Positions 1-64,000 of a stretch of 64,000 nt of DNA are shown piece after piece. The position numbers and the translations under genes were made by a program. The stretch covers positions 197,807 through 261,806 of the IMG/VR virus record IMGVR_UViG_3300026097_000876. One strand, written 5' to 3'. The notes beneath the pieces were generated by a model. That model was not told where the DNA came from, did not search any database, and saw only the letters and a program-made list of their open reading frames with translations. Every line of letters starts with the position of its first letter. Within the stretch, counting starts at the first letter, position 1.

Positions 1-3000
1 TATTATATCAACAATAATGATATCGAAGCTTCTGGATTAATTATAATTAAAGACATTAGAGACAACACACAGTTAGATGTAGGATCTGATATTGTTGGTA
101 AAAAAACATATACTATGCAAAATGGTTACGAAATGACCAATGGCATGAAAGTAAAATTCTACGGAGAAATTACACCTGCTGAATACGCAATAGGAAATTG
201 GTATGTTGAAGGTGTAGGCGAAAGTATTCGTCTTGTATCTGAAGACGATGTTCTTATAACTGCAGATTATTTGTTAGATAATGCAACAGAATTTGATGAG
301 CAAGGATTTTCTACTTTGCCCTTTGACAACGCTACATCTTATGCTAGCGAAAAAGATTATATTGTAATTAATCGTGCTTCGCCAGATAACAATCAATGGT
401 CGAGATATAATAGATGGACACATAGATCTGTTATTGAAACTACTGCTACTATTAATAACGTTCCAGTAATGTTAGATCAAACGTTTCGTGCTGTACGACC
501 GATTATCGAATTTGAAGCAGGATTAAAATTATATAATAGTGGAACTTTCGCAAAACAATCTGTTGATCTAGTAGACACTAGGACTACAGACGTATTCAGT
601 CAAATTGAAGGACAAGTTGGTTATTTTGTTGACGGTGTTGAATTAGTGTCAGGAATGCGTGTATTGTTTACAGCAGATCCGGATAGTTTAGTATCTGGTA
701 AAATTTATGAAGTAAACTTTATCTCGCACAATGGTAGCACACAAATTACTCTTGTGGAAACTACAGACACAGCTCCTTTAGAAAACGAAACTGTACTTGT
801 CAAGGCTGGAACAAACTTCAAAGGTAAAATGTTCTATTATGACGGAACAGACTGGAAACAATCTCAAGATAAAACAGGAGTAAATCAACAACCGTTATTT
901 GATTTATATAATGATGAAGGAACCGCATTATCAGATTTAGACGGTAGTTCGTTCGTTGGTAACAAATTGTTTAGTTATAAAGTAGGCAACGGATCGAATG
1001 ATACTGAATTAGGATTTCCTTTATCTTATAGAACAATTGAAAATAGCGGCGATATTGTTTTTGATTTTAATTTACTAGCCGATACATACACATACGATCA
1101 ATTAACTGACGTAATTACATCAAGTACTGATACGGCTGTTCTAAGAAAGTATACATCAAGATCCTCATTTAATAGTGTGTCTGGATGGACTACAGCGAGT
1201 AAAAAATCAGAGCAATGGGTTGTGCAACAGCCAGAAGTAAAAACTAGAACAAATAACTTTAAAATCGATGTTTATGATCGTAGCGGAGACTTAACAGATC
1301 TAGCTATCAAAGTTTATGTAAACAACACTCGTTACACAGAAAATGATCAGTATACTATTGTTAAAGTAAACGGTTTTGCATACGTAACGTTTTCTAACAA
1401 CTTAACTTCTGGTGATAAACTTGTAATTAAAACAAATACTAGTGCAACTAAAAATGAAAAAGGTTTCTACGAGTTTCCTATCAACTTTGAAAAAAATCCT
1501 CAAAATGAAAATGTTACAACATTTACTTTAGGAGAAGTTTTAGATCATGTTAGTAGTATTGTTGACAACAACGACGAAGTCACTGGAACATTCCCAGGAG
1601 TAGGAAACTTAAGAGACGTTGGACAACTTTCAAAATACGGATTAAAATTTGTAAAACATAGTGGACCGATAAACCTTGCATTGTATAACCTGACAAATAA
1701 AGATTACGACGCAATCGGAGCTATTCGCTATGCAGGACTTGAATATATAAAATTTAAAAGAGAATTCTTAAGAATAGCTAATGAACTAGGTTTCGACGGA
1801 GTAGACAAAGTACACGTTGACAAAATTCTTACCACATTAAATAGCACAAAAACAAATCAAGATTCATTTTATTTTAGCGATATGGTTCCTTATGGCAATG
1901 ATTCGCTAACTACGCACAATATTGACGACCCATCAGAAACTATTTTTTCGTTAACAAGAGGCATCGATTTTACTACTCTTAATGAATATGCAGTACTACC
2001 TTATCTAAACAATAAGTTGCTAACTAAGGATAAAGACTATTCAATTAGCACATCAGGATTCTTAACACTAGAAATACCAGTTAAGGCAAATGATGTATTG
2101 GATGTTTATGAATTTGAATCTACTGATGGCTGTTGGATCCCTCCAACTCCTACTAAACTAGGACTGTATCCGAAATATAGACCTGAAGCATATTTAGATG
2201 ACACATACATTTATGTTACACCAGAGTCTACGGGTCCTTATAAGATATACGGAAGAGACGAAACAACTACTGATACATCTTATAAAAATAAATTAGGTTG
2301 GTTTTATCCATTATACACTTCAGAAGAAGATGCACAAAATGCAGATAGAGCAAATGGTGGCACCGGTATGGCACATGATCATGTGTTTGCTGGATATAAC
2401 AAAATCTTCTATATGCCTAACTCTGCAATGAATCATGCAACTGCTGATGACAATCGTTTTGAAGAATGGCCTGCAGCACAACCTATAATCCAAGGACACG
2501 ACGGATCTCGTTGGAGATGTTTCGGAGACTATAGAGATCATTTATTATTAGATTTAGAAAGACGAATCTATAATAATATTAAACAACCGTATAACGAAAC
2601 AATTTTAGATATTGCTGACTTTGTTGAAACTAAAGGACGTCAAACACAATTCGGACGTTACAAAGTTACAAAAACAATGATTTCAGATTTTAATCGTTGG
2701 AGTGAAACTGTAGGAAATCCAGACTACTCTACAAATACTTACTTTGATAGAACTAATGGGTTTACGTTTAATTACAGCAAATTTGCAGATCCGAATAATA
2801 ATTCGTTACCTGGATTTTGGAGAGCTGTTTATAAAGATTTTTATAATACTGATAGACCGCATAGTCACCCTTGGGAAATTTTAGGATTAACTGAAAAACC
2901 AGACTGGTGGGAAGAAGTGTACGGCGAAGCACCATACACTCGCAATAACTTAATTCTATGGGAAGATTTGTCAAAAGGTATAGTAAAAGAACCTGGTAAG

Positions 3001-6000
3001 AAAATTGTTTATAGAAACAAATTTAAAAACAGTTTAATTTACACTTATATTCCGGTCGACGATCAAGGAAACTTGCTAGATCCAGCTAATTGTGGATTAG
3101 CCAAAGACGGTATTGATTCTACTTATTCAGAACCATTTGTATTTGGCGACGAAGGTCCTGTTGAAACAGCATGGCGTCGAAGCTCTCATTATCCGTTTTC
3201 TTTAATTACAGCGTGGGCATTACATCAGCCTGCTCAGTTTTTTGGATTAGCTTTTGATAGAAGCAGAATTGCTAGAAATAGTGCAGGTCAGTTAGTTTAC
3301 ACCGATACTTCAAAAACAATTGAACTAGATCAGTTAAAATTTCCAAACAGCTCGACTGATAGTAGTAGAGTGCTTACAGCAGGAATTGTAAACTATATAC
3401 AAGGATATCTTGCGCAAAATCAAACAGTACAATTTTCTCAATATCAAACAGAAATAAAAAGTTTGCAAAATAAAATTGGCGCAAAACTTGGAGGATTTAC
3501 ACAGAAGGATAAGTTTAAATTAATCCTTGATTCTAGAACTCCTACTAATGAAGGAAATATATTCGTCCCAGAAGAAAACTATAAAATTAACCTAGTAAAA
3601 AGTGTACCAATTAATGTGTATACATATAGCGGGGTAATTATCGAAATAGTGCCGTCTGGGTATATTATTAGAGGATACGATAAAGAGAACCCATATTTCA
3701 AAACGTATAGTACTATTAAGAAGAATGCAGATCCTCTTATTTCAGTTGGCGGAACAAGCGAATCATTTTTAGCCTGGACATCAAGAAAATTTTATGAAGT
3801 TGGACAAATTGTTGAACTTAATGAAGTATATTATAGAGTTAAAGTTTCCCATACTAGTGGAGATAACTTTAATTTAGATAACTTCCAAAAATTAGCCGAA
3901 CTTCCTGAAGAAGGCGGAGCTAAGGCATTTTTCAGAAAAAACTTTGATCGCACTGAAGTAATTGAAATTCCATATGGAACACTGTATAGAGAAATACAAG
4001 ACGTTGTTGACTTTATTTTAGGTTATGAACAATACTTAATTAGTGTAGGATTTACGTTTGATAGCTTTAACCAAGACCTAGAAGAAGTAGAAAATTGGTC
4101 ATTATCTGCTAAAGAATATATGTTTTGGACGACGCAAAACTGGGAATCAGGCACAGTATTAACATTAAGTCCAAGTGCTAGACAAGTTAACTTTGAAGAA
4201 GAATATGTTGTAGCAGATGACATCTATAATAATTTTTACGATTACAGTTTATTAAAATCAGACGGTAAAAGATTATTAGCCGATTTTGCAACTACTGAAC
4301 GAGATAATACAAATTCTTTTGGAATCTATGTTAAAAATACTGAAGATGGTATTTACAATTTAAAGGTTCCGGTTGTCCAACACGAACACGTTATTATTTT
4401 AGATAACAGAACAGTATTTGGTGATGTAATCTACAACAGACCTCAAGGATACCGTCAAGAAAGAATTAAAGTAAAGGGTTATAGATCAGACGATTGGAAC
4501 GGATCTTATAATATTCCTGGATTTATCTTTGACGATGCTACTGTAAACGAGTGGCAATCTTATCAAGATTATTCCATAGGTTCTTTGATTAAACACAAGC
4601 AATATTATTATGTAGCAAAAGCAAATATAACAGGTACAGAGTTTTTTGAAGATACTAATTATGTTAGATTAAATGAAAAACCTGAGCAAGCTCTATTGCC
4701 AAACTGGGATTATAAAGCTAAACAGTTTTTAGATTTTTATGATTTAGACAGCGACAATTTTGATACAGAGCAACAAAGACTAGCACAACATCTAATTGGA
4801 TATCAGAACCGAACATATTTAGAAAACATTATTAATGATGATGTGTCTCAATTTAAGTTTTTCCAAGGGGCTATTCAAGACAAAGGTACAAAAAATGTTC
4901 TTACAAAGTTGTTTGATAAATTAGGAAGTGCAAGTAAAGACAGTTTAGAATTTTACGAAGAATGGGCTGTGCGTGTAGGACGCTACGGAGCAACTACAGG
5001 CGATGATCAATTTGAAGTATTATTAGATGAAGAAAAATATAGATTGAGCCCACAGCCTGTAGAACTTGTTGAAGTAGTAGATCCTCAAGATACTTCTTTA
5101 GTTTATAGATTAGATCGAAACAATATTCTTGTTAAGTCTCAAAATTATGATCATAAGCCGTTTCCGGTTAAATATTTCAACGATAATAACAGTTACACCA
5201 AAACAGCAGGATATGTAAATAGTTCTGATGTAAGCATGTCGTTGCTAAATTATGATGAAATTTTAGATAAAACATTAAGCGAAATCCCAGGAAATAGCTA
5301 TCTATGGGTAGCTCTTCAAAAAAATCAACAAACTTGGGCTGTTTATAAACACACACAAACTGAATTTAAAATCACAAGTATATCTGATAGCAATAATACT
5401 ACGTTTGATATTACATTAAATCGAGCTCCTAATTTTGAAATAGGAGACATTATTGGAGTAAACGACGTTAATGATGATGTAGATAAATTTTATAAAATTT
5501 CTAATATTTCTTTAAACGTTGTTTCGTTATTAACAACTGACAGTATTACAGCAGACGATGAGATTTCTGGATATATCACAGAGTTTAAGAACACACGGTT
5601 AGCAAGGTTGTCAGAAGCTAATTCCTTAATTGATAGTGCAAAACGTTTTGATATCGATAACAATAGTGTTGCATCTGACATTATTTGGGTTGACGATGAC
5701 GATACTGGAAAATGGATTGTACTAGAAAATAATCAAGTATTTGAATTAAAGCCAGACATTAAAAATACACTCGCTGGACTTTTTGATTCTACGCAAAAAG
5801 ACTTTGGATCTAATATCTCAGTTTCAAATGATAACAATTTAATTGCAATTTCTGCTCCTAAAGACCTAAACGGAAGTGTATACATTTATCAAAGACCAAG
5901 CGACAACACAGATTTCGGATATTTACAGCAAATTGACGAGCAAACACTAATATCTGATCAGCAAGGAGGATTCGGCTCAAGTGTTGCAATGAGTCCAGAT

Positions 6001-9000
6001 AAAAAATATCTTGCAATCGGATCACCAAATGCTTCTAATGTAAAGACAAAATTTAAAGGTGATTATAGAAGTAGTAACGCATATGTTGCAAATGATATAG
6101 TTCTACACGATACTCAGCTATGGAAGGCTAAACGTACAATTGAAAGTGAATTATCTCGCATATTTGACACACATGCATCTAATCAACAAAGTATTGAAGA
6201 CGACTATGATTCTACTGATCAGTCTTATCCAGAAATTCCTTTTATGATTCGAGGAGATTATTCTTTAGGAGCTGATGAATCAACTGATCATATTTTGATC
6301 AGAGCAGAAACTGACCAATGGGAAGGAACAAAAGCCGGAGATCGATTGTTCTTAAAGTGGAACAAATATACTACAACTAATAAGTTAGGTACACAGCCTT
6401 TTAATAATGACAGTGTACTAACAGAAACATTTATAAACGGCGAACATACAATTGTAAATAAAGTTTCGGCAATATGTCACGTACAGAGTACCTTGCTAGT
6501 ACCAGAGGTAGGTAGCGAAATTACAACAGATGTTGGTAAAGCAACCGTAGTATATAGAAAAGTAAACGACGAAAATCAAATGACACTTTATTTGTCTAAT
6601 ATCAATGGCCAAATTGGAGACGTTGGAACATTTTTGCAAAATGGTGTTACTGTAGGTGATTATGAGCTAGTACTACCTATTAGAGATGACTATCATAGCG
6701 GATGGTGGTATATCAATGTAGGATCAACGTTTACATCATCCAATCTTACTGAAACTAATGCAAATCTTGTAGTACAGACAATTAAGTTAGAAAATGATTT
6801 TTCTACACCTACTCCGTATTTTACAAATATTTTAGATGTTGTACAAAATAGAGATCAAACTAAGCCTACGCAACCGTCATACCTGGGTGTATTATCACAT
6901 ACTCAAGGACAAACACTAATAGATATTATCGATTCAAGGTGGTACTTTAGAACAGAATTAACACATGGAAGTAATGTTCAAGTGGGTGACAATGCTAATT
7001 TTTGGTTGAATAGCATAAAGGTAAATGATTTAGTTCAAGATCCGTCTGCAATTAATTTAAGTTTTGATTATCTAAACAACACACAACATACAGTAGATGA
7101 TATTTGGGACGGCTGGACAGAAGTTAGATTAACAAATTTTGATCTTAATGGAGATCCGTTTTTACCACTTGTTGGAGACACACTATCTGATACAGCTACT
7201 GGAGAAACAGCTGAAATTGCATTTATTGAAAGAGCATTTGGTACAGCAAAAATATATCTAAAAAATAGATCAGGAGCATGGGCGTTAGGCAGCGACTTTG
7301 GAGAACCTAGTAATGCTACGTTTATCCAAAACGATTCTACACTAAGGACTATTGGTCCTATTAATTCTACGCATATGCAAAATAGTATTTCCGGACCAAT
7401 TATTGTTATAGATAAAGCTGAAAATATTGCAATACCTTCTACAAATTATATACAAGATTTAGAATACTGGCACTACAGTGTTAGTGCTGTCCAAGGAATA
7501 ATTGATTCTACTACTCCCCCTTCGAGTATTAATCTAGACTGGACTCGAGTATTTAATATTCCAGCATCACCCGAAGGAACTCAGTCAGGATTAACTAACG
7601 AAGGTATGTTTGCAATATACGAATTTAGTGGATCAACGTATCAATTAATTAATTACTTTACGGTACCTAACAGTGCTTCTTATAGGCAACTTGGTACTAA
7701 TATGATGTTTTCTCAAACAAATGACAATTATAGATTATTTGTACATGCATCCGGTAATAACACAGAACTTAACCAAGGTAGAATTTATTATTTTGATAAG
7801 TCAGACACAGAAAACTGGTCAATCGGTACAGAGCCTAATTATAGAGGATTGTATAGAACATCTGGAACATATTTTGAAGGAGAATATACAAAATTTGGCG
7901 ACACAGTTTATGAAGCAAAAACTAATTTAATTCCTGGAATATTTAATCCTTCTCAATGGACGGAAATAGGATCAGGAATTGATTTATTAGGATATGTTCC
8001 AAACGACACTAATTTTTCAATATCAGAAAGTACACTTTCGCAAGATATGCTGGAAGAATTCGGATCGGTGTTTGACGTTAGCAATGACGGAAATGTATTA
8101 ATCGCCGCAGCCAGATACACTAATACTCAAGATAGTAGTGTTCCTAATATTAAAATTGTTGTTTACAGAAAAATAAATGACCAATATGTTTATAGTCAAT
8201 TATTAGAACCATCTGATTTAACTGAAAACTTTGGTGAAGATATTGCTATTTCAAATGACGGTAAAAAAATTGCTGTCGGTGCGTCATATAACAGTAATGT
8301 TAGTAGTGCTAACGGAGCCGTTTATATTTACATGCAACACGGCGACAGCTTTGTTTATAATCAAACAATTAGACCTAAGGATGTTTCGCCAAATACCCGA
8401 TTTGGCGCTAGATTAGACTTTGATGGCAACACTTTAGCTGTGACAGCCAAAGGAGGCGACATTGTTATAGCTACTTTAGTAGATAGCGGATCAACAACGT
8501 TTGACAATAATAATACAGAATTTACTACTGTTGATAATAATAGTGGATTAGTTAGTGTATACGAAACAGTAAATGATACATTATTGTACGGACAAGATTT
8601 TAGTTACGACCGAGATACTGAAGATTTTGGAAATGTTATTAAAGTAAAAAATAATCACGTGTATATCGGATTACCAACACAAGCTGTTAGTACAAATAAT
8701 ATTGTAGACAGAGGCGTTGTTTCTGAATTTAGAAAACCAGCAAATTCTACTACTTGGAGCATAACACGAAGCCCAGTACTACCTGCAGACCTAAGCAAAT
8801 TTAAAGGTGTATTTTTATACAATAAAAATGATAACAGCTTAGTGTCGTATGTCGACTATATTGATCCGATCCAAGGAAAAATCGCCGGGCCAGCTGAACA
8901 AGAAATTAGTTTTAAAACTAGTTATGATCCTGCTAGGTATTCTAACAGTACAACTACTTCTGTAGTTTCAAATACCTTAGACTTTACAAGCGATAAATGG

Positions 9001-12000
9001 ATCGGTAAACTTTGGTGGGATATCGGAAGTGCTAGATTTATCAATCACCACCAAGGCGATATTATTCAGTCAACTGCAAACTTTAATAAATTATTCCCTG
9101 GTACACAAGTAGATGTTTATGAATGGGTAGAAACTACCCTTACTCCGTCCGAATGGGACGAGCAAAGCGGAACCGAATCGGGCCTAACTAACGGTATTAG
9201 TGGTACTACAAAGTACGGAAATACAGCATACTCTGTCAGAAGAAGATACAACTCTGCCTCGCAAACATTTACAAACTATTATTATTACTGGGTAAGAAAC
9301 AAACAAACCTTACCAAATATAGATTCTAATAGAGTTACAACAGCATTTGATGTAGCAAGGTATATTAGCGATCCTGCTGGAATTAATCACAAGTTTGTTG
9401 CAATTTTAGGTGATAACAGATTTAGCATTTACAATTGCGAATCTCTTATACAAGACAAAGATATTGCAATTAGCTTCAATTGGTGGACTATTGAAAACCA
9501 ACAACAAAATGTTCATAATGAGTATCAACTTATTAGTGACGGATTATCTACAAGCACTCCAAATAACGAAATTGAACAAAAATGGTTTGATAGCTTAGTT
9601 GGATTTGATACAAATGATAGACCTGTTCCGGATATCAACCTTCCAATGAAACAACGATATGGTTCTTTAAACGAACCGCGACAAAGTTGGTTTATTAATA
9701 AAACAGAAGCAAGAAAACAGTTTATTGAAAGAACTAACAAGGTTTTATCACAAAACTTAATTGTTGATGATTTTGATCTGTCAGGATTAACAGAATTTGA
9801 TCCATTGCCGACAGTTGCTACAGGCATATTTGATACTACTTCTGATAGTTTTGCAGAACTTTCGTTTGTTAGTATTGCAAGAGTAAAACCTGCTACACTT
9901 ACTTTAGAAATTGAAAACGGTGTTATTATTAATGTTCTTATTACAGATCCAGGCGAAGGATATATTAATTCTCCAACTTATGTAATTAGTGATAGTCAAG
10001 GCACTGAAGGAGAGTTAGAATTTACATTAGACTCTAATGGTAAAATTAATAACGTTAATATTATTAACGGAGGTAAGAATTATTCTCAAAATGCAAGAAT
10101 TAGTATTAGAAAATTTGCTGTCCTAGTAAAAAATGACGAAAACATTAATGGTAAATGGAGTGTATTCCAGTGGGACGGAAGTGAGTGGTTAAGAACACTT
10201 ACACAAAGCTATGATGTAAACCTTTATTGGAAATACATTGACTGGTACCAAACCGGGTATAATCAGTTTACATTAATAAATCATTTAATCAATAGCAGCT
10301 ACGAGTTATTTGGTCTTGACGATCAAATCGGCGAAGTTGTTAAGATTAAATCTATTGGAACTGGCGGTTGGCTGTTATTAAGAAAAGTTGATAACCAAGA
10401 TGTTACTGATTACAGTATTAACTACCAAACTATCGGTAGAGAAAACGGCACCATAGAATTTTTAGATAGCTTGTATGATGTTAATAGTGAAAATATTGCA
10501 TTCGATGGTGCAAACTATGATAAGATTTTTTATGATACAGAGCCAGTTGAAGAATTTAGAAAAATAATTTCAATTATTAAAAATAATATATTTGTTGATC
10601 AATTGCAGCTGCATTGGAACGAATTATTCTTTGCTGGGCTTAGATATGTGTTTACAGAACAGCCAAATGTCGACTGGGCGTTTAAAACAAGTTTTGTAAA
10701 AGCAAAACATAATATTGGTGAACTGGCGCAAAAAATTACATTCCAAAACGATAGTCTTCCCAGCTATCAAGACTATGTTGAAGAAATGAAACCGTATAAA
10801 ACTAAGATTAGAGAATATTTAAGTTCGTACGAAAAAATCGATCCTGCCAATAATGTAGTAACTGATTTCGATCTTCCGCCAGTATACGATGAACTTGAAG
10901 GAAAAATTGTTCCGCAAAGTGTACAAATTATAAACGACGAAGTTGTTTCAGGAACATCAGACTTAACAGTTTATCCTGCAAAACACTGGTTGGACAATGT
11001 AGGATTTGAAATTACAAAGATTAATATTGCATCAGCAGGCAATGGATACGTAGAAGCCCCAATTATTAATATTACCGGCGGCGGCGGATCCGGCGCAACA
11101 GCAAAAGCCTTTATTGGTAATGGACAAGTTGTGTCAATAGAAGTTACAAATCCTGGACAAGGTTATCTGTCCCAACCTACAATTGAAGTAATTGGGTCAA
11201 TTGAAGAAGGTGGCTCAGTAGCAAGACTAAGCCCTGTGTTTGGAAACGGAAAAGTTAAATCTGCACACCTTAGATGCAAATTTGATCGAGTAACGGGCAC
11301 ATACTTATTCCAAACATTAGAAGAAACAGAAACATTTACATCGTCAATAGATCAATTGTTTATTGATCTTAAATGGCCTATGGAATTAAAATCTACTAAT
11401 ATTACTGTTACAGTTGACGGACTTGAATCTTTAAGAAGTGAATATACATTTGAGAATGTAGAAGATACTTCTAAAGGTTACACTCGATACTACGGTAGAA
11501 TTAATTTTACAAATGCATTAAGTTTAGGCAGATCAGTTTCTATAAAGTATAATAAAGCACCAGATCTGTTACAAGCACAAGATAGAATTAATCTTTATTA
11601 TAATCCTTCAACAGGAATGTTTGGTAATGAGTTAGGACAATTATTAGACGGAATAGACTACGGCGGAGTAGAAGTTACTAGCTTTGATTTCGGTGCAGGT
11701 TCTGGATGGGATTCAGACTCGTGGTTTACAAGTACCTATGATACATTTGATACTACTTACGAAGATGAAATATTCCAGTTAGATGGTAGTACAGAAGTAT
11801 TTGCGTTAAGTCGGCCATTAGAAGACGGGGTTGAATATAATATCTATCTAAATGGTGTAAAAATTGATGATCCAAATTTTGGAGATGACGATAGCTCCCT
11901 AGTTACAAATGAAAATGCTGTTATAAGAAGTATTACCGGAGACGGAGTAACTACTACGGTTACTATTTTAAATGATGTACAACGTTTTAAAGCTAATGAC

Positions 12001-14199
12001 GTAGTTGTTATTAGAAAGAATACATCCGACGGGTCATTTTTACCAGATCCGAGATCTTATGACACTGTATTAAGCGGCGGAAATTTACAATTTTCTACAG
12101 CAAAAGGTATTAATCCAGAAGAAATAATTATCGACGGCGATGGATTTGTTACACCTACAACGTCTAAAGGTCCTGAAGAGCAAGTACCTGGGCAGGTTTT
12201 AGATACAGTTGATATTAAAGTATTCCATAGGCCTGAAGAGGGAGGTAGCACTCTTTCAAGCAATACTTACAGAGCAAACGGTACCCGGGATACGTTTGCA
12301 TTCGGAATTCAGCCACAAAACAAAGAAGGTTTAATTGTAAAACTTGACGAAAACATTCAACGTCAATCCTTATACACTGTCGATTACAAAAATAAGACTG
12401 TTAAATTTAACACAGTCCCTTCTATTAACGCAACAATTAATATTGTTTCAATTAGTGGTAATGGTAAAAATGTATTAGAACAAAGTGAAACAATCGGCGA
12501 CGGATCTTCTATATCCTATGTTACAAAAGCAAGATATACTAGTACGCTTGATTACTATGCTACAGTAAACGGAGTTGCTGTTGAATCGGTTCTAGTATCA
12601 AGTGACGACGGAAGTACTGAAGATTCTAATCCAAAAGCTACTATACTTTTTGGTAGTCCTCCGCCCGATAATAGCGTTATTAGTTATGCAATTTACAGTG
12701 CTGTAGATTCTTTTAGTAAAATTGAAACTACAGAATTTATAGGTGACGGAAGCACAAAAACATTCGACTTAGAAACAACACCATACAGTGCTCTTCCAAA
12801 CAGTCACAATGTAATTGTTAAACAAGGAAATAGAATACTAAATCCTGGGTTTAATCAACAATACAATATTACAGCATCTCAAAGAGAATATTTCTTAGAA
12901 ATTTGGCAATCGCCAATTGGAAGTTTTGATACTTCTGATGTACTTGTATTGATTAACGGTGTAGAACAAACTATTGCTGTAGACTATAATATCCGTCCTG
13001 CAAATAGTAGTATTATTCTTGAGCCTGGCATTGGCGCAGACGGTGATATTTTGGAAGTGTATTTAAGAACCGACGGAGACTATGCGTTTGGTAGTATACA
13101 GATTGTTAATAATCAAAATACTTGGATAGACAGCGGGTCAACTCTGCAGTTAGACTCGGCTCCTCCTGAAGGAGAAATATTAACAGTTTATACGTTTAAC
13201 AAACACGACGATATGGACTTTGAAAGAATTAACTATGATGTTGTTGCTAGAACAACTCTTGTGGTTGGTTCTGAAGACGACATACAATACAATCACATAA
13301 AAGGTGGTTTAGTTAAATTAAGATATGCAGCTGTTGATGCACAATATGTATGGTTAACAGTAAATGGGTTATTACAAACTCCGAGCGTTGATTACATTCT
13401 AACTGACGATAAACAGTACTTAAGATATAAAGGTAGTTTTGCAGATAATGATGTTGTTGAATTAATTCAATTTAGCTCATTAGGCCCACTAACACCTAAG
13501 TTTGGATTTAGTCAGTTTAAAGATATATTGAATAGAAATATATATAAACGTTTAGGAGATGTTGCACCATTAAAACTTGCTCGTGATTTAAATACATTTG
13601 ATAAAGAAATAATATTAGAAGACGCTTCTACAATAAGTGCTCCAGACAAAAATAGTAAAGTTCCAGGAATTATTTTTATTAACGGAGAACGTATTGAGTA
13701 TTTGATCAAACAAGAAAATACACTAAGGCAAATCCAGCGAGGCACATTAGGAACTGGAGTTCCGCAAACACACTTGTCAGGTAGCGATGTTTATAATGCT
13801 GCAAGTACACAAACAGCACCGTATGCAGATAATACTATCGTTGACGAAATCGACGGCGACGGTTCGACTTTTGTATTCGAATTAGGATTTACTCCAGCAA
13901 GTGTAAATGAGTTTGAAGTATTTGTTGCAGGTAGAAGATTGCGTAAAAATGAAATTCAAGTATTTGATGCTACTTTAGATCAAGACTCTCCCGAAGGGGA
14001 TGTTACTGCACCTGCTGAGTTTAGTGTTGATGGAATAACACCATTTGTAACTTTGTTAAATAAGCCAGCAGACGGTACAAAAATAAAAATTGTTAGAAGA
14101 CAAGGAACCTTGTGGACAGATCCAGGAACACCGCTTAATAATTCAGAAAGTTTAGTTGCACGTTTCTTTAAAGCCGAAAAGGTGGAGCTACCCAAATAA
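1..14199 (+). CDS. Giant virion structural protein (baseplate/tail-associated), 5'-truncated, >4,732 aa
   Basis: The frame of ORF 115..14199 has no stop back to position 1 (YYINNNDIEASG...). It contains FG-GAP-like blades (FGSNISVSND, FGSSVAMSPD, FGEDIAISND), CBM5/12-like modules, a GGGGSGATA motif and C-terminal GDGSTxTF repeats, and lies upstream of tail-collar genes. Confidence 0.8.
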   Translation, partial: YYINNNDIEASGLIIIKDIRDNTQLDVGSDIVGKKTYTMQNGYEMTNGMKVKFYGEITPAEYAIGNWYVEGVGESIRLVSEDDVLITADYLLDNATEFDEQGFSTLPFDNATSYASEKDYIVINRASPDNNQWSRYNRWTHRSVIETTATINNVPVMLDQTFRAVRPIIEFEAGLKLYNSGTFAKQSVDLVDTRTTDVFSQIEGQVGYFVDGVELVSGMRVLFTADPDSLVSGKIYEVNFISHNGSTQITLVETTDTAPLENETVLVKAGTNFKGKMFYYDGTDWKQSQDKTGVNQQPLFDLYNDEGTALSDLDGSSFVGNKLFSYKVGNGSNDTELGFPLSYRTIENSGDIVFDFNLLADTYTYDQLTDVITSSTDTAVLRKYTSRSSFNSVSGWTTASKKSEQWVVQQPEVKTRTNNFKIDVYDRSGDLTDLAIKVYVNNTRYTENDQYTIVKVNGFAYVTFSNNLTSGDKLVIKTNTSATKNEKGFYEFPINFEKNPQNENVTTFTLGEVLDHVSSIVDNNDEVTGTFPGVGNLRDVGQLSKYGLKFVKHSGPINLALYNLTNKDYDAIGAIRYAGLEYIKFKREFLRIANELGFDGVDKVHVDKILTTLNSTKTNQDSFYFSDMVPYGNDSLTTHNIDDPSETIFSLTRGIDFTTLNEYAVLPYLNNKLLTKDKDYSISTSGFLTLEIPVKANDVLDVYEFESTDGCWIPPTPTKLGLYPKYRPEAYLDDTYIYVTPESTGPYKIYGRDETTTDTSYKNKLGWFYPLYTSEEDAQNADRANGGTGMAHDHVFAGYNKIFYMPNSAMNHATADDNRFEEWPAAQPIIQGHDGSRWRCFGDYRDHLLLDLERRIYNNIKQPYNETILDIADFVETKGRQTQFGRYKVTKTMISDFNRWSETVGNPDYSTNTYFDRTNGFTFNYSKFADPNNNSLPGFWRAVYKDFYNTDRPHSHPWEILGLTEKPDWWEEVYGEAPYTRNNLILWEDLSKGIVKEPGKKIVYRNKFKNSLIYTYIPVDDQGNLLDPANCGLAKDGIDSTYSEPFVFGDEGPVETAWRRSSHYPFSLITAWALHQPAQFFGLAFDRSRIARNSAGQLVYTDTSKTIELDQLKFPNSSTDSSRVLTAGIVNYIQGYLAQNQTVQFSQYQTEIKSLQNKIGAKLGGFTQKDKFKLILDSRTPTNEGNIFVPEENYKINLVKSVPINVYTYSGVIIEIVPSGYIIRGYDKENPYFKTYSTIKKNADPLISVGGTSESFLAWTSRKFYEVGQIVELNEVYYRVKVSHTSGDNFNLDNFQKLAELPEEGGAKAFFRKNFDRTEVIEIPYGTLYREIQDVVDFILGYEQYLISVGFTFDSFNQDLEEVENWSLSAKEYMFWTTQNWESGTVLTLSPSARQVNFEEEYVVADDIYNNFYDYSLLKSDGKRLLADFATTERDNTNSFGIYVKNTEDGIYNLKVPVVQHEHVIILDNRTVFGDVIYNRPQGYRQERIKVKGYRSDDWNGSYNIPGFIFDDATVNEWQSYQDYSIGSLIKHKQYYYVAKANITGTEFFEDTNYVRLNEKPEQALLPNWDYKAKQFLDFYDLDSDNFDTEQQRLAQHLIGYQNRTYLENIINDDVSQFKFFQGAIQDKGTKNVLTKLFDKLGSASKDSLEFYEEWAVRVGRYGATTGDDQFEVLLDEEKYRLSPQPVELVEVVDPQDTSLVYRLDRNNILVKSQNYDHKPFPVKYFNDNNSYTKTAGYVNSSDVSMSLLNYDEILDKTLSEIPGNSYLWVALQKNQQTWAVYKHTQTEFKITSISDSNNTTFDITLNRAPNFEIGDIIGVNDVNDDVDKFYKISNISLNVVSLLTTDSITADDEISGYITEFKNTRLARLSEANSLIDSAKRFDIDNNSVASDIIWVDDDDTGKWIVLENNQVFELKPDIKNTLAGLFDSTQKDFGSNISVSNDNNLIAISAPKDLNGSVYIYQRPSDNTDFGYLQQIDEQTLISDQQGGFGSSVAMSPDKKYLAIGSPNASNVKTKFKGDYRSSNAYVANDIVLHDTQLWKAKRTIESELSRIFDTHASNQQSIEDDYDSTDQSYPEIPFMIRGDYSLGADESTDHILIRAETDQWEGTKAGDRLFLKWNKYTTTNKLGTQPFNNDSVLTETFINGEHTIVNKVSAICHVQSTLLVPEVGSEITTDVGKATVVYRKVNDENQMTLYLSNINGQIGDVGTFLQNGVTVGDYELVLPIRDDYHSGWWYINVGSTFTSSNLTETNANLVVQTIKLENDFSTPTPYFTNILDVVQNRDQTKPTQPSYLGVLSHTQGQTLIDIIDSRWYFRTELTHGSNVQVGDNANFWLNSIKVNDLVQDPSAINLSFDYLNNTQHTVDDIWDGWTEVRLTNFDLNGDPFLPLVGDTLSDTATGETAEIAFIERAFGTAKIYLKNRSGAWALGSDFGEPSNATFIQNDSTLRTIGPINSTHMQNSISGPIIVIDKAENIAIPSTNYIQDLEYWHYSVSAVQGIIDSTTPPSSINLDWTRVFNIPASPEGTQSGLTNEGMFAIYEFSGSTYQLINYFTVPNSASYRQLGTNMMFSQTNDNYRLFVHASGNNTELNQGRIYYFDKSDTENWSIGTEPNYRGLYRTSGTYFEGEYTKFGDTVYEAKTNLIPGIFNPSQWTEIGSGIDLLGYVPNDTNFSISESTLSQDMLEEFGSVFDVSNDGNVLIAAARYTNTQDSSVPNIKIVVYRKINDQYVYSQLLEPSDLTENFGEDIAISNDGKKIAVGASYNSNVSSANGAVYIYMQHGDSFVYNQTIRPKDVSPNTRFGARLDFDGNTLAVTAKGGDIVIATLVDSGSTTFDNNNTEFTTVDNNSGLVSVYETVNDTLLYGQDFSYDRDTEDFGNVIKVKNNHVYIGLPTQAVSTNNIVDRGVVSEFRKPANSTTWSITRSPVLPADLSKFKGVFLYNKNDNSLVSYVDYIDPIQGKIAGPAEQEISFKTSYDPARYSNSTTTSVVSNTLDFTSDKWIGKLWWDIGSARFINHHQGDIIQSTANFNKLFPGTQVDVYEWVETTLTPSEWDEQSGTESGLTNGISGTTKYGNTAYSVRRRYNSASQTFTNYYYYWVRNKQTLPNIDSNRVTTAFDVARYISDPAGINHKFVAILGDNRFSIYNCESLIQDKDIAISFNWWTIENQQQNVHNEYQLISDGLSTSTPNNEIEQKWFDSLVGFDTNDRPVPDINLPMKQRYGSLNEPRQSWFINKTEARKQFIERTNKVLSQNLIVDDFDLSGLTEFDPLPTVATGIFDTTSDSFAELSFVSIARVKPATLTLEIENGVIINVLITDPGEGYINSPTYVISDSQGTEGELEFTLDSNGKINNVNIINGGKNYSQNARISIRKFAVLVKNDENINGKWSVFQWDGSEWLRTLTQSYDVNLYWKYIDWYQTGYNQFTLINHLINSSYELFGLDDQIGEVVKIKSIGTGGWLLLRKVDNQDVTDYSINYQTIGRENGTIEFLDSLYDVNSENIAFDGANYDKIFYDTEPVEEFRKIISIIKNNIFVDQLQLHWNELFFAGLRYVFTEQPNVDWAFKTSFVKAKHNIGELAQKITFQNDSLPSYQDYVEEMKPYKTKIREYLSSYEKIDPANNVVTDFDLPPVYDELEGKIVPQSVQIINDEVVSGTSDLTVYPAKHWLDNVGFEITKINIASAGNGYVEAPIINITGGGGSGATAKAFIGNGQVVSIEVTNPGQGYLSQPTIEVIGSIEEGGSVARLSPVFGNGKVKSAHLRCKFDRVTGTYLFQTLEETETFTSSIDQLFIDLKWPMELKSTNITVTVDGLESLRSEYTFENVEDTSKGYTRYYGRINFTNALSLGRSVSIKYNKAPDLLQAQDRINLYYNPSTGMFGNELGQLLDGIDYGGVEVTSFDFGAGSGWDSDSWFTSTYDTFDTTYEDEIFQLDGSTEVFALSRPLEDGVEYNIYLNGVKIDDPNFGDDDSSLVTNENAVIRSITGDGVTTTVTILNDVQRFKANDVVVIRKNTSDGSFLPDPRSYDTVLSGGNLQFSTAKGINPEEIIIDGDGFVTPTTSKGPEEQVPGQVLDTVDIKVFHRPEEGGSTLSSNTYRANGTRDTFAFGIQPQNKEGLIVKLDENIQRQSLYTVDYKNKTVKFNTVPSINATINIVSISGNGKNVLEQSETIGDGSSISYVTKARYTSTLDYYATVNGVAVESVLVSSDDGSTEDSNPKATILFGSPPPDNSVISYAIYSAVDSFSKIETTEFIGDGSTKTFDLETTPYSALPNSHNVIVKQGNRILNPGFNQQYNITASQREYFLEIWQSPIGSFDTSDVLVLINGVEQTIAVDYNIRPANSSIILEPGIGADGDILEVYLRTDGDYAFGSIQIVNNQNTWIDSGSTLQLDSAPPEGEILTVYTFNKHDDMDFERINYDVVARTTLVVGSEDDIQYNHIKGGLVKLRYAAVDAQYVWLTVNGLLQTPSVDYILTDDKQYLRYKGSFADNDVVELIQFSSLGPLTPKFGFSQFKDILNRNIYKRLGDVAPLKLARDLNTFDKEIILEDASTISAPDKNSKVPGIIFINGERIEYLIKQENTLRQIQRGTLGTGVPQTHLSGSDVYNAASTQTAPYADNTIVDEIDGDGSTFVFELGFTPASVNEFEVFVAGRRLRKNEIQVFDATLDQDSPEGDVTAPAEFSVDGITPFVTLLNKPADGTKIKIVRRQGTLWTDPGTPLNNSESLVARFFKAEKVELPK

Positions 14200-14203
14200 A
14201 TAC
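14196..14203 (+). promoter_or_regulatory. T4-type late promoter motif ATAAATAC
   Basis: Overlaps the stop of the giant ORF, 17 nt before the ATG at 14220; matches TATAAATA at 7/8. Confidence 0.6.
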
Positions 14204-14219
14204 AGTATAGGGAAAAGAT

Positions 14220-14831
14220 ATGATTGATACTATCAACGAACAAAATGGAGTAATGCTCCAAGGACATATTAAGATAACAGATCCGACATCGGGCGAAGTC
14301 TTAATTGATAAACGTAACGCTATTCATTACGAAAATATGAGTATTAGTCTTGCAGAAAGTTTAGCTAATGCAGGACAGGGATTTGTTTATGAAATGGCAT
14401 TTGGCAATGGTGGAACAAGCATCGATCCAACTGGTATTATTACATATCTTACTCCTAACAGTACAGGCACCAACGCAAGTTTGTATAATCAAACTTTTAT
14501 TAAAGTAGTAGATGACAGAAGTGTTAACAACACTGATCCTGCTAGAAATAAAATTGAATCAAGACACGTAAGTGGTACTAACTATACTGACATTGTTGTT
14601 ACTTGCCTACTTGACTATGGTGAACCTAGCGGGCAAGATGCTGTTGATAATGCAACTAATGCTGATAGTTTGTATGTGTTTGACGAACTTGGTTTAGTTA
14701 GTTATTCACCGTCAGGGCAAGGCAGGCTTTTGACACATGTTATTTTTCACCCGGTGCAAAAATCATTGAATAGACTTATTCAAATTGATTACACAGTTAG
14801 GGTACAAAGTTTATCGGGGTTTAATGAATAA
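14220..14831 (+). CDS. Virion structural protein (baseplate/tail-collar fibre-like)
   Basis: 203 aa in the tail cluster; the C-terminal DELGL...LLTHVIFHPVQK...IDYTV resembles phage tail-collar/baseplate proteins. Confidence 0.55.
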   Translation: MIDTINEQNGVMLQGHIKITDPTSGEVLIDKRNAIHYENMSISLAESLANAGQGFVYEMAFGNGGTSIDPTGIITYLTPNSTGTNASLYNQTFIKVVDDRSVNNTDPARNKIESRHVSGTNYTDIVVTCLLDYGEPSGQDAVDNATNADSLYVFDELGLVSYSPSGQGRLLTHVIFHPVQKSLNRLIQIDYTVRVQSLSGFNE

Positions 14832-16912
14832 TGGCATATACAATTAACTATTCCGACACGAACAAAGGTACTATTGCAATTGAAGATAGTACAATTAATC
14901 AGCAAACTAGTTTAGATTTACCTGGACGTAATACAACTAGTTATGGATCTGTTATTGCAGAAAGTTTTTTAAAAGTTTTAGAAAATTTTGCAAATGACAC
15001 AGCACCTAGGAATCCGGTTCAAGGACAATTGTGGTATGATAGTTCGACTGGTATTAATACGTTAAAGTTATATGACGGAACAGGATGGGTCAGTGCTAGC
15101 GGATTAAAAAAGGGAAATACAGCTCCAGAAGTTGCAAATGCTCTTGCAGGAGATTTATGGAGCGATACTGATAATAATCAGCTATACATTTTTACTGGAA
15201 GTGGATGGACACTTGTAGGACCTGAATATAGTGACGGTTTATTAACTGGCGCAAAGCCTGCTGTGGTAACAGGTAAAGATGATATCCTATATACTATTCT
15301 ACAAATAGAAGTAGGCGGATCACCAATTGCAATTTATAGCACTAAAACATTTCAACCAAAAAGCACTATTGCAGGATTTACAAGCATAAGACCGGGTCTT
15401 AACTTATCTAGTTTAAATATTGGCGGCTCGGGCATTAGTAAGTATTTTGGTACTAGCGAAAAAGCAGAAAGTTTAGTTGTAAATAACGAAGTAGTTATTG
15501 CAAGCAAGTTTTTAAGAAACGATGTAACAAGTACATCGAACGAACAAATTATTATTAGCAATAACAAAGGCATACAAGTTGGTCAGACAGCAACTGTTAC
15601 ATTTGACGTTCAGGGAACATCTGGAGTCGTTACAAATTTAACATCAGGTGCACCTATTGACTTTAAAGTTAATAATTTAGGTGTACAAAAAAATGTTATC
15701 AGAATTGACTCAACAGAAAAAGTTGGTATTAACACACTGTCTCCTGCAGAAGCATTAGACGTTAACGGCTCTATACAAACAAGCGATAATTTAATTGTTC
15801 AAGGAACAACTGATAGCGCAAGCATTGGTACTGGATCAGTTAAAATTAGTGGCGGAGTTGGTATTGCTAAAAAACTATTCATCGGCACTGATCTAAATGT
15901 AGCCGGAACTAGCACAACAGGATCAATTTTACCTGCCGCAACCCAAACGTCATCGTTGGGATCAACTGAAAAACGTTGGTCTGCAGTTCATGCAGTTGAA
16001 TTTAGAGGAAACTTAATTGGTAATATTACAGGTACAGTAACAGGTGGTGCCACAAACGCAAACAAATTAACTAGTGCTACAACATTTGAAATAACAGGAG
16101 ATGTTAGTTCTAATCAAATTACATTTGATGGACAAGTAGGCGGAACCTCAAAAACATTTTCCACAGAAATTAGCAACACATTTATTGCGGCAAAAACACC
16201 AGTAACTACGCCCAACGACGATGACGAAATTATTATTAATAGAATTTCAGGAGATGAAACTGGCGTATTTAAAATCTCTCAACAAGCATTAGTAAGTAGT
16301 GTTCCGGTTATTCCAATTGGTACAATTATTCCTTTTGCAGGCATTAATCTTCCAGGAGGTTGGTTGTTATGCGATGGCAGCGAAGTTAGGATTTCAGATT
16401 ATTTAACACTGTATAATACTATCTTATACCAATTCAAAGACCAGAGTCAAGTAGCTTCAGGATTCTTTGGATTGCCAGATCTTAGAGGTAGATTCCCACT
16501 AGGTGCAGATAACATGGGCGGCACAAGTGCAAATCGTGTAACTGATGTTAACGCAGATACTGTTGGTCTTGCATCAGGTGTAGAAAGTAGATCAATTGAT
16601 GTTAGAAATCTACCAGAGCATGAACACGATCTAAGATCGCCAAAAGGCGCTCAGTTTTATGTTATTCTTGATGACAGTGGTGTACAACAAGATGCTGATA
16701 CTATTCCATATGACGCTCCTACAGGTTCTCAAGCAGGACAAGCAAGAACTAGTTCAGGCGGCGTGTTGAACAGAAGAAATATTACTTATAATGCTGAAAC
16801 AGGACTAGAAGAATTTCAAACATTTGATATTACAGAATTAGGGACACCGTTTAATGTATTAAACCCATTCTTAACAGTCAAATATATTATCTATACGGGA
16901 GTTGGGGGCTAA
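14831..16912 (+). CDS. Tail fibre/baseplate protein with phage tail-collar domain
   Basis: Collar motif IPIGTIIPFAG...GWLLCDG...LPDLRGRFPLG; N-terminal domain shared with the next two genes; TAATG overlap. Confidence 0.8.
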   Translation: MAYTINYSDTNKGTIAIEDSTINQQTSLDLPGRNTTSYGSVIAESFLKVLENFANDTAPRNPVQGQLWYDSSTGINTLKLYDGTGWVSASGLKKGNTAPEVANALAGDLWSDTDNNQLYIFTGSGWTLVGPEYSDGLLTGAKPAVVTGKDDILYTILQIEVGGSPIAIYSTKTFQPKSTIAGFTSIRPGLNLSSLNIGGSGISKYFGTSEKAESLVVNNEVVIASKFLRNDVTSTSNEQIIISNNKGIQVGQTATVTFDVQGTSGVVTNLTSGAPIDFKVNNLGVQKNVIRIDSTEKVGINTLSPAEALDVNGSIQTSDNLIVQGTTDSASIGTGSVKISGGVGIAKKLFIGTDLNVAGTSTTGSILPAATQTSSLGSTEKRWSAVHAVEFRGNLIGNITGTVTGGATNANKLTSATTFEITGDVSSNQITFDGQVGGTSKTFSTEISNTFIAAKTPVTTPNDDDEIIINRISGDETGVFKISQQALVSSVPVIPIGTIIPFAGINLPGGWLLCDGSEVRISDYLTLYNTILYQFKDQSQVASGFFGLPDLRGRFPLGADNMGGTSANRVTDVNADTVGLASGVESRSIDVRNLPEHEHDLRSPKGAQFYVILDDSGVQQDADTIPYDAPTGSQAGQARTSSGGVLNRRNITYNAETGLEEFQTFDITELGTPFNVLNPFLTVKYIIYTGVGG

Positions 16913-18744
16913 TGGCATATCAAATTAACAAAACAAGTGGCGCACTACTTGTTAACTTGGCAGATGGACAAATTGATGTAACATCATCAGATATTACACT
17001 AATTGGTAGAGGATACTCGGGGTTTGGTGAAGCAGTTAACGAAAACTTCGTTAAGATGTTAGAAAATTTTGCAAGTCCATCTGCACCTACACAACCGTTA
17101 GCTGGGCAACTATGGTGGGATACATCTGCATCTCGTTTAAAGGTTTATACAGGGACAAACTGGACAACTGGCGGCGGACCTATTGTACAATCAACACAAC
17201 CTGTTATGGTCGCCGGCGATCTTTGGATTAATAACGAAGCTAATCAACTTTATTTCTTTGACGGAACAGACTTAACACTAGCAGGCCCTGTATATAATGC
17301 GTTCCAGGGAATATCAGGACCTGAAGTAATCACAGTACTTGACAATACAGGAACAAGCAGAACTATTGTTAAGTATTGGGTAGGCGGAACATTAGTAGGA
17401 CTATGGAGTAAGATTGGCTTTACTCCGCAAAATATAGATACTATTCCAAACTTTAGTGGAGACGTTGTTAAAGGATTTAACGTTGTTGATGACGACTTTA
17501 TTTTTGCAGGCACAGCAAGTAGAACTGAAACACTTGTTGACTCTAATAATGTTGCAAGAACAGCAGCTCAGTTTTTAGCTAGTGATAGTGATGATGCAAC
17601 TTCGGGTGCGTTAACAGTTAGAAACAACAACGGTTTAACAATTGGATTAACAGACAATCACGTTACAAAGGTTACTAGCGTAGGAGTAGTTGCCGAAAAC
17701 AACATTAGTAATCAAGACTTTATTGTTAGGATGACTAATTCGGGTGGTAAACAAGATGCAATAACTATTAAATCACAAACAAATCGAGTTGGAATCTACA
17801 ATGAATCTCCTGCATACACTCTTGATGTAGGCGGCGATGCTAGAATTGGCGGAGACTTAATAGTTGACGGTGATACAGTTTCGATTAATGTTACTGAGTT
17901 AAATGTAGAAGATAAGAGCATTACACTTGCTAAGCCAAGCGATAGCACAGGACTTGGCGATACTGACGTCGACGAATCAGGAATTATAGTCGCCTCAGTA
18001 GACGGTGACAAAGAATTCCTCTGGAGAACATCGACTAGTTCTTGGACAACAAACCAAAGTATAAATTTAACAAATGGAGCAAAACTTAAATCCAACGGAG
18101 TGGATCTAATTGACGGTACATCTGCACCAGGTATTACTTCATTAGGTAGTTTATCAAGTGCAACTATTGGTAATATGACATTTGACGGTGTTAGAATACA
18201 ATCTAGTTCAACCGATCTTGATGGAAACGGATTTACTTTAAATATTGCTGGCCCTGTTAGTTTAACTACAACGCAGACTATTAAAAATGTTTCTGATCCT
18301 GTGGATCTCCAAGATGTTGCTACAAAAAATTATGTAGACAGTCAAATCAACTTAGAAGTTATTCCTTTAGCACTAGATATCACTGGACTAGGAACAGGCG
18401 CAACATTGCAATCAAATATTGCAGTAATTCTTAATGATATAGCACCTACTAGTATTAAAGAAGACGGAACTGAAGCAAGAGTACACTGTACAACTACTAC
18501 TGGTGCTACAGCAACACTTACAGGAACTTCTTTGAATACAGCGTTTAACGAAAGTACAGCTATTGTACAGCAATTAGACGGAGGAGGAAATGACGATGGA
18601 TCAGTTGGTGTCATTCAAAGTGCTACATTTAACGATGCAACAGGTTCAATTTCTTCTACAGTATCAAGATCATTAAAATTATTTAGAGTGATTAGCGGAT
18701 CATGGACTTATGTACAAGACCTAACTCCGGGCGTATTAGTATAA
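16912..18744 (+). CDS. Tail fibre-like protein, paralogue 2
   Basis: N-terminus MAYQIN...GFGEAVNENFVKMLENFA...GQLWWD; G/T/S-rich beta repeats; QDVATKNYVD fibre motif. Confidence 0.7.
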   Translation: MAYQINKTSGALLVNLADGQIDVTSSDITLIGRGYSGFGEAVNENFVKMLENFASPSAPTQPLAGQLWWDTSASRLKVYTGTNWTTGGGPIVQSTQPVMVAGDLWINNEANQLYFFDGTDLTLAGPVYNAFQGISGPEVITVLDNTGTSRTIVKYWVGGTLVGLWSKIGFTPQNIDTIPNFSGDVVKGFNVVDDDFIFAGTASRTETLVDSNNVARTAAQFLASDSDDATSGALTVRNNNGLTIGLTDNHVTKVTSVGVVAENNISNQDFIVRMTNSGGKQDAITIKSQTNRVGIYNESPAYTLDVGGDARIGGDLIVDGDTVSINVTELNVEDKSITLAKPSDSTGLGDTDVDESGIIVASVDGDKEFLWRTSTSSWTTNQSINLTNGAKLKSNGVDLIDGTSAPGITSLGSLSSATIGNMTFDGVRIQSSSTDLDGNGFTLNIAGPVSLTTTQTIKNVSDPVDLQDVATKNYVDSQINLEVIPLALDITGLGTGATLQSNIAVILNDIAPTSIKEDGTEARVHCTTTTGATATLTGTSLNTAFNESTAIVQQLDGGGNDDGSVGVIQSATFNDATGSISSTVSRSLKLFRVISGSWTYVQDLTPGVLV

Positions 18745-18747
18745 ATA
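18740..18747 (+). promoter_or_regulatory. T4-type late promoter TATAAATA
   Basis: Exact consensus overlapping the upstream stop, 27 nt before the ATG at 18774. Confidence 0.7.
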
Positions 18748-18773
18748 CATGTAACACAATTAGGGGTTTATAA

Positions 18774-20264
18774 ATGGCGTATATAATTAATTTAACAAAT
18801 GGAGTACAGTTAGCCACTGTCGAAGATGGAACCATTGACCAGAGTACTACACTCAAATTAGTTGGTAAAAATTATGCCGGCTACGGTGAAATTCAAAATG
18901 AAAATTTTGTTCATTTAATGGAAAATTTTTCTAGTGCAAATTCACCAGCAAACCCATTATCAGGGCAAATTTGGTTTGATAGTGCTGTAAGAAAATTAAA
19001 GTTTTACGACGGATCTAAATTTAGAACCACAGGCGGTGCCGAAGTTTCCACAACTCAACCAGTGGGATTAACAACAGGTGACTTTTGGTGGGATAGCGAC
19101 AACAGTCAACTATATGCCCAAAATGCTGATGGAGGATTTGTCCTAATTGGTCCTCAAAGTATTGGCGATACAGTCAGTGCAATGGTAACAGCACAAGTAA
19201 GAGATAACGCTCAAAATAATAGAACAATTATTAAAGGTACAGTTGACGACGGTGTTGTTTTTATTGTTAGTAATGCAGAATTTACAATTGATCAAACAGA
19301 CCCAGCTAACGTAATTACTGGTTTTGATGTTATACGTCAAGGTCTTACACTAAGAAATACAACAAGCGGCACAGATGGTGTAACATCAACTGCACATCGA
19401 TTCCACGGCACAGCTACTAATGCTGAACGCCTTGGCGGAGTATCAGCAGAAAACTTTGTACAAAATACTCCGGGGCAAGAAAGTTCCTTTGGTGACATTG
19501 TTAGATTTGCTGATGTAGGACTTACAGTAGGCGCAGCAAACGACCTTGCAATTTATATTGATCAAGCCAATACCGGCGACGAAGGCGTGATTGAAAATAC
19601 TACAGGTAAAAAGATTAGATTTAAAGTAAAATCTACGGGCGGAGTTACAACAGAACCATTGCATATTGCTGCAGAAGGAATTGTTCCTACAGCAACAACA
19701 ACATACGATATTGGTAATGCAAGTTTCAAATTTAGAAATATGTATGCTACGTCATTTAACGGTCTAGCAACAAATGCAACAAACTTACAAGTTGGCTCAA
19801 ATTATAGAACCGGTGATGTGAATGCTACAAATAACACAGTAGCAGTTCGTGATTCTAGTGGTAATTTAGCAGCTAACGTATTTAATGGTATTTCGACTAG
19901 TGCTAGGTACGCTGACTTAGCAGAAAAATATACAACTGAAATCGATCATCCAGTAGGAACAATAATGGCTATTTGCGTTCACGAAGATCACGAAGCAGAT
20001 ATTGCAAATATAGGTGATGTAGTTGTTGGAGTAATCAGTGATAAACCTGCATATTTAATGAATGCAGAAGCTGAAGGACAAGCACTTGCCCTCAAAGGAC
20101 GAGTGCCTGTAAGAACAGTAGGACCGGTCGTCAAAGGACAATCAATTTATGTTAGTCAAGACGGTATTGCTTCAGCAGAAGGCAACGGCGACCTAGTAGG
20201 AATTGCATTAGAATCAAATAATAACACTGCCGAAAAATTAATCGAGTGTGTATTAAAAGTATAA
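18774..20264 (+). CDS. Tail fibre-like protein, paralogue 3
   Basis: Same N-terminal domain (GYGEIQNENFVHLMENFS...GQIWFD); C-terminal SARYADLAEKY...LKGRVPV domain typical of fibre ends. Confidence 0.7.
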   Translation: MAYIINLTNGVQLATVEDGTIDQSTTLKLVGKNYAGYGEIQNENFVHLMENFSSANSPANPLSGQIWFDSAVRKLKFYDGSKFRTTGGAEVSTTQPVGLTTGDFWWDSDNSQLYAQNADGGFVLIGPQSIGDTVSAMVTAQVRDNAQNNRTIIKGTVDDGVVFIVSNAEFTIDQTDPANVITGFDVIRQGLTLRNTTSGTDGVTSTAHRFHGTATNAERLGGVSAENFVQNTPGQESSFGDIVRFADVGLTVGAANDLAIYIDQANTGDEGVIENTTGKKIRFKVKSTGGVTTEPLHIAAEGIVPTATTTYDIGNASFKFRNMYATSFNGLATNATNLQVGSNYRTGDVNATNNTVAVRDSSGNLAANVFNGISTSARYADLAEKYTTEIDHPVGTIMAICVHEDHEADIANIGDVVVGVISDKPAYLMNAEAEGQALALKGRVPVRTVGPVVKGQSIYVSQDGIASAEGNGDLVGIALESNNNTAEKLIECVLKV

Positions 20265-20267
20265 ATA
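20260..20267 (+). promoter_or_regulatory. T4-type late promoter TATAAATA
   Basis: Exact consensus; the 20-mer 20261-20280 is identical to the reverse complement of 53741-53760. Confidence 0.7.
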
Positions 20268-20295
20268 TATACGTAGTTAAAGAGGAAGTATTACT

Positions 20296-21210
20296 ATGGC
20301 AGTCGGCAACGATATTACCGCAGCGAGATATAACAACATACGTTCAAGAATAGCAGCCGTCCTTGGTTTAGGATCAGGCGATGAAGGATATGGTCAATCA
20401 GTAAAAAGTGAAACAATAGCAGTCGGTGCAACTGTTAGTGCTGTTGACATGGAAAATTTGTTTGATGATATGACTAAAATTAGATTGCATCAAACAGGAC
20501 TTGCACCTAGCGAAATTGCCAAGCCTTCGATAGGCGATACTGTAGAAGATTCTAATGTCACTTCGAAAGAAGGATACGTACAGTACGAAGATCTTAGTAT
20601 TACTTGTCAAAGCGCAAGGCTAAATGCAGCTAGTAATCAGCTAGGATTGCAAGCAGGGACTTCTAGTGTTAGATCGGCCGCTTGGTCAACAGATATTAAT
20701 CATTTATTTACTGTTACTTTTGGCGGATATAGTGTTACAAATGGCGATGGATCGACAACAACTGTCTCTGGAGCAGATCATATGCGTGTATTCTTTAATG
20801 CAGGCGGATCTATTAATATCAGCGGGTCAATTGGTAGCGGAAATTCTACAATTAATAATGACTGGCGTAACCTAATGTCAAGTGTAGGTACTGTAGTATT
20901 TGATAGAGATAATACTAGTAACGGATCAACAGGAACTAATTTTGGATATGCAAATCTACCTGGGTCGTACACAACTATCTTTAATAAAACAGCAACAGCA
21001 TATAGTGCTAACGATTATTTAATTGAAGCCTACAAAAGCGGTAATGTACTGTACTTTAGAGTAACATTTAATGAAGACAAAGGACCTAATCCAAATTTTG
21101 ACGAAGCGGTCACGGCTACAACTACAAGTACGGTTCAAATGAACAGGCCTAACAACAGTGCAAGTGTAGACATTACAGCGCCATCTTTTGCAACAACTAA
21201 TAACCTTTAA
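20296..21210 (+). CDS. Virion structural protein (S/T/G-rich)
   Basis: 304 aa, late promoter and SD GAGG, last gene of the tail cluster. Confidence 0.55.
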   Translation: MAVGNDITAARYNNIRSRIAAVLGLGSGDEGYGQSVKSETIAVGATVSAVDMENLFDDMTKIRLHQTGLAPSEIAKPSIGDTVEDSNVTSKEGYVQYEDLSITCQSARLNAASNQLGLQAGTSSVRSAAWSTDINHLFTVTFGGYSVTNGDGSTTTVSGADHMRVFFNAGGSINISGSIGSGNSTINNDWRNLMSSVGTVVFDRDNTSNGSTGTNFGYANLPGSYTTIFNKTATAYSANDYLIEAYKSGNVLYFRVTFNEDKGPNPNFDEAVTATTTSTVQMNRPNNSASVDITAPSFATTNNL

Positions 21211-21213
21211 ACG

Positions 21214-21249
21214 TAAATAGTTATACTATAAACTAGGAGTATAACTATG
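21214..21249 (+). promoter_or_regulatory. Late promoter (TAAATA) followed by an RBS-occluding hairpin
   Basis: TAAATA at 21214-21219; perfect 10-bp inverted repeat 21218-21227/21238-21247 with a 10-nt loop; SD AGGAG at 21235-21239; the 3' arm ends on the A of the ATG. Confidence 0.6.
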
Positions 21250-21594
21250 GATGACGCTCTAGAAAAGGCACTTGAATTCTCAAATTTTACAGCAACCTTA
21301 AATAATCAAAAAAGAATACTTCATGAAAAATATACTGAAGAGCTTGGACTTTACTATTGCGGCGGTAAGTTTACAGTAACAAAAGAATTATTAACGTTTT
21401 GTCATTTGCTTTTAAGTAAAGACATTTCAAAAACTGTAGTAATAGACGATAATAATTCTCCTATCCAAATTGATGACATTGATGATTTTATGACAGTGTC
21501 ATTACAACAATACGCAACTGCCGCTAACAAATATTTTGCGCATTATAAAGAACTTAGTACTAAACGGAGTGTTGAAGGTTTAGCAGATGTCTGA
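21247..21594 (+). CDS. Hypothetical protein, possibly a tail-fibre assembly-type helical protein
   Basis: 115 aa with a strong SD; first gene of the coupled operon; function inferred from position only. Confidence 0.45.
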   Translation: MDDALEKALEFSNFTATLNNQKRILHEKYTEELGLYYCGGKFTVTKELLTFCHLLLSKDISKTVVIDDNNSPIQIDDIDDFMTVSLQQYATAANKYFAHYKELSTKRSVEGLADV

Positions 21595-22414
21595 CGGAGT
21601 ATTATGTTTTGCTCATAATAATGGATCTATTGACTATATAAAGCAAGCGGCGTTCTTGGCAAAAAGAGTAAAACAACATTTAGACATACCAGTGTCTGTT
21701 GTTACATCAACACCTGACAAAATTAATAAAAAACACAGTAAACTATTTGATAATATTATTTTTATTGATGATGACAATACAAATTCTAAAAGATATAATG
21801 ACGGACAGAACACACATCAAAATCTTTATTTTAAAAACAACGGAAGAATAAACAGTTACGACCTTACTCCGTATGATAGAACACTAGTTTTAGATACAGA
21901 TTACATTATTTGTAATGATGTTTTTAAAAATGCATTTGGAAATGGTAAATTTCAAATATATAGAGATGGGGTTGATTTATGTAGCTGGCGAAAACATGCA
22001 GAGTTTGATTATATTAACAATAAAGGCATTCCTTTCTATTGGGCAACTTGTTTCTATTTTGAAAAAGATCTAGAAAATAAGATATTTTTTGATACTCTAA
22101 AACAATTACAATCAAATTGGAGCTACTATAGCACAGTTTATGATTTAGGAAGTCGTAATTTTAGAAATGATCATATTTTTAGTATGGGTATTCATATCAT
22201 GAATGGATTTTCAGATAGCCACTGGGCTAAGTTATTACCGGGTAAAATGTTTTACACACTAGATAGAGATAAATTATACAAACTAGACAATGATAAATTA
22301 GTTTTTATGTTAGAAAAAGAAAGTCGAGTTAATGAATATGTTCTGTCTTCGACAGATCGATGTAATGTACATGTAATGAATAAATTTAGCTTGGAGCGTG
22401 TTTTAGATGTCTAA
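21587..22414 (+). CDS. GT-A glycosyltransferase (GT8-like)
   Basis: YDRTLVLDTDYII DxD motif; RNDHIFS. Confidence 0.65.
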   Translation: MSDGVLCFAHNNGSIDYIKQAAFLAKRVKQHLDIPVSVVTSTPDKINKKHSKLFDNIIFIDDDNTNSKRYNDGQNTHQNLYFKNNGRINSYDLTPYDRTLVLDTDYIICNDVFKNAFGNGKFQIYRDGVDLCSWRKHAEFDYINNKGIPFYWATCFYFEKDLENKIFFDTLKQLQSNWSYYSTVYDLGSRNFRNDHIFSMGIHIMNGFSDSHWAKLLPGKMFYTLDRDKLYKLDNDKLVFMLEKESRVNEYVLSSTDRCNVHVMNKFSLERVLDV

Positions 22415-23216
22415 AGGATACGTAATGATGGCTTCGGGTGCCGAATACGTTAAACAAGCATATTTGTGTGCTAAAAGTATTAGAGAAACTCAAACCATCA
22501 ATAATGTGTCATTGCTTACTAATGACACAGTGCCGCAAGAATATAAATCAGTATTCGACAAAATAATTGAAGTCCCTAACAGTCAAACAGATTTTTATCG
22601 TACAGACTTTCGCTGGAAAGTATTTCATATTACTCCGTATGACGAAACAATTGTATTAGACACTGATATGATATTTCTTACTGATGTTAGTCATTGGTGG
22701 AATTATCTCAGAAAATACGATATCTGTTTTACAAAAAACACAAGAACATATCGTAATACTCTGATAACAAACAATTATTATAGAAAGGCATTTGAAGATA
22801 ATTATCTTCCTAATATTTATTGTGCATTTCATTATTTTAAAAAAACTGACATAGCTTTAAATTATTACTTAAAGTTAAAACAAATTTGTAAAAACTATAA
22901 AGAATTTTATAAAATCTATGTTCCGAAACAAACACCTAAACTAAGTAGTATGGACATTAATCATGCCATTACAGTATTGGATCAACAAATAGAAAATTAT
23001 ATTTTTGAACCTGCTAGTTTTGTACACATGAAAAGCAATGTACAAGATTGGAAAAACCCAACAGAAAATTGGACAGATACTATTCCTTTTTATTTTTCAC
23101 AAGATTTTACTCTTAAAGTTGGAAATTATTTACAACACGGAATCTTTCATTATACCGAAAACAGTTTTTGCAACACTATAATACAACAACTAGGAAAACA
23201 AAATGAAGTATATTGA
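22407..23216 (+). CDS. GT-A glycosyltransferase (GT8-like), paralogue
   Basis: YDETIVLDTDMIF DxD motif; FVHMK; HYT. Confidence 0.65.
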   Translation: MSKGYVMMASGAEYVKQAYLCAKSIRETQTINNVSLLTNDTVPQEYKSVFDKIIEVPNSQTDFYRTDFRWKVFHITPYDETIVLDTDMIFLTDVSHWWNYLRKYDICFTKNTRTYRNTLITNNYYRKAFEDNYLPNIYCAFHYFKKTDIALNYYLKLKQICKNYKEFYKIYVPKQTPKLSSMDINHAITVLDQQIENYIFEPASFVHMKSNVQDWKNPTENWTDTIPFYFSQDFTLKVGNYLQHGIFHYTENSFCNTIIQQLGKQNEVY

Positions 23217-23721
23217 AGTACCTACTCCACAATATGTTTGTTATAATAAAAATACTGGAGAAATTTTTAGCATTGGACCTAGCATTGACGATGAATATTC
23301 TTATATTGAAATTGCAGAAGAGCAATCTCAATTATTTAAAAATTTTACAGAAAGAATGGTTGAATGGAAAGTACTGTATAATAAAAGATCTAAAAAATTT
23401 GAACTTCGTAAAGATATAGAAAAAACAGAAAACGAATTTCCTCTTAAAAAAATTACAAAAGCAGTAGATGAATACGCCGATGTTGAATTAATAATTGACA
23501 AACTAAAAAACTTGTGTTACATTAATATTAATGATCTTCCTGTTAACATAGACAAAGAAATAGAGTTTTTTATAACTAAAGAAAACGATCCACATTTTTT
23601 GTATCAATCTTTAAAGTTTAATTTAGGAAGTGCTGATAAAATACATATTGAGATAGCACATACATACAGTGTATATTCTAATAATATGTTTGTAGAGTGT
23701 GCTGTAAAGGAGATAGTTTGA
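23203..23721 (+). CDS. Hypothetical protein
   Basis: 172-aa ORF overlapping both neighbours. Confidence 0.55.
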   Translation: MKYIEVPTPQYVCYNKNTGEIFSIGPSIDDEYSYIEIAEEQSQLFKNFTERMVEWKVLYNKRSKKFELRKDIEKTENEFPLKKITKAVDEYADVELIIDKLKNLCYININDLPVNIDKEIEFFITKENDPHFLYQSLKFNLGSADKIHIEIAHTYSVYSNNMFVECAVKEIV

Positions 23722-24620
23722 AATTAAAAATTGCAGAACAAGACATTATCTATTTGTCGTACGACGAACCAAATGCAGAAAAAAATTATGCAGACTTGTT
23801 ATCTAAGGTTCCGTGGGCAAAACGAATTCACGGAGTCAAAGGTTCAGATGCGGCACATAAAGCCTGTGCAGAAATTAGCGAAACTGACAGATTTATTACT
23901 GTAGACGGTGATAATATTGTTGATCAAAAATTTTTAGATCAAGTCATTGATTTAGATCAACATACTGATTTAAAGAAAAGTGTTATTAGCTGGTGCGGGC
24001 GTAATGTTATTAATGGACTTGTATACGGCAACGGTGGACTTAAATGTTGGCCTAAAGATTATGTTTTAAATATGCGTACACACGAAGCAGCAGATCCTAA
24101 CGATATTAATGCACAAGTTGAATTTTGTTGGGATGCAGAATACATTCAAATGTCTGACTGTTATAGCACAGTACACAACAATGCAAGTCCAAAACAAGCG
24201 TGGCGAGCAGGTTTTCGTGAAGGTGTAAAACTTGCATTAGACCGAGGCGTAAAAGTAGACAAAGAATTATTTTTACAAAGCCATGAAAAAAATTTACATA
24301 TGTTATATATTTGGCTTATGGTAGGATATGATGTTCCGAACGGGCATTTTTCAGTGTATGGTGCCAGAGAAGGACTTATGATGACTATGCTAAGTGATTG
24401 GGATTATGTTCAGGTCCGTGACTTTGATTATTTAGATAGTCATTGGGAGGGTATTAGTAGCATGCCTATGGATGTTCTTTATAGTGAAATTAATAATAAC
24501 GGATTTATGTTAAGAGATGAGTTAGGTATTCCGATTGCACCTGAACCATTATCAGAAGATCAGAGTGAATTTTTTAAAGCAGTTCACCACAGCTTCGGAA
24601 GAGGTAAACATCTTAAATGA
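23718..24620 (+). CDS. Glycosyltransferase-like protein (GT-A)
   Basis: Probable TTG start at 23718 after AAGGAG; FITVDGD DxD; GVKGSDAAHKACA; WRAGFREGVKL. Confidence 0.55.
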   Translation: MKLKIAEQDIIYLSYDEPNAEKNYADLLSKVPWAKRIHGVKGSDAAHKACAEISETDRFITVDGDNIVDQKFLDQVIDLDQHTDLKKSVISWCGRNVINGLVYGNGGLKCWPKDYVLNMRTHEAADPNDINAQVEFCWDAEYIQMSDCYSTVHNNASPKQAWRAGFREGVKLALDRGVKVDKELFLQSHEKNLHMLYIWLMVGYDVPNGHFSVYGAREGLMMTMLSDWDYVQVRDFDYLDSHWEGISSMPMDVLYSEINNNGFMLRDELGIPIAPEPLSEDQSEFFKAVHHSFGRGKHLK

Positions 24621-25951
24621 ATAAAAATGAAGTAAAACAAAAATTAGATTCGGTTGGTTGCGGATTTTGTCTAGCTAAATGGACGCAAGTTACAATTCAT
24701 CTTGGATCCGGAATCAATCATAGTTGTCATCATGTCAGAGCACATGCAATTCCATTAAAAGATCTTGCTGACAATCCTAATGTTTTACACAACACAGGAT
24801 TCAAAAAGAATACCAGAAAGCAAATGCTAAACAACGAACGTCCTGATGAATGTGACTATTGTTGGAGAATCGAAGATAATACAGATAAACTTAGTGACAG
24901 AGTATTAAAAAGTGCAGATTCCTGGTCTTGGCCTGAATACGATATAATTAGTAAATCTTCAGGAGACGAGGATGTTTATCCTAAATATGTAGAAGTCAGT
25001 TTTAGTAATGTGTGTAATTTTAAATGTGGGTATTGCGGACCTGCATTTAGCAGCAAGTGGGCTGAAGAAATTAATCAACATGGTCCGTACACATTTGATA
25101 AAACTAATTGGAAATATAATTTGATTGACGAATATCAACAACAAATTCCTACTAGAGAACATAATCCTTATATTGAAGCATTTTGGAAATGGTTTCCGGA
25201 AGCTGTTGAACACATGCATACCTTTCGAATTACAGGTGGAGAACCATTACTAAGTAAACATACTGACAAAGTTTTACAACATTTATTAGAAAACCCCCAA
25301 CCAGAATTAGAATTTAGTATTAATACTAATGCATGTCCCCCGAATAATTTGTGGAAAGAATTTACTAAAAAAATAAAAGTTTTAGAAGAAAAAAACTGTA
25401 TTAAAAGATTTGTATTATTTGTAAGTGCAGAAGCCAAAGGAAAACAACAAGAATATAACAGACACGGAATGAATTGGCAATTGTTTGTAGATAATGTAGA
25501 ATACTTTCTTGAAAATACTAATGGGCGGCTTAGTTTTATGAGTGCATTTAATATTTTAAGTGTACCAACATTTTTGCCTTTTTTAAAATATGTATCTAGT
25601 CTCAAAGGAAGATTTGATAATGATGTAAATATTGATATTCCATATGTAAGAAATCCTCATTTTCTAGATTGTATGATTGCAACTGAAGAACTTGTACAAA
25701 CATATTTACATCCTTGTCTTAAATTTATGCAAGAAAAAAACTTTGAAGCGTTTGAGATACAAAAATTTGAAAGAATTCTCGAAGATTTAGATGGTCGTTT
25801 TAAAAATCCAGATAAATTTAAACAAATATCAAATGAAGGACGAAGAATGTTTTACGACTGGATTAGAGAACACGATAAGCGTCGAGGAACAAATTTTGAA
25901 AAAACTTTTCCAGAACTGATAACATTTTATAGAGATTGCTTGTATGTATGA
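24617..25951 (+). CDS. Radical SAM protein with N-terminal twitch domain
   Basis: CNFKCGYC core and ITGGEP; N-terminal CLAKW...SCHH...CDYC precedes the core. Confidence 0.85.
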   Translation: MNKNEVKQKLDSVGCGFCLAKWTQVTIHLGSGINHSCHHVRAHAIPLKDLADNPNVLHNTGFKKNTRKQMLNNERPDECDYCWRIEDNTDKLSDRVLKSADSWSWPEYDIISKSSGDEDVYPKYVEVSFSNVCNFKCGYCGPAFSSKWAEEINQHGPYTFDKTNWKYNLIDEYQQQIPTREHNPYIEAFWKWFPEAVEHMHTFRITGGEPLLSKHTDKVLQHLLENPQPELEFSINTNACPPNNLWKEFTKKIKVLEEKNCIKRFVLFVSAEAKGKQQEYNRHGMNWQLFVDNVEYFLENTNGRLSFMSAFNILSVPTFLPFLKYVSSLKGRFDNDVNIDIPYVRNPHFLDCMIATEELVQTYLHPCLKFMQEKNFEAFEIQKFERILEDLDGRFKNPDKFKQISNEGRRMFYDWIREHDKRRGTNFEKTFPELITFYRDCLYV

Positions 25952-26627
25952 TATTGTGTTTATAAGTTATCATGAATCTAATGCAGAACAAAACTTTGAT
26001 AAATTGCATCAAAGATTTAACAATATAGGCGTTTTTGGAGATAGAATAAAACGGGTATCTAATGTTAAGGGAATACATAATGCACATATCGAAGCTGCTA
26101 AGATAGTTAATACAAACTATTTTTATGTAGTCGATGGAGATGCTGATATTGTAAGTGACTTTAAATTTGATTATGAAACTATTGATAGTGATGTAGTACA
26201 TGTATATTCCAGTATTAATCCTATTAATAATCTTGAATACGGCTACGGTGGAGTAAAATTACTACCAACACAACTTACTAAAAATATAGATACTACTACA
26301 CACGATATGACCACAAGTATATCAAAAAAATTTAAAGTTTTAGATGAAATATCAAATATTACAGCATTTAATACAGATGAATTTAGCACTTGGCGTTCGG
26401 CATTTAGAGAATGTGCAAAATTATCGAGTAGAACAATACAAGGACAAATCGATGAAGAAACCGAACAAAGACTCAAAATTTGGACAACCGTGGGACACGA
26501 TAGAGACTTCGGTGAACATGCCATTAACGGTGCTAGGGCCGGTATGGAGTTTGGCCTTTCTAACCAGTCTGATATATCATTAATAAACGATTTTGATTGG
26601 CTAAAAGAGCAATTCAATAATGATTAA
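25944..26627 (+). CDS. Glycosyltransferase-like protein, paralogue of 23718
   Basis: DIVFISYHE.NAE.N; VKGIHNAH; VVDGDA; GYGGVKL; WRSAFRECAKL. Confidence 0.55.
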   Translation: MYDIVFISYHESNAEQNFDKLHQRFNNIGVFGDRIKRVSNVKGIHNAHIEAAKIVNTNYFYVVDGDADIVSDFKFDYETIDSDVVHVYSSINPINNLEYGYGGVKLLPTQLTKNIDTTTHDMTTSISKKFKVLDEISNITAFNTDEFSTWRSAFRECAKLSSRTIQGQIDEETEQRLKIWTTVGHDRDFGEHAINGARAGMEFGLSNQSDISLINDFDWLKEQFNND

Positions 26628-27471
26628 TATCGTTGTTACAAGTAAACCAGTAGATGGACTTCTTTATTATAGTTACGAATACTGTGATATGCTTAACAAA
26701 GCAGGCTATCCTGCTAAGGTTGTTATTATATGTCACCAAAAATTTAGTGTACTAGATTATATGGAAGTCCTAACCACCAAATACACATATGTAGATAATG
26801 TTGTGTATAACAATTTAAATGTAGGCAATGACGATGTAACACTTGTTATGGGCAGGAGTATGATTACACTGTCTTGGATCAATTACAACGATTATACAGA
26901 AGAACAAAAACAAACACTGCATAGTGTATTTGCTAATAAAGTAATAAGTGTGTATTCAGAAAATCATCCTGCACAATATCCGCAGGCAGTAGAGTTTTAT
27001 AGCCCTAAACAAATTGTAGACCTATGCGACACTGAAGTGTATCCTAATGGCGTAGGAGAACACTTTGAAAAAACAATTAATTTTAGTATATATAAACCGC
27101 ACACAGACAACATACAATTTAAACATTTATTTCTAGGAACAAACGACAAATACTACGCAACAGTAGAAAAGGTAATTGACCAATTTCCTGATCACGGGAT
27201 CTTGACATATGACGAAAAGTATGTTAATATTAAAAATAATAACGTATTTGCACCTGTAGGAAATCTAATGGGCATGTTCGAAACATATGTTTACACAAAA
27301 GAAACATTTGATCCGGCTCCTAGAATCTTTCAAGAGTGCAAATATTATGGAAAGGATGTGATTTACTTGAGAGACAAAAACATACAAGACGGCGGCAGTG
27401 TGTACTGGAAACGAGATCTAAAAGAACCAGATGTAACAGCAATCATAAATGCTATAAAGGAATTTAAATGA
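26620..27471 (+). CDS. Hypothetical protein (possibly a divergent GT-B fold)
   Basis: 283-aa coupled ORF; the C-terminal PRIFQECKYYGKDV is only weakly GT-B-like. Confidence 0.4.
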   Translation: MINIVVTSKPVDGLLYYSYEYCDMLNKAGYPAKVVIICHQKFSVLDYMEVLTTKYTYVDNVVYNNLNVGNDDVTLVMGRSMITLSWINYNDYTEEQKQTLHSVFANKVISVYSENHPAQYPQAVEFYSPKQIVDLCDTEVYPNGVGEHFEKTINFSIYKPHTDNIQFKHLFLGTNDKYYATVEKVIDQFPDHGILTYDEKYVNIKNNNVFAPVGNLMGMFETYVYTKETFDPAPRIFQECKYYGKDVIYLRDKNIQDGGSVYWKRDLKEPDVTAIINAIKEFK

Positions 27472-27827
27472 AAATTGATCCAAAATGTCTAAAATTTAAT
27501 ACCCCAAAAAATAAAGGTGCGGCATATACTTCTGATGGATTTATGCTGCCCTGCTGTTGGATAGACGATCCGCCAGTTTATAGATATCTTGTAGAAATGG
27601 GTATGAAAGATCCGGAATTAGCATTAGAAAATAACGATTGCTTAGAAGACATTTTTACATCAGATCAATGGGAGAACTTCTTCCAAAAATTATACGATGA
27701 TCCTGATCGGTGTTCATATATGTGTAAGAAAAAATGCGGCGTTGAACTTACCGACGGCGAAACTGAAATTCGTAAAGTAGAAGAAAGACTAGAGGTTTTA
27801 AAACAAAGTGAAGGAAAGAATTACTGA
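27468..27827 (+). CDS. Stand-alone SPASM/twitch-like Fe-S protein
   Basis: DGFMLPCCW...CSYMCKKKC in 119 aa, directly upstream of a radical SAM gene. Confidence 0.65.
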   Translation: MKIDPKCLKFNTPKNKGAAYTSDGFMLPCCWIDDPPVYRYLVEMGMKDPELALENNDCLEDIFTSDQWENFFQKLYDDPDRCSYMCKKKCGVELTDGETEIRKVEERLEVLKQSEGKNY

Positions 27828-28551
27828 TACCTATGTAAAATATCAGAAAAATTGCAGGATTAATGTCGATACCTCGCATCGTTGTCCCTTTCGGTGCCCT
27901 CAGTGCGTGAGACAAAAGACAATAAGCCAAGATATGATACGTAGAAGTTTTGATTTGGAAGAACATAACTTTCAAAAAATATTAGATTATTACGATAATG
28001 GTCCTACATTTTGTGGACAAATTTCTGACCCTATCTATCATCCTAGATTTTTAAATTTTTTAAAAATGTGCAATGGACGAAATAGAGCTGTTCGTATTGC
28101 CACAGTAGGTAGTGGTAAAAGCGACGAGTGGTGGGACGAGGCTTATAGCTATGGTCTTGGAGAAAATCAGTGGACTTTCGGAGTAGACGGTATAGACGAA
28201 AAGAGCGAACTGTATCGCGTTGGTAGTAATTTCAAAGATCAATGGCGTCGAATGCAACAGGGTAGAGATCTAGGACATGTAATTGTTTGGCAGTATATTA
28301 TATTTGGTTATAATGAACACGAAATAGATCAGGCAGTAGAAATTGCAAAGAAAGAAGATTTTACTCTGCTTTTTGTTAACACAAACAGGGGATTTAATCC
28401 AGAAAGTGATACCCTGAGAAAGAATGTTAATTTTAAAATAAACAGTCCCGATCCAAAGCATCTTACTGATCGTCTTAAGAAAGAATGGTATGCTCATACC
28501 ACAGATGTATTTCAGGCCTGGCGTGATCTTCCTCCTTGGAGTCCGAAATGA
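27808..28551 (+). CDS. Radical SAM protein (core only)
   Basis: CPFRCPQC; FCGQISDP; FGVDG; WQYIIF.YNEH. Confidence 0.85.
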   Translation: MKERITDTYVKYQKNCRINVDTSHRCPFRCPQCVRQKTISQDMIRRSFDLEEHNFQKILDYYDNGPTFCGQISDPIYHPRFLNFLKMCNGRNRAVRIATVGSGKSDEWWDEAYSYGLGENQWTFGVDGIDEKSELYRVGSNFKDQWRRMQQGRDLGHVIVWQYIIFGYNEHEIDQAVEIAKKEDFTLLFVNTNRGFNPESDTLRKNVNFKINSPDPKHLTDRLKKEWYAHTTDVFQAWRDLPPWSPK

Positions 28552-29117
28552 AAAGTAAAAAGAATAGCCTAGTTAAATGTGAGCATTATCCAACATTATT
28601 TTATGATACGCAATCTGATACTTTTGTAAAGTATTATAGTGATCGAGCTCCTTTTGAAAAATGGTGGAGTGTTTATAGAGAGTATCAAAATTTTGAACAT
28701 AGAACTGTGCAGGTTTTAGACGTAAATTTCAAAAAGAAATACTTTGTAATGGAGTCAATAAAAGGTATTAATCTTGAGCACGAGATGATTAAACTAGATT
28801 TTGAGGATACAAAGAAAGTTCTGACACAGACTTTAGAAATTTTTAGTAATAAATTTAGTTTTGCATGCGAAGCTATGCATGACACAGAGATATTTTTCCA
28901 TAAAGACTTTCGAACTGAAAATCTCATGTTTGACGAAAATAAAAATGTGAGACTAGTAGACCCTGATAGTTTCAGTGTTTTGCCACTTGATAGAATGAAT
29001 AATTTATTGTTTTTTGGAAGGTACATGGATACTCTTACATCCATTCGAGAACGCCTTAGTTTTGCAGAGCTTACCGAAGAGCAAAAATATCGATTAGGAA
29101 GAGGATATTTATACTAA
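28548..29117 (+). CDS. Protein kinase-like/APH-fold kinase
   Basis: Catalytic loop HKDFRTEN and LVDPD; ATG at 28548 gives an ATGA overlap. Confidence 0.6.
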   Translation: MKSKKNSLVKCEHYPTLFYDTQSDTFVKYYSDRAPFEKWWSVYREYQNFEHRTVQVLDVNFKKKYFVMESIKGINLEHEMIKLDFEDTKKVLTQTLEIFSNKFSFACEAMHDTEIFFHKDFRTENLMFDENKNVRLVDPDSFSVLPLDRMNNLLFFGRYMDTLTSIRERLSFAELTEEQKYRLGRGYLY

Positions 29118-30190
29118 TGATTTCTTATGACGGCTGGGATAAGGAGTATCAAGAAAATCGAGAAGAATACTTGGAAGTGTTTGATCGTTTTATGAGTCAA
29201 ATGAATTACGAAAATAATGAAGACTGGGAGCGTAGTTTTGCAGAACGTGTAGGTCGTAAACATTGTGTTAGTGTTGCTAGTGCCACAGATGCACTACACT
29301 TTACGCTATTAGCACACGGTATTGGTACAGACGACGAAGTACTAGTAACAGACTTTAGTTGGATTAGTAGTTCAGCTTGCGTAAGTATGGTAGGTGCCAC
29401 TCCAGTATTTTGCGACATTGACTTAGATACATATCATATGAGCTTAGACAGCATACAGCGCATGTACAGCAGTAAGACTAAGGCAATTGTATATGTACAC
29501 CTATTTGGTAACATGACTGACACAAGCGCAATACAAGCGTTCTGTGCAGAAAAAAATATACTGTTTATCGAAGATGCTGCACAGAGTTTAGGTAGTAGTC
29601 TCAACGGTGTTAGAGCAGGCACTATTGGCGATTGCAGTGTGTACAGTTTTAACTCAAACAAAGTTATTGCAGGCATCAACGGCGGCGGCGTTGTGTTAAC
29701 CGACAACGAAGATATTGCAAAACGTGTAAAGCAGATTCGCAGACACGGCAAAGACAAAACATTCGACACGCTAGGCTACAACAGTCGCATGTATGTGCTT
29801 AATGCAGAAATTATTAATCTGCGATTACAACGTGCAGAAGAAAATCAATCAAAGCGTCAAGATATTGCAAAACGTTACAACGAAGCATTTGCAGAGTTGT
29901 CTGTAGTAACACAAGCAATGTCAAACGGATTAAATCACAACTATCACAAATACGTAGTAAGATTCAAAGACAAGGACACTAGAAAGCGTGTTAAAGACGC
30001 CTTAAATGCTAGTATACACTACGAGACTCCGTTGAGTGCTAACGGTATGTACGACACACTACAGTGCAGGAGAGACGCTTGTACAGCGTCTGTGACGGCA
30101 TCTAATACTGTTTTATCGTTGCCGATACACGCTTGGTTAACTGAGGATGAAATAAGTAATATTATCAAACTAGTTAAGGATAACATATGA
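29117..30190 (+). CDS. DegT/DnrJ/EryC1/StrS PLP-dependent sugar aminotransferase
   Basis: SATDALH; GATPVFCDID; IEDAAQS; SFNSNK (PLP lysine); GYNSRM; LSLPIH. Confidence 0.9.
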   Translation: MISYDGWDKEYQENREEYLEVFDRFMSQMNYENNEDWERSFAERVGRKHCVSVASATDALHFTLLAHGIGTDDEVLVTDFSWISSSACVSMVGATPVFCDIDLDTYHMSLDSIQRMYSSKTKAIVYVHLFGNMTDTSAIQAFCAEKNILFIEDAAQSLGSSLNGVRAGTIGDCSVYSFNSNKVIAGINGGGVVLTDNEDIAKRVKQIRRHGKDKTFDTLGYNSRMYVLNAEIINLRLQRAEENQSKRQDIAKRYNEAFAELSVVTQAMSNGLNHNYHKYVVRFKDKDTRKRVKDALNASIHYETPLSANGMYDTLQCRRDACTASVTASNTVLSLPIHAWLTEDEISNIIKLVKDNI

Positions 30191-30906
30191 TAGAAGAATT
30201 ATTTGGTAAAAGAAAACATGTTGTACATTATGATACAGAAATTATTCCTACACGATCCGAAGTAGAAGAAATACTAAGAGTAGGGTATTCTCTAGCAACA
30301 TCCAAACAGAAGGCTTATGCCTATAAGTTTTGGATATTAGGACCAAATAAAGAACGCAGTCACATGTTATGGGAAATGGCTGAAGGTAGGAAAATTGATG
30401 TGGATTACGAAGCATACGGTACTACTACAAAAGATAAAAAATATGTTGCTAATCCCGCTTTGTTCCATCTAAAAAGTTCTCCGTGGACTTTTTTGGTTAC
30501 TCCGAGAACTTCGTCCCCTAATCCGCATTTTAAGTATGCATTTGAAACTGCTGGCAGTAAATGGCAGTTAGAAGACAGGGACTTTGTTAATACAAAAAAC
30601 AGAGAATCAAATGCCATAGATGTAGGAATGGTGGCAAAAACAATCAGCGGAGCCGCATTTGAAAAAGGTTGGGATGTATCATACAATATCTGTTTTGAAA
30701 ACGACAAAACAAAATGGCCAAAGTGTCTTCCATTCATTAGTGACCATGCTACAGGTTTTAGGCCTGTAATGATGATGACCTTAGGAAAAGGAAAAAAATA
30801 TTATTATGAAAGATTGATTAGTGACGGCACAATCGCAAATGATCCTAAATATAATGCAGATCCTCCTTTTGAAACTATTTTCGAATTTTTTGACGAGAAC
30901 AAATGA
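30187..30906 (+). CDS. Nitroreductase-fold protein 1
   Basis: KRKHV..YD; ATSKQKAYAYKFWILGP; IDVGM; MMMTLGK. Confidence 0.6.
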   Translation: MIEELFGKRKHVVHYDTEIIPTRSEVEEILRVGYSLATSKQKAYAYKFWILGPNKERSHMLWEMAEGRKIDVDYEAYGTTTKDKKYVANPALFHLKSSPWTFLVTPRTSSPNPHFKYAFETAGSKWQLEDRDFVNTKNRESNAIDVGMVAKTISGAAFEKGWDVSYNICFENDKTKWPKCLPFISDHATGFRPVMMMTLGKGKKYYYERLISDGTIANDPKYNADPPFETIFEFFDENK

Positions 30907-31592
30907 TGGAAAATTATAAGTATGTTTTAGAGTATGATAATTCTGCATTTATTGATCCTACTCATATTGATAATGCATTAGAATATGCTTGGAAGGTAAC
31001 TCCGTCAAAACAAAATTTTATGCCTTATAAGGTGCATGTTCTCTCACCCGAAGCTGAAGGGCATAAACAAATTTTATACAACAAAGCACTCATTCAACAA
31101 GCGCGAGGATCAGGAATTAAGATAAAAAATTCTAAAGCCTTGCAAAAATATGATCAGCGATTAAAGAATGATGACATGCAACCTTTTTTTCGTAATTTAA
31201 AAACAGCTCCGTATGTTTTTATATTTGCACAGCGGGTTGAAGACGAACCTAATCCATTCCAGCAACATAATATCAATTATGGATTAACATATTGTCAAAC
31301 AGAGAATAGCGACCCCGGACATGCACACGGTAAAGATATTGCAAGAATTGAAATAGGCATGTTCAGTGCAAATCTTGCATCGCATTTGTTAACTAATAAG
31401 ATAGATGTTTCTTTTACACAGTGTTTTCCTGGTGAGCTTGACACTTGGACTGAAAAAGAATTTAAATTTTTAAAAGATGACGTTCTTTTAATTATGACGG
31501 CAGGCAAAGGCAAAATATATAGAAGAGATCTTAAATCACAAGAAAAAGATCTAAAACCAAATTTTAAAAGAATAGTAAACAAGGAAGTATAA
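30903..31592 (+). CDS. Nitroreductase-fold protein 2
   Basis: AWKVTPSKQNFMPYKVHV; IEIGMF; LIMTAGK. Confidence 0.7.
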   Translation: MMENYKYVLEYDNSAFIDPTHIDNALEYAWKVTPSKQNFMPYKVHVLSPEAEGHKQILYNKALIQQARGSGIKIKNSKALQKYDQRLKNDDMQPFFRNLKTAPYVFIFAQRVEDEPNPFQQHNINYGLTYCQTENSDPGHAHGKDIARIEIGMFSANLASHLLTNKIDVSFTQCFPGELDTWTEKEFKFLKDDVLLIMTAGKGKIYRRDLKSQEKDLKPNFKRIVNKEV

Positions 31593-32272
31593 TGATTAAA
31601 AAGATTTTAGACAAATGGAAATATGTTCTTGCATTCGATACTGAACACAGAACAGACAAAACTGTTATTAAAGACATAATGCATACAGCTTGGCAGACAA
31701 CGCCGAGCAAAAACAGTTTCATGCCTTATAGAGTTCATGTATTTGGCCCAGGAGAAGAAAAGTCAAAAAGAATAATATATGAAACAAGTGCCGCAAAAGA
31801 GAAAAATTCAAACAGCAGAAATTCGAACCCCGATCAATGGGAAGTTAATTCAAATAAAGCAAGTTTATTAACAGCTGAATATATCCTGGTATTCACTCCG
31901 AGAGCAGAAGATAATCCTAGTCCTTGGCAAATTCATCTACACAACGGCGGGTGCTACATGGATGCATGGTACGAAGACAAATTAAAAAAATATAGGGCAA
32001 CAATTTTAGTAGAAGTTGGGTTATTTGCACAAGCAGTCTCTACATTGTGTTTAGAACAAGGTCTGCATACTAACTACATTTCATCATTTGAATCAGATTT
32101 AGAATACTGGAAAGATCTTGACTTTATAAAGCATCCACCTTGTCTAATTATGGGAATAGGTAAGGCTAAGTATTTTCGTAGAGAATGGATGAAAAAAATC
32201 GGATGGGACGAAGGTGATCATAAACCGAGCTTCAGCAGTGTAGTTAATTTCCATGGAATTGATACCGAATGA
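31592..32272 (+). CDS. Nitroreductase-fold protein 3
   Basis: AWQTTPSKNSFMPYRVHV; VEVGLF; LIMGIGK. Confidence 0.7.
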   Translation: MIKKILDKWKYVLAFDTEHRTDKTVIKDIMHTAWQTTPSKNSFMPYRVHVFGPGEEKSKRIIYETSAAKEKNSNSRNSNPDQWEVNSNKASLLTAEYILVFTPRAEDNPSPWQIHLHNGGCYMDAWYEDKLKKYRATILVEVGLFAQAVSTLCLEQGLHTNYISSFESDLEYWKDLDFIKHPPCLIMGIGKAKYFRREWMKKIGWDEGDHKPSFSSVVNFHGIDTE

Positions 32273-32907
32273 TGTCAACCGATCAAATGGAAAATAATTT
32301 TTTTAACCGAACTGAAGTAAATGTGGATATTGCATATAGATGTGCTCTTGACTGTCCGAGATGTCAACGTTGGAGGGTCTATAGAAAGCATAACAAGAAA
32401 GTTCCAGGTTATGACATGACCATGACTGAGTTTAAAAGAATTGTCTCACACTTTACTGAAGTTAGTTTTTGCGGACAGTATTCTGATCCAATTCATCATC
32501 CGAAATTTATTGATTTTCTAAAACTATGCAAGGATAAAGGTATAAAAGCATCTGTGCATAATGCATCATCTGCTAAATCAGAAGATTGGTATATTCAAGC
32601 ATTTAAAGCAAATCCCAATGCTCAATGGTTTTTTGGAATAGACGGGTTGCCTCATCAGAGCCATCAGTATAGAATTAATCAAGATGGCGTAAAACTTTAT
32701 AATATTATGCTAGAAGCAAAAAAGTATTTAAAAACAAAACCAATATGGCAGTACATCATTTTTAATTACAATGAAAATCATGTCGAAGAAGCTAAAAAAA
32801 TGGCTGACGACGACGACGTCTATTTTATGTTAGTAAGATCTTCTAGGTGGGACCGAGACGATCCATTAATGCCTACTCTTAAAGAATATAAGTTAAATAG
32901 ATTATGA
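32269..32907 (+). CDS. Radical SAM protein (core only), paralogue of 27808
   Basis: CALDCPRC; FCGQYSDP; FGIDG; WQYIIFNYNE. Confidence 0.85.
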   Translation: MMSTDQMENNFFNRTEVNVDIAYRCALDCPRCQRWRVYRKHNKKVPGYDMTMTEFKRIVSHFTEVSFCGQYSDPIHHPKFIDFLKLCKDKGIKASVHNASSAKSEDWYIQAFKANPNAQWFFGIDGLPHQSHQYRINQDGVKLYNIMLEAKKYLKTKPIWQYIIFNYNENHVEEAKKMADDDDVYFMLVRSSRWDRDDPLMPTLKEYKLNRL

Positions 32908-33239
32908 CTGTAGAATTAAAACCAAAATGTTTTGAAGATCAGCAGATGGCTGTAACTAATAGAGGTCATTTAATACCTTGTTGTTATTGCGATACTCAGC
33001 ATACTATGAATGATTTAGAATTTCAAAAACTATTGAAAGTTAGCAAAATAAGCGACTATAACAGTATAGAAGAAATTTTGAATACAAACGAATGGAAAGA
33101 GTTTTATAAAAATCTGCAACAAAATATTGGGCCTCGTGCTTGTCAGACTGTCTGTGCTAAAAATAAAAAAGACCCGTTAAATATTAAAGAAATAGAAGAC
33201 GGTCGAACAGGAAAAATTATACATACTAGAATTGCATAG
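32904..33239 (+). CDS. Stand-alone SPASM/twitch-like Fe-S protein
   Basis: RGHLIPCCYC...ACQTVC in 111 aa, directly downstream of a radical SAM gene. Confidence 0.65.
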   Translation: MTVELKPKCFEDQQMAVTNRGHLIPCCYCDTQHTMNDLEFQKLLKVSKISDYNSIEEILNTNEWKEFYKNLQQNIGPRACQTVCAKNKKDPLNIKEIEDGRTGKIIHTRIA

Positions 33240-33258
33240 CAACATATGGAAGATTAAA

Positions 33259-33930
33259 ATGTTAGAAGAGTTAATGCTGAAAAGGCAACAAGTAAGATTT
33301 TTTGATAGAGAAAACTATCCTAGCGAAAAAATAATTTACTCAATCTTAGAAAAAACTTATCAAATAGTTCCATCTAAACAAAATTTAGTGCCTTACAAAG
33401 TCCATGTGTTAGGTCCAAGCATGGAAGAACATAAAAGAGAGTTATATCTTTTATCTTCTAAACAACAGCTAGGTGACAAGTTAAATTATAACGAACTTGC
33501 CAAACGTAATAGCGGAAATACACAGTTGTTGGCTCCTTATGTTCTACTTTTTGAAAAAAGATTACCAGAACCTAACGATTTTGTAAAAAAAGAAATGCTC
33601 CTAGGACATAAATTTAATGAATGTTTGCCCGAACAACAAAGAAATCAAAGGATAGCTACAGCTATCGAGGTGGGTATGTTTACAGCAATGCTATCTGGGT
33701 TTTGTATGGAGGAAGATATTTCTCTAAGTTATATAGGATGCCTTCCTGGAAACCCAGAAACCTACAAAAATAATCCTTCTGTCAATTTTGATTTTATCGA
33801 ACAACACATTTTTTTAGGGATAGGCATAGGTTACCAAGACTATTCTATCGAAGAAAATCTTAGATTATCTCGTTTACAAAATTGTGGAGAGATAAAACCT
33901 AAAAGTGATAATGTAATTGTTAAACATTAA
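33259..33930 (+). CDS. Nitroreductase-fold protein 4
   Basis: KRQQVRFFD; PSKQNLVPYKVHVLGP; IEVGMF; GIGIG. The ATG at 33259 is preferred over the TTG at 33232. Confidence 0.7.
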   Translation: MLEELMLKRQQVRFFDRENYPSEKIIYSILEKTYQIVPSKQNLVPYKVHVLGPSMEEHKRELYLLSSKQQLGDKLNYNELAKRNSGNTQLLAPYVLLFEKRLPEPNDFVKKEMLLGHKFNECLPEQQRNQRIATAIEVGMFTAMLSGFCMEEDISLSYIGCLPGNPETYKNNPSVNFDFIEQHIFLGIGIGYQDYSIEENLRLSRLQNCGEIKPKSDNVIVKH

Positions 33931-33935
33931 TGGTG

Positions 33936-33964
33936 TTGACAATTCATATTAATTAGTGTATAAT
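33936..33964 (+). promoter_or_regulatory. Consensus sigma70 promoter TTGACA-N17-TATAAT
   Basis: -35 at 33936-33941, -10 at 33959-33964; SD AGGA before the ATG at 33993. Confidence 0.85.
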
Positions 33965-33992
33965 ATAAGAAAATAAGTATAGGAAAATAAAA

Positions 33993-34829
33993 ATGTTTCT
34001 AACCCTTGAAGATTTAAAAGGTTCAGAATATCGTACAGTAGACTTTTATATGACAAAAAGTTGTAATAAGAGTTGCCATTATTGTACTGCATGGACTCTT
34101 GAAATGCGTAATCTTGATGTTGACATGGATTTTTTGCGTACTATTTTAGAAGGTCTTGCTCCTTATAAAACACGTATTTGTTTGCTCGGCGGTGAACCTG
34201 GACTTGTTAAGAACTTAAGAGAAGTTATTGCCGAAATTAAAAAGTATCCCAATCTAGTAGTACAGGTACTTTCTAACAGTCTTATACGTAAATTTTATCC
34301 AGAAGTATTAGAAGATCCTGAGATTATTTACATCGAACATTTAGTGTTGGACTTTTACGAAGATCGAATTGAAAAGTTAGGTAACTATGATTTCTTTGAA
34401 CCTAATGATCTAAACAATTATAATCTTATAATTGAAACACCTGGATACTTTGATTACAGAGACAAACATGATTTGTCTTATCTTATGCACAAAAATACAG
34501 AATTTAAAGAATATAATTCACGCTCTCCGGATTTCTTTTCAGATCATAAAATTGTACAAGCGCCAGAAATTGAAAGACGAGTATGTGCTAAGTTTCCGCA
34601 AGTTCCTGTGTTTGATTTTGAAATACAAAAAATTAGACATTGTAGCAGGAAAGTTATTAACGGTAGCCGTCAATTTGATGTTACTAAAGAAAATATTGAA
34701 AAGATGATGAACTACGAACTTTTTGAATTCGAAAACTATTGCAAAGGTTGTATGGATATTATTCCTCCGAGGCCAGTAGCACGTAGATTAGAAATATTAG
34801 AAAAAATAGCATTAGAAGATATCACATGA
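33993..34829 (+). CDS. Radical SAM protein with C-terminal twitch-like cysteines
   Basis: CNKSCHYC; LLGGEP; C-terminal VC...HC...YCKGC. Confidence 0.85.
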   Translation: MFLTLEDLKGSEYRTVDFYMTKSCNKSCHYCTAWTLEMRNLDVDMDFLRTILEGLAPYKTRICLLGGEPGLVKNLREVIAEIKKYPNLVVQVLSNSLIRKFYPEVLEDPEIIYIEHLVLDFYEDRIEKLGNYDFFEPNDLNNYNLIIETPGYFDYRDKHDLSYLMHKNTEFKEYNSRSPDFFSDHKIVQAPEIERRVCAKFPQVPVFDFEIQKIRHCSRKVINGSRQFDVTKENIEKMMNYELFEFENYCKGCMDIIPPRPVARRLEILEKIALEDIT

Positions 34830-36289
34830 AGTTTTATGCAGTAGCCTTAAATATGCACGATCATAATACATATGACGGTGTAACACACTATCAACTAGAA
34901 AGACACACCCGTGCTAAACATAATCTAAATTATAAAAATGTTCATGATCCAGAACCGAGTAAACGTTTTTTTGATAATTTTGTAAAGACTAATGATAAAG
35001 TACTTTGCTTTACTGTTTCTAATCTAGGACAAGAATTTGTATTAGACCGGATTGAAAAAAAATTCGGAAAAGACTTTTTAAACTTCAGACCTAGCCATAT
35101 CTGGGATTGTTATCATACCGATGATTTTTATTATATCGATCATCATCAAAGTCATGCTACCTATGCTCTTCTAAGTTCAGGATTTCCGGAAAGTGACATT
35201 CTTGCTATCGACGGCAGAGGTTGGCAATTTAATTGTATTTTTGTTAACAAAGAAGGAAGAATAAAAGATCTTACAGATGAATTATCTATTGGCGGACTTT
35301 GGAATAGGCTATCGCAAGATCTTGGTTTTGGATATTTAGGCGCAGGTAAAGTAATGGGTCTTGCTGGTTACGGTAAGTATGATCATAGGGTTCACGCTAT
35401 GTTAGAAGTATATCTCACTAATGATAATAACCTTCCTAACTGGTATAAAAAAATTATCGACAGCTGCAACAAAGAAGATATTGCTTTTACTCTACAATAT
35501 GTTACAGAAGAATTAATTAAAAAATATGTATATCCTCTCAAAACTAGTGACAATTTGTGTGTAGCAGGCGGAGTAGCATATAATGGCTACATGAATGAGG
35601 AATTTACTAAACATTATAAAAACGTACATGTACCGCCTGCTGTTGGTGACGAAGGTCAGGCAATAGGTACTTACATGCATGCCGAATATGTAGTAAACGG
35701 AAATGTACACATTCCTTGTGTATACTCTGGTGTTGAACATAAGTACACACTACCAGATACATTTGAAGATTTGAATATCCCTAAACTGGCACAACAAATA
35801 GCAGATGGCAAAATAGTAGGATGGTTCCAAGGAAAGAGTGAAAGTGGTAATAGAGCACTAGGCAATCGTAGTATACTTGCAGATCCACGCAATCCCGATA
35901 TTAAAGATATTATTAACAGTAAGATTAAACTACGTGAAGACTTTAGACCGTTTGCTCCTAGCGTACTAGAAGAACATTATACAGAATATTTTGATACTAA
36001 TCAGCCATCGCCTTATATGAGCAGGATTGTAAAAGTTAAAGGTAACATCATACCGGGCGTAACTCACGTAGACAGTACAGCAAGGATTCAAACTGTTAAT
36101 AAAACACAGAATCAAAAATTTTATGATTTAATTAACGAATTTTATAAAATTACAGGAGTTCCTATGTTACTTAACACAAGTTTTAACTGTCAAGAACCTA
36201 TTGTAGAAACTCCGCACGAAGCATATGAAACTTATAACAAAACTTCTTTGGATATTCTTGTTATTAATGATAAAGTGATTGAAAAATGA
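34826..36289 (+). CDS. Carbamoyltransferase (NodU/CmcH/TobZ family)
   Basis: HHQSHA; GKVMGLAGYG; AGGVAYN; GNRALGNRSILADPR; FRPFAP; HVDSTARIQ; LLNTSFN. Confidence 0.9.
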   Translation: MKFYAVALNMHDHNTYDGVTHYQLERHTRAKHNLNYKNVHDPEPSKRFFDNFVKTNDKVLCFTVSNLGQEFVLDRIEKKFGKDFLNFRPSHIWDCYHTDDFYYIDHHQSHATYALLSSGFPESDILAIDGRGWQFNCIFVNKEGRIKDLTDELSIGGLWNRLSQDLGFGYLGAGKVMGLAGYGKYDHRVHAMLEVYLTNDNNLPNWYKKIIDSCNKEDIAFTLQYVTEELIKKYVYPLKTSDNLCVAGGVAYNGYMNEEFTKHYKNVHVPPAVGDEGQAIGTYMHAEYVVNGNVHIPCVYSGVEHKYTLPDTFEDLNIPKLAQQIADGKIVGWFQGKSESGNRALGNRSILADPRNPDIKDIINSKIKLREDFRPFAPSVLEEHYTEYFDTNQPSPYMSRIVKVKGNIIPGVTHVDSTARIQTVNKTQNQKFYDLINEFYKITGVPMLLNTSFNCQEPIVETPHEAYETYNKTSLDILVINDKVIEK

Positions 36290-36891
36290 TAGACGAAATT
36301 ATTTTTAGAAATGTACTAAAAGAAATTAAACAAAATTCAGAATATGCTGACGATATTATTGATTCATTCAGTGACAATCAGTTTATTGCTAAACGCAAAG
36401 TTTTAGAATATGCTAATAGATTAAATATACTAGATAAAGATTCAGAAGTAATTATTTTTGGATCTTGGTACGGAAGTATTTTAATTCCTGGATTAGTTGA
36501 TAAAGTAAAAAAAATTAGTTGTATTGATATTGACAAACGAGTTTTACAAACTGCAAAAAATAGATTCTTCAAAGATTATACCAATATAGATTATATTGCA
36601 GGCAACGTATTTGATTTAGATCTCAAAAGATATCACACGGCTAATCTTTTTATAAACACGTCGTGCGAACATATGCCGTCGATGAAGGAATTTTTATACT
36701 GGCCTGACCAAACCCATTTTGTCTTCACAAGTAATGATATGTTCAACATCGAAGGACACATAAATTGTGTAAACAGTTTAGATGAATTTAAAGAACAATT
36801 GCCCGAACGTGCAGAAGTATTGTATGAAGAAGAAGTAGAGGATACCAGAGGCACACGTTATATACTAGTCGGAAAAATTAACGGTATTTAA
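36286..36891 (+). CDS. Class I SAM-dependent methyltransferase
   Basis: VIIFGSWYG motif I; CIDID; INTSCEH. Confidence 0.65.
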   Translation: MIDEIIFRNVLKEIKQNSEYADDIIDSFSDNQFIAKRKVLEYANRLNILDKDSEVIIFGSWYGSILIPGLVDKVKKISCIDIDKRVLQTAKNRFFKDYTNIDYIAGNVFDLDLKRYHTANLFINTSCEHMPSMKEFLYWPDQTHFVFTSNDMFNIEGHINCVNSLDEFKEQLPERAEVLYEEEVEDTRGTRYILVGKINGI

Positions 36892-38125
36892 TTCGTATAC
36901 TTCTTGTAAACTGATCTAATTTTTGATAAATTTCTTCTACAGTTTTGCCTAGTAGAATTAATTGTCCGTTTTGATGCCCTATACTTGCATTCCAATTGTC
37001 TGGTATTACACTCTTAGAAGTTAGTGTGCTACTAAAATGATGTACACTTTCATCTGCCTCAGGCCAGTCGATACTTTCAATTGTTCCGGGTGCAAATCTA
37101 AATTGTTTTCCTAAAGAATAATTAAACTGCGTATCATGTTTTTGCGTAAAGTCTGAAATATAGTCTTTCGAATTTAGCTTAACTAATTCTCGAGTTACAT
37201 TATAACCGTATATTTTATGAAAACTTGTTGCAGTATGACTACTACCAGGACGCAAATTAGTTTCAATTACGTTAATTACATTTAAATCTTTATCGTAAAA
37301 AAATTCTGTTCGTAGAGCACCGTTTTTGATTTCGAGAACATCTGTTAGTTGTTGTAAAATTGATAGTACTTCGTCTGTTAAGAATTTTGGATCACTAGGG
37401 AACAATGCTTCTTCGTAATAGAAATAAGGTAATCTTTCTTGCTCTAATTTGCTTTTTTGATCTCTAGCATAATGTGTGTAAGGTTTAATTATACCGTCTT
37501 GTACATAACAGTTTACACCACTAAAATAATCAGCATCTGTATATTGTTGAACTAGATAATAATCATATTTCTTATCTAAATTCCATCCATTTGAACGATC
37601 TTGATCATCCATGAATGATTTTAATTCAGCTGCATTATGTATTTGTTTAATTCCGTTGCTTCCTGCCCCGTAGTTAGGTTTTACAATACAGGGATACTCC
37701 AATGTTGATAAGTCTTTAATTTCGTCATATCGATAGGACCAGTCTGGTCTAGGCAAATTTTGATTTTCTAATAATTTATGCCATGCTTCTTTACTTGCAC
37801 AGTGTGTTGCAGCAACTTCTCCAATGCCCTTAAATCCCATACGAGTGTTTACACATGCCATAGCCATGCTAGCATCGTTAGTACATGGGTGTGTAACAGT
37901 CATACTAGCGCCACTAGTTTTTGCAAGATTTACTAATGCATCGATATCCATATAACTTATAATATGAAATTCGTCTATCATGTCTTTTACTGTGTCGTAA
38001 TAGTATTTGCTAGTAATATCCATAGGATGTGTTGCTACTATTTTATATCCAAGTGCTTGTGCTTCTCGCATATAAAGATAACTATCATCAAAAACACCAA
38101 TGTGTAATGCTACTTTATCCGCCAT
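36878..38125 (-). CDS. ATP-grasp ligase (L-amino-acid-ligase-like)
   Basis: PCIVKPNYGAGSNG; LVQQY; IETNLRPG; C-terminal small domain. Confidence 0.8.
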   Translation of the reverse strand: MADKVALHIGVFDDSYLYMREAQALGYKIVATHPMDITSKYYYDTVKDMIDEFHIISYMDIDALVNLAKTSGASMTVTHPCTNDASMAMACVNTRMGFKGIGEVAATHCASKEAWHKLLENQNLPRPDWSYRYDEIKDLSTLEYPCIVKPNYGAGSNGIKQIHNAAELKSFMDDQDRSNGWNLDKKYDYYLVQQYTDADYFSGVNCYVQDGIIKPYTHYARDQKSKLEQERLPYFYYEEALFPSDPKFLTDEVLSILQQLTDVLEIKNGALRTEFFYDKDLNVINVIETNLRPGSSHTATSFHKIYGYNVTRELVKLNSKDYISDFTQKHDTQFNYSLGKQFRFAPGTIESIDWPEADESVHHFSSTLTSKSVIPDNWNASIGHQNGQLILLGKTVEEIYQKLDQFTRSIRIKYR

Positions 38126-39569
38126 AAATATCTCTTATATCTTTGCCTGTAATTTTTTTATATCGTTCTACTAGAAATGTTGGTGAGTCTAACGCAAATT
38201 TGTAACCTAAATCTCTGCAATGATTGCGTAATCTAAACCATCTTTCAATTCTTACTTTTTGTGTGTTATCACCGATTTCCCATGCTCCTACATCGTCATA
38301 GTCTACACCCATTTCTTGAAACTGATCGAATAGCGGCGTGCCTGGATAGATTCGCATAGTTGCTCCGAGACTGACTTGAAAAACTGTTCCATCTTTTGCA
38401 TACTTGGCATTTCGAGTAAACATGTCCATAGTTTCTTGAAATTCTTCCTCGCCTTCGCCCGGGTATCCAATTAGCATCATCATTACAGTATCGATGCCGT
38501 TTTTAGAACATTGTTCCAAAGTGTAGTCAATATCAACAGCTCTAGCACCCTTTTTCATTGCATTAAGAACTTTTTGACTGCCGCTCTCGATACCTAACAG
38601 CATTCTAGTACATCCGCTCTTTGATAACTTTTCGTATATTTCTGGACCTTGCGAATTAGGAGGTCTCACAATAAATTGTCCTCCCCATTTTACACCATCT
38701 AAATTTTCTTCAATGAGTGTGTCCATCATTGCATCCATTTGGGGAATATTACCGTTTAGTAAACTATCTGTAAAATAAAACTCTTTTATTCCTGGATGCG
38801 TCTTAACTTGATGTATAATTTCTTTTGCAATAGTTACTCCGCTTTTACTAGTAAAAGATGGCCAGCGTTTGCCTACATCACAAAACTTACAACGTCTAAT
38901 ACACCCTCTACTTCCAGTTAAGTATAACAGATCTGTTCCTTTTGGATCTTCAAATGGATCTCTAAACAAATGACTATATTGTGACAAGTCATAATCTGTA
39001 TAATCAGCAAACGGAAGTGAATCTAACTCTTTCATCTGTATAGGAAACTTTCCGTTTATTCCTGGATAGTCTGTATTTCCGTTAAGCAGATGTAGTATAG
39101 GATTTTCTCCTTCTGCTTCCACATATGCATAAATTCTATCTTGTTTAAGATTAGTAGGCCCGTAATCAGGTGATGCACCCGGTCCTCCTAATATAACTTT
39201 AACTTCGGGCAATCTAATAAGTATTTCGTCTAAGAACAAGTCACACATTACAAGTTGCCAATGACTTAATAATGTTATACCAACAAACTTTGGATTATAA
39301 CCTGCAATTTTCTCTACAGCCTGTTCTACTAACGGAACAAATATATGTTTAACTTTTTCAAAATATTTCTTGTTAATTAGTGTTTGGTCGTTGTCTAGCC
39401 AAAGATGAGCATATTCGTCTTTTACAATATTCCAAAATTCTACATTAAAGTCAATACATTTACTAGTATAACCATGTTCTTCGACAACTGCCTTTAGTGC
39501 TGCTGGCCCAATAAGAGGGCTTTGTACTTCAAATTTTGGAATACTAATAAAAACAATATCTTTATTCAT
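38115..39569 (-). CDS. Cobalamin-binding radical SAM enzyme (class B methyltransferase-like)
   Basis: N-terminal B12 domain (FVGIT...ILGGP...EGE); GSRGCIRRCKFC; FTDS; GIESGS; GYPGE. Confidence 0.85.
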   Translation of the reverse strand: MNKDIVFISIPKFEVQSPLIGPAALKAVVEEHGYTSKCIDFNVEFWNIVKDEYAHLWLDNDQTLINKKYFEKVKHIFVPLVEQAVEKIAGYNPKFVGITLLSHWQLVMCDLFLDEILIRLPEVKVILGGPGASPDYGPTNLKQDRIYAYVEAEGENPILHLLNGNTDYPGINGKFPIQMKELDSLPFADYTDYDLSQYSHLFRDPFEDPKGTDLLYLTGSRGCIRRCKFCDVGKRWPSFTSKSGVTIAKEIIHQVKTHPGIKEFYFTDSLLNGNIPQMDAMMDTLIEENLDGVKWGGQFIVRPPNSQGPEIYEKLSKSGCTRMLLGIESGSQKVLNAMKKGARAVDIDYTLEQCSKNGIDTVMMMLIGYPGEGEEEFQETMDMFTRNAKYAKDGTVFQVSLGATMRIYPGTPLFDQFQEMGVDYDDVGAWEIGDNTQKVRIERWFRLRNHCRDLGYKFALDSPTFLVERYKKITGKDIRDIYGG

Positions 39570-40344
39570 AAGTTCGATTTACCCTTCCTAAGTATATGAG
39601 AACAGCATATACTATAGTAGTTATCACACTTACTGATAAGACACTTGGACTAATGATGTCAGTAACATAACTCCACATAATAATTGGAAGAGTTTGAGTA
39701 CTATGATCTAATAACAACAACGCTACAATAAACTCGTCAAAACTAGTAATAAACGCAAGAGAACATCCTGCAAGCAATCCGGGCAACATAACTGGAAGTT
39801 GTATATCTTTTAATATTTGAAAACTATTTGCACCGCATAGTCTAGCACTTTTTGCAATATTTTCATCATAGTTATTTAGACTACTTAGCGTCATTAAAAT
39901 TACATAAGGAACACATAAAACAGTATGTGCTATAATAAGATTGATAAAACTGTTAGTAAACCCTATATCATTAAAAAAGAAAATCCAGCCAAGGCCAATA
40001 ATGATACTCGGTATTACAATAGGACTGATTATTACACTTAGAACTATTCCGTTTCTATATTGGTTCAACCACAACGCCGCAGGAACAGATAGTAGTATAC
40101 AACTAATAACAGTATATGCTCCTACTTGAAAACTAGTTACAATACTTTTATACCACATAGGATCTGTAAATAATTGGTTATACCATTTCAAGCTGAACTC
40201 AAAATCAGAAATTTTAAAATAGTTTCCACCGTCAACGCTAAACAAAATAATAACCAACATAGGCATTAACAAATATAAGAACATGCCATAAGCAAATAAT
40301 CTAAGCACGGGCGTCTCCTTTAAAGTTAATACGATAATAAACAT
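39562..40344 (-). CDS. potC: Polyamine ABC transporter permease, PotC-like
   Basis: FSLKWY; IIAHT; SARLCGA EAA loop; FITSFDEF; QTLP. Confidence 0.8.
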   Translation of the reverse strand: MFIIVLTLKETPVLRLFAYGMFLYLLMPMLVIILFSVDGGNYFKISDFEFSLKWYNQLFTDPMWYKSIVTSFQVGAYTVISCILLSVPAALWLNQYRNGIVLSVIISPIVIPSIIIGLGWIFFFNDIGFTNSFINLIIAHTVLCVPYVILMTLSSLNNYDENIAKSARLCGANSFQILKDIQLPVMLPGLLAGCSLAFITSFDEFIVALLLLDHSTQTLPIIMWSYVTDIISPSVLSVSVITTIVYAVLIYLGRVNRTYE

Positions 40345-41287
40345 AAAACAACATTAAACTAGTTGATAGCATAATAACTGTTAGCGCACTTGCTAGGCCC
40401 CAGTTTAATGTATATTGAACTTGTCTAATTATTTGTTCTGTAACAAACAGGCCTTTACTTCCACCTAACAGACTTGGAGTAATATAGTATCCAGTAACAC
40501 TCATAAATGTTAGTATGGTGCTGTTTGCAATACCTTTGATTGTTTGCGGCAAATACACATATCTAAATGTTTGAAATTTATTAGCACCTGAAATTGTACT
40601 TACTTTAATTAAATCGTTATTAACATTTTTCATAGCAAGATATATAGGTAATACACTTAGTGGCAGTGCGATATATACACTGCCTATATAAATTGCTGTA
40701 ATTGTATTCATAAGATCGAAAGGTTGTAACAATAATATCCAACTAACTGTACGACTTAAGAAGCTACTAAACAGCGGAATCAACACAACAAATAGTGCAA
40801 TCTTAGCTGCTTTGCCTTTTAGTTTAGTAAGATAATATGCAAGAGGATACGCTACTACTAAGCAAATGGCTGTAATAATTGCACTAAGAAGATATGTCCT
40901 TCCTATAACTTTTAAGTATAAGTCGTTAAATGCACGTTTAAAATTAGCAAATGTATAAGGCTTTACTTCTTGTTCTATTACACTCCAAAATGCAGGGTCT
41001 TGCCATCCAGGGTGTTCTAAACCTTTTCTAAACATACTTCGTGTTTTGTGATAGTGATGATTAAGGTAGGTGATAGATCTACGACTGTCCTCACGGGCTA
41101 AGTCACTTTTTATAGCTTCAGTCCGGTCTCCGCCGTTAACTACGTAGTCGGTTATGTTTGGAAGATAACGTTCAACAGTTGTGTTGTAAACACTATTTTT
41201 AAGAATTTCACCTAGTGGAAGGAGAAAGAACACTGCTAGAAAAAATACTAGCGGTATAATCTTTCCATGTTTCGCAAACAAATTCAT
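40301..41287 (-). CDS. potB: Polyamine ABC transporter permease, PotB-like
   Basis: ICLVVAYPLAY; SFLSRTVSW; ISGA..FQTF.YVYLP; YYITPSLLGG; NWGLASAL. Confidence 0.8.
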   Translation of the reverse strand: MNLFAKHGKIIPLVFFLAVFFLLPLGEILKNSVYNTTVERYLPNITDYVVNGGDRTEAIKSDLAREDSRRSITYLNHHYHKTRSMFRKGLEHPGWQDPAFWSVIEQEVKPYTFANFKRAFNDLYLKVIGRTYLLSAIITAICLVVAYPLAYYLTKLKGKAAKIALFVVLIPLFSSFLSRTVSWILLLQPFDLMNTITAIYIGSVYIALPLSVLPIYLAMKNVNNDLIKVSTISGANKFQTFRYVYLPQTIKGIANSTILTFMSVTGYYITPSLLGGSKGLFVTEQIIRQVQYTLNWGLASALTVIMLSTSLMLFYVYYRINFKGDARA

Positions 41288-41951
41288 TTACAAAATCACT
41301 CCTAGGATTATCAAGAATTTCTGTAGGACTGCCTACTTGCTCTACTTTTCCTTGATTCATAATAACAATAGTGTCGCACATATTAAATGCTTCAGTGAAG
41401 TCGTGTGTGACGTACACTACTGTTGTATTTTTAAGTAGCTGTTTAATATCTTTTTGTAATTTAATTCTTAGCTTTAAGTCTAGCGATGCTAAAGGTTCGT
41501 CCATTAGTATAACATCTGGATTATATACTAATGCCCTTGCAATTGCAACTCGCTGTTGTTGCCCACCGCTTAATTGTTTAGGATATTTATCAGCATGTTC
41601 TTCCATTCCTATAACATTTAAAATATTAGATACAGCGGATGTATTCTTGCCTTTTACTCTCAATGGATATGCTATATTTTCATAAGCAGTCATATTAGGA
41701 AATAAACTAAAGTTTTGAAACACCATTCCTAGTGGTCTTTTATTACTACTTAGGCTAGTAATATCCAAACCGTTAACTATTACTTGTCCACAGTCTGGTG
41801 TTTCAAACCCTGTAATGCAATTAAGTAGGGTACTTTTGCCGCTGCCACTAGGTCCTAGAACAGCGACATTCGATCCAGAAGAAACATTAAAAGTTACATC
41901 ATCGAGAACTTTATCTCGAAATGTTTTGCTAATGTTCTTTATTTCTAGCAT
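41208..41951 (-). CDS. potA: ABC ATPase, PotA-like, lacking the C-terminal TOBE/regulatory domain
   Basis: Walker A GPSGSGKS; VFQNFSLFP; LSGGQQQRV; ILMDEP; VTHD; the core ends at NPRSDFVNEF. Confidence 0.85.
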   Translation of the reverse strand: MLEIKNISKTFRDKVLDDVTFNVSSGSNVAVLGPSGSGKSTLLNCITGFETPDCGQVIVNGLDITSLSSNKRPLGMVFQNFSLFPNMTAYENIAYPLRVKGKNTSAVSNILNVIGMEEHADKYPKQLSGGQQQRVAIARALVYNPDVILMDEPLASLDLKLRIKLQKDIKQLLKNTTVVYVTHDFTEAFNMCDTIVIMNQGKVEQVGSPTEILDNPRSDFVNEFVCETWKDYTASIFSSSVLSPSTR

Positions 41952-43036
41952 TAGTCTAAGAGCCAGGCTTCCCAGCGTTCATTGATGCGTTCGCCATTGT
42001 CAGCCCACCATGCGCCGTCACGTGGAATGCTACCAGTATAGTTATTAGGGTTAGTAACCATTTCGGCTTCCATGTCTGATCCAGTGTCTACCGAAGTCCA
42101 GTTGCCTGAATTTAAATCAATTGAACTCTTACGTGTAGGCGAGTAAGGAATAATACGACTAATTAGTGCTAGTGTTTCTGTACTAGTAGCATGTTGCAAA
42201 AACGCCTTTACTTCAGGAGTCATTTGTCCTTTTGCTACTACCCAAGGAGAAACTGTATAAATTTGTGCATCCCAAATTTGCTCAATGCTTTGTCCGTCTA
42301 CGTTCTTGGCTTTCCAAAAACGTCCATTATAGCTTGCTAAAATTTGTACTTGTCCTGCACTCAATTGTTGAATACCAGCGGCTGCTTTGTCCCACCATAC
42401 AATATGATCTTTAATAGTATCTAACTTAGCAAATGCACGATCGAGTCCTTCGTCAGTTGCTAGTACATCACGTACAATGTTTCGATCCACTCCATCGGCA
42501 ATCAGTGCCCATTCTAAGTTATTGTAAGGACGGCGTTGTAATCCTCGCTTTCCTGGAAACTGTTCAACATCAAATACATCGTAAATTGTTTGTGGTGCGT
42601 TGTTAGCGTATGTTTCTGGATCGTATCCAAACTGAATACTGTATACTGCCTGTGGTGCCACACAATCTTTTAGCATACCAGGAAGAAAGTCCTCACTAGG
42701 TAGTGTACCGTCTGGTGCAGGCAGCAACACATCGTCGTGATTAAAGTTTTCTACTAAACCGTCTTCGCATGCAATAGCAAGTGCTTCCTGAGGAATATCA
42801 ATTACATCATATGTAATGTTTCCTGTTTCAATTTGTGTACGCAATGCTGCTAGTGCAGAGTGTGCATTTTTGATAACGTTTACAGTTACATCTGGATTCT
42901 GCTCAATAAACGGATCAATTGCTGCTCTTTGTTGTGCTTCGCCCCATGCACCGCCATAATTTACAATATTTACAGTACTGTCAGCATATGCTGAACTTGC
43001 AACAAGTGCTAGAACTGTCATAAAGGTATATTTCAT
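41951..43036 (-). CDS. potD: Periplasmic polyamine-binding protein, PotD/PotF-like
   Basis: Signal peptide MKYTFMTVLALVASSAYA; YGGAWG.AQ; FPGKRGL; LEWALIADG; DRAFAKLD.IK..IVWW; SD AGGAG. Confidence 0.8.
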   Translation of the reverse strand: MKYTFMTVLALVASSAYADSTVNIVNYGGAWGEAQQRAAIDPFIEQNPDVTVNVIKNAHSALAALRTQIETGNITYDVIDIPQEALAIACEDGLVENFNHDDVLLPAPDGTLPSEDFLPGMLKDCVAPQAVYSIQFGYDPETYANNAPQTIYDVFDVEQFPGKRGLQRRPYNNLEWALIADGVDRNIVRDVLATDEGLDRAFAKLDTIKDHIVWWDKAAAGIQQLSAGQVQILASYNGRFWKAKNVDGQSIEQIWDAQIYTVSPWVVAKGQMTPEVKAFLQHATSTETLALISRIIPYSPTRKSSIDLNSGNWTSVDTGSDMEAEMVTNPNNYTGSIPRDGAWWADNGERINERWEAWLLD

Positions 43037-43060
43037 TTCATCTCCTGTAAGTCTTACTAT

Positions 43061-43095
43061 AGTAATTATCTACGTATATAACTTAGATATTTACT
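43061..43095 (-). promoter_or_regulatory. Imperfect inverted repeat in the potD leader containing TAAATA and the TATATACGTAG motif
   Basis: Arms 43061-43072 and 43084-43095 pair at 11/12; TAAATA at 43088-43093 (minus strand); motif at 43070-43080. Confidence 0.4.
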
Positions 43096-43110
43096 TCTGA
43101 CATACTAATA

Positions 43111-43139
43111 ATAATACTACAATCAGCTCTAGTAGTCAA
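43111..43139 (-). promoter_or_regulatory. sigma70-type promoter TTGACT-N17-TATTAT for the potD operon
   Basis: -35 at 43134-43139 and -10 at 43111-43116 on the minus strand. Confidence 0.6.
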
Positions 43140-43167
43140 CTGTTTTATCGAGCATATATAATATACA

Positions 43168-44022
43168 ATGTCATATAAAGTAACACATAATCACCATCTT
43201 AGCGTTCGCAAAACAACAGATTATATTGTAAAATTAGGTCGTTGTGAGAACATGCCTATGGATTTTAAATCTGAAGCATTACGAGCTGCTAAGTTAATAG
43301 CAAAAGAATCTAATAATATATGGATTAGTTACAGCGGCGGTATAGACAGTGAGTTTATTATTCAAGTGTTTCTTGAAGCAGGCATCCAATTTAGAGTTGC
43401 CACAATTGTTATGAAAGACGGATCTAACGATTACGATCTACAGCACAGTAGAAATTTTTGTAAACGTATGGGTATCAAGCTACACGAATTTGAAATTGAT
43501 TTAGAAGAGTTTTATAAAAATGATCTAGAAACATATGCTGTTGCAACTAATTGTATTAGTCCACAGTTTCCGGTGCATATGTGGTTATGGGATCAACTAG
43601 ATGGATTTATAGTTGCAGGCCACGGTGATCCAATCTTTAAACGTAAAGATTCTAGATGGTATCTTCAAATTCAAAAAAAAGAAGACAGCGTATTTAGATA
43701 TGCTCAGTGGAGAAATAGAAACATGGCTCCGGGATTTTACGTATATACTCCGGAACTTCTACTAAGTTTTATGCTAGAAAAAGAAGTAAGTAATATGTTT
43801 ATTGCTCCTAAGTTAGCAGGGTTAAGAGATATTGCACAAGTCAAACATCTGGTTTATTCTAAATATTACGATATGGTCGAAAGAGAAAAAAGAACTGGCT
43901 TTGAGTTAGTAGATAACTTAAACAATGAATATAAAATACATTTAGAAAATACAATACCCGGACATGGCGTATTTCTACAATCAGTAGAAGACCTATTACA
44001 TAGAATTTGGCCTAAACTATGA
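43168..44022 (+). CDS. PP-loop (N-type ATP pyrophosphatase) family protein
   Basis: WISYSGGIDSE PP-loop; no QueC-type C-terminal cysteine cluster. Confidence 0.65.
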   Translation: MSYKVTHNHHLSVRKTTDYIVKLGRCENMPMDFKSEALRAAKLIAKESNNIWISYSGGIDSEFIIQVFLEAGIQFRVATIVMKDGSNDYDLQHSRNFCKRMGIKLHEFEIDLEEFYKNDLETYAVATNCISPQFPVHMWLWDQLDGFIVAGHGDPIFKRKDSRWYLQIQKKEDSVFRYAQWRNRNMAPGFYVYTPELLLSFMLEKEVSNMFIAPKLAGLRDIAQVKHLVYSKYYDMVEREKRTGFELVDNLNNEYKIHLENTIPGHGVFLQSVEDLLHRIWPKL

Positions 44023-44468
44023 TTATTAAACAAGTAGATTTTGAAACAGTGTTACCTGCGTGGGAAAACAATCTTTGGCCTAATCGCAAAGATCCTATTA
44101 AACCTACAAATAATATTTGTTATCTAGGTGGAAGAGATAAAGATATTAATAATCAAACACCTGTATTTTTTGCCGTGTACGATAATAAAACTATAGTAGG
44201 TGTAAACAGCGGCTTTCCTACACTACACGGAGGATTTCGTAGTAGAGGTATTTGGGTTGATCCGGCATATAGAGAAAAAGGTGTTGGGGCAATGTTGCTA
44301 AATGCTGTAATTGATTATGCTCGAGAGAATGAATATTCTTATGCATGGAGTATGCCAAGACAAAGTGCTCTATCAGCATATACTAATGTAGGCTTTGAGC
44401 AAACAAGCGATTTTTTTGACGAAGGCGTAGAGTTTGGTCCTAACTGTTTTGTAAGGATTGATCTATGA
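44019..44468 (+). CDS. GNAT acetyltransferase
   Basis: RGIWVDPAYREKGVG motif A; YTNVGF. Confidence 0.85.
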   Translation: MIIKQVDFETVLPAWENNLWPNRKDPIKPTNNICYLGGRDKDINNQTPVFFAVYDNKTIVGVNSGFPTLHGGFRSRGIWVDPAYREKGVGAMLLNAVIDYARENEYSYAWSMPRQSALSAYTNVGFEQTSDFFDEGVEFGPNCFVRIDL

Positions 44469-45937
44469 CTGATGTAGTTTTAGTTACTTTACCTAAAATG
44501 GAAATTAGAGCACCCTTAATTGGCCCGGCTGCTCTTAAAAGTATATGCGAAGCAGATGGGTACTCTGTACATTGCGTTGACTTTAATATCGAACTATATC
44601 ATCAATTGCGAACACAAGTTCCTGAATGGTGGATTTATAATGATCAAACATTTATGCAAGACGATTTATTTGACGAAGCATGGACTACTATATTAGAACC
44701 TATAGTTCACAGCTGGTGTAAAAAACTACAAGACCTAAATCCTAAAGTAATTGGTGTTACAGTATTAAGCATGTGGACCGAACGTATCTGTAATAAGTTT
44801 TTGCAAACACTAGAATTATATTGTCCAGATACCCGTGTAGTATTAGGGGGACCGGGAACACAGCCAGCATATGGTCCAAAGATGCTAGAAGCAAAAAAAA
44901 TTGATGCATACATTACAGGCGAAGGCGAAGTTAGTTTTTTAGAATATCTTAGAGGCAACAAATATTATCCTGGAATAAATGGCAATCCTGCTGAACAGAT
45001 TGGAGATATGAATACATTACCGTTTCCTGACTATAGTGATTTTGATTTATCAAAATATAGCAGCACTTGGTGGGAACCTCACAAAGAGCCAACAGGGTGT
45101 AAATGGTTGTATATTACAGGCACTCGGGGGTGTATTAAGCGATGCACTTTTTGTAATGTAGGATCAATATGGCCAAAGTTTGTTAGCAAAACAGGTGAAA
45201 CTATTGCTAAAGAAATAAAACATTATATGGATACTACAGGAGTAACTCACTATTATTTTACTGACAGTTTACTCAATGGTAATGTAAAGAATCTAGAAGA
45301 AATGGTAGACGCTATTATTTCTTTAGGTATTAAGCCTACTATAAAAGGACAATGGATTGCTCGTGGTAAAGATTTAATTAATAGTGAGCTATGGAAAAAG
45401 ATGGGCAGAGCAGGTTTCAAACAACTCTTAGTGGGTATCGAAAGTGGAAGTTATAAAACACGCAACGAAATGAAAAAGGGTGTTAGAGAAGAAGATATAG
45501 AATATACATTTGAACAAGCAAGCAAAAACAAAATTAGATGTATACCGTTGCTTATGGTAGGATATCCAACAGAGACAGCAGAAGATTTTGAGGAAAATAT
45601 TAAATTTTGGACTAGGTATAAAAAATATAATGACAATGGTACTATTCTAAAACCTAGTGTGATGGCAACGAATATTTTACCAGACACTCCTCTACATCAT
45701 AAATTTACCGGAAACGGACTAGAGTATGACGATTTAGGTAACTGGGTATATAAAGACAACACTATGAAAGTTCGAATCGAACGCTGGTTTAGATATCGAG
45801 ACGAGGCACATCGCTTAGGTTATGAACTTACTTTAGATACTCCTAAACATCTCATAAGAGAATACAAGCGTATTACTGGAATAGATCTTAGTGAAGAATA
45901 CAAACTCAAAGATACAGAAGAAATATGGAATGATTGA
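44465..45937 (+). CDS. Cobalamin-binding radical SAM enzyme, paralogue of 38115
   Basis: PLIGPAALK; VLGGP; GTRGCIKRCTFC; FTDS; GIESGS; GYPTE. Confidence 0.85.
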   Translation: MTDVVLVTLPKMEIRAPLIGPAALKSICEADGYSVHCVDFNIELYHQLRTQVPEWWIYNDQTFMQDDLFDEAWTTILEPIVHSWCKKLQDLNPKVIGVTVLSMWTERICNKFLQTLELYCPDTRVVLGGPGTQPAYGPKMLEAKKIDAYITGEGEVSFLEYLRGNKYYPGINGNPAEQIGDMNTLPFPDYSDFDLSKYSSTWWEPHKEPTGCKWLYITGTRGCIKRCTFCNVGSIWPKFVSKTGETIAKEIKHYMDTTGVTHYYFTDSLLNGNVKNLEEMVDAIISLGIKPTIKGQWIARGKDLINSELWKKMGRAGFKQLLVGIESGSYKTRNEMKKGVREEDIEYTFEQASKNKIRCIPLLMVGYPTETAEDFEENIKFWTRYKKYNDNGTILKPSVMATNILPDTPLHHKFTGNGLEYDDLGNWVYKDNTMKVRIERWFRYRDEAHRLGYELTLDTPKHLIREYKRITGIDLSEEYKLKDTEEIWND

Positions 45938-45964
45938 TACATATTTAATAAAGGATTAAACAAT

Positions 45965-46567
45965 ATGATAAACACACTTTATAAAGTACCAATTTGGATA
46001 CAAGACAATACATTGCCGCAAGATAAATTAGATATGCTAGAACAAGCATGCTACGACAAGTGTCAACCATTGTCAGATTATCCAGATGAATTTAATCCTG
46101 ATATTTTTAAATTTTCTCGTTCTAACAAAATAAATGTTCATACGGAGCCTGAATTTAAAGAAGTTACTAACTTAATGTTAACAGCCGCAAGAAATATGAT
46201 GTTAGAAATGAGTTACACACAAGAACAGGCTCAGCGTCTTAGAATTGTTAACAGCTGGTTTGCAATATATAAAAATAAAGATAATCTACCTATGCATACA
46301 CACCGTGATAGTTTCTTTTCAGGAGCATATTATATTAAAGATGTTACAGATTGTAAATTACGATTTATTCATGACATCTATAGAAATACACCTTACCCAG
46401 AAGATTTACATAATGAATGGGGCAAAAATGTTACAGACTTTGATTGTAAAGACGGACGAATTATTATATTTCCTAGTGACTGTATACACGGAATTGATCA
46501 GCTTAATAGTAATAAGCCCGATAATGAACCTATTAAAGTTATGTTATCGTATAATTTTAATTTTTAA
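45965..46567 (+). CDS. 2OG-Fe(II) oxygenase-like protein (TIGR02466-type)
   Basis: HTHRDSFFSGAYY; IFPS..IHG; MLSYN. Confidence 0.7.
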   Translation: MINTLYKVPIWIQDNTLPQDKLDMLEQACYDKCQPLSDYPDEFNPDIFKFSRSNKINVHTEPEFKEVTNLMLTAARNMMLEMSYTQEQAQRLRIVNSWFAIYKNKDNLPMHTHRDSFFSGAYYIKDVTDCKLRFIHDIYRNTPYPEDLHNEWGKNVTDFDCKDGRIIIFPSDCIHGIDQLNSNKPDNEPIKVMLSYNFNF

Positions 46568-47058
46568 ACACAGGCAACAATATGAATTCGATCCTCAAAA
46601 CTTCCGTTTAATGCTAGGTGCTTTAATCTAGTATCTAACCAATATAAATGACCTACTGATTCCATTCTTAATATTTCTTCGTCTACTATAAACATACAAT
46701 TATTATTTGTAGTTACAGGAATATGCATTCGCGGGGTTGGATCTGTGTGATATGAATAACATTCTTTAGAGCGCAGTGTCATTACTCTAGTTCTATATAA
46801 ATTATTTTCTTTAATAATACTATTAATATATGGTATATCGTAGTAACATTCGGTAATATCTGTTTCTTCAAAATGTGTTTTAGCAGTTCTTTCTTTGTTT
46901 ATAGGATCAAACACATCAAAATCACCTCTCCATGTTTGTAGATTATTGTTAGAATTTATAGCGTAGTTAATACTTTCTAATTCACTAATAATCTTTTCAA
47001 CATCATATTTTTTGCCTGTTTTTATAAATTTATTCACGTACCTTTTCCCTTCGGACAT
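46564..47058 (-). CDS. 2OG-Fe(II) oxygenase (aspartyl beta-hydroxylase-like)
   Basis: YHTD HxD; RMHIP; HLALN; RIHIV. Confidence 0.7.
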   Translation of the reverse strand: MSEGKRYVNKFIKTGKKYDVEKIISELESINYAINSNNNLQTWRGDFDVFDPINKERTAKTHFEETDITECYYDIPYINSIIKENNLYRTRVMTLRSKECYSYHTDPTPRMHIPVTTNNNCMFIVDEEILRMESVGHLYWLDTRLKHLALNGSFEDRIHIVACV

Positions 47059-47486
47059 ACAGTTAATTCTTTTACTCTATACGGCTGGTCCAATACCCAT
47101 TCAATTATACCTACTACATATTCTAAATCCATTTTAGGAGTGTCAATGTCTGCTACTCGTTCGGTATCAAAAAAACCAAAATTTAAACATGTAGTATCGT
47201 AATAATTATCAAAAAGTTGGCTGTTTGCATCACGCAGAGCTTTCTTTTCTACGCCATATCTATATGTTTTTTTTCCTGGATGATAAATCCAGTCACTTGC
47301 TGAACTTCCTATATTAATTACTTTTTTGTTTTTTTCTATTGCTTTGTAGAGTAATTTTACTTGAGAAAATTCGTCATGCTTACAGTTAATAAACACATCG
47401 CATTCGTCTAACGATTCGCAATTGCCGTATTTTTCTTCAAGAACTTTTCCTAGACCTCGTCTTGTTCCTGTGATATAAAATTTCAT
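47034..47486 (-). CDS. Minimal short-chain dehydrogenase/reductase
   Basis: TGTRRGLG; INIGSS; YGVEK (YxxxK); only 150 aa. Confidence 0.7.
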   Translation of the reverse strand: MKFYITGTRRGLGKVLEEKYGNCESLDECDVFINCKHDEFSQVKLLYKAIEKNKKVINIGSSASDWIYHPGKKTYRYGVEKKALRDANSQLFDNYYDTTCLNFGFFDTERVADIDTPKMDLEYVVGIIEWVLDQPYRVKELTVCPKGKGT

Positions 47487-47513
47487 TAGTAAGTTCCTTG
47501 GCTATAACACTAT

Positions 47514-47521
47514 TATAAGTA
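47514..47521 (+). promoter_or_regulatory. Late-promoter variant TATAAGTA before speD
   Basis: 7/8 match to TATAAATA; SD AAAGGA and ATG at 47554. Confidence 0.45.
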
Positions 47522-47553
47522 TATATACACTTATATTAGAAAGGACATATATT

Positions 47554-47907
47554 ATGGCATGGGGCTATCATTTATTAGTGGACTGTAAGCAAGGCGACAT
47601 TCCTAGTATTACTAGCAAAGAAAATGTATCTACTTTTGTTAGGAAATTAGTAAAAGGAATTGACATGGTAGCATACGGTGATTTAATGATTGAACGCTTT
47701 GCTACACATGATCCTGATAAAGCCGGTATTAGTTTTTGTCAAATGATTGAAACGTCAAACATTACAGGACATTTCGTCGAACTTAATGGAAACTTTTATA
47801 TTGATGTTTTTAGTTGTAAACCTTATGATACTCATACAGTGCTGGATTTAATACAAGAATATTTTAATCCAGCATCTGTTAGCACAACTTTTATTAATAG
47901 AGATTAA
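47554..47907 (+). CDS. speD: Pyruvoyl-dependent S-adenosylmethionine decarboxylase proenzyme family
   Basis: GYHLLVDC; IETSNITGHF (self-cleavage serine); IDVFSC; 117 aa. Confidence 0.8.
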   Translation: MAWGYHLLVDCKQGDIPSITSKENVSTFVRKLVKGIDMVAYGDLMIERFATHDPDKAGISFCQMIETSNITGHFVELNGNFYIDVFSCKPYDTHTVLDLIQEYFNPASVSTTFINRD

Positions 47908-48899
47908 GCAACTAAGTTGACCCAAGCGCCGTTTTCGTAGCCTTGGAATTTATTGTCAGTTGTATTATAGATAACCATGCCATTGGCAGCAGTTAATGCA
48001 TCTCTTTCAGTAGTAGTTAAGCTACCAAACTGTACAAATCCTGTAAAAGAACCGTTTCCTCTAATGTCTAGTTCATTTTGAGGAAAGTATGTACCATAAG
48101 CAATACCTTCGTATGTAATTGTAGTAGTAGTTTCTTGTACCCAGTTACCTGGATTTCCAGTAGCAAAGTCGTTTTGTATAAACAAACCATATCTACCACC
48201 GACAAGTTTTAATCCTTGTCCTTTTAGACCAGTAGTTGTTCTACCAGAAAAAATAACTTCCCCATATGACTGATCTAAGTCGCCCATGTTGTCATACACA
48301 AGTTCTACTATAGCTCTATTACCATCCTCGCTGTAGAGTGTTTTACTTCCACTCATATTAGGAGCATGCAATGTACCGTTAATAGCATCTAATAAAAGAC
48401 TAGAATCATCAGCAAACACACTACCTTCAATATCACCGACAACATTTCCAAAGTGAGATCCTGTCGTATTACCGATTACGCTACCAGTAACACTACCAGT
48501 TACATCACCTATTAAGTCGCCTACAATATTACCAGAACTTATAACTGACGTAGTATTAACAGGCCCAAGTATTTGTCCATTGATTGCATCTACTAACAAT
48601 GTAGAATCGTCAGCGTAAATATTACCACGTAAGTCTAGTGCAGGATTGTCAGTAGGAGCCCAATTTGAACCATTATAAACAAGGATTTGATCTTTCTGCG
48701 GTGCTAATGCTTGCACATTGCCTAAATCTTCTAAATCTTGCGTAGATACTGAAACTGGAACACCGCCTACTGTTGCTCCATCGCCTACAAAAACTTCTTT
48801 AGAATCCGTAGTGTAAACGAGTTCACCTTCTGCAGGAGTAAATCCCGGACTGTCTTGTAATGCAGTCTTAGTTCCTCGTTTAATTCTTAACGTACCCAT
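47904..48899 (-). CDS. Fibre/decoration-like virion protein
   Basis: N-terminal IKRG...AEGELVYTTD..EVFVGDG; duplicated ADDSxLLxDAING; C-terminal LTTTERDAL...GMVIYNTT...FQGY. Confidence 0.7.
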   Translation of the reverse strand: MGTLRIKRGTKTALQDSPGFTPAEGELVYTTDSKEVFVGDGATVGGVPVSVSTQDLEDLGNVQALAPQKDQILVYNGSNWAPTDNPALDLRGNIYADDSTLLVDAINGQILGPVNTTSVISSGNIVGDLIGDVTGSVTGSVIGNTTGSHFGNVVGDIEGSVFADDSSLLLDAINGTLHAPNMSGSKTLYSEDGNRAIVELVYDNMGDLDQSYGEVIFSGRTTTGLKGQGLKLVGGRYGLFIQNDFATGNPGNWVQETTTTITYEGIAYGTYFPQNELDIRGNGSFTGFVQFGSLTTTERDALTAANGMVIYNTTDNKFQGYENGAWVNLVA

Positions 48900-48926
48900 T
48901 TAATGCTCCTAAATCGTTGTTATATG

Positions 48927-48933
48927 TATTTAT
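48927..48933 (-). promoter_or_regulatory. Late promoter motif ATAAATA
   Basis: 28 nt upstream of the ATG at 48899; SD AGGAG. Confidence 0.6.
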
Positions 48934-48949
48934 GCCATAATCAGAAATA

Positions 48950-49264
48950 TCATCTTCTTTTTTTAGTAGGATTTTTTAAAAAGGCTCTAGTTTTTTTAAT
49001 AACATCTTTTTTAACTTTCTGCGTATTCAAACGAAAATCAACATGGAGAATTTCATCTCCATACTCATCAAATAACCCAGCTACAGTTTCGTCAAGATTT
49101 GCACCTGTTTCTTTTTTGGCATTACAATCTATTTCCCATACAGTACCTTCTTTAAATTCTATTCGAATCGTACTAAGATAGTTAATGGGAATAGTGTGTA
49201 TATCAATGTCTTTAAAGACTTCGGGCCAATGTTTAATTACATCCTCAGGAAGTCTTTTATTCAC
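48950..49264 (-). CDS. Hypothetical protein
   Basis: 104 aa, overlapping the upstream gene. Confidence 0.6.
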   Translation of the reverse strand: MNKRLPEDVIKHWPEVFKDIDIHTIPINYLSTIRIEFKEGTVWEIDCNAKKETGANLDETVAGLFDEYGDEILHVDFRLNTQKVKKDVIKKTRAFLKNPTKKRR

Positions 49265-49901
49265 TTTTGACTTTCTTTTTTGTAGGGACTAATTCTTCTG
49301 CCTGCTTTCTTAACGCTTGTGCTTCTTTAAACAATCTGTCAGCTTGTGATCTATAACTTGCAGCTAAGTCGTCGTCTGAAAGAACTCCGTCTGTCGGCGC
49401 TTGTAAGTTTGCAGCTTGCGATTCTGCCACTACAGGAGAGGGTTTGCTAGGCATCTCATTAACAGATCCCGCTTCTTGAATAGTAGTACCTTCGGGAAGT
49501 TCGTTAGGATCCTTAAGTGCTAAGTCGGCTATTGTTACACCACGCTGGTCTGCAATAATTTTATTAAGTTCATCAAGACCGATACTAGTTGTTGTGTTAG
49601 GAGTCATTTCGATTTGACTCATTGGAATCTTTTGTAACTTTCCAGTTGCATGGAAACGTGCAAGCATATTAGCGCCATCACTTAATTGTGAGCGTGACAT
49701 CACTTCTACAAACTCAAATGCACTCTGTCCTGCATTGCTTTCAACAGTTCTAATTACGGTATCATGATCAGAATCTGATAAACTAGCTGTGTCAATTACA
49801 AGTGCGTTAGTTGGAGGATTTTCACCGGGGATAACTCGGTAAGCAACAATAACTTTACGTTGATTTGCTTTAAGTCTTCCTACATGTTTAATTTCGCTCA
49901 T
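49257..49901 (-). CDS. Hypothetical protein
   Basis: 214 aa, TAATG-coupled to the upstream gene. Confidence 0.65.
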   Translation of the reverse strand: MSEIKHVGRLKANQRKVIVAYRVIPGENPPTNALVIDTASLSDSDHDTVIRTVESNAGQSAFEFVEVMSRSQLSDGANMLARFHATGKLQKIPMSQIEMTPNTTTSIGLDELNKIIADQRGVTIADLALKDPNELPEGTTIQEAGSVNEMPSKPSPVVAESQAANLQAPTDGVLSDDDLAASYRSQADRLFKEAQALRKQAEELVPTKKKVKSE

Positions 49902-50143
49902 TACTTGTCTCCTTGTGCCTCGTCGGCTTGGGCCTTAGCTTCTTCTTCCGCTTTTTGTACAGTCTGCAAGAAAGTATCAAGTTTGTTAAACGTTTTACCA
50001 ACTGCTTCTAGCTCATTAGCTTTGAATGCACCCCGCTGAGATGCAACATCAATAATAGATCTTAATACACCAAGATCTTGTACAGTAAGCTCAACTGCTG
50101 TTTGAGTTGTTTCTGCTTCCTGAGTTGCTGTTTCTGTAGACAT
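49901..50143 (-). CDS. Hypothetical coiled-coil protein
   Basis: 80 aa, SD AAGGAG, late promoter upstream. Confidence 0.65.
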   Translation of the reverse strand: MSTETATQEAETTQTAVELTVQDLGVLRSIIDVASQRGAFKANELEAVGKTFNKLDTFLQTVQKAEEEAKAQADEAQGDK

Positions 50144-50176
50144 ATTAATACTCCTTCTAGTTATATATGTACTTAA

Positions 50177-50188
50177 TATTTATTTATA
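50177..50188 (-). promoter_or_regulatory. Tandem late promoter TATAAATAAATA
   Basis: Exact TATAAATA at 50181-50188 overlapping a second ATAAATA at 50177-50183. Confidence 0.65.
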
Positions 50189-50461
50189 TTTTAGGAAAGG
50201 ACATGCAAGAACGAAATAGGAAAGCTCTTTTGGATCTTCAAATCCGACTCTTACAATGTTATCTATTTTATTTTCGCTAGTAACTCCTACGCTTTTACTA
50301 AGAAAATATCTTTTTTTAAGATTAGCTTCTATCCATTTTTCTAATGCTTTTTCTATATTATATGTGTAAGCTAAGTCAATAGTTTCAAGGTGGGGAGGCT
50401 GATGAGAAAGCCTCCTTATCTTAAATAAATTTTCTGGTGTAGTAGCAGACTTAATTGACAT
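50180..50461 (-). CDS. Hypothetical protein (93 aa, MSIKSATT...)
   Basis: The ATG at 50461 overlaps the VWA gene stop; the longer ORF call 50180..50611 lies inside the VWA gene. Confidence 0.55.
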   Translation of the reverse strand: MSIKSATTPENLFKIRRLSHQPPHLETIDLAYTYNIEKALEKWIEANLKKRYFLSKSVGVTSENKIDNIVRVGFEDPKELSYFVLACPFLKYK

Positions 50462-51767
50462 GTTCGTCGTACAGTGCCGTTTGTCCAAATGGTGCCTGAA
50501 TGTTCTTGTCGTGGTGAGAGTGAATAACAAATACTGTATCACAGTAGTCCTCGTCGCCCCAGCTGTTCCAAGCATAACCATCTGTAAACATAATAAACTT
50601 CTTAGGAACAATGTTATTTTCTTTCATGTAATCCCAGTTACACATAAAGTCAGTACCACCGCCACCTACAATTTCGTAGTCTAGCAAGTCATCTCCTCCG
50701 TCTGCACTAAAGTCTTGCTCATTATATACCTTAGTGTCAAAACACCACAATTTAATATTGTAGTCTTTATACTCTTCCATAATACCTTTGATTTCGCTAA
50801 GAAAGTCCTGAGCTTGATCATTACCAATTGACCCGCTCATATCAAGAGATACAGCAATATCAATTGTCTCTGAGAAATTCATACCAGGTAGTACTGCACC
50901 AGTATGCCAACCTTTACGTGACGGACGTTGAAACGTAAAGTCGTTTCGAATAGTGCTCTGGATTTGTTGACGTAACAGTTCACGCCAGTTCATCTTAGGC
51001 TCTGTAAGCTCTTTAATCATCCTAGCAACTTCGCCTGGAATATTTCCTGCTCCGGCACTTTGCGCTGCACTAAGCATGTTCTCTTTGATCTCGTCTTTGA
51101 TCTGCTTCATTTCTTCTTCAGAGAACTTAGGCCTACGCTTGCTTACATCGTTGCCGTTACTGTCTTCGCCTTCTGCATCACCTTCACTGTCATTGTCGTC
51201 TTCGCCTTCACCGTCAAGGTGTTCATCTAGCATTTCGCCTAACTTTTCTAAGAACTCTTCGCCGTTTTTTTCAGCTTGCTCGAATAAGTCATCATACACT
51301 TCTTCCGAACTCCAGCCGTCGTATTTAAAGTCTTGGAAACAGTCTACAATCTTAGGAGTTTCGCCGATGCGATCACGTACTAGAGTATTGTTTACAATAT
51401 AGTCAGCTGCAATATTATACAGCATGGGATTACGTTCTTCACGTCGCCCTAAGTGATCAAACACCATGTGTAGAATTTCGTGTGCAACAACAAACTCGAT
51501 CTCCTTGTTTGACATTGCATTAAAGAATTGTGTGTTATAATATAAGTTACGTCCGTCTACAGCGGCTGTCGGAAGCCAGTCATCAGCCGCTAGTACACGC
51601 AATCGTGTTGCCATATTACCAAAGAATGGATGACGTAGTAGCAAGCCGACTCGTGCAATAATAATACGATCGTATACTTCTACACGCATTTTTTCTAATT
51701 CTTCTTGCGTGATATCCGGGTCGGGTGTCCAGTTTTTAAGTTTACTTGCTGTATCTTTAGCCGCCAT
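50451..51767 (-). CDS. HEXXH metallopeptidase-VWA protein (DUF2201-like)
   Basis: AHEILH; TAAVDG; acidic linker; VWA MIDAS DMSGS; GGGTDF; FTDG. Confidence 0.85.
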   Translation of the reverse strand: MAAKDTASKLKNWTPDPDITQEELEKMRVEVYDRIIIARVGLLLRHPFFGNMATRLRVLAADDWLPTAAVDGRNLYYNTQFFNAMSNKEIEFVVAHEILHMVFDHLGRREERNPMLYNIAADYIVNNTLVRDRIGETPKIVDCFQDFKYDGWSSEEVYDDLFEQAEKNGEEFLEKLGEMLDEHLDGEGEDDNDSEGDAEGEDSNGNDVSKRRPKFSEEEMKQIKDEIKENMLSAAQSAGAGNIPGEVARMIKELTEPKMNWRELLRQQIQSTIRNDFTFQRPSRKGWHTGAVLPGMNFSETIDIAVSLDMSGSIGNDQAQDFLSEIKGIMEEYKDYNIKLWCFDTKVYNEQDFSADGGDDLLDYEIVGGGGTDFMCNWDYMKENNIVPKKFIMFTDGYAWNSWGDEDYCDTVFVIHSHHDKNIQAPFGQTALYDEHVN

Positions 51768-51799
51768 ATTGCACCTTATTTGTTAATTTCTATAGTATA

Positions 51800-51828
51800 A
51801 CTATAACAGTATTTACAGAGTAAGTCAA
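51800..51828 (-). promoter_or_regulatory. sigma70-type promoter TTGACT-N17-TATAGT
   Basis: -35 at 51823-51828, -10 at 51800-51805. Confidence 0.65.
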
Positions 51829-51833
51829 GAGAT

Positions 51834-51854
51834 TAAGGGGCATTATGCCCCTTA
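51834..51854 (-). terminator. GC-rich hairpin just after the MoxR stop (possible terminator or processing site)
   Basis: TAAGGGGCAT-N-ATGCCCCTTA perfect inverted repeat; the U-tract is weak. Confidence 0.45.
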
Positions 51855-51855
51855 G

Positions 51856-52944
51856 TTATGCACTTTGTGCTGCTTGGATATACTTGCCAAACCGCTCGTG
51901 GAATTCATCAAAACATTCAATGGAGTCCGGATCAATAGGCAATGAGTATTGCGTAAGAGCAAGTTTAATGCCCATCACTACAAGCTCTGTATCAAAATTG
52001 TCCATAGCAAAACGCAAGAAGTTATTTACTTTGTTATCAAACTTCTTGTCATCTTTATCACAAGCATCTTTTAACTCGTAGCATAGCGATACTGTCAACG
52101 AGTACAATGCACTAATTTCTTTAGTCTTAATATCTTTGACTTTGCCGTTTAAAATATCTGTTGGATTAGGGAGTTTGCTAGCAACTTTTCGATGTGCCAT
52201 GAACTTAACAGCAAGTCCTTCGCCAACAGCACCGCTAACAAGATCAGTTGTAGTACTTTCGTCATCGTCGTCCTCTAACAACTCTGATACAAAAGACCAC
52301 GAACGAGGCGTTGCAAAGCTACGACTTGGACTCTTAGGATCAAAATCATACAAGTCTTTCTTACTAAACTGAAGAAAACCTACAACATCTTTGTGAATAC
52401 TGTTTTTAACAGCCCATTCAAACCAATCATCGAAACTAACTTCCATTTCCAAGTGTACAAAGCGATTAGCCAACGGAGCAGGCATACGATATGTAACACC
52501 TTTGTCAGCTTCTCTGTTACCTGCGGCAACAATAAGCACATTGTCTGGTAACTCGTATGTACCAACTTTGCGATTAAGAATAAGCTGATATGCCGCCGCC
52601 TGTACAGCAGGAGCCGCTGAGTTCATTTCGTCTAAGAACAATACAATGTTGTCGTACTTAGCAGCCATTTCTGCACTAGGCAGTTCACTTGGCGCAGCCC
52701 AAACCATAGTACTTGAGTTGCTATCAAAGTAAGGAATACCTTTAATGTCTGTAGGCTCCCATAAACTCAAACGAATATCAATTAACAAACTGTTTTCAAG
52801 ACTTTTTGTAATCTGATCAACAATTTCAGACTTACCAATACCCGGAGCACCCCAAAGAAACAGCGGACGCTTCTTTTTAAAAGCTCGGACAATACTCTTT
52901 TTTGCATTATTAGGACTTACAGTACGTAGTGCAATATTTTCCAT
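51856..52944 (-). CDS. MoxR-like AAA+ ATPase
   Basis: GAPGIGKS; LFLDEMN; AAGN; PLANRF; TPRSW. Confidence 0.85.
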   Translation of the reverse strand: MENIALRTVSPNNAKKSIVRAFKKKRPLFLWGAPGIGKSEIVDQITKSLENSLLIDIRLSLWEPTDIKGIPYFDSNSSTMVWAAPSELPSAEMAAKYDNIVLFLDEMNSAAPAVQAAAYQLILNRKVGTYELPDNVLIVAAGNREADKGVTYRMPAPLANRFVHLEMEVSFDDWFEWAVKNSIHKDVVGFLQFSKKDLYDFDPKSPSRSFATPRSWSFVSELLEDDDDESTTTDLVSGAVGEGLAVKFMAHRKVASKLPNPTDILNGKVKDIKTKEISALYSLTVSLCYELKDACDKDDKKFDNKVNNFLRFAMDNFDTELVVMGIKLALTQYSLPIDPDSIECFDEFHERFGKYIQAAQSA

Positions 52945-52994
52945 TATGTATTCCTTGTAGTTTGCTAATGAAAGTTATTTCTAACTATGAATAC

Positions 52995-53022
52995 AGTATA
53001 GCACCACAGTATAAAAAGTCAA
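52995..53022 (-). promoter_or_regulatory. sigma70-type promoter TTGACT-N16-TATACT with TGn extension
   Basis: -35 at 53017-53022, -10 at 52995-53000. Confidence 0.65.
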
Positions 53023-53039
53023 CCTCTTTGTGCGAAAAT

Positions 53040-53435
53040 TTATTCTTCTTCATCTTCTTCATGTCTTGCAATAGCTTTGTTAAGTCCATACTTGCGTAAA
53101 TCGCCACTAAACAAATGTAATTCCATTGCCTTTTTTTCATCTGTTACAAAGATACTGTGATTGGTCAAATAGTAAGGGCATGTAATAAATTTATCTAAAA
53201 AAATAATAGTCTGTGTAGTCATCTTAAAATCTTTAGGAAAAGGAACTTCGTAGGTTTGTAAGTCCAAATTATCTGTGATAAATTCAAATCCTTGATCAGT
53301 TAACCTAAGACCGCCTTCGGATTTTTCTCTAGTATTTTGCCACCATACTGGCAAGTATTGTTTTAGTGTAGAGTTACTAACAGCAATGTTTGATTGTTTA
53401 AGAAAGATCTTGGTATAGGTCTCTTTCCAGTTCAT
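53040..53435 (-). CDS. Hypothetical protein
   Basis: 131 aa, ATGA overlap. Confidence 0.6.
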   Translation of the reverse strand: MNWKETYTKIFLKQSNIAVSNSTLKQYLPVWWQNTREKSEGGLRLTDQGFEFITDNLDLQTYEVPFPKDFKMTTQTIIFLDKFITCPYYLTNHSIFVTDEKKAMELHLFSGDLRKYGLNKAIARHEEDEEE

Positions 53436-53722
53436 TCTTCTCTCACAACTTCCCCGTCAGTTAATTTGTACACAGCAAATTCATCTGACTTAAATGTTTC
53501 GTTTAATTTTTTTGCTAAGTTGTGAGCATGTCCTGGATTACTAAAACTTACTTTTTTATATTTAGGTCCGGGATAGTTTGTAAGAGCGTTAGATGTTTTT
53601 AAATTAAAAGGCTTTCCTTGATAGAATACAGCCCATATTGCATCTGCTAGTAATACTTGCTCTGATTTGTATGTTGATTTGTCGATATTTTCTAAAATAA
53701 TCGTTGGTTTTGGACGACTCAT
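53432..53722 (-). CDS. Hypothetical protein
   Basis: 96 aa, SD AAAGGA. Confidence 0.65.
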   Translation of the reverse strand: MSRPKPTIILENIDKSTYKSEQVLLADAIWAVFYQGKPFNLKTSNALTNYPGPKYKKVSFSNPGHAHNLAKKLNETFKSDEFAVYKLTDGEVVREE

Positions 53723-53760
53723 ATACGTAATTCCTTTAAGTTAACTACGTATATATTTAT
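53720..53760 (-). promoter_or_regulatory. Late promoter ATAAATA followed by an RBS/start-occluding hairpin
   Basis: ATAAATA at 53754-53760; 12-bp stem (one G-U) 53743-53754/53721-53732; 10-nt loop ending AAAGG; the 3' arm includes AT of the ATG. Confidence 0.6.
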
Positions 53761-53784
53761 CTTTTTTAGCTAAAAACTGCTAAG

Positions 53785-54030
53785 TTATTTCCACCCAGAG
53801 CCGCCGTCCATGCTAATAGTGACCACTTCTTCACTATTGGATTTGTTATCAACAATTAATTTTTCTAGACGTCCTTGCTGATTTGCCATTACTGTAGACA
53901 GTGCATACACAAGTGCTTTTGCCTGTGATAAAGGAAGTTTAACTTCTTTTTGATTGCTAGAGTCGGCTGTTTTTACAATTTGTATAAATTGTTGAATTGG
54001 AATAGTATTAATCGGTTCGTTTGTTTGCAT
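53785..54030 (-). CDS. Hypothetical protein
   Basis: 81-aa ORF. Confidence 0.6.
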   Translation of the reverse strand: MQTNEPINTIPIQQFIQIVKTADSSNQKEVKLPLSQAKALVYALSTVMANQQGRLEKLIVDNKSNSEEVVTISMDGGSGWK

Positions 54031-54484
54031 TGCTCAACTCCTGACGCATAGTAAAGTCTGTCTTGAAAGGGCCTTTATGGTCATATTTCTCAAGTGTTGC
54101 TAACTTGGGGCAAAAACTTCTTACCCAACCTTTATCAAATTTAATAATATAATATCCTGCACAGTATAAACTCTTAGATTTTTTGCTCTTTGTAAAAAGA
54201 GGCAACTTTTTTTGTACATTATACATAACATTATACGGTGTAGAAGAAGTAGCAAATCCGTGAATATTTTTTTCTCGATCGCTGTCGTCAGAAATACTAG
54301 TTTTATCCCAGTTAACATCTCCTATAAACGATCTAAAAGACTTTGTATCATTAAAATACTCAGTACCGGATGAACAATGATACATGTATCTTTTGTCTTC
54401 TTCTTTCGAGAGCGTACCGATTCGTTCTCCGTCTGATTCAATAATCCAAAATTTATTTTTTAAAATTGGCTTTGCATTAATCAT
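54008..54484 (-). CDS. Hypothetical protein
   Basis: 158 aa, TAATG-coupled to rnh. Confidence 0.6.
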   Translation of the reverse strand: MINAKPILKNKFWIIESDGERIGTLSKEEDKRYMYHCSSGTEYFNDTKSFRSFIGDVNWDKTSISDDSDREKNIHGFATSSTPYNVMYNVQKKLPLFTKSKKSKSLYCAGYYIIKFDKGWVRSFCPKLATLEKYDHKGPFKTDFTMRQELSNANKRTD

Positions 54485-55476
54485 TATATCTCCTTAGGAT
54501 ATTTTGCATTAAGTGCCTCAGCATAAGGCTGTATATTATCTGAAATTCTTTGCATGTCATGTTTAGCACAAAATTTCATTAGGCGCAATCCTACTTGTGA
54601 TACTTCCTTAGGTTTTGCACGTTCTGCAATAGTGTTATTAATTATCTCTCTAATGTCATCAGGTTGTGCTGTAAGGTCACAAAGTGTTACATTGCGTGTG
54701 TAATCATCTAACACACGATGTTCGACACCTTCGTGATCAATCCAACGCTGCAGCATCATGTTATTCCAGTTGTAACCTTTTGTGCCTTTGTCTTCAAACG
54801 CTTCGATAAGACCAACTTTATTCTTAGTACCTTTCTTGCGTACACCAGGATAAGCACTGAACACATTATCACTAGTGTCGCCACGCATACACTTTTCAAA
54901 CAACATAAACGCAGGATCAGGTGCAGGCTTAGGTTCTTTAGTTTTCTTGTCAATTACTTCTGAACCGTCATCGTTAAAGTAACCTTCGTGTGTGATAGTT
55001 ACATTACTAACACCGTTGTATTGTTTTACATTAGGTGCTACTAGCTGTGCAAAGTCGCCGTCTGTTGAAATAATAACATGATTGTCATTAGGGTGCGACT
55101 GTACCCAGCCTGCAATCAAATCATCTGCTTCTAACTGTTTGTGCTGTAGTACAGTACAATTAGTTTTTTCACTTACAAAGTCTTTAAACTCATCAAATGT
55201 CTGCCAAAAGATTTCGTCTTCTTCTTGTTCGCGTTGTGTAAGTGCATCTCGTGCTACTTGTCGATTGCGTTTGTAGGGTTCGTAATAGTCTTTACGCCAA
55301 CTACGACCTTCTAAACAAAACACAACATGAGTGCCATTAAAGTCTGTCCACGCTTTTTTAATACTGTTAAGAGTAATATGAAAAGCCATACCTACTTTAG
55401 TATCAATGTCGCCACGCACAACATGTCGAGCTCTAAAAAAAGTGTTAGCTGTGTCTATTAAGATATAAGTATTCAT
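54484..55476 (-). CDS. rnh: T4 RNase H-like 5'-3' exonuclease (FEN1 family)
   Basis: LIDTAN; EGRSWRK; LEADDLIA; ISTDGDFAQL; GDTSDNV. Confidence 0.85.
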   Translation of the reverse strand: MNTYILIDTANTFFRARHVVRGDIDTKVGMAFHITLNSIKKAWTDFNGTHVVFCLEGRSWRKDYYEPYKRNRQVARDALTQREQEEDEIFWQTFDEFKDFVSEKTNCTVLQHKQLEADDLIAGWVQSHPNDNHVIISTDGDFAQLVAPNVKQYNGVSNVTITHEGYFNDDGSEVIDKKTKEPKPAPDPAFMLFEKCMRGDTSDNVFSAYPGVRKKGTKNKVGLIEAFEDKGTKGYNWNNMMLQRWIDHEGVEHRVLDDYTRNVTLCDLTAQPDDIREIINNTIAERAKPKEVSQVGLRLMKFCAKHDMQRISDNIQPYAEALNAKYPKEI

Positions 55477-55509
55477 TCGTCCTCACTGACATAAGTCTTC
55501 ATACTTAAT

Positions 55510-55538
55510 AGTATATTGCCTATGTGTGCTTTTGTCAA
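55510..55538 (-). promoter_or_regulatory. sigma70-type promoter TTGACA-N17-TATACT
   Basis: -35 at 55533-55538, -10 at 55510-55515. Confidence 0.7.
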
Positions 55539-55577
55539 ATTTAAATAATGGAATGTAACCAAATAGTTTTTTAAATA

Positions 55578-55967
55578 TCATGATACCTCACTCTTGCCGT
55601 CGTCTAGTTTATCTGTTTTAATGTAACCTCGACCCCTGTCTGTGTCAAGACCGTCGTCCTCTAGCATCTGTCCAACAATTGTTTTAAACCAAGCATCTAC
55701 AATTTGTTCTTGACTCTCACCTTGATACCCTACATCCATAAGTTGTTCAATAAACTCATTATTCCAATCAAGTTCAAAGAAGCCGTTACGAATGTTTTCA
55801 GGATTAATCTGTGTGTCAAGTACAGCTACCCACGGTTCGCCTGCTTCAGTAGCCGCCGCCTTTTCTGCGTCTAGTGCTTCGCGACGTAGATCTTCTGAAG
55901 TCTTTACTTCTTCAGTAGTTTGTTCTTTCTCTTTCTTACCAATTAATCGTTTAAACCATTCACTCAT
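55578..55967 (-). CDS. Hypothetical acidic protein
   Basis: 129 aa, SD GGAGG. Confidence 0.65.
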   Translation of the reverse strand: MSEWFKRLIGKKEKEQTTEEVKTSEDLRREALDAEKAAATEAGEPWVAVLDTQINPENIRNGFFELDWNNEFIEQLMDVGYQGESQEQIVDAWFKTIVGQMLEDDGLDTDRGRGYIKTDKLDDGKSEVS

Positions 55968-56071
55968 AATCCTGCCTCCCTAGCTCGTTGTTCTAAATCT
56001 AAATCGGGTTTTTTAATCGGAGCCTTCATAGCACGTTTGTGTTGCTCATTTTTGTAGTATTCACTTGGCAT
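55964..56071 (-). CDS. Possible 35-aa peptide (MPSEYYK...REAGL)
   Basis: Fills the gap between queE and the next gene with an ATGA overlap; SD spacing is poor. Confidence 0.3.
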   Translation of the reverse strand: MPSEYYKNEQHKRAMKAPIKKPDLDLEQRAREAGL

Positions 56072-56078
56072 ACCTCTA

Positions 56079-56972
56079 CTATGTTCCCCAGGCATTTCCG
56101 AATAAGCTGATGTGGAGTCTTGGCGTAAATCTCCAGCCCCGTTCCATACACGCTTCTGCAACGTCTTTAACATTGAGACTGTACTCTTCCGAACGTCCGC
56201 CAAGCGGCATAAGATATACTGGACACTCAATGCCTCGATCACGGTATGCTTGAACAGCTCTAGTGACTTCATCAAAGTCGTCTTCACTAGCGACAACAAA
56301 CTTGAGATACATGTCGCTACCGTTAACACTATCATACTGACTAGCAACATCAGGCAATATAGCAGTTTCCCAAGGTTCTCCGCTAACACTAAGTTTCGGG
56401 GAGCAACTCCAAGTAACTTCAAATCTGTCTTGAGTGTTGAGATACTCGTAGAAATCATCGTGTAACTTTTGTGTAGTGTTTGTTTCAAATGTAACATTTT
56501 TTAAATCCTTCATACGTGGATGCTCAAACAGTTCTACGTAAAGTCGTTGCCACGCTAACAACGGCTCACCACCTGTGAGGATAAGATGTACATCTTGTCC
56601 ATTATCCATTGTCCACTTGCCCTCTGGAGTAAGACTCAGCAAATGTTCAACTACTTCGTCAACTTCTGCCTGACGATTAAAGTGTTTAAACTCAGGATAG
56701 ATACTAGCATATGTGTCACAGCCTGTGTGGATAATAGGCAAGTCTTCAAACTTTTCTGTGGTCTTGTGTACATCTTTTGCAATTAAATCTGCAACTTCTG
56801 CGTTGTATCTTTGTCCTTCTGCGTGTAACTCTGTGCGATTCTTCTTAGTATCAACACCAAAGTTCATACAACGGAAGTTACAACCGAATGTGCGCAGGAA
56901 TACACTAGGTACTCCTACGAACTTGCCTTCACCTTGCACTGAATAAAACGCTTCACTATAGCGTAGTTTCAT
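56079..56972 (-). CDS. queE: 7-carboxy-7-deazaguanine synthase (radical SAM)
   Basis: EAFYSVQGEG..VG.PSVFLRTFGCNFRC...GCDT; LTGGEP; FETN; CSPKL; PRLH. Confidence 0.85.
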   Translation of the reverse strand: MKLRYSEAFYSVQGEGKFVGVPSVFLRTFGCNFRCMNFGVDTKKNRTELHAEGQRYNAEVADLIAKDVHKTTEKFEDLPIIHTGCDTYASIYPEFKHFNRQAEVDEVVEHLLSLTPEGKWTMDNGQDVHLILTGGEPLLAWQRLYVELFEHPRMKDLKNVTFETNTTQKLHDDFYEYLNTQDRFEVTWSCSPKLSVSGEPWETAILPDVASQYDSVNGSDMYLKFVVASEDDFDEVTRAVQAYRDRGIECPVYLMPLGGRSEEYSLNVKDVAEACMERGWRFTPRLHISLFGNAWGT

Positions 56973-57162
56973 CAACAATCTCCCAATAGAACACTTCTTT
57001 ACCTGTACGTTCTTCTACAGCAGGCAGTGCAATATACTTGTCGGTGACTTCTGTTCTGCCAACATACTGCCAAGTGTGTCCTGCGTTCTGACGCTCTTCT
57101 ACCATTTCTAAAAATTCAGCATTATCTGCGGCAAACAATGCAATAAATACCATCCAAATCAT
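56956..57162 (-). CDS. Small protein with hydrophobic N-terminus
   Basis: 68 aa, MIWMVFIALFAA. Confidence 0.5.
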   Translation of the reverse strand: MIWMVFIALFAADNAEFLEMVEERQNAGHTWQYVGRTEVTDKYIALPAVEERTGKEVFYWEIVDETTL

Positions 57163-57290
57163 TATCTTTGTCTCTTCCTTTCTGCTGTAGGTTTGTGTTC
57201 AGCTTCCGTAATATGCGAAACTATCATGTTTGCTAACGGAGTCTGTTTATCTCTTTTTTTAGGTTTAAACATTTTAGTTAAAAACTTCAT
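57162..57290 (-). CDS. Small basic protein (42 aa), not in the ORF track
   Basis: MKFLTKMFKPKKRDKQ...RKRQR; its TAA overlaps the next ATG; GAGG upstream. Confidence 0.45.
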   Translation of the reverse strand: MKFLTKMFKPKKRDKQTPLANMIVSHITEAEHKPTAERKRQR

Positions 57291-57303
57291 TCTGCAACCT
57301 CTT

Positions 57304-57741
57304 TTATCGGTTAAATCTTACTGTGTATTCACGATTGTTATCCCAAAAAGTAACAGTTGAATGACTGTAAACCCTAACCTGTTCTTCTTCATAGCGTGTT
57401 TCACGCTGACATTGTGTTCTAGTGCCACCTTGTGCGTCTGAGTTTTGGTTGCCAATAATGCCACCTAACACTCCGCCAATCTTTGCACCATCTTTGTGGT
57501 CAATTTGATGTCCTACTACGCCACCAATGATTGTACCAACAATAGTGTCAGCAGTTTTATCACCACTCACGGCAACATCCTTGCATACTTCGACAGTATA
57601 CGGACGTTGTTTAATCACAGTTTTGTAGTGGTCCTCTGTAACACCCATTACGTTATTAGAATCAGCAAATGCTACACTTGCTAAGAAACTTGTGCCTACA
57701 GCAATTGCCACTGTGTGGAAATATAATTCTTTAAACTTCAT
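57304..57741 (-). CDS. Exported glycine-zipper protein
   Basis: Signal-like N-terminus; GTIIGGVVG...GGVLGGIIG. Confidence 0.7.
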   Translation of the reverse strand: MKFKELYFHTVAIAVGTSFLASVAFADSNNVMGVTEDHYKTVIKQRPYTVEVCKDVAVSGDKTADTIVGTIIGGVVGHQIDHKDGAKIGGVLGGIIGNQNSDAQGGTRTQCQRETRYEEEQVRVYSHSTVTFWDNNREYTVRFNR

Positions 57742-58127
57742 GCTTCTTCCTCAATATACCTTAAAAGTTCTTTGTCTTCAACATCACCAGGGATGTCGTT
57801 TTTATAAAAAATTCTATAACTGTCGGAACCATATTTGCCAATGCCGCATAAATCGTTGGCATCCTTTTTGTCCCAGTTAATATATTGTAAACTCATTTTC
57901 CAAATACGTCTAGCCCTAACATTCTGCATGCCCAATGGCTTCAGCACTTCGGCAATCTCATCAACCGTTGCATACAGCAAATAGCCTGCTGTAGGCCACC
58001 GTTCAAAAAACTCTGTGAGCACAGGCTTGGTCTGACGCCTATCAACTTGGTTAAGGCAGATCACACCTACCATGTGTTGCCACTCGCATTCAACCTGTTG
58101 TTGCACCATCAAATCATCACGCATCAT
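57738..58127 (-). CDS. MBD4-like HhH-GPD DNA glycosylase domain
   Basis: W...V.VICLNQ; LKPLGM...RA; LCGIGKYGSDSYRIF; DKEL..Y. Confidence 0.75.
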   Translation of the reverse strand: MMRDDLMVQQQVECEWQHMVGVICLNQVDRRQTKPVLTEFFERWPTAGYLLYATVDEIAEVLKPLGMQNVRARRIWKMSLQYINWDKKDANDLCGIGKYGSDSYRIFYKNDIPGDVEDKELLRYIEEEA

Positions 58128-58225
58128 AGTATAAAATCCTGTACAAATCCTACTACACCTAGTAATAGAGCACAAACGATCAATCCTTTTGCCATATATA
58201 CAGCAACAATATCTAAATCATTCAT
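58124..58225 (-). CDS. 33-aa membrane peptide, not in the ORF track
   Basis: MNDLDIVAVYMAKGLIVCALLLGVVGFVQDFIL; ATGA overlaps at both ends. Confidence 0.55.
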   Translation of the reverse strand: MNDLDIVAVYMAKGLIVCALLLGVVGFVQDFIL

Positions 58226-58908
58226 CGTGGAGCAAACTCCTGTTGTAGTTTAATGTTGTCAAAGAACTCTTTCTTTGTGCCTGCATCATCTTTAAAAGCA
58301 CCTTTTAGCACACTGGTCTGTGTAAGACTGCTATGTGCCATAATGCCTCTGTTTTCGCAACAACCGTGTGTTGCTTGAATGTACACACCTAAGTGTTCAG
58401 CACCAGTTGCATATGCAATCTCACGTGCAATGTCATTTGCAAGTTCTTCTTGCAGTGTGCCACGTCGAGCGCACCACTGTGCAATACGTGTGTACTTGCT
58501 AAGTCCAATAAGTTTGTCTGCGGCAATAATACCAATGTACGCTACGCCGGCAACCGGCTGATGGTGGTGACTGCAAACACTGCGCAGTTCGCTACGCACT
58601 ACTAGCATACCATCATAGCGGTCTTCACTGTCATTAGGAAATGCCGTAGCCTCAGGACGATAATCATAACGTCCAGCCATCAGTTCATTGAAGTACATTT
58701 TAGCCAGTCTGCGAGCTGTGCCGTGACTGTTGGGATCAGTTTCTCTGTCAATGACCAGTGCGTCAAGCACTGTTTCAAATGCTTCAGTGGCTTCGTCGAT
58801 CAGTTGTTCTTTTTCGCCACTCTGTATTATTCGAGCAATGTTATCGCCTGCCCAGTAGCGTTTGTCTGCGGCTTTGCAACGTTGTGCGATTTCTTCATAT
58901 TTTTTCAT
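58222..58908 (-). CDS. folE: GTP cyclohydrolase I
   Basis: DPNS.GTARRLAKM; SVCSHH; GLSK..R; LQEE; HGCCENRG. Confidence 0.92.
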   Translation of the reverse strand: MKKYEEIAQRCKAADKRYWAGDNIARIIQSGEKEQLIDEATEAFETVLDALVIDRETDPNSHGTARRLAKMYFNELMAGRYDYRPEATAFPNDSEDRYDGMLVVRSELRSVCSHHHQPVAGVAYIGIIAADKLIGLSKYTRIAQWCARRGTLQEELANDIAREIAYATGAEHLGVYIQATHGCCENRGIMAHSSLTQTSVLKGAFKDDAGTKKEFFDNIKLQQEFAPR

Positions 58909-58947
58909 TTTTTCTCCGAGTTAAAGACGTGGATGTCTTATTGTTTT

Positions 58948-58976
58948 ATTATATGATATATTTAGGTTTTTGTCAA
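58948..58976 (-). promoter_or_regulatory. Consensus sigma70 promoter TTGACA-N17-TATAAT for folE
   Basis: -35 at 58971-58976 (inside the last codons of the upstream gene), -10 at 58948-58953. Confidence 0.85.
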
Positions 58977-59783
58977 GTTTTTTATGTAATTAAAATAATC
59001 TTTAGCAATTAATTCATGTATTTCTTTAGTATAGTGTTCACCGTCTAGTCTATGTTGATCTGTTTCAATATCTATACCTTTAGAATGCTTTAAAAAACCT
59101 TCTGCTGATATTTTTGATTTGATACCTGCTTCAAATTCTCCATACATTTCAATATTTTTTGGAACAAAAACTCTATTATTAATAGTCCATTGATACCATT
59201 TTATATTCCTTCTAGAACACATAGTATCAATGGCTAATAGATCTAAACAATAATCTTTATATTGCAAAGGCGAAACTAATTCGTGCCACAATTTAGTATA
59301 GATATACTTTTCATGAAACGGCTTCCAATCTGCTTTAACTTCCATGTCATCAAATTCGAAACCTTTAAAGTCTTCGTAATTTTCTGGCCGAACCTGATCA
59401 ATCATTTCGATATAATTTTCGGTCACTCGATGATCAGTGTATCTATCTACTAAATTGTCTTTTAACTGATCATCATCTAAATATAAGTCAACACCAGTAT
59501 CTTCCCCGATGTCTAAATGTCGAGAGCAAGAAAGCAAAAATCTATTCCAGTAAGTAGATTGTATAAACACCTCGTCGATGTCATCATAGCGATTAAGAAC
59601 GGATTTTACCCAGGCAGGGTATTTTCGATTACATCCGCCTGGCTGACTATAAATTACAACTTTTTTATTATGATGTTTTGCATAAATTTCAGCATAGTTA
59701 TTGTCTTGCCATGCAGATATATTACCATTAACTTCGTAATATCCGTGAGCGTGACTGTCGCCTATGAATAATGTTCTGCCCAT
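58962..59783 (-). CDS. SGNH/GDSL-like hypothetical protein
   Basis: LFIGDSH block I; C-terminal DGEHY. Confidence 0.5.
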   Translation of the reverse strand: MGRTLFIGDSHAHGYYEVNGNISAWQDNNYAEIYAKHHNKKVVIYSQPGGCNRKYPAWVKSVLNRYDDIDEVFIQSTYWNRFLLSCSRHLDIGEDTGVDLYLDDDQLKDNLVDRYTDHRVTENYIEMIDQVRPENYEDFKGFEFDDMEVKADWKPFHEKYIYTKLWHELVSPLQYKDYCLDLLAIDTMCSRRNIKWYQWTINNRVFVPKNIEMYGEFEAGIKSKISAEGFLKHSKGIDIETDQHRLDGEHYTKEIHELIAKDYFNYIKNLTKT

Positions 59784-59986
59784 TATGACTTAAAGTATTT
59801 TTCTACCATTTCCAACATATCATCATATTCTGCAATCTGTTTAACTTCGTGTTCGATTGCTTCGATAATGTCCGAATGTTCTCCAATACCTGCTGGATTG
59901 TGCAAGTATACTTCTACATTTGCACGATGTTTTTCAATATGTCCTTTTGCGTGTGACACAAACGCTTCTAGTAATTGTTCTCTCAT
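59783..59986 (-). CDS. Small hypothetical protein of a type seen in T4-like phages
   Basis: 67 aa, H.ANVEVYL.NP.GIGEH. Confidence 0.6.
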   Translation of the reverse strand: MREQLLEAFVSHAKGHIEKHRANVEVYLHNPAGIGEHSDIIEAIEHEVKQIAEYDDMLEMVEKYFKS

Positions 59987-59998
59987 TGTATTTCCTTT

Positions 59999-60397
59999 CT
60001 AACAACCATCGCCGTATATTATATCAGCAATATCTTCAGTATTTAGACAATCTTTTTTGTAATTTCCTTTTTCTGGAATCACATGTCTTACACCACCTCG
60101 TGGATCTTTCATATCATCTTTACGTCTAGGAATAAGATGCACATGTGGATACATCACAGTCTGTCCAGCTTCTTCGCCGATATTCTGGCCGATATTATAA
60201 GCATCGCAGTATCCACCTTGTACCCAATCGTATCCCCAAGCATATGCTGCTTTATAGCACTTTGCTAAGGATTCCCAGTCTTGTACTTTAGGAACAAAAA
60301 GAACGTGTCCTTCTGTAACGGGATATCCGTCTTTAAATACAGTGTAGTCTCTAGTATCGAGCACTACGTCTGTCCAAGGTACTTCGTTAAATTCCAT
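59999..60397 (-). CDS. HIT-family nucleotide hydrolase
   Basis: DGYPVTEGHVLFVP; YNIGQN...AGQTVMYPHVHLIPR. Confidence 0.85.
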   Translation of the reverse strand: MEFNEVPWTDVVLDTRDYTVFKDGYPVTEGHVLFVPKVQDWESLAKCYKAAYAWGYDWVQGGYCDAYNIGQNIGEEAGQTVMYPHVHLIPRRKDDMKDPRGGVRHVIPEKGNYKKDCLNTEDIADIIYGDGC

Positions 60398-60968
60398 AAT
60401 TAAATGCCACCGTAATTCTTTCTTTATCTACCATTTGTTGATCTACCTTATGCCAAAGATAACTGGGGAAAATTAATAATGATCCTGTTTCTACCGCACA
60501 GACTAGCGTAGGAGTATTTGACTCGCTTAATTGCGTAACACGACTTCTAGGCCAATTTGATTTTTGATTACCGTTTACTAGTGTGAGTCCAGGATGATCT
60601 TGATCTGCCTGTACATAGTAAACACCACTCCATATGTCTGGTAAGTGATTGTGTTCTTCGTGATATGTATATTTTCTATTAATACTAAACCAACTGTCTC
60701 CTAAAATTGGCGTGCCAGCTAGGTTAGTCTCTTTATGACATTCCTGCACACAATTTTCAATAAACATTTTTAGATCGTTTAATAAGGGATCGTTTAGAAT
60801 TTTATGACTCACACCAAACGAAGTATATCCGTTTGCACTGTATTTTACTGGCGACTGATCACTTTTTTTCTCTTGCAAGAAATTCTGGAACCATCTTTTT
60901 TTGTAGTTCTTCGGCATTATCATACATTGTACGAAAAACTTGCGTTGGAAATATATATTGCTTCTCAA
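60387..60968 (-). CDS. 2OG-Fe(II) oxygenase-like protein (TIGR02466-type)
   Basis: HNH...WSGVYYV; IFPSYLWHKV; RITVAFN. Confidence 0.75.
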   Translation of the reverse strand: MRSNIYFQRKFFVQCMIMPKNYKKRWFQNFLQEKKSDQSPVKYSANGYTSFGVSHKILNDPLLNDLKMFIENCVQECHKETNLAGTPILGDSWFSINRKYTYHEEHNHLPDIWSGVYYVQADQDHPGLTLVNGNQKSNWPRSRVTQLSESNTPTLVCAVETGSLLIFPSYLWHKVDQQMVDKERITVAFNYGI

Positions 60969-61516
60969 TCATAATTGCCAACATTCTCCCACGGATATAC
61001 TAACCAAACATCATCTTCGGCTTTGTTAAGTTCGTGAACTGTATAGTCCACTCTGCCATTAAACTCGCTTGCTAAGTTATCTGTTAGTGTAGCAAAGCGA
61101 ACATTGTTGTGCCAAATCTTTCCCCATTTAGGATCATTAGGCAAGCATGTACTTTGCCAATCTTGCATGATCCAGTTAAACGTAGAACCAGTGTCGTTGA
61201 TGTCGTCTACAATAAGAATTTTCTTTTCTAATGGACCGCCAGTAATTTTATCTTCATCTTTACTTACATATCCAAATGCATCTTCGGACATCCAACAGTT
61301 GCTTTCACTGCCGTGGCCACTGTCGTCTCGCAGGCTTACTTTAAGTGCTTCGCAACGAATGCCAGTCATATTGCTAATAATAGTAGCAGGAACATTACCA
61401 CCACGGGTAATACCTACAATATAATCAGGACGCCAATTGTCAGCATACATTTGATTAACAATATTCACGCACATTGTTTCTACATCTTGCCAGGTATAAT
61501 AATGCTTATTGACCAT
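60965..61516 (-). CDS. Type I phosphoribosyltransferase (Gpt-like)
   Basis: IVGITRGG; ILIVDDINDTGST PRPP loop; WLVYPWE. Confidence 0.85.
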   Translation of the reverse strand: MVNKHYYTWQDVETMCVNIVNQMYADNWRPDYIVGITRGGNVPATIISNMTGIRCEALKVSLRDDSGHGSESNCWMSEDAFGYVSKDEDKITGGPLEKKILIVDDINDTGSTFNWIMQDWQSTCLPNDPKWGKIWHNNVRFATLTDNLASEFNGRVDYTVHELNKAEDDVWLVYPWENVGNYD

Positions 61517-61721
61517 TTTTCTTTTCCTTTAGTTTAGGATGAATTTGTTTGTCATTATAAATGTCGCCAGCCAATGCTTGAATTTGATCTACAAGATGTG
61601 TAACACGATCGAAATCATATTCTTCGCCAGGTGCTTTTTTATATTTTTCTCTATGTGCTAACACAGTAAGTTCGTGTATAGCACTGACTTTATCCATTAG
61701 TTGTTGAATTGTGTGCTGCAT
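61506..61721 (-). CDS. Hypothetical protein
   Basis: 71 aa, overlapping its neighbours. Confidence 0.55.
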   Translation of the reverse strand: MQHTIQQLMDKVSAIHELTVLAHREKYKKAPGEEYDFDRVTHLVDQIQALAGDIYNDKQIHPKLKEKKNGQ

Positions 61722-62151
61722 TATATTTTTCCTCTAAGTATGTGTGATTGTCAATCCATTCACCGTCTTTGATAAATCCCCATTCTCTCAGTTTAGGTCC
61801 GGGGATAAAAATAGTCCAAGTGTCAACACCAGGCTCAAGATCAATACGATGCAGACTGTGAGCACCAGATATTCTAAAATGTCCAGGCCTTCTCCAAAAC
61901 ACTCCTTTTGGAGTAGTTTCCCAGTAACCGCCACGCAGAATAAGAGCAAAGTAAGGCCAAGGATGATCGTGTAAGTCATCTAAATCTCCTTTGTGAAAGT
62001 TGTGCAGAAAGACGTTAAACGGAAACCATTTGCGATCTTTCAAGAACAAATAGTATCGAGTAAGATATGGCTCGTTGCAATAACGATCCATAATCACACG
62101 CTTTCTGCCTATGCTGTCTAACCAGTTTAATAAATTAAAACGGAATGTCAT
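61690..62151 (-). CDS. Cupin-like hypothetical protein
   Basis: LHDHPW...GGYWE...HRI; start uncertain. Confidence 0.55.
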   Translation of the reverse strand: MTFRFNLLNWLDSIGRKRVIMDRYCNEPYLTRYYLFLKDRKWFPFNVFLHNFHKGDLDDLHDHPWPYFALILRGGYWETTPKGVFWRRPGHFRISGAHSLHRIDLEPGVDTWTIFIPGPKLREWGFIKDGEWIDNHTYLEEKYNAAHNSTTNG

Positions 62152-62485
62152 CGTCTAGCTCTCCAGCTTGTTTCTTGCCCTTGTAGTCTTGTTTGACCAT
62201 ATCGTATACGCTTTTAAAATTACGCCAAGTTTTTTCCAGTGCTGGATACTCTTTACACATACGTTCAATTTCATCTTTATCGATGAGAGTGCTTTCATAC
62301 TCCCAAAACGGTTTAGTAAGGGTAATACTCGATACGTCAATAGTGTCACTTAAATCAGTAACAGTAAATGCATCGCCGTGTGTAAAAGTAATATCATCTA
62401 CAGTATCTATATATGATGTAGTTGTACCATATGTGTCATCTAAGTTGATAGTGATAGTATCATCATTATCCTTTGATTGTGTCAT
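62135..62485 (-). CDS. Hypothetical acidic protein ending DDIPF
   Basis: ATG at 62485; D/T-rich N-terminus; the C-terminal DDIPF resembles SSB-type partner-binding tails. Confidence 0.55.
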   Translation of the reverse strand: MTQSKDNDDTITINLDDTYGTTTSYIDTVDDITFTHGDAFTVTDLSDTIDVSSITLTKPFWEYESTLIDKDEIERMCKEYPALEKTWRNFKSVYDMVKQDYKGKKQAGELDDDIPF

Positions 62486-63521
62486 ACAGAGCTTCTCCAC
62501 TAAAAAAAAGTTTGTTTAATTTTTTATTTTGTTTCTCCATCAAAATATAATAATAATTATTATAGTTTTCCATATAGTCTACAATTTGTTTTTTTAGACT
62601 TTCTTTATGAGTTTGATATTGATCAAAATTCTTTGTCCATATACTAGGATATTTAAATTCTTGTAGAGCCATTTCTGAGTAGCTCAATCGATCTGGCACC
62701 ATAGGAATAGCACCCACTAGTGCACCTTCATACCAGCTAATGCCAAGCGTTTCTTGCAAATTAGCTGAAAACACAAGTTTAGCCTCACCTAATAAATTAT
62801 GATATTCATTTTTAGTAAGTTCTTGCTCTTGACACACAACAAATTCATATTGCGGAAGTTCTTGTTTTAGATCACGAAAAATTTCTATTTGTTTTTCTGG
62901 AGCAATACGATGCGGGAATAAGATAAGATCACGTTTTTCCATACCACTGTATGTTACCAAACGGTCCTTTAGATATTCCATAGGCCAGCCAACCTTCTTA
63001 ATCTTAGAATAATCAATTTGATTTTTATTAAAAATTCTTTTAAAAAGATCTATATGAAATTGTGTAGCAAAGAAATTATCATCATAGCATTCGTACATGC
63101 TACGTTCAGCATGCCTTACCCAAGGCTTATCTCCAATCAAACGACCGAGGAAATCATGCGGGTCATAACTACCAGCATGCCAAAGACCGCCAACTCTAAT
63201 GTCGACCCCAAGTAGTTCAGCCATGTAACGTAACTGTATAACAGTCGGATTCCAAGCATCCGTATATAGGAAATAATCCCCATTTTTAATGTCTCCTTTG
63301 CAAAACATTTCACCAATCTGTTCGAGCTGTTTGCTCTTGTACACATTAGTTCCACCGAAGTTAAGGAAAGCCCCAGGCGTAGTTGCCTGAGGCGTTTCCC
63401 CGCCACTAATTACAATAACATCTGTATTTGTAGCATGTTGCAATTGTTTAGGAAGATAGTCCTTCCATTGTTTAGTGTAGCGAGTATCAACTGCTTCAAT
63501 GTCTACAATATAGATTGTCAT
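62466..63521 (-). CDS. GT-B glycosyltransferase-like protein
   Basis: WHAGSYDP; FPHRIAPEKQ; QETLGISWYEGALVGAIP.VPDRLSYSE (Ex7E-like). Confidence 0.7.
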   Translation of the reverse strand: MTIYIVDIEAVDTRYTKQWKDYLPKQLQHATNTDVIVISGGETPQATTPGAFLNFGGTNVYKSKQLEQIGEMFCKGDIKNGDYFLYTDAWNPTVIQLRYMAELLGVDIRVGGLWHAGSYDPHDFLGRLIGDKPWVRHAERSMYECYDDNFFATQFHIDLFKRIFNKNQIDYSKIKKVGWPMEYLKDRLVTYSGMEKRDLILFPHRIAPEKQIEIFRDLKQELPQYEFVVCQEQELTKNEYHNLLGEAKLVFSANLQETLGISWYEGALVGAIPMVPDRLSYSEMALQEFKYPSIWTKNFDQYQTHKESLKKQIVDYMENYNNYYYILMEKQNKKLNKLFFSGEALYDTIKG

Positions 63522-63772
63522 TAACTTCTCCGATTGTTTTGATAACGACCGTTATTGTTATTGTTATTATTGTTATTATTATGCCGGCGCTTACCTCCGT
63601 TACGAAAACGTTGATATGCTTGCCAGGCACGGCTTTTACTATTGTATAGATTTCGCTCGTCCCATTCATATCCGTTATGACCGTAAAGCCACGCGGTTGA
63701 ACAGAAATATTTAAAACGCTCAAGCTCTTCGAATACTTTATTATAAGCTTCACGATTAAATTGAATTGCCAT
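63521..63772 (-). CDS. Hypothetical protein with Asn/Arg-rich tail
   Basis: 83 aa, TAATG-coupled to the glycosyltransferase. Confidence 0.6.
   Translation of the reverse strand: MAIQFNREAYNKVFEELERFKYFCSTAWLYGHNGYEWDERNLYNSKSRAWQAYQRFRNGGKRRHNNNNNNNNNNGRYQNNRRS
63551..63580 (-). repeat. AAT/AAC trinucleotide run encoding 10 Asn
   Basis: Ten consecutive Asn codons, mixed AAT and AAC. Confidence 0.85.
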
Positions 63773-63788
63773 ACTATTATTTTCCTTG

Positions 63789-64000
63789 TTAATTTTTAGG
63801 ATAAAAGATTAAACAGCCATTTTCGTTATCTTCAGCTACGCTGATCTCTACAAAGCGGCCGGGATACTTTGTAGAAATTTCTTGATACAAGTCATCTGCG
63901 ATCATTTCGCAGCTCTTGTGATCTAAATAGAGCACTGGAGTCGAACTGTCGACTTCAGCATAGAGTCTTTCCATCCATCGCTTGAACTGGATGAATTCGA
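63789..64000 (-). CDS. QueD/DpdL-like T-fold protein, 5'-truncated
   Basis: The frame is open to the window edge: EFIQFKRWMERLY...SCEMIADDL...VAEDNENG; it lies in the folE/queE region. Confidence 0.6.
   Translation of the reverse strand, partial: EFIQFKRWMERLYAEVDSSTPVLYLDHKSCEMIADDLYQEISTKYPGRFVEISVAEDNENGCLIFYPKN

What the first reader, a model, noticed from the sequence alone, without database searches (positions are those of the whole stretch)
21214..21249. Late promoter inside an RBS-occluding hairpin heads the 18-gene modification operon
Seen: a perfect 10-bp stem with a 10-nt loop covers part of the SD and the A of the ATG, and TAAATA overlaps the foot of the 5' arm. Established: T4 genes such as e, soc and 49 use this layout, where long transcripts fold and block translation while late transcripts start inside the stem. 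Inference: because downstream genes overlap, this hairpin could gate the whole island.
Basis: partly seen in the sequence, partly recalled or inferred. Interest (0 to 1): 0.6.

Follow-up and report, generated by a model that had tools for sequence, protein, structure and literature searches.

The report
Late promoter inside start-codon-masking hairpin
An uncultured marine jumbo phage puts a T4-style late promoter inside a small RNA hairpin that masks the start of a sugar-modification operon, a known T4 trick here found conserved in dozens of related phages, though what it gates and when is still untested.

Summary
A perfect 11-bp stem (21217-21227 / 21238-21248, 10-nt loop) pairs the last three bases of TAAATA (21214-21219) with the spacer and the AU of the ATG at 21247. 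It is one of 15 such perfect repeats in 262 kb; random genomes give 0-2.

TAAATA is very probably a real late promoter. It is the most enriched hexamer upstream of gene starts (45 seen, 5.6 expected), and the phage encodes a gp55-like late sigma factor. The motif is invariant in all 20 distinct relatives with this gene order.

By T4 spacing, transcription starts at 21225. That transcript lacks the 5' arm and folds open.

The arms are about 90% conserved, against 47% at neighbouring synonymous sites. Loop length varies from 4 to 14 nt. Covariation at this locus is weak.

A second hairpin of the same layout (53720-53755, minus strand) has significant covariation.

Two claims are not supported:
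- Temporal gating. Upstream transcription is itself late, from tail-fibre genes.
- Control of all 18 genes. Several have their own ribosome sites, and promoter-like sites lie inside the run.

There are no RNA data. I class it as a new member of the T4 e/soc/49 layout.

The parts
20296..21210 (+). Upstream 304-aa ORF, the last gene of the tail-fibre block; stop TAA at 21208-21210, 6 nt before the 5' arm
   Evidence: 66-81% identical in 52 IMG/VR loci. No Pfam or PHROG hit. Has its own TAAATA at 20262-20267.
21214..21219 (+). TAAATA, the predicted gp55-type late-promoter core; its flanks (G at -1, G at +6) depart from the genome consensus A-TAAATA-C
   Evidence: Invariant in all 20 distinct TAAATA-to-ATG segments of relatives with this gene order.
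21225..21225 (+). Predicted late transcription start (inferred, not mapped)
   Evidence: T4 late box spans -13 to -6 (PMC2988020). RNA starting at 21225 has MFE -3.2 kcal/mol, z = +0.87.
21217..21227 (+). 5' arm of the hairpin; overlaps the last 3 nt of TAAATA
   Evidence: 92% mean pairwise identity among relatives.
21228..21237 (+). 10-nt loop; holds the first three bases (AGG) of the SD AGGAG (21235-21239)
   Evidence: Loop sequence and length (4-14 nt) vary among relatives.
21238..21248 (+). 3' arm: AG of the SD, the SD-ATG spacer, and A and U of the start codon
   Evidence: At least 88% identity among relatives.
21247..21594 (+). Gene 1, a 115-aa protein of unknown function; first gene of the run
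   Evidence: 257 relatives in IMG/VR. Always followed by the glycosyltransferase-like gene 2.
21247..33930 (+). Run of 18 overlapping or abutting ORFs. Includes a GT8-like glycosyltransferase, a twitch-domain radical SAM, further radical SAM/SPASM proteins, a kinase-like protein, a PseC/LegC-like aminotransferase and nitroreductase-like proteins
33936..33964 (+). Perfect sigma70-type promoter (TTGACA-17-TATAAT) in the 62-nt gap, heading the next unit (33993-36891)
53720..53759 (-). Second instance of the same layout: TAAATA at 53754-53759, a 13-bp hairpin (53743-53755 / 53720-53732) that pairs the whole AUG of the 96-aa gene 53432-53722
   Evidence: -12.6 kcal/mol, z = -3.0. Covariation across 45 relatives is significant.

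Best explanation
The site is a T4 gene-e-type translational insulator at the head of a glycan or radical-SAM modification operon in a T4-related jumbo phage. TAAATA (21214-21219) is read by host RNA polymerase carrying the phage's gp55-like late sigma, and transcription starts about 6 nt downstream, near 21225. Such transcripts keep only 3 nt of the 5' arm, so the SD and AUG of gene 1 are free. Transcripts that read through from the late tail-fibre genes upstream carry both arms; no terminator lies between. They fold an 11-bp hairpin of -9 to -12 kcal/mol that buries the AUG, the spacer and part of the SD, so gene 1 is poorly initiated on them. The effect would be that the enzyme operon's output follows its own, probably weak, late promoter rather than the abundant structural mRNAs. 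Shown: the sequence features, their excess over chance, motif enrichment, presence of the sigma factor, conservation, and a second covarying example. Inferred: the start site, read-through, and the effect on translation.
For: Hairpin.
Promoter:
- TAAATA is the top-enriched hexamer at -50..-8 (45 seen, 5.6 expected) and is depleted genome-wide relative to hexamers of the same composition.
- 46 sites lie 9-45 nt from starts, with consensus A-TAAATA-C.
- A late sigma is encoded (phrog_12791, E = 1.7e-81), next to gp47/gp46 homologues.
- An ATAAATA late motif is reported for the related jumbo phages CBB and GAP32 (PMC5259590).
Geometry: T4 box at -13..-6; the short transcript is unstructured; T4 gene e has the same anatomy; the T4 mechanism is described in PMC3014915.
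Conservation, among relatives whose adjacent codon third positions are 47% identical:
- TAAATA is 100% identical and the arms 88-92%.
- The loop varies from 4 to 14 nt.
- 97% of cells are paired, with one compensatory UA-to-AU change and four GC-to-GU changes.
- Register-shifted or different stems keep the same logic in L037/L043, L042 and L132.
Relatives with a sigma70 promoter at the same place show a promoter is expected here.
Generality:
- The second locus has significant covariation (0 of 500 shuffles).
- TAAATA genes show more long-versus-short RBS occlusion than matched controls (0.16 against about 0.07; p = 0.0006-0.008).
No terminator lies at 21210-21250. The phage's real terminators are GC-rich with T runs.
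Against: No 5'-end or expression data were available; no RNA run was listed.
- Covariation at this locus is not significant (57 of 500 shuffles). The arms are conserved mostly as primary sequence, which could reflect promoter-proximal or spacer constraints instead.
- Three of the five SD bases lie in the loop. Mean RBS pairing is only moderately above that with shuffled upstream sequence (0.75 against 0.57 +/- 0.12, p about 0.10).
- The flanks of TAAATA are non-consensus (G at -1, G at +6).
- The upstream stop codon is 6 nt from the 5' arm, so terminating ribosomes may open the hairpin. That favours coupling over silencing.
- Upstream transcription is late rather than early, so the T4 rationale does not transfer directly.
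- L049 has an SD-masking hairpin with no recognisable promoter, and L139/L140 carry a mid-stem mismatch.
Confidence: 0.5

Rival explanations
1. Translational-coupling device. On read-through mRNAs the hairpin keeps gene 1 closed unless a ribosome finishing the upstream 304-aa ORF (stop 21208-21210, 6 nt from the 5' arm) melts the foot of the stem. Gene 1 would then be made in proportion to the tail-fibre-block protein. The TAAATA promoter adds an independent route.
For: The stop codon, 3 nt and then TAAATA is a fixed spacing in all relatives that have the same upstream gene. The upstream ORF has a good SD. The downstream genes of the run overlap, which suits coupling.
Against: T4 gene e has the same close upstream stop, 2 nt from the arm, yet long transcripts are reported to give about 100-fold less lysozyme (PMC3014915). 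Coupling does not explain why TAAATA is invariant, nor why the arm always overlaps it. The fixed spacing may only reflect a very short spacer.
Confidence: 0.2
2. An RNA boundary or stability element. The hairpin marks or protects the 3' end of tail-fibre mRNAs, or is a processing site, and its overlap with the RBS is secondary.
For: It lies immediately after a stop codon at the border between structural and enzyme genes. The RsoM2USA homologue has a GC-rich hairpin after two TAAATA copies that does not touch the RBS.
Against: There is no T run, and only one G-C and one C-G pair among the 11. The phage's evident terminators are GC-rich with T runs. In every variant the 3' arm is anchored at the ATG, including stems of different sequence. 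The second locus pairs the whole AUG.
Confidence: 0.1
3. Primary-sequence constraint with incidental complementarity. The 5' arm is conserved as promoter-proximal or initially transcribed sequence; it contains TATACT, this phage's early -10 hexamer, and may be a relic of the sigma70 promoter seen in other relatives. The 3' arm is conserved as an RBS spacer. No RNA structure is selected.
For: Little covariation. TATACT is the commonest -10 of the phage's TTGACA-17 promoters, and GTTATACTATAA-like sequence follows sigma70 promoters in relatives and at window 51801. Gene 20296 has a near-identical spacer before its ATG without a hairpin.
Against: An 11-bp perfect complement is rare. Changes that do occur keep pairing: one compensatory change and four G-U. 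Relatives L037/L043, L042 and L132 rebuild pairing with other sequence or in another register. Loop length drifts while the arms stay. The sister locus covaries significantly.
Confidence: 0.12
4. A double-stranded DNA operator: the inverted repeat binds a dimeric regulator over the late promoter.
For: Both arms are conserved as sequence.
Against: Arm-to-arm spacing ranges from 4 to 14 nt among relatives, which a rigid dimer would not tolerate. G-C to G-T changes keep RNA pairing but break DNA symmetry.
Confidence: 0.03

Closest known systems
T4 gene e (lysozyme) leader: late promoters inside an RBS-sequestering hairpin
   Same: In both, an upstream ORF's stop is followed within a few nt by a late box that overlaps the 5' arm, a loop of about 8-10 nt, and a 3' arm running into the AUG. 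In both, the own-promoter transcript lacks the 5' arm. I read the T4 sequence directly (-14.9 kcal/mol, z = -3.8). The mechanism is reviewed in PMC3014915.
   Different: T4 has the full TATAAATA box, twice, and buries the whole SD. Here the core is TAAATA with non-consensus flanks, and three of the five SD bases are in the loop. In T4 the silenced long transcripts are early ones; here they would be late read-through from tail-fibre genes. The gene served is an enzyme operon, not a lysis gene.
T4 soc, gene 49 and I-TevI leaders
   Same: They belong to the same class: the SD and/or AUG lies in a helix on long transcripts, and a late promoter removes the 5' strand (PMC3014915). The second instance here heads a small (96-aa), highly conserved late gene, as soc is.
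   Different: I compared no sequences for these three. Identity of the 96-aa gene with soc was not shown (no Pfam or PHROG hit).
ATAAATA late-promoter motif of Rak2-like jumbo phages (CBB, GAP32) with a gp55-like sigma
   Same: The same motif lies upstream of structural genes, a gp55-like sigma is present, and no T4 gp45 homologue was found (PMC5259590; here; gp33 was not searched for here).
   Different: That work predicts promoters only. No RBS-masking hairpins were described there, and this phage lacks CBB's TGAAACG promoter class. Its late sigma is closest to those of the PA5oct and Atu_ph07 types, at 42-49% identity.
Translational coupling through hairpin melting (MS2 coat/replicase and bacterial operon junctions)
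   Same: An RBS hairpin sits within reach of ribosomes terminating on the upstream ORF.
   Different: This is recalled from general knowledge and was not tested here. Those systems have no promoter inside the stem.

Membership tests
T4-type late-promoter-in-hairpin translational control (e, soc, 49, I-TevI) | A stable helix that includes the SD and/or AUG on transcripts starting upstream | tested here: met
   11-bp stem plus outer helix, -11.6 kcal/mol, z = -5.0. It persists in a 126-nt context. It pairs A and U of the AUG and AG of the SD.
T4-type late-promoter-in-hairpin translational control (e, soc, 49, I-TevI) | A late promoter placed so that its transcript lacks the 5' strand of the helix | tested here: met
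   In silico only. TAAATA at 21214-21219 puts +1 at 21225 by T4 spacing, which leaves 3 nt of the arm. That RNA is unstructured. The same holds in all 20 distinct relatives, which keep 0-5 nt.
T4-type late-promoter-in-hairpin translational control (e, soc, 49, I-TevI) | A gp55-type late sigma factor and a genome-wide late-promoter motif | tested here: met
   phrog_12791 E = 1.7e-81; T4 gp55 tblastn hit; TAAATA enriched 8-fold upstream of starts.
T4-type late-promoter-in-hairpin translational control (e, soc, 49, I-TevI) | Early or middle transcripts that read through the gene and are kept silent | tested here: not met
   No sigma70-type promoter of at least 11/12 matches lies on the + strand of the block upstream. 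The upstream genes have TAAATA sites. Long transcripts would be late.
T4-type late-promoter-in-hairpin translational control (e, soc, 49, I-TevI) | Mapped 5' ends inside the stem, and a measured translation difference between long and short leaders | not testable with these tools
   No RNA run was listed for this sequence.
Conserved RNA secondary structure | Compensatory base changes across relatives | tested here: inconclusive
   At this locus: 97% paired, one double change, and 57 of 500 shuffles as good. At the sister locus 53720-53755: four pairs with double changes and 0 of 500 shuffles.
Intrinsic terminator | A GC-rich stem followed by a T run | tested here: not met
   One G-C and one C-G pair among 11, and no T run. 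It was not called by the scan. Compare the real terminators.

The most novel reading that the evidence does not exclude
In this lineage of marine jumbo phages the late-promoter-in-hairpin layout may be a general design rule rather than a one-off. In long, terminator-poor late transcription units, many genes would be translatable only from their own promoter's transcript, which insulates each gene's dosage from read-through. The same operon head would have swapped between a sigma70 early promoter and a gp55 late promoter plus hairpin as it moved next to the tail-fibre genes.
Probability: 0.25. Interest if true: 0.55.

Novelty: new member of a known kind. Interest (0 to 1): 0.4.

Why it matters
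If true, a regulatory trick known from a handful of T4 genes would extend to distant, uncultured jumbo phages. It would also serve a different purpose there: insulating an enzyme operon from structural-gene read-through, rather than delaying lysis. The natural variants offer a ready-made comparative test set for how promoter position and mRNA folding jointly set translation: about 20 hairpin versions, relatives that carry a sigma70 promoter instead, and a covarying sister locus. The finding also flags a widespread, uncharacterised operon next to tail-fibre genes, made of a small 115-aa protein, a GT8-like glycosyltransferase and a twitch radical SAM enzyme. Its timing evidently differs between phages.

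Tried and rejected
- Near-identity DNA search of phage records found nothing.
- RNA evidence: no run was listed.
- I tested whether relatives with a sigma70 promoter also mask the RBS with sequence upstream of the start. As a class they do not: duplex test mean z = -0.45, and pairing against shuffled upstream sequence 0.63 versus 0.60. A few do so individually (L050/L053, L046, L069/L070, L093).
- A sigma70 promoter at this site is rejected. TATACT at 21222-21227 has no usable -35 (1-2 of 6 matches, read), and nothing was listed there.
- A CBB-type TGAAACG promoter class is not enriched in this genome.
- An intrinsic terminator and a dsDNA operator are rejected (see rivals).
- The 5' arm is not a dispersed repeat. 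There is only one other exact copy, in a sigma70 promoter leader at window 51804, minus strand.
- T4 gp43, gp44, gp45, gp62 and regA homologues were not found by tblastn. The record is about 73% complete, so absence is not shown.
- The PA5oct papers gave no late start-site spacing.
- The large protein searches were not needed and were not run.

Full report
**Context.** The window is bases 197807-261806 of a 261,806-bp IMG/VR virus record estimated at 73% complete. It is AT-rich, at about 35% G+C.

The phage is a distant T4 relative. It encodes homologues of T4 gp55, gp47 and gp46 in T4 order. The gp55-like ORF matches PHROG 'sigma factor for late transcription' at E = 1.7e-81. It is 42-49% identical to the late sigmas of jumbo phages PA5oct, Phosso and Atu_ph07.

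Upstream of the finding lie a giant ORF (1-14199) and tail-fibre-like genes. Downstream lie 18 overlapping ORFs (21247-33930).

**The observation.** One search shows the following features:
- TAA stop of the upstream ORF at 21208-21210.
- TAAATA at 21214-21219.
- AGGAG at 21235-21239.
- ATG at 21247.

The stem is 11 perfect pairs (21217-21227 with 21238-21248), with a 10-nt loop and a 3-bp outer helix. Folding energy is -9.1 kcal/mol for the core and -11.6 kcal/mol for 42 nt (z = -5.0).

The genome holds 15 perfect inverted repeats of at least 11 bp, against 0-2 in random genomes. Only this one reaches a start codon. The stem pairs A and U of the AUG, the spacer, and AG of the SD. The first three SD bases (AGG) are in the loop.

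**Is TAAATA a promoter?**
- TAAATA is the most enriched hexamer at -50..-8 of gene starts (45 observed, 5.6 expected). It is the rarest of all A4T2 hexamers genome-wide.
- Forty-six sites lie 9-45 nt before starts, many of them before structural genes. The consensus is A-TAAATA-C.
- The only other enriched upstream motif is TTGACA. It forms many TTGACA-17-TATACT early promoters.
- The related phages CBB and GAP32 are reported to use ATAAATA before structural genes and to carry a gp55-like sigma (PMC5259590).
- In T4 the 8-bp late box spans -13 to -6 (PMC2988020). That places +1 here at 21225.
- The site's flanks (G at -1, G at +6) are minority variants, so it may be a weak promoter.

**Long versus short RNA.** RNA starting at 21225 is unstructured (MFE -3.2 kcal/mol, z = +0.87). 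RNA starting upstream keeps the hairpin. T4 gene e, read directly, has the same anatomy: stop codon, late box in the 5' arm, and SD to AUG in the 3' arm, at -14.9 kcal/mol. The review PMC3014915 states that the e, soc, 49 and I-TevI leaders work this way.

**Relatives.** The 115-aa gene 1 has 257 relatives in IMG/VR. It is always followed by gene 2. Two kinds of operon head occur:
- Where gene 1 follows the conserved 304-aa ORF, as it does here, almost all loci have TAAATA plus the hairpin. There are 20 distinct TAAATA-to-ATG segments.
- Elsewhere, and in one locus with the same upstream gene (L142, the same contig as L020), a near-perfect TTGACA-17-TATA(A/C)T promoter sits at the same place.

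Among the loci with the hairpin:
- TAAATA is 100% identical.
- The 5' arm is 92% identical and the 3' arm at least 88%.
- The three bases before TAAATA are 60% identical.
- Codon third positions next door are 47% identical.

Loop length ranges from 4 to 14 nt, which argues for RNA rather than a DNA operator.

Pairing is kept in 97% of cells. There is one compensatory change (UA to AU, in L132) and four G-C to G-U changes. With so little variation the test is not significant (57 of 500 shuffles). L037/L043 use TAAATA itself as part of the arm, and L042 uses a different 3' arm. In all 20 variants a start 6 nt after TAAATA leaves only 0-5 nt of the 5' arm.

Relatives headed by a sigma70 promoter do not, as a group, mask the RBS.

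**A second, better-supported example.** Gene 53432-53722 (minus strand, 96 aa) has TAAATA at 53754-53759. A 13-bp hairpin pairs its whole AUG (-12.6 kcal/mol, z = -3.0). The predicted late transcript is open.

Across 45 distinct relatives the hairpin covaries:
- Four pairs carry double changes, in 25 cells.
- The covariation score is 0.161 against 0.092 in shuffles, with 0 of 500 shuffles as high.
- Controls with the 3' partners slid by 1-3 columns score far lower.
- L218 has a wholly different stem at the same place.

Genome-wide, TAAATA-headed genes show more RBS pairing in long than in own-promoter transcripts than matched controls do (0.16 against about 0.07; p = 0.0006-0.008). Selection for this layout in this lineage is therefore credible.

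**What does not follow.**
- Temporal gating. No strong sigma70-type promoter lies on the + strand upstream in this block. The upstream genes have TAAATA sites at 14197, 18742 and 20262. No terminator precedes 21247. The long transcripts would therefore be late read-through. That makes the hairpin an insulator, or a coupling device, rather than an early-off/late-on switch.
- Coupling. The upstream stop is 6 nt from the arm, so coupling by terminating ribosomes is a serious rival. T4 gene e shares this feature.
- Control of the whole island. Several downstream genes have SD-like sites and others do not. Near-consensus promoter-like sites lie inside the run (21771-21799 and 28287-28314; internal TAAATA sites). 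A perfect sigma70 promoter at 33936-33964 heads the next unit.

**The island.**
- Gene 2 folds with high confidence (pLDDT 93) as a GT8/GT-A glycosyltransferase. The best structural matches are glycogenin, UGGT and LgtC (Foldseek E about 4e-7). It has an invariant DxD motif.
- Gene 6 is a twitch-domain radical SAM protein (NF033640, 310 bits).
- Others are radical SAM or SPASM proteins, a kinase-like protein, a PseC/LegC-like aminotransferase and nitroreductase-like proteins.
- A carbamoyltransferase lies in the next unit.

'Modification operon' is reasonable, but the target is unknown. The first seven genes are syntenic in Ralstonia phage RsoM2USA. There, two TAAATA copies and a hairpin that does not mask the RBS precede gene 1.

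**Verdict.** The promoter assignment is likely, at about 0.8. The RNA structure is probably under selection, at about 0.7. The silencing mechanism is plausible but unproven, with overall confidence 0.5. It is a new member of a known kind.

Noticed in passing
window 53720-53759 (- strand), gene 53432-53722: A second TAAATA-plus-hairpin layout pairs the whole AUG of a 96-aa gene that is highly conserved (more than 594 relatives). Covariation is significant, and one relative (L218) has a wholly different stem at the same place.
   Followed up: yes
window 33936-33964: A perfect TTGACA-17-TATAAT promoter lies in the only gap of the island. It heads a radical SAM, a carbamoyltransferase and a methyltransferase-like unit (33993-36891), so the island mixes late and early-type promoters.
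   Followed up: partly
window 21587-22414: Gene 2 is a GT8-like GT-A glycosyltransferase (glycogenin, UGGT and LgtC fold) with an invariant DxD. With the PseC-like aminotransferase, several radical SAM proteins and a carbamoyltransferase, it suggests glycan synthesis or transfer next to the tail-fibre genes.
   Followed up: partly
window 1-14199: A single ORF of more than 4,700 codons runs off the 5' end of the window. It is followed by three paralogous tail-fibre-like genes (14831, 16912, 18774) that share an N-terminal domain (phrog_15511/14394).
   Followed up: no
loci L020/L142, L050/L053, L049: L020/L142 keeps the same upstream gene but has a sigma70 promoter. In its predicted fold, the end of the upstream ORF pairs with the SD across the promoter. 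L050/L053 place an anti-SD in the promoter spacer (z = -4 to -4.6). L049 has a 7-bp SD-masking hairpin with no recognisable promoter.
   Followed up: partly
window 20262-20295 and 53722-53759: Two unrelated late genes share the leader module of TAAATA followed by TATACGTAGTTAA. Genes 20296 and 21247 share a nearly identical spacer before the ATG. Late leaders seem to be built from shared modules.
   Followed up: no
genome 63-70 kb (outside the window): A dense cluster of TTGACA-17-TATACT promoters lies before small ORFs, which is typical of an early region. TATACT, not TATAAT, is the commonest -10 hexamer.
   Followed up: no
L090 (Ralstonia phage RsoM2USA, MG752970) 8900-8980: This soil jumbo phage has a syntenic operon. 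Two TAAATA copies come right after the upstream stop, followed by a 9-bp GC-rich hairpin that does not touch the RBS.
   Followed up: partly

What the first reader, a model, noticed from the sequence alone, without database searches (positions are those of the whole stretch)
21247..33930. Tail-adjacent, translationally coupled 18-gene operon of glycosyltransferases, radical SAM and flavin enzymes: a candidate virion-decoration pathway
Seen: from 21247 to 33239 every gene overlaps the next, and the last follows within 20 nt; the chain starts at a late promoter right after the tail genes. It holds 4 GT-A-like proteins, 3 radical SAM enzymes, 2 free SPASM proteins, a kinase, a DegT aminotransferase and 4 nitroreductase folds. 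Established: some large viruses glycosylate their own virions. Inference: late timing and position favour assembly of an unusual glycan on fibres or capsid rather than DNA modification; I know of no described product for this combination.
Basis: partly seen in the sequence, partly recalled or inferred. Interest (0 to 1): 0.8.

Follow-up and report, generated by a model that had tools for sequence, protein, structure and literature searches.

The report
Tail-fibre-linked sugar-transferase and radical-SAM gene module
An uncultured jumbo phage carries, directly after its tail-fibre genes, a tightly packed chain of 21 soluble sugar-building enzymes whose first half accompanies those fibre genes in every relative examined, so it most likely decorates the fibres with an unusual sugar coat, although the target is unproven and the claimed late promoter is not there.

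Summary
The gene chain is real. There are 17 consecutive overlaps from 21247 to 33930. After one 62-nt gap, three more coupled genes run to 36891, giving 21 genes rather than 18.

- two GT8-like and two GT2-like GT-A proteins
- three radical SAM enzymes
- two free twitch/SPASM proteins
- a DegT aminotransferase
- four nitroreductase paralogues
- a weak kinase-like protein

I add a GT-B-fold protein, a fourth radical SAM, an O-carbamoyltransferase and a methyltransferase-like protein.

The chain has two parts. The core (g01-g07) followed the fibre genes in 54 of 54 relatives with room to judge, and also in the cultured Ralstonia phage RsoM2USA. The distal half is a swappable cassette region.

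There is no late promoter before the chain. TATAAATA sits before the fibre genes. Half of the relatives have a sigma-70-type promoter before g01, and the chain's only gap holds a perfect one.

No protein in the chain is membrane-bound.

Best reading (about 0.4): cytoplasmic glycosylation of the phage's own fibres. Host-envelope, DNA and small-molecule targets are not excluded.

The parts
14831..16912 (+). u2, tail fibre with Phage Tail Collar domain; its N-terminal domain is shared with u3 and u4
   Evidence: Pfam PF07484 1.7e-13; PHROG tail and tail-fibre families
16912..18744 (+). u3, fibre paralogue with the shared N-terminal domain
   Evidence: phrog_15511 and phrog_14394 on residues 3-85; sequence
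18740..18747 (+). TATAAATA late-type promoter motif 34 nt before the u4 start
   Evidence: ATAAATA lies upstream of u4 in 87 of 93 distinct relatives
18774..20264 (+). u4, fibre paralogue; weak match to an intramolecular-chaperone (Peptidase_G2) domain at the C-terminus
   Evidence: E = 0.0019, below cut-off
20260..20267 (+). TATAAATA late-type promoter motif 36 nt before the u5 start
20296..21210 (+). u5, Ser/Thr/Asn-rich fibre-associated protein; duplicated in some relatives; C-terminal part similar to RsoM2USA ORF355
   Evidence: 3e-12
21247..21594 (+). g01, 115 aa, first gene of the chain; a virus-only family with a structural lead to DUF4376/Caudo_TAP tail-fibre assembly proteins
   Evidence: Atlas TM 0.63-0.70, feature score 0.90; not confirmed by Pfam on 24 members; conserved in 49 of 80 and in nearly all u5-derived loci
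21587..22414 (+). g02, GT8-like GT-A glycosyltransferase (DxD at D103/D105, invariant H262)
   Evidence: hhalign to the g03 family 99.6%, 5e-25; invariant columns
22407..23216 (+). g03, GT8-like GT-A glycosyltransferase (DxD at D85/D87, invariant H207)
   Evidence: family profile vs glycogenin 8.5e-8; invariant columns
23203..23721 (+). g04, 172 aa, virus-only protein of unknown fold; the most variable member of the core
   Evidence: no family hit; Atlas gave nothing usable; homologues in 26 of 80 loci
23697..24620 (+). g05, GT2-like GT-A domain plus a C-terminal helical domain; the best-conserved enzyme of the core
   Evidence: model pLDDT 88.5; fold hits ThuS/SunS, WrtF, TarP and BcsA at about 1e-4; viral GTs including Che8; Atlas
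24617..25951 (+). g06, radical SAM enzyme with an N-terminal twitch domain (NF033640 family)
   Evidence: NCBIfam 310 bits against a cut-off of 170; invariant C133/C137/C140 and C18/C37/C79/C82
25944..26627 (+). g07, shorter paralogue of g05 (GT-A)
   Evidence: blastp 2.8e-24; joint alignment A3
26620..27471 (+). g08, GT-B-fold protein (glycosyltransferase or NDP-sugar epimerase type); first gene of the variable half
   Evidence: model pLDDT 73; fold hits PimA 2.5e-5, T4 AGT, WaaC and UDP-GlcNAc 2-epimerases
27468..27827 (+). g09, free Cys-rich twitch/SPASM-like protein paired with g10
   Evidence: paralogue of g17, 1.8e-7; no Pfam hit of its own
27808..28551 (+). g10, radical SAM core without its own auxiliary domain
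   Evidence: Pfam 27.3 bits; phrog_21308 3e-18; CX3CX2C motif
28536..29117 (+). g11, small protein-kinase-fold protein (Bud32/Kdo-kinase-like); weak and rare
   Evidence: Pkinase 3.4e-5, below cut-off; NCBIfam weak hits; homologues in 3 of 80 loci, two of them the window's own sequence, plus L050 and L169
29117..30190 (+). g12, DegT/DnrJ/EryC1 PLP-dependent sugar aminotransferase
   Evidence: Pfam 1.7e-86; PDB hits scyllo-inositol transaminase 2.5e-62, QdtB, WbpE and perosamine synthetase
30187..30906 (+). g13, nitroreductase-fold flavoprotein paralogue
30903..31592 (+). g14, nitroreductase-fold paralogue
31592..32272 (+). g15, nitroreductase-fold paralogue
   Evidence: Pfam 25.9 bits, above cut-off
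32269..32907 (+). g16, radical SAM core, paralogue of g10
   Evidence: blastp 7e-37; CX3CX2C motif
32904..33239 (+). g17, free SPASM/twitch protein paired with g16, in the opposite order to g09-g10
   Evidence: Pfam SPASM 24.5 bits against a cut-off of 21.5; matches the N-terminal twitch of NF033640
33232..33930 (+). g18, nitroreductase-fold paralogue (an alternative ATG start lies at 33259)
33936..33964 (+). Perfect sigma-70-type promoter (TTGACA, 17 nt, TATAAT) in the chain's only intergenic gap
   Evidence: the only 12/12 match in 18000-37500
33993..34829 (+). g19, fourth radical SAM enzyme; 78-87% identical across relatives, so part of a recently spread cassette
   Evidence: Pfam 31.6 bits
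34826..36289 (+). g20, NodU/CmcH/TobZ-type O-carbamoyltransferase
   Evidence: Pfam 6.6e-67 and 3e-20; PDB hits GdmN 9e-50, NovN and TobZ
36286..36891 (+). g21, class I methyltransferase-like protein and last gene of the chain; in many relatives it directly follows g07
   Evidence: weak NCBIfam hits; synteny

Best explanation
This is a two-part, entirely soluble carbohydrate pathway attached to a particular family of tail-fibre genes.

THE TWO PARTS.
- The conserved core is g01 to g07, often with the methyltransferase-like g21. It comprises a possible fibre-assembly helper (g01), two GT8-like transferases, two GT2-like transferases and an N-twitch radical SAM enzyme.
- The variable half comprises the GT-B-fold g08, the DegT aminotransferase g12, the radical SAM enzymes g10, g16 and g19 with their free twitch partners, four nitroreductase-fold flavoproteins, the O-carbamoyltransferase g20 and g21. 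It supplies and tailors an unusual aminated, carbamoylated and possibly methylated sugar.

PROPOSED MECHANISM.
- The core uses host nucleotide sugars to glycosylate the phage's own fibre proteins (u2-u5) in the cytoplasm, before or during fibre assembly.
- The variable half is exchanged as cassettes between phages, so that the glycan differs from phage to phage.

SHOWN HERE: the folds and families, the paralogies, the synteny, the promoter pattern and the absence of membrane proteins.

INFERRED: that the acceptor is a fibre protein, the order of reactions, and what the radical SAM and flavin enzymes do chemically.

My confidence that this is a glycan-building pathway is about 0.85. My confidence in the full statement, with the virion fibre as acceptor, is 0.4.
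For: 1. Enzyme content. Five glycosyltransferase folds, a sugar aminotransferase and an O-carbamoyltransferase whose solved relatives carbamoylate hydroxyls of natural products (TobZ on the aminoglycoside tobramycin; GdmN and NovN).
2. Cellular context of the radical SAM family. Homologues of g06, found mostly in Bdellovibrionota genomes, have a GT1 or GT2 gene within 6 kb in 28 of 55 loci of at least 12 kb, and a carbamoyltransferase in 12 of 55. One example reads GT1, carbamoyltransferase, GT1, DegT, N-twitch rSAM, second rSAM.
3. Linkage to the fibres. 54 of 54 loci found with u5 as query and having room downstream carry g01-g03 and g05, at u5 identities of 31-79%. The order fibre-like gene, g01, g02, g03, slot, g05, g06, g07, g21 recurs in the soil phage RsoM2USA at 25-51% identity.
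4. Orthologous transferases are kept across phages from marine, freshwater and soil samples. That fits a conserved phage-encoded acceptor better than host surface glycans, which differ between hosts (inference).
5. g01, which overlaps g02 by 8 nt, resembles tail-fibre assembly proteins by structure and language-model features (a lead only).
6. No protein in the chain has a convincing membrane segment: the maximum 19-residue hydropathy is 1.76. There is therefore no flippase, polymerase, ligase or GT-C.
7. A separate QueE-like and GTP cyclohydrolase I gene set sits among replication-type genes on the other strand.
8. In RsoM2USA, proteins encoded just upstream of the module were found in virions by mass spectrometry (PMC8504454).
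Against: - No glycan has been seen on any fibre of this lineage.
- The promoter before the core is of sigma-70 (early) type in 51 of 98 relatives. It is never the late type that precedes the fibre genes. The enzymes are therefore not simply co-regulated with the fibres.
- Conserved synteny within one lineage can be inherited without any functional coupling.
- g06 is missing from some relatives that keep g05, g07 and g21, so the radical SAM step is not essential to the core.
- The resemblance of g05 to peptide glycosyltransferases (SunS/ThuS) has TM-scores of only 0.3-0.38.
- The g01 lead failed a Pfam test.
- The published reading of similar genes in pelagimyophages is host O-chain modification (PMC7029224).
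- Phage GT-A enzymes that glycosylate DNA are known and can sit near structural genes (bioRxiv 10.1101/2023.12.21.572611).
Confidence: 0.4

Rival explanations
1. Host-surface remodelling. The transferases act early in infection on host lipopolysaccharide core, O-antigen or capsule intermediates at the cytoplasmic face of the membrane. This masks or destroys the receptor that the neighbouring fibres recognise, blocking superinfection and stopping progeny from being trapped on debris. The enzymes stay linked to the fibres because enzyme and fibre must match the same glycan.
For: - Sigma-70-type promoters precede the core in 51 of 98 relatives and precede g19 in the window.
- GT8 enzymes include lipopolysaccharide core transferases, which are peripheral proteins without membrane segments (established knowledge).
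- This is the published proposal for GT8 genes in the same type of island in pelagimyophages (PMC7029224).
- Cellular homologues of g06 sit in GT-rich loci that look like surface-polysaccharide clusters.
Against: - The same four orthologous transferases are kept in phages from very different environments, including a Ralstonia phage. Host surface glycans are far more variable than that.
- There is no flippase, bactoprenol transferase, polymerase or ligase in the chain.
- Remodelling an existing outer-membrane surface within one lytic cycle is slow (inference).
Confidence: 0.2
2. DNA hypermodification. The transferases add sugars to a hydroxymethylated or otherwise activated base in phage DNA. 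The aminotransferase, carbamoyltransferase, radical SAM and flavin enzymes then tailor that sugar or base, protecting the genome from host nucleases.
For: - An early-type promoter.
- Soluble enzymes.
- The best TM-scores for g08 include T4 alpha-glucosyltransferase, at 0.44-0.47.
- TarP, named as a structural relative of phage DNA GT-A enzymes, is among the g05 hits.
- Such clusters can lie next to structural genes.
- RsoM2USA encodes two thymidylate-synthase-family genes and a dCMP deaminase (PMC8504454).
Against: - No cytosine methyltransferase, TET-like dioxygenase or thymidylate-synthase homologue was found in the Pfam-scanned stretch from 14220 to about 46600.
- g21 lacks the motifs of DNA methyltransferases (read from the sequence).
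- The chain is placed directly behind fibre genes and a fibre-assembly-like gene.
- A separate 7-deazaguanine-type gene set lies elsewhere in the window.
- Radical SAM/twitch pairs and nitroreductase paralogues were not mentioned in the DNA-glycosylation study I read.
Confidence: 0.12
3. A diffusible small molecule. The distal half (DegT aminotransferase, radical SAM enzymes, O-carbamoyltransferase, GT-B protein, kinase-fold protein, flavoproteins) makes an aminoglycoside-like or pseudo-oligosaccharide compound. This compound acts on the host or on competing phages and is not attached to any macromolecule.
For: - The best solved relative of g12 is annotated as a scyllo-inositol transaminase, at 2.5e-62.
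- The relatives of g20 are TobZ, NovN and GdmN, all antibiotic-tailoring enzymes.
- A cyanophage paper calls a similar trio 'antibiotic synthesis genes' (PMC12801897).
- The cassette is mobile, is more conserved than the core (g19 78-87%), and has its own perfect promoter.
Against: - No cyclitol or sugar-cyclase family was named among the hits for the chain.
- No exporter is present. The nearby ABC system has a solute-binding protein, so it is an importer.
- This reading does not explain the four conserved transferases tied to the fibres.
- The same enzyme families are ordinary in surface-glycan pathways.
Confidence: 0.1

Closest known systems
Virion glycosylation of mycobacteriophages (Che8, Corndog, Myrna; Freeman et al. 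2023, as cited in PMC12619734)
   Same: Phage-encoded GT-A glycosyltransferases lie beside structural genes and act on the phage's own virion proteins in the cytoplasm. A Che8 glycosyltransferase is among the fold matches of g05 (6e-4).
   Different: In the mycobacteriophages, one or two transferases modify the capsid and tail tube of siphoviruses of Gram-positive-type hosts. Here there are five GT folds plus radical SAM, flavin, aminotransferase and carbamoyltransferase enzymes beside the fibres of a jumbo myovirus. No glycan has yet been observed here.
'Host recognition cluster' island of pelagimyophages and cyanomyophages (PMC7029224)
   Same: An island among the tail-fibre genes holds GT8 glycosyltransferases and radical SAM cassettes that differ between close relatives. 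Part of the distal cassette (g08, g16, g17, g12, g19, g20, g21) occurs in Pelagibacter phage Mosig at 45-59% identity.
   Different: The core g01-g07 is absent from all cultured cyanophages and pelagiphages in the collection I searched. In this lineage the core is invariant rather than hypervariable. The authors of that paper proposed host O-chain modification.
Ralstonia jumbo phage RsoM2USA ORF354-ORF347 (MG752970)
   Same: The order and coupling are the same: fibre-like gene, then g01, g02, g03, a slot, g05, g06, g07 and g21 homologues at 25-51% identity.
   Different: All of these genes are annotated as hypothetical and none has been studied. I detected no distal aminotransferase or carbamoyltransferase cassette in the 25 kb examined.
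Phage DNA sugar-hypermodification clusters (bioRxiv 10.1101/2023.12.21.572611)
   Same: Several phage GT-A and GT-B enzymes, related to lipopolysaccharide and teichoic-acid enzymes, are sometimes found near structural genes.
   Different: Those clusters are defined by an adjacent cytosine methyltransferase plus dioxygenase, or by a thymidylate-synthase homologue. None was found in the Pfam-scanned stretch from 14220 to about 46600.
Surface-glycan-type loci of Bdellovibrionota that carry NF033640 radical SAM genes
   Same: The same radical SAM family (about 40% identity) stands next to GT1/GT2 transferases, a DegT aminotransferase and a carbamoyltransferase. In one Bdellovibrio isolate it also stands next to a 1965-aa fibre-like protein with a Peptidase_S74 chaperone domain.
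   Different: These are cellular loci of unknown product. Fibre adjacency was seen in only about 2 of 78 loci.

Membership tests
T4-type late operon | TATAAATA (or ATAAATA) late promoter about 30 nt upstream of the first gene | tested here: not met
   There is none before 21247. ATAAATA lies before g01 in 3 of 98 relatives, against 87 of 93 for u4 and 44 of 45 for u1.
NF033640 twitch-domain radical SAM (g06) | NCBIfam score above the curated cut-off; CX3CX2C motif plus N-terminal auxiliary cysteines | tested here: met
   310 bits against a cut-off of 170. C133/C137/C140 and C18/C37/C79/C82 are invariant in 17 sequences.
GT8 glycosyltransferases (g02, g03) | GT-A fold with DxD and a downstream metal-binding His; significant similarity to known GT8 members | tested here: met
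   g03 family profile vs glycogenin 8.5e-8 over residues 3-102. g02 matches the g03 family at 99.6%. DxD and His are invariant. Neither protein reaches any Pfam model, so they are distant members.
GT2-like GT-A transferases (g05, g07) | GT-A Rossmann-like fold with a DxD motif | tested here: met
   A confident model. All top PDB and viral fold matches are GT-A enzymes. D70-G-D72 is nearly invariant. There is no sequence-level family hit.
Phage virion glycosylation system | Glycan chemically detected on virion proteins and dependent on the phage transferases | not testable with these tools
   Requires glycoproteomics. Only gene position and conservation could be tested.
Phage seroconversion / O-antigen modification (gtrABC type) | Membrane flippase, bactoprenol-linked transferase and an integral-membrane serotype-specific transferase | tested here: not met
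   No protein from g01 to g21 has a convincing transmembrane segment. No such family was hit.
DNA sugar-hypermodification cluster | Transferase adjacent to a C5-cytosine methyltransferase plus 5-methylpyrimidine dioxygenase, or to a thymidylate-synthase-like hydroxymethylase | tested here: not met
   None was found in the scanned stretch from 14220 to about 46600. The remaining roughly 200 kb of the contig could not be read.
Radical SAM/SPASM peptide-maturation (RiPP) cluster | Precursor peptide gene, peptide-recognition (RRE/PqqD-like) domain, and a protease or exporter | tested here: not met
   There are no gaps for a small precursor gene. No RRE, protease or exporter family was hit. Peptide-maturase models score far below their cut-offs.
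DegT/DnrJ/EryC1 sugar aminotransferases (g12) | Pfam PF01041 above the cut-off over its full length | tested here: met
   291 bits against a cut-off of 19.8, covering profile positions 7-359 of 360. No equivalog (PseC, LegC, ArnB, DesI) reaches its cut-off, so the substrate is unassigned.
NodU/CmcH/TobZ O-carbamoyltransferases (g20) | Both the Carbam_trans_N and Carbam_trans_C domains | tested here: met
   73 and 225 bits, both above their cut-offs. PDB hits GdmN, NovN and TobZ at 1e-41 to 1e-49.
Tail-fibre assembly proteins (DUF4376/Caudo_TAP) for g01 | Significant sequence or profile match to the family | tested here: inconclusive
   Structure TM 0.63-0.70 and feature score 0.90. However, none of 24 family members hits these Pfam models even at E = 1.

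The most novel reading that the evidence does not exclude
The fibres of this jumbo-phage lineage carry a radical-SAM-tailored glycan, or direct radical-SAM modifications, and this modification is itself part of what the fibre binds. Exchanging enzyme cassettes in the variable half (radical SAM arrays, or the aminotransferase, carbamoyltransferase and methyltransferase sets) would then re-programme host recognition or virion survival without changing the fibre sequence. Host range would be partly written by enzymes.
Probability: 0.12. Interest if true: 0.9.

Novelty: new variant of a known kind. Interest (0 to 1): 0.62.

Why it matters
Virion glycosylation by phage-encoded enzymes has so far been demonstrated only for a few mycobacteriophages. 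In this window, a much larger enzyme set accompanies the tail-fibre genes of a widespread, almost wholly uncultured lineage of large aquatic and soil phages. It includes a radical SAM family of unknown chemistry, with relatives of its radical SAM gene in 336 IMG/VR stretches and relatives of the fibre-side gene in at least 498.

If the fibres are the target, this would be the first case of glycan-decorated receptor-binding organelles in phages of Gram-negative hosts. It would also point to cassette exchange of sugar-tailoring enzymes as a way to diversify them.

The question becomes directly testable because one cultured phage, RsoM2USA, carries the core, where every gene is still annotated as hypothetical.

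Whatever the target turns out to be, the work assigns folds to six previously unannotated families. It also shows that the enzyme operon and the fibre genes use different promoter classes.

Tried and rejected
- Near-identity DNA search of phage records found only a 440-bp match to Pelagibacter phage Mosig. I first took the phage for a Kyanoviridae member. I dropped that because the core genes are absent from all cultured cyano- and pelagiphages and present only in RsoM2USA.
- Profile searches of PDB sequences with the g02, g05/g07 and g08 families gave nothing usable. Structure prediction was needed instead.
I rebuilt the alignment without that row.
- No RNA run was listed for the region, and the only DNA run is probably the source sample. 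I therefore did not use read laying, and expression timing rests on promoter motifs alone.
- I tested whether cellular homologues of g06 generally sit beside fibre-like proteins, as one does in one Bdellovibrio isolate. An iterative search found this in only about 2 of 78 loci, so I rejected it as a general rule.
- The tail-fibre-assembly reading of g01 was not confirmed by Pfam, even at E = 1 on 24 members.
- g04 remained without any lead.
- The conserved hairpin before g01 showed almost no covariation, so I cannot tell whether it is a structure or a sequence motif.
- A possible link to the 'moraphage' lineage, which has four core glycosyltransferase orthogroups (PMC12619734), could not be checked. 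The paper names no shared identifiers.
- The Cell Reports version of the DNA-glycosylation paper was not held. I read the preprint instead.

Full report
WHAT IS THERE

The window matches IMG/VR contig IMGVR_UViG_3300026097_000876 (261,806 bp) at 100%, so it comes from an uncultured jumbo phage of about 34% G+C.

The left end holds a 4694-aa virion structural protein (115-14199; phrog_10938, 3.8e-96). It is followed by u1 (14220), by three fibre paralogues with a shared N-terminal domain (u2 14831, u3 16912, u4 18774) and by u5 (20296). u2 has a Phage Tail Collar domain (1.7e-13) and many tail-fibre PHROG hits. 'Tail-adjacent' is therefore correct.

From 21247 onward, 18 same-strand ORFs overlap each successor by 1-25 nt. 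After a single 62-nt gap, three more coupled genes follow, ending at 36891. The unit is therefore 21 genes. I call them g01-g21.

The structural genes upstream are separated by gaps of 20-36 nt that carry promoter motifs, whereas the enzyme chain has 17 consecutive overlaps. The packing is a real feature of this block.

WHAT THE GENES ARE

Glycosyltransferase folds:
- g02 and g03 are paralogues (hhalign 99.6%). The g03 family profile matches glycogenin (GT8) at 8.5e-8. Both keep the DxD motif and a downstream invariant His.
- g05 and g07 are paralogues (2.8e-24). The g05 model is confident (pLDDT 88.5). It is a GT-A domain with a C-terminal helical domain.
- The best solved matches of g05 are the glycocin S-glycosyltransferases ThuS and SunS, then WrtF, TarP and cellulose synthase. 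E-values are near 1e-4 but TM-scores are only 0.3-0.38. Its viral matches are glycosyltransferases, including one from mycobacteriophage Che8.
- g08 (model pLDDT 73) has a GT-B fold. Its matches include PimA at 2.5e-5, T4 alpha-glucosyltransferase, WaaC and UDP-GlcNAc 2-epimerases.

Radical SAM enzymes and their partners:
- g06 belongs to NCBIfam NF033640, radical SAM enzymes with an N-terminal twitch domain (310 bits against a cut-off of 170).
- g10 and g16 are paralogous radical SAM cores (7e-37).
- g09 and g17 are paralogous small Cys-rich proteins (1.8e-7). g17 passes the Pfam SPASM cut-off and matches the N-terminal twitch of NF033640.
- These are therefore split versions of the g06 architecture, once in the fused order (g09-g10) and once permuted (g16-g17). 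The split is conserved in relatives.
- g19 is a fourth radical SAM enzyme.

Other enzymes:
- g12 is a DegT aminotransferase (1.7e-86). Its solved relatives are sugar or inosose aminotransferases, but it reaches no equivalog cut-off.
- g13, g14, g15 and g18 are mutually related (E < 1e-13). Their joint profile hits solved nitroreductases (5.9e-5).
- g20 is an O-carbamoyltransferase of the TobZ/GdmN/NovN type.
- g21 is methyltransferase-like, on weak evidence.
- g11 is a weak kinase-fold protein. It had homologues in only 3 of the first 80 relative loci, two of which are the window's own sequence; two further relatives carry one (L050; L169).

Unassigned proteins:
- g01 resembles tail-fibre assembly proteins (DUF4376/Caudo_TAP) in predicted structure (TM 0.63-0.70). 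A Pfam test on 24 family members did not confirm this.
- g04 is unexplained.

No protein of the chain has a convincing membrane segment.

TWO PARTS WITH DIFFERENT HISTORIES

I took 80 IMG/VR loci found with g06 as the query. Homologues of g05 and g07 were present in 68 of them, g02 and g03 in 54, and g01 in 49. In contrast, g08-g20 were each present in only 3-35.

The order maps show a constant block u2-u3-u4-u5-g01-g02-g03-(g04)-g05-g06-g07. Highly variable content follows it:
- often g21 plus arrays of up to six or seven radical SAM paralogues
- otherwise sets such as g08-g12-g19-g20-g21, in either orientation

To test the linkage from the other side, I searched with the fibre-side gene u5. 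All 54 loci with at least 5 kb downstream carry the core, at u5 identities of 31-79%. Some of them lack g06 but keep g05-g07-g21, so the radical SAM step is common but not universal.

Among 50,697 phage records, only Ralstonia jumbo phage RsoM2USA has the core. There, a fibre-like gene (ORF355) has an N-terminus like u2-u4 and a C-terminus like u5. It is followed by homologues of g01, g02, g03, a slot, g05, g06, g07 and g21 at 25-51% identity, all annotated as hypothetical. Proteins encoded just upstream were detected in RsoM2USA virions by mass spectrometry (PMC8504454).

The distal cassette behaves as mobile:
- g19 is 78-87% identical across relatives, higher than the core.
- The cassette occurs in both orientations.
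- Part of it is present in Pelagibacter phage Mosig.

PROMOTERS

- On the + strand, TATAAATA occurs only at 18740 and 20260, before u4 and u5.
- The 36-nt spacer before g01 has at best 6 of 8 matches.
- Across all distinct upstream regions in the relatives, ATAAATA precedes u1 in 44 of 45, u4 in 87 of 93 and u5 in 30 of 79, but g01 in only 3 of 98.
- A sigma-70-type TTGACA-N16-18-TATA(A/C)T precedes g01 in 51 of 98 (41 by the strict pattern). It never precedes u1-u4, g02-g06 or g08-g18 (first seen).
- The window's own subclade has lost the -35 element. It keeps only a TATACT inside a conserved inverted repeat.
- The only gap in the chain (33931-33992) holds the single perfect 12/12 sigma-70 consensus of the 19.5 kb scanned. 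No + strand terminator-like site lies between the fibre genes and g01; the only + strand site in the region falls inside g20 at 35090.

In T4-type regulation, sigma-70 promoters are early and TATAAATA promoters are late (established knowledge). My reading is as follows. In this window, g01-g18 are probably transcribed by read-through from the fibre late promoters, and g19-g21 also from their own early-type promoter. Lineage-wide, however, the enzyme operon has its own early-type promoter. Late timing therefore cannot be used as an argument. No RNA data could be found.

CONTEXT IN CELLS

Genome homologues of g06 (about 40% identity) come overwhelmingly from Bdellovibrionota.
- In 28 of 55 loci of at least 12 kb, a GT1 or GT2 gene lies within 6 kb. 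In 12 of 55 a carbamoyltransferase does.
- One Bacteriovoracaceae locus reads GT1, x, x, carbamoyltransferase, GT1, DegT, N-twitch rSAM, second N-SPASM rSAM.
- In Bdellovibrio sp. HCB2-146, the gene lies 2 kb from a 1965-aa protein with a Peptidase_S74 fibre-chaperone domain and among four GT2 genes. Such fibre adjacency is not general, occurring in about 2 of 78 loci.

This ties the radical SAM family to carbohydrate pathways rather than to peptide maturation.

WHAT IT MOST LIKELY DOES

I regard the carbohydrate nature of the pathway as well supported (about 0.85). For the acceptor, I favour the phage's own fibre proteins (0.4), for these reasons:
- The linkage of orthologous transferases to the fibre genes is invariant from marine phages to a Ralstonia phage.
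- The first gene of the chain is fibre-assembly-like.
- All the enzymes are soluble.
- QueE-like and GTP cyclohydrolase I genes are placed among replication-type genes elsewhere in the window.

Rival acceptors:
- Host envelope glycans (0.2). This is the published proposal for similar islands (PMC7029224), and it fits the early-type promoters.
- DNA (0.12). Phage GT-A and GT-B enzymes do glycosylate DNA and can lie near structural genes. RsoM2USA has two thymidylate-synthase-family genes.
- A free aminoglycoside-like compound made by the distal cassette (0.1).

A RiPP-type peptide pathway is unlikely. There is no room for a precursor gene, and there is no recognition domain, protease or exporter.

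The enzyme-rich island continues after 36891.
- On the opposite, convergent strand lie an ATP-grasp enzyme, a B12-binding radical SAM enzyme and a complete ABC importer.
- On the + strand follow a PP-loop/NAD-synthase-like protein, a GNAT acetyltransferase, a second B12-binding radical SAM enzyme and a 2OG-Fe(II) oxygenase, up to about 46.6 kb.

VERDICT

The promoter claim is wrong. The virion-decoration idea is the best-supported hypothesis but remains unproven. It is a new variant of a known kind (phage-encoded glycosylation), and it can now be tested in a cultured phage.

Noticed in passing
window 115-14199 (+): A single 4694-aa ORF. Its first 1000 residues match phrog_10938, 'virion structural protein', at 3.8e-96. 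A protein of more than 288 kDa at the equivalent position in RsoM2USA (ORF361) was found in virions.
   Followed up: partly
window 33936-33964 (+): A perfect TTGACA-17-TATAAT lies exactly in the only intergenic gap of the 21-gene chain. It is the only 12/12 match in 19.5 kb.
   Followed up: yes
window 21215-21246 (+); same position in L003-L026: A conserved inverted repeat (AGTTATACT ... AGTATAACT) brackets the Shine-Dalgarno sequence of g01 and contains the -10-like TATACT. It is nearly invariant in the window's subclade, with almost no covariation. It could be an RNA hairpin, an operator or just a conserved sequence. AT-rich palindromes also overlap the -10 in the sigma-70-bearing relatives.
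   Followed up: partly
window 36878-46567: The enzyme island continues. On the minus strand lie an ATP-grasp enzyme (36878-38125), a B12-binding radical SAM enzyme (38115-39569) and an ABC importer with two permeases, an ATPase and an SBP_bac_8 binding protein (39562-43036). On the + strand follow a PP-loop/NAD-synthase-like protein (43168), a GNAT (44019), a second B12-binding radical SAM enzyme (44465) and a 2OG-Fe(II) oxygenase (45965).
   Followed up: partly
window 56079-56978 (-) and 58222-58908 (-): A QueE-like radical SAM gene (phrog_2076, 3e-52) and a GTP cyclohydrolase I gene (1.9e-38) lie among exonuclease, ATPase and HNH genes. This is a 7-deazaguanine-type precursor pathway. I did not determine whether it serves DNA or tRNA, and I identified no DpdA, QueC or QueD.
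   Followed up: partly
L073, L074 (viral); L122, L142, L158 (Bdellovibrionota): Tandem arrays of five to eight NF033640-type radical SAM paralogues occur, in phages and in predatory bacteria alike. Their chemistry and the reason for the multiplicity are unknown.
   Followed up: no
L082-L159 (genome contigs): Cellular homologues of g06 are concentrated in Bdellovibrionota (Bdellovibrio, Bacteriovorax, Halobacteriovorax, Pseudobdellovibrio). A few short MAG contigs (for example L082, Crocinitomicaceae, with g05-g06-g07-g21 at 58-65% identity) look like phage fragments binned with bacteria.
   Followed up: partly
L099 1971-7868 (Bdellovibrio sp. HCB2-146): A 1965-aa protein with a C-terminal Peptidase_S74 'chaperone of endosialidase' domain (5.8e-17), a phage-fibre hallmark, lies 2 kb from the g06 homologue. 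It is surrounded by four GT2 genes and a second N-SPASM radical SAM gene.
   Followed up: partly
window 33993-36891; L001 (Mosig) 18.3-25.6 kb; L016, L019, L021, L035, L044: The g12/g19/g20/g21 cassette is more conserved than the core (g19 78-87% identity). It occurs in both orientations and is shared with Pelagibacter phage Mosig at 54-59% identity. It therefore looks like a recently exchanged mobile cassette.
   Followed up: partly
window 22001-24000: G+C falls to 0.29 over g02-g04, against 0.33-0.39 in the neighbouring 2-kb bins.
   Followed up: no
window 14220-14831 (+): u1 (203 aa, phrog_11259, unknown function) is by far the most conserved gene of the block, at 62-94% identity where the fibres are 30-50%. 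ATAAATA lies upstream of it in 44 of 45 relatives.
   Followed up: no
window 24617-25951 (run X1): The only public run listed as holding this sequence is labelled 'soil metagenome', although most related contigs come from aquatic samples. It may be the source sample.
   Followed up: no

What the first reader, a model, noticed from the sequence alone, without database searches (positions are those of the whole stretch)
36878..46567. Candidate new system: polyamine import-and-conjugation cassette of two divergent operons, each with a paralogous B12 radical SAM enzyme
Seen: leftward potD-potA-potB-potC-B12 rSAM-ATP-grasp, with every junction overlapping (1, 80, 44, 8 and 11 nt). Rightward from the same 130-nt spacer: PP-loop ATPase-GNAT-B12 rSAM-2OG oxygenase. 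The two rSAMs align end to end (PLIGPAALK, RGCIxRCxFC, FTDSLLNGN, RIERWFR, YKxITG). speD is ~1 kb further on. Established: ATP-grasp and PP-loop enzymes form amide/amidine bonds with amines (TilS uses lysine), and some phages carry polyamine-modified bases (putrescinylthymine in phiW-14). Inference: the phage imports an amine, ligates, methylates and acetylates it, and attaches it to DNA, tRNA or virion glycan.
Basis: partly seen in the sequence, partly recalled or inferred. Interest (0 to 1): 0.9.

Follow-up and report, generated by a model that had tools for sequence, protein, structure and literature searches.

The report
Phage amine import-and-ligation gene island
An uncultured marine jumbo phage carries a complete nutrient importer wired to a set of amide-forming, decarboxylating, acetylating and radical-SAM enzymes; this gene set recurs in related phages, probably makes a modified amine conjugate, and has no characterised counterpart in any phage.

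Summary

The link between transporter and enzymes is real. The importer, ATP-grasp, PP-loop protein and GNAT sit together, in at least six different gene orders, in phage contigs whose proteins are only 35-60% identical. speD is the gene most tightly linked to the ATP-grasp. One contig holds a minimal module of just the importer, PP-loop protein, ATP-grasp and GNAT.

The two B12 rSAMs belong to a separate trio with an N-terminal-twitch rSAM at 24617-25951. That trio also occurs alone, in phages and in Bdellovibrionota. The cassette is one end of an rSAM-rich island of about 25 kb lying between tail-fibre genes.

The ATP-grasp folds like L-amino-acid ligases, which points to a small-molecule product.

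"Polyamine" is plausible because of speD, but it is not shown. The binding protein belongs to a clade that binds GABA, opines or betaine-type osmolytes.

Nothing supports attachment to DNA, tRNA or glycan. The function remains unproven.

The parts
41951..43036 (-). Periplasmic solute-binding protein (361 aa) with a Sec signal peptide ending AYA|DS
   Evidence: PF13416, 136 bits. No NCBIfam match. Best solved relative is 8jv1, named 'spermidine/putrescine-binding', 4.6e-53, followed by GABA and mannopine/agropine binders. Signal peptide read from the translation. Orthologs are 52-62% identical in L004, L091, L100 and L101.
41208..41951 (-). ABC transporter ATPase (247 aa, no C-terminal TOBE domain)
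   Evidence: PF00005, 130.8 bits. Best NCBIfam matches are PhnT2 at 282 bits (cut-off 458) and PotA at 256 bits (cut-off 482).
40301..41287 (-). ABC importer permease, PotB-like
   Evidence: PF00528. PotB scores 118 bits against a cut-off of 348.
39562..40344 (-). ABC importer permease, PotC-like
   Evidence: PF00528. PotC scores 111 bits against a cut-off of 326.
38115..39569 (-). B12-binding radical SAM enzyme, paralog 1
   Evidence: PF04055 plus PF02310. C223-x3-C227-x2-C230 is invariant. No characterised subfamily is reached. It forms an orthologous clade with copies in L003, L004 and L007.
36878..38125 (-). ATP-grasp ligase of L-amino-acid-ligase type (415 aa)
   Evidence: Model pLDDT 91.9. 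Foldseek gives TM 0.78 to YwfE/BacD, 0.75 to BL00235 and 0.68 to RizA. K149 and R292 are invariant; E288 and N290 are at least 90% conserved. The family has 24 proteins in 5.8e9 and 10 representatives at E<=1e-30 in 1.84e9.
43037..43167 (.). 131-nt divergent intergenic spacer
   Evidence: Promoter-like hexamers face both ways, but the regional count is no higher than in shuffled sequence. No Rfam match.
43168..44022 (+). Divergent PP-loop ATP pyrophosphatase (284 aa); no glutaminase domain and no conserved Cys
   Evidence: SGGxDS is invariant. Model pLDDT 89.9. The fold core resembles carbapenam/beta-lactam synthetase, AsnB, TtuA, LarE and TilS, but TM is only 0.3-0.43. Profile against PDB: TilS at 1.3e-3.
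44019..44468 (+). GNAT N-acetyltransferase (149 aa)
   Evidence: PF00583, 46.8 bits. Weak solved relatives are YncA and PaiA. No SpeG model matched.
44465..45937 (+). B12-binding radical SAM enzyme, paralog 2
   Evidence: PF04055. PF02310 scores 30.8 bits, just under its cut-off of 32.1. 45% identical to paralog 1. Orthologs are 65-67% identical in L004 and L007.
45965..46567 (+). Fe(II)/2OG oxygenase (PF13759, TIGR02466-like)
   Evidence: His/Asp motif residues are visible in the translation.
46564..47058 (-). Cupin related to Asp/Asn beta-hydroxylase and LpxO
   Evidence: PF05118, 27.1 bits. HxD motif is visible. It is the second most frequent neighbour of the PP-loop family in viral contigs, 35 of 78 loci.
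47034..47486 (-). Conserved 150-aa protein of unknown function
   Evidence: No Pfam match. Orthologs lie next to the cupin gene in L004, L101, L183 and L184.
47554..47907 (+). SpeD-family pyruvoyl decarboxylase (117 aa)
   Evidence: PF02675, 59.5 bits. S68, H73 and C88 match the catalytic S63/H68/C83 spacing. It lies directly beside the ATP-grasp in L004/7/8, L185-188, L193, L196, L199, L201 and L202.
24617..25951 (+). N-terminal-twitch radical SAM protein, the third member of the rSAM trio
   Evidence: NF033640 scores 310 bits against a cut-off of 170. In L004 and L006 the same family sits between or beside the two B12 rSAMs, at 332 and 200 bits.
26620..36891 (+). Upstream half of the island: rSAMs 27808 and 32269 (+32904 SPASM-like piece) and 33993, kinase-like 28536, DegT aminotransferase 29117, nitroreductase 31592, carbamoyltransferase 34826, and methyltransferase-like 36286
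   Evidence: In L183/L184 these genes follow the ATP-grasp directly on the same strand. The 36286 family neighbours PP-loop genes in 29 of 78 viral loci. Its methyltransferase reading rests only on motifs I saw in the translation.

Best explanation
The cassette is one end of a conserved, phage-borne biosynthetic island.

Its working core has five parts:
- a binding-protein-dependent ABC importer, which brings a small amine-bearing metabolite from the host periplasm into the infected cell;
- a SpeD-family pyruvoyl decarboxylase, which supplies a decarboxylated amine (putrescine- or agmatine-like, or decarboxylated SAM);
- an ATP-grasp enzyme of the L-amino-acid-ligase type, which joins a carboxylate to an amine through an acyl-phosphate;
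- a divergent PP-loop ATPase, which adenylates a second carboxyl or carbonyl group so that it can be amidated;
- a small GNAT, which acetylates a free amine.

A separable tailoring module then probably methylates and hydroxylates unactivated carbons. It consists of two paralogous B12 radical SAM enzymes, an N-terminal-twitch radical SAM enzyme and Fe/2OG oxygenases.

The product is most likely a small, N-acetylated, amide-linked amine conjugate made during infection.

Shown here: the domain identities, the intact catalytic motifs, the folds and the conserved linkage. Inferred: the substrate, the order of the steps, the product and what the phage uses it for.
For: Linkage:
- The importer, PP-loop protein, GNAT and ATP-grasp are adjacent in the window, L004/5, L007/8, L183-185, L188/196, L189, L195, L200 and L091, in at least six gene orders. 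ATP-grasp identity to the window runs from 37% to 79%.
- L091 holds only these seven genes.
- speD abuts the ATP-grasp, with 4-nt overlaps, in lineages down to 33% identity.
- Part of the enzyme set (PP-loop protein, GNAT, a distant ATP-grasp, a B12 rSAM and an Asp/Arg-hydroxylase-like gene) also clusters on L093, a contig that carries bacterial housekeeping genes and no transporter.

Enzymology:
- The ATP-grasp fold matches L-amino-acid ligases, TM 0.68-0.78, and its ATP-grasp residues are conserved.
- The PP-loop motif is invariant and there is no conserved Cys, which argues against sulfur transfer.
- The SpeD catalytic Ser/His/Cys are intact.
- The binding protein has a signal peptide and lies in the polyamine/GABA/opine clade.

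Separable rSAM module:
- The trio occurs alone in L003 and L006.
- The two paralogs come from one duplication in the phage ancestor.

Genuinely phage-encoded:
- The island sits between tail-fibre genes.
- The flanking backbone genes recur in many independent assemblies.
Against: - No substrate was identified for any of the proteins.
- The binding protein matched no NCBIfam model and the PotA/B/C-like subunits miss the family cut-offs. A marine protein annotated PotD binds glycine betaine and DMSP, not polyamines (PMC11485210).
- No aminopropyltransferase (SpeE) was seen, so a role for decarboxylated SAM has no partner enzyme.
- In L183/184 the cassette runs straight into DegT, carbamoyltransferase and other sugar-type genes. 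GT-like genes lie upstream in the window. A sugar-linked product therefore cannot be excluded.
- The PP-loop family's commonest partners across viral contigs are membrane FA-desaturase-like and LpxO-like enzymes. This hints at a lipophilic substrate in those other islands.
- Only 64 kb of a genome of at least 262 kb was examined.
Confidence: 0.45

Rival explanations
1. The architecture is the same but the chemistry is not polyamine chemistry. The importer takes up an osmolyte, GABA-like omega-amino acid or opine-like compound. The ATP-grasp, PP-loop protein and GNAT build an N-acetylated dipeptide amide or a pseudo-peptide antimetabolite. Known pathways of this kind are N-acetylglutaminylglutamine amide, dapdiamide and tabtoxin, all of which combine an ATP-grasp ligase with an asparagine-synthetase-type PP-loop enzyme.
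For: After 8jv1, the binding protein's solved relatives are GABA and mannopine/agropine binders. SAR11 'PotD' binds betaine and DMSP. The ATP-grasp's nearest folds are dipeptide ligases from antimetabolite pathways, BacD and RizA. The PP-loop fold's top match is carbapenam/beta-lactam synthetase. The composition of the three named pathways is from my own knowledge and was not tested here.
Against: The tight linkage between speD and the ATP-grasp across distant lineages points to a decarboxylated amine. The PP-loop protein lacks the glutaminase domain found in AsnO, DdaH and TblS. Its TM-scores to those enzymes are low (0.3-0.43).
Confidence: 0.2
2. The whole island builds and decorates an amino sugar or aminocyclitol-like unit. 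This unit goes onto the virion, for example the tail fibres, or onto the host envelope. The cassette supplies and attaches an aminoacyl or amine side chain, much as an ATP-grasp and a decarboxylase do for the side chain of butirosin.
For: The same island holds a DegT sugar aminotransferase, a NodU/TobZ-type carbamoyltransferase, a kinase-like protein, twitch/SPASM rSAMs and two paralogs (23697, 25944) with a GT-A-like DxD motif. The island lies between tail-fibre genes. In L183/184 the ATP-grasp is followed directly by these genes. L094 carries a UDP-glucose dehydrogenase next to PP-loop and rSAM genes.
Against: No recognised glycosyltransferase, nucleotidyltransferase or sugar dehydratase was found. 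The minimal module in L091 has no sugar genes within 5 kb on either side. The ATP-grasp fold matches ligases that act on free amino acids. The butirosin analogy is from memory.
Confidence: 0.15
3. One reading: the imported or synthesised amine is attached covalently to phage DNA or to tRNA, as a hypermodified base.
For: PP-loop enzymes include TilS, which is the best profile hit at E 1.3e-3. L092 has a ThyX gene next to the ATP-grasp. The window also carries a FolE and a QueE-like gene at 56-59 kb, so some base-modification chemistry may exist in this phage.
Against: No aGPT-pyrophosphorylase, 5-hydroxymethyluracil kinase, DpdA/TGT or DNA glycosyltransferase was found among the window ORFs scanned. 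TilS scores 20.6 bits against a cut-off of 93.6. There are no tRNA genes in the window. The ATP-grasp resembles small-molecule ligases.
Confidence: 0.08
4. The rSAMs, oxygenases, ATP-grasp and GNAT mature a ribosomal peptide, or modify a phage or host protein after translation.
For: The rSAMs' weak best NCBIfam matches include RiPP C-methyltransferases, and SPASM/twitch partners are typical of peptide maturases. An S8 peptidase follows the cluster in L004 and L007. In L003 the trio lies 3 kb from a phage EF-G gene.
Against: No conserved short precursor ORF was found. All scores are far below the family cut-offs (78-92 bits against 282). The ATP-grasp fold is of the amino-acid-ligase type, not the graspetide or RimK type. 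A peptide route does not explain the importer or SpeD.
Confidence: 0.05
5. There is no joint function. The importer is a stand-alone auxiliary metabolic gene set that boosts host nutrient uptake, and it happens to lie beside unrelated enzymes in a variable region.
For: The island lies in a variable region between tail-fibre genes. Its gene content differs from one relative to the next.
Against: Adjacency persists through many rearrangements and down to 37% protein identity. Genes overlap by 4 nt. In L091 the PP-loop gene sits inside the transporter operon.
Confidence: 0.05

Closest known systems
E. coli PotABCD spermidine/putrescine ABC importer
   Same: Four-component architecture: periplasmic binding protein, one ATPase and two BPD-type permeases. 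PotA, PotB and PotC are among the best NCBIfam matches.
   Different: All scores are far below the equivalog cut-offs: 256 vs 482, 118 vs 348 and 111 vs 326. The binding protein matched no NCBIfam model. The ATPase lacks the regulatory C-terminal domain. The genes are phage-encoded and embedded among biosynthetic genes.
GABA/opine/osmolyte-binding branch of PotD-like binding proteins (Atu4243-type GABA binders, MotA; SAR11_1336 by function)
   Same: These are the binding protein's closest solved relatives after 8jv1. The setting is marine and low in G+C.
   Different: The ligand here is unknown. I could not find out what ligand 8jv1 binds. Homology to SAR11_1336 itself was not tested.
L-amino-acid ligases BacD/YwfE, BL00235 and RizA
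   Same: Best structural matches, TM 0.68-0.78, at 13-17% identity. ATP-grasp catalytic residues are conserved.
   Different: The family is distinct and tiny, with 10 representatives at E<=1e-30 among 1.84 billion. It is almost entirely phage-borne. Its genomic partner is a SpeD decarboxylase rather than an antibiotic pathway.
Phage SpeD homologs: AdoMetDC and the derived ornithine and arginine decarboxylases (PMC9992855, PMC10407285)
   Same: Class 1b size and intact catalytic Ser/His/Cys. The nearest isolate homolog is phiN3 SpeD at 41% identity.
   Different: It is not a solitary gene here but is operon-coupled to an ATP-grasp. It lacks the Pro that is conserved in bona fide AdoMetDCs. It has Gln, Thr, Phe and Tyr where the ornithine-decarboxylase group's four diagnostic residues would fall. 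I mapped those positions from the paper's text alone, so this is an inference. That survey mentions no transporter, ATP-grasp or rSAM.
Class B (cobalamin-dependent) radical SAM methyltransferases, e.g. PhpK, ThnK/TokK, GenK, PoyB/C
   Same: N-terminal B12-binding domain plus a CxxxCxxC radical SAM core.
   Different: No characterised subfamily model is reached; the best score is 95 bits against a cut-off of 600. The closest solved sequence hit is E 1.9e-9. The enzymes always come with an N-terminal-twitch rSAM (NF033640). Methyl transfer itself is assumed, not shown.
Putrescinyl-thymine hypermodification of phage phiW-14
   Same: A phage that uses a polyamine as a building block.
   Different: That pathway uses a 5-hydroxymethyluracil DNA kinase and aGPT-pyrophosphorylases (from my own knowledge). 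None was detected among the window ORFs scanned.

Membership tests
PotABCD polyamine importer | Binding protein, ATPase and two permeases encoded together | tested here: met
   Pfam PF13416, PF00005 and PF00528 twice, in adjacent overlapping genes.
PotABCD polyamine importer | Subunits reach the curated PotA/PotB/PotC/PotD model cut-offs | tested here: not met
   PotA 256 vs 482, PotB 118 vs 348, PotC 111 vs 326. No model matched the binding protein.
PotABCD polyamine importer | Binding protein binds spermidine or putrescine | not testable with these tools
   Solved relatives include one protein named polyamine-binding (8jv1), GABA binders and opine binders. A marine PotD-annotated protein binds betaine and DMSP (PMC11485210).
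Cobalamin-dependent radical SAM (class B) enzymes | CxxxCxxC cluster motif in a radical SAM core | tested here: met
   PF04055 scores 70.7 and 61.9 bits. C223, C227 and C230 are invariant in 20 homologs.
Cobalamin-dependent radical SAM (class B) enzymes | N-terminal B12-binding domain | tested here: inconclusive
   PF02310 scores 32.9 bits for paralog 1 (cut-off 32.1) and 30.8 bits for paralog 2, just below the cut-off.
PhpK P-methyltransferases / RiPP C-methyltransferases | Reaches the subfamily model cut-off | tested here: not met
   95 vs 600 and 92 vs 282 for paralog 1; 78 vs 282 for paralog 2.
ATP-grasp L-amino-acid ligases | Three-domain ATP-grasp fold closest to LAL structures | tested here: met
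   Foldseek TM 0.78 (3wo1), 0.75 (3vot) and 0.68 (4wd3), on a model with pLDDT 91.9.
ATP-grasp L-amino-acid ligases | Ligates two free amino acids | not testable with these tools
   No assay was possible. Sequence identity to LALs is only 13-17%.
PP-loop ATP pyrophosphatases | SGGxDS motif in a Rossmann-like alpha/beta domain | tested here: met
   S56, G57, G58, D60 and S61 are invariant in 25 homologs. Foldseek probability is 1.0 to CarA, beta-LS, TtuA, LarE and TilS.
TilS lysidine synthetase | Reaches the TilS N-domain model cut-off and has tRNA-binding C-terminal domains | tested here: not met
   20.6 vs 93.6 bits. TM to TilS is about 0.3.
PP-loop sulfurtransferases (TtuA, LarE, MnmA) | Conserved catalytic or cluster-binding cysteines | tested here: not met
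   No Cys is invariant or nearly invariant in alignment A2.
SpeG/SSAT polyamine N-acetyltransferases | Matches a SpeG-type model | tested here: not met
   The GNAT's NCBIfam matches are RimI, ArsN2 and PRK10514, all below cut-off. PaiA is hit only weakly, E 0.0066.
SpeD (class 1b pyruvoyl AdoMetDC family) | PF02675 domain with the processing Ser and the catalytic His and Cys | tested here: met
   59.5 bits against a cut-off of 25. S68, H73 and C88 are spaced +5 and +20, as in T. maritima S63/H68/C83.
Bona fide AdoMetDC within the SpeD family | The Pro that is fully conserved in bona fide AdoMetDCs (PMC10407285) | tested here: inconclusive
   The window reads H-F-V-E where I recall T. maritima reading H-T-W-P-E, so there is no Pro. 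However phiN3 SpeD, a proven AdoMetDC, shares this motif type. The figure that defines the position was not available.
Phage thymidine hypermodification (putrescinyl-thymine type) | 5-hydroxymethyluracil DNA kinase and aGPT-pyrophosphorylase genes | tested here: not met
   No such Pfam match among the window ORFs scanned. Not every window ORF was scanned, and the rest of the genome (at least 262 kb) was not seen.
RiPP biosynthetic cluster | A conserved short precursor-peptide gene next to the maturases | tested here: inconclusive
   Locus comparisons turned up no conserved short ORF shared across relatives. No dedicated search was made.

The most novel reading that the evidence does not exclude
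A lineage of marine jumbo phages runs its own supply chain for a new class of tailored amine conjugates. The phage imports a precursor through a complete phage-encoded ABC importer. It makes a diamine with a neofunctionalised SpeD. It then ligates, amidates, acetylates, C-methylates and hydroxylates the compound. The product would condense or covalently decorate the very large genome or the virion, or act as a phage-made bioactive metabolite. This would be the first phage-encoded binding-protein-dependent importer shown to feed a phage-encoded multi-step biosynthetic pathway.
Probability: 0.3. Interest if true: 0.85.

Novelty: new variant of a known kind. Interest (0 to 1): 0.7.

Why it matters
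Phage auxiliary metabolic genes are usually single enzymes that adjust host pathways. A 2023 survey of viral polyamine genes found that phages almost never carry more than one such enzyme, and it does not mention transporters (PMC9992855).

This phage group is different. It carries a full periplasmic-binding-protein importer, a decarboxylase, two ATP-dependent ligase-type enzymes, an acetyltransferase and at least six radical SAM enzymes in one island. The ATP-grasp and close PP-loop families are essentially confined to these contigs.

If the product is identified, three things follow:
- it would show that phages can run natural-product-like pathways fed by their own uptake system;
- it would give a function to widespread phage gene families that are currently unannotated (the PP-loop protein, the cupin, the 201-aa methyltransferase-like protein and the N-terminal-twitch rSAM);
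- it would explain the rSAM-dense clusters of Bdellovibrionota.

The minimal seven-gene version (L091) is small enough to test in E. coli.

Tried and rejected
- DNA search of the cassette against 50,697 GenBank phages: no match.
- Protein searches against the same collection. The binding protein had no match. The PP-loop protein had one weak hit, in Ralstonia jumbo phage RsoM2USA. The rSAM had only a 24%-identity hit in Streptomyces phage SF3. The permease hit 24 mostly unannotated fragments.
- PHROGs gave no functional names for the enzymes or for the upstream unknowns.
- Two literature searches for the ligand of PDB entries 8jv1-8jv4 found nothing relevant. The SAR11 binding-protein paper does not list those entries.
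- A riboswitch or other RNA element in the spacer or elsewhere in the window: none found.
- Promoter and terminator scans were no better than shuffled sequence.
- A diversity-generating retroelement acting on the Mtd_N fibre: no template/variable repeat pair in 36-64 kb.
- The PP-loop protein as a QueC: rejected, because QueC is absent from the sequence and fold hits.
- The PP-loop protein as a sulfurtransferase: rejected, because there is no conserved Cys.
- A carbapenem-like pathway. I recalled from memory the class-level resemblance of a PP-loop synthetase, three B12 rSAMs, a GNAT and 2OG oxygenases. It is not supported: no crotonase-type gene was found and TM-scores to carbapenam synthetase are low.
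- A phosphonate import and P-methylation reading, prompted by PhnT2 and PhpK being the top NCBIfam names. All scores are far below cut-off, and the binding protein is not PhnS-like.

Full report
OBSERVATION

Minus strand:
- binding protein 41951-43036
- ABC ATPase 41208-41951
- permeases 40301-41287 and 39562-40344
- B12 radical SAM enzyme 38115-39569
- ATP-grasp 36878-38125

The overlaps are 1, 80, 44, 8 and 11 nt. The two long ones are longest-ORF values and may be shorter in reality.

Plus strand, after a 131-nt spacer (43037-43167):
- PP-loop protein 43168-44022
- GNAT 44019-44468
- B12 radical SAM enzyme 44465-45937
- PF13759 2OG oxygenase 45965-46567

Pfam confirms every domain. The two rSAMs are 45% identical over 480 residues, and all five quoted motifs are present. 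speD starts 987 nt downstream.

The window is 100% identical, over the 484-residue rSAM match, to IMG/VR contig UViG_3300026097_000876 (261.8 kb). A 331.6 kb contig carrying the same proteins also exists. Backbone genes resemble those of PA5oct- and Phosso-type jumbo phages. G+C content is even across the region.

IS THE LINKAGE REAL?

Yes. I collected relatives through the rSAM, the ATP-grasp, the PP-loop protein and the binding protein and mapped window homologs onto them.

The importer, PP-loop protein, GNAT and ATP-grasp lie together in:
- the window
- L183/184
- L004/5 and L185
- L007/8
- L188/196
- L189
- L195
- L200
- L091

These loci show at least six different gene orders and strand arrangements. 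ATP-grasp identity to the window runs from 79% down to 37%.

In most relatives everything is on one strand. L004 reads: binding protein, GNAT, PP-loop, 2OG, an unknown gene, ATPase, permease, permease, B12 rSAM, twitch rSAM, B12 rSAM, speD, ATP-grasp. The window's two divergent operons are therefore a local rearrangement, not a design feature.

L091 carries a minimal version: binding protein, PP-loop, ATPase, two permeases and ATP-grasp in one tight operon, with the GNAT convergent. It has no rSAM, oxygenase or speD within 10 kb.

speD is the gene most tightly coupled to the ATP-grasp. It lies immediately adjacent, often with 4-nt overlaps, in L004/7/8, L185-188, L193, L196, L199, L201 and L202. 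The last two have ATP-grasp proteins only 33-35% identical to the window's.

THE SYSTEM IS BIGGER THAN THE FINDING, AND IT IS MODULAR

The two B12 rSAMs belong with a third enzyme, an N-terminal-twitch rSAM of family NF033640. In the window this is 24617-25951, scoring 310 bits against a cut-off of 170. In L004 and L006 the same family sits between or next to the B12 pair, at 332 and 200 bits.

That trio occurs without any transporter in another jumbo phage (L003). It also occurs among housekeeping genes on L006, which matches a 1.2 Mb Bdellovibrionia contig (L018).

A tree shows that the window's two paralogs fall into two sister orthologous clades. These come from a single duplication in the phage ancestor. 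The Bdellovibrionia pair duplicated independently.

The nearest cellular rSAM relatives, at 38-42% identity, are in Bdellovibrionota. There they sit in extraordinarily rSAM-dense clusters. L089 has at least 11 rSAM genes in 21 kb. These clusters also hold homologs of the window's upstream genes 23697, 24617, 25944, 27808 and 32269.

Upstream of the cassette the window carries:
- three more rSAMs
- a kinase-like protein
- a DegT aminotransferase
- a nitroreductase
- a carbamoyltransferase
- a 201-aa protein that reads like a SAM methyltransferase

. In L183/184 these genes follow the ATP-grasp directly on the same strand.

The whole island, about 23.7-47.9 kb, lies between a 4694-aa FG-GAP protein with tail-collar fibres on one side and an Mtd_N fibre on the other.

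The PP-loop family is widespread in IMG/VR, with 106 matches. Among the 78 loci analysed, the frequent neighbours were:
- FA-desaturase-like enzymes, 47 loci
- LpxO/AspH-like cupins, 35 loci
- the 201-aa family, 29 loci
- GNATs, 25 and 11 loci (two clusters)
- Rieske proteins, 18 loci
- B12 rSAMs, 17 loci

. The transporter was not among them. The binding protein was found in only four IMG/VR contigs and in none of 50,697 GenBank phage records.

L093, a contig that carries bacterial housekeeping genes, clusters a PP-loop protein, a GNAT, an FA-desaturase, a distant ATP-grasp, a B12 rSAM and an Asp/Arg hydroxylase, again without a transporter.

WHAT THE PROTEINS LOOK LIKE

- ATP-grasp. The model is confident (pLDDT 91.9). 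Its best structural matches are L-amino-acid ligases: YwfE/BacD at TM 0.78, BL00235 at 0.75 and RizA at 0.68. K149 and R292 are invariant, and E288 and N290 are at least 90% conserved. The family is tiny: 24 proteins among 5.8 billion, and 10 representatives at E<=1e-30 among 1.84 billion.
- PP-loop protein. The model is confident (pLDDT 89.9) and the SGGxDS motif is invariant. Only the nucleotide-binding core resembles known enzymes (carbapenam/beta-lactam synthetase, AsnB, TtuA, LarE, MnmA, TilS), at TM 0.3-0.43. It has no glutaminase domain. It has no conserved cysteine, so sulfur transfer is unlikely and carboxyl or carbonyl adenylation followed by amidation is the likeliest chemistry.
- Binding protein. 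It has a Sec signal peptide. Its best solved relative is 8jv1, named 'spermidine/putrescine-binding' (E 4.6e-53), followed by GABA and mannopine/agropine binders. I could not find 8jv1's ligand. No NCBIfam model matched the binding protein, and the PotA/B/C-like subunits score far below their cut-offs.
- A caution from the literature. The SAR11 protein annotated PotD binds glycine betaine and DMSP, not polyamines (PMC11485210).
- SpeD homolog. It keeps the processing Ser and the catalytic His and Cys (S68, H73, C88). Its nearest isolate homolog is phiN3 SpeD at 41% identity. PMC9992855 reports phiN3 SpeD as a bona fide AdoMetDC that nevertheless groups with the ornithine-decarboxylase clade.
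- SpeD, continued. The window protein has Gln, Thr, Phe and Tyr around the active site, in the order PMC10407285 lists as diagnostic for the ornithine-decarboxylase group. phiN3 lacks the Thr. I mapped these positions from the paper's text without its figure, so a putrescine-forming activity is an inference.
- No spermidine synthase gene was seen in the island.
- GNAT. It is not SpeG-like. Its only solved hits are weak: YncA and PaiA.

BEST EXPLANATION (confidence 0.45)

The core is a phage-run route with five steps:
1. It imports a small amine-bearing metabolite.
2. It generates a decarboxylated amine with the SpeD homolog.
3. It joins a carboxylate to an amine with the amino-acid-ligase-type ATP-grasp.
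4. It amidates a second carboxyl group via the PP-loop enzyme.
5. It N-acetylates the product.

The rSAM trio and the Fe/2OG oxygenases are an optional tailoring module. The ligase fold, and the stand-alone minimal module in L091, favour a free small-molecule product.

The polyamine flavour rests mainly on the speD linkage, not on the transporter.

RIVALS

- A non-polyamine osmolyte, GABA or amino-acid substrate that yields an N-acetyl dipeptide amide or an antimetabolite (0.20).
- A sugar-linked product for the virion or the host envelope, suggested by the DegT, carbamoyltransferase and GT-like genes and by the tail-fibre setting (0.15).
No known hallmark genes were found among the window ORFs scanned.
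- Peptide or protein modification (0.05).
- Unrelated auxiliary genes with no joint function (0.05). The conserved linkage contradicts this.

NOVELTY

Every domain belongs to a known superfamily, so this is a new variant of a known kind: a viral biosynthetic or auxiliary gene cluster.

The combination, however, has no characterised or annotated counterpart in the collections searched. It joins a complete binding-protein-dependent importer, a SpeD-coupled ligase and at least six rSAM enzymes in one phage island. The 2023 survey of viral polyamine metabolism does not mention transporters, ATP-grasp enzymes or radical SAM enzymes.

The function is unproven. The minimal module makes it directly testable.

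Noticed in passing
window 115-20264 (+): A 4694-aa ORF with an FG-GAP repeat is followed by a tail-collar-domain protein and two paralogous fibre-like proteins. The biosynthetic island starts right after this block. L093, the contig with bacterial housekeeping genes, also has an FG-GAP/UnbV protein next to its PP-loop/ATP-grasp cluster.
   Followed up: partly
window 56079-58908 (-), also 60387-61516 (-): A QueE-like radical SAM gene (PDB 6nhl, E 4.4e-5, N-terminus only) and a GTP cyclohydrolase I gene (132 bits) lie 2 kb apart. A second PF13759 2OG oxygenase and a phosphoribosyltransferase are nearby. This may be a 7-deazaguanine or pterin pathway. QueC, QueD and DpdA were not identified.
   Followed up: partly
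L089 and L090 (Bdellovibrionota MAG contigs): Clusters with at least 11 radical SAM genes in 21 kb. They also hold homologs of window genes 23697, 25944, 27808 and 32269, a QueC-like PP-loop gene, an Asp/Arg hydroxylase and an FA-desaturase. The product is unknown.
   Followed up: partly
window 23697-24620 and 25944-26627 (+): Two paralogs with no Pfam, NCBIfam or PHROG match carry a conserved 'I-V-F-I-S-Y...N-A-E' start and a VDGD motif that looks like a GT-A DxD. Homologs are 37-55% identical in many phage loci and in Bdellovibrionota loci.
   Followed up: partly
L139 (IMG/VR 3300042484_002676): Nine FA-desaturase-family paralogs surround two PP-loop paralogs, a Rieske protein and a B12 rSAM. 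This is an extreme case of the variable toolbox that accompanies the PP-loop family in viral contigs.
   Followed up: no
L003:10001-17993: In another jumbo phage the B12/B12/twitch rSAM trio lies about 3 kb upstream of a phage-encoded EF-G that is split into two ORFs. An HSP70 gene is nearby. L091, which holds the minimal importer module, comes from the same sample and could be the same phage.
   Followed up: no
window 47904-48899 (-): A tail-fibre-like protein has a major-tropism-determinant N-terminal domain. No template/variable repeat pair or other sign of a diversity-generating retroelement was found in 36-64 kb.
   Followed up: yes
window 32269-33239 (+) and 27808-28551 (+): The rSAM core (212 aa) and a SPASM/twitch-like piece (111 aa) are separate ORFs that overlap by 4 nt. 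The split is conserved in L183. Bdellovibrionota homologs are single proteins of 350-380 aa.
   Followed up: partly
window 36286-36891 (+): A 201-aa protein with no database match reads like a class I SAM methyltransferase (a G-x-G-like motif, then an acidic 'CIDID' motif). It is one of the commonest neighbours of the PP-loop family in viral contigs, 29 of 78 loci. Its 3' end overlaps the ATP-grasp gene's 3' end by 14 nt.
   Followed up: partly
L101 / L180 (IMG/VR 3300048011_000824): This phage contig, which carries the binding protein, also has a B12 rSAM that groups with the Bdellovibrionales copies rather than with the phage clade. That hints at gene exchange between these phages and Bdellovibrionota, or at a Bdellovibrionota host.
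   Followed up: no
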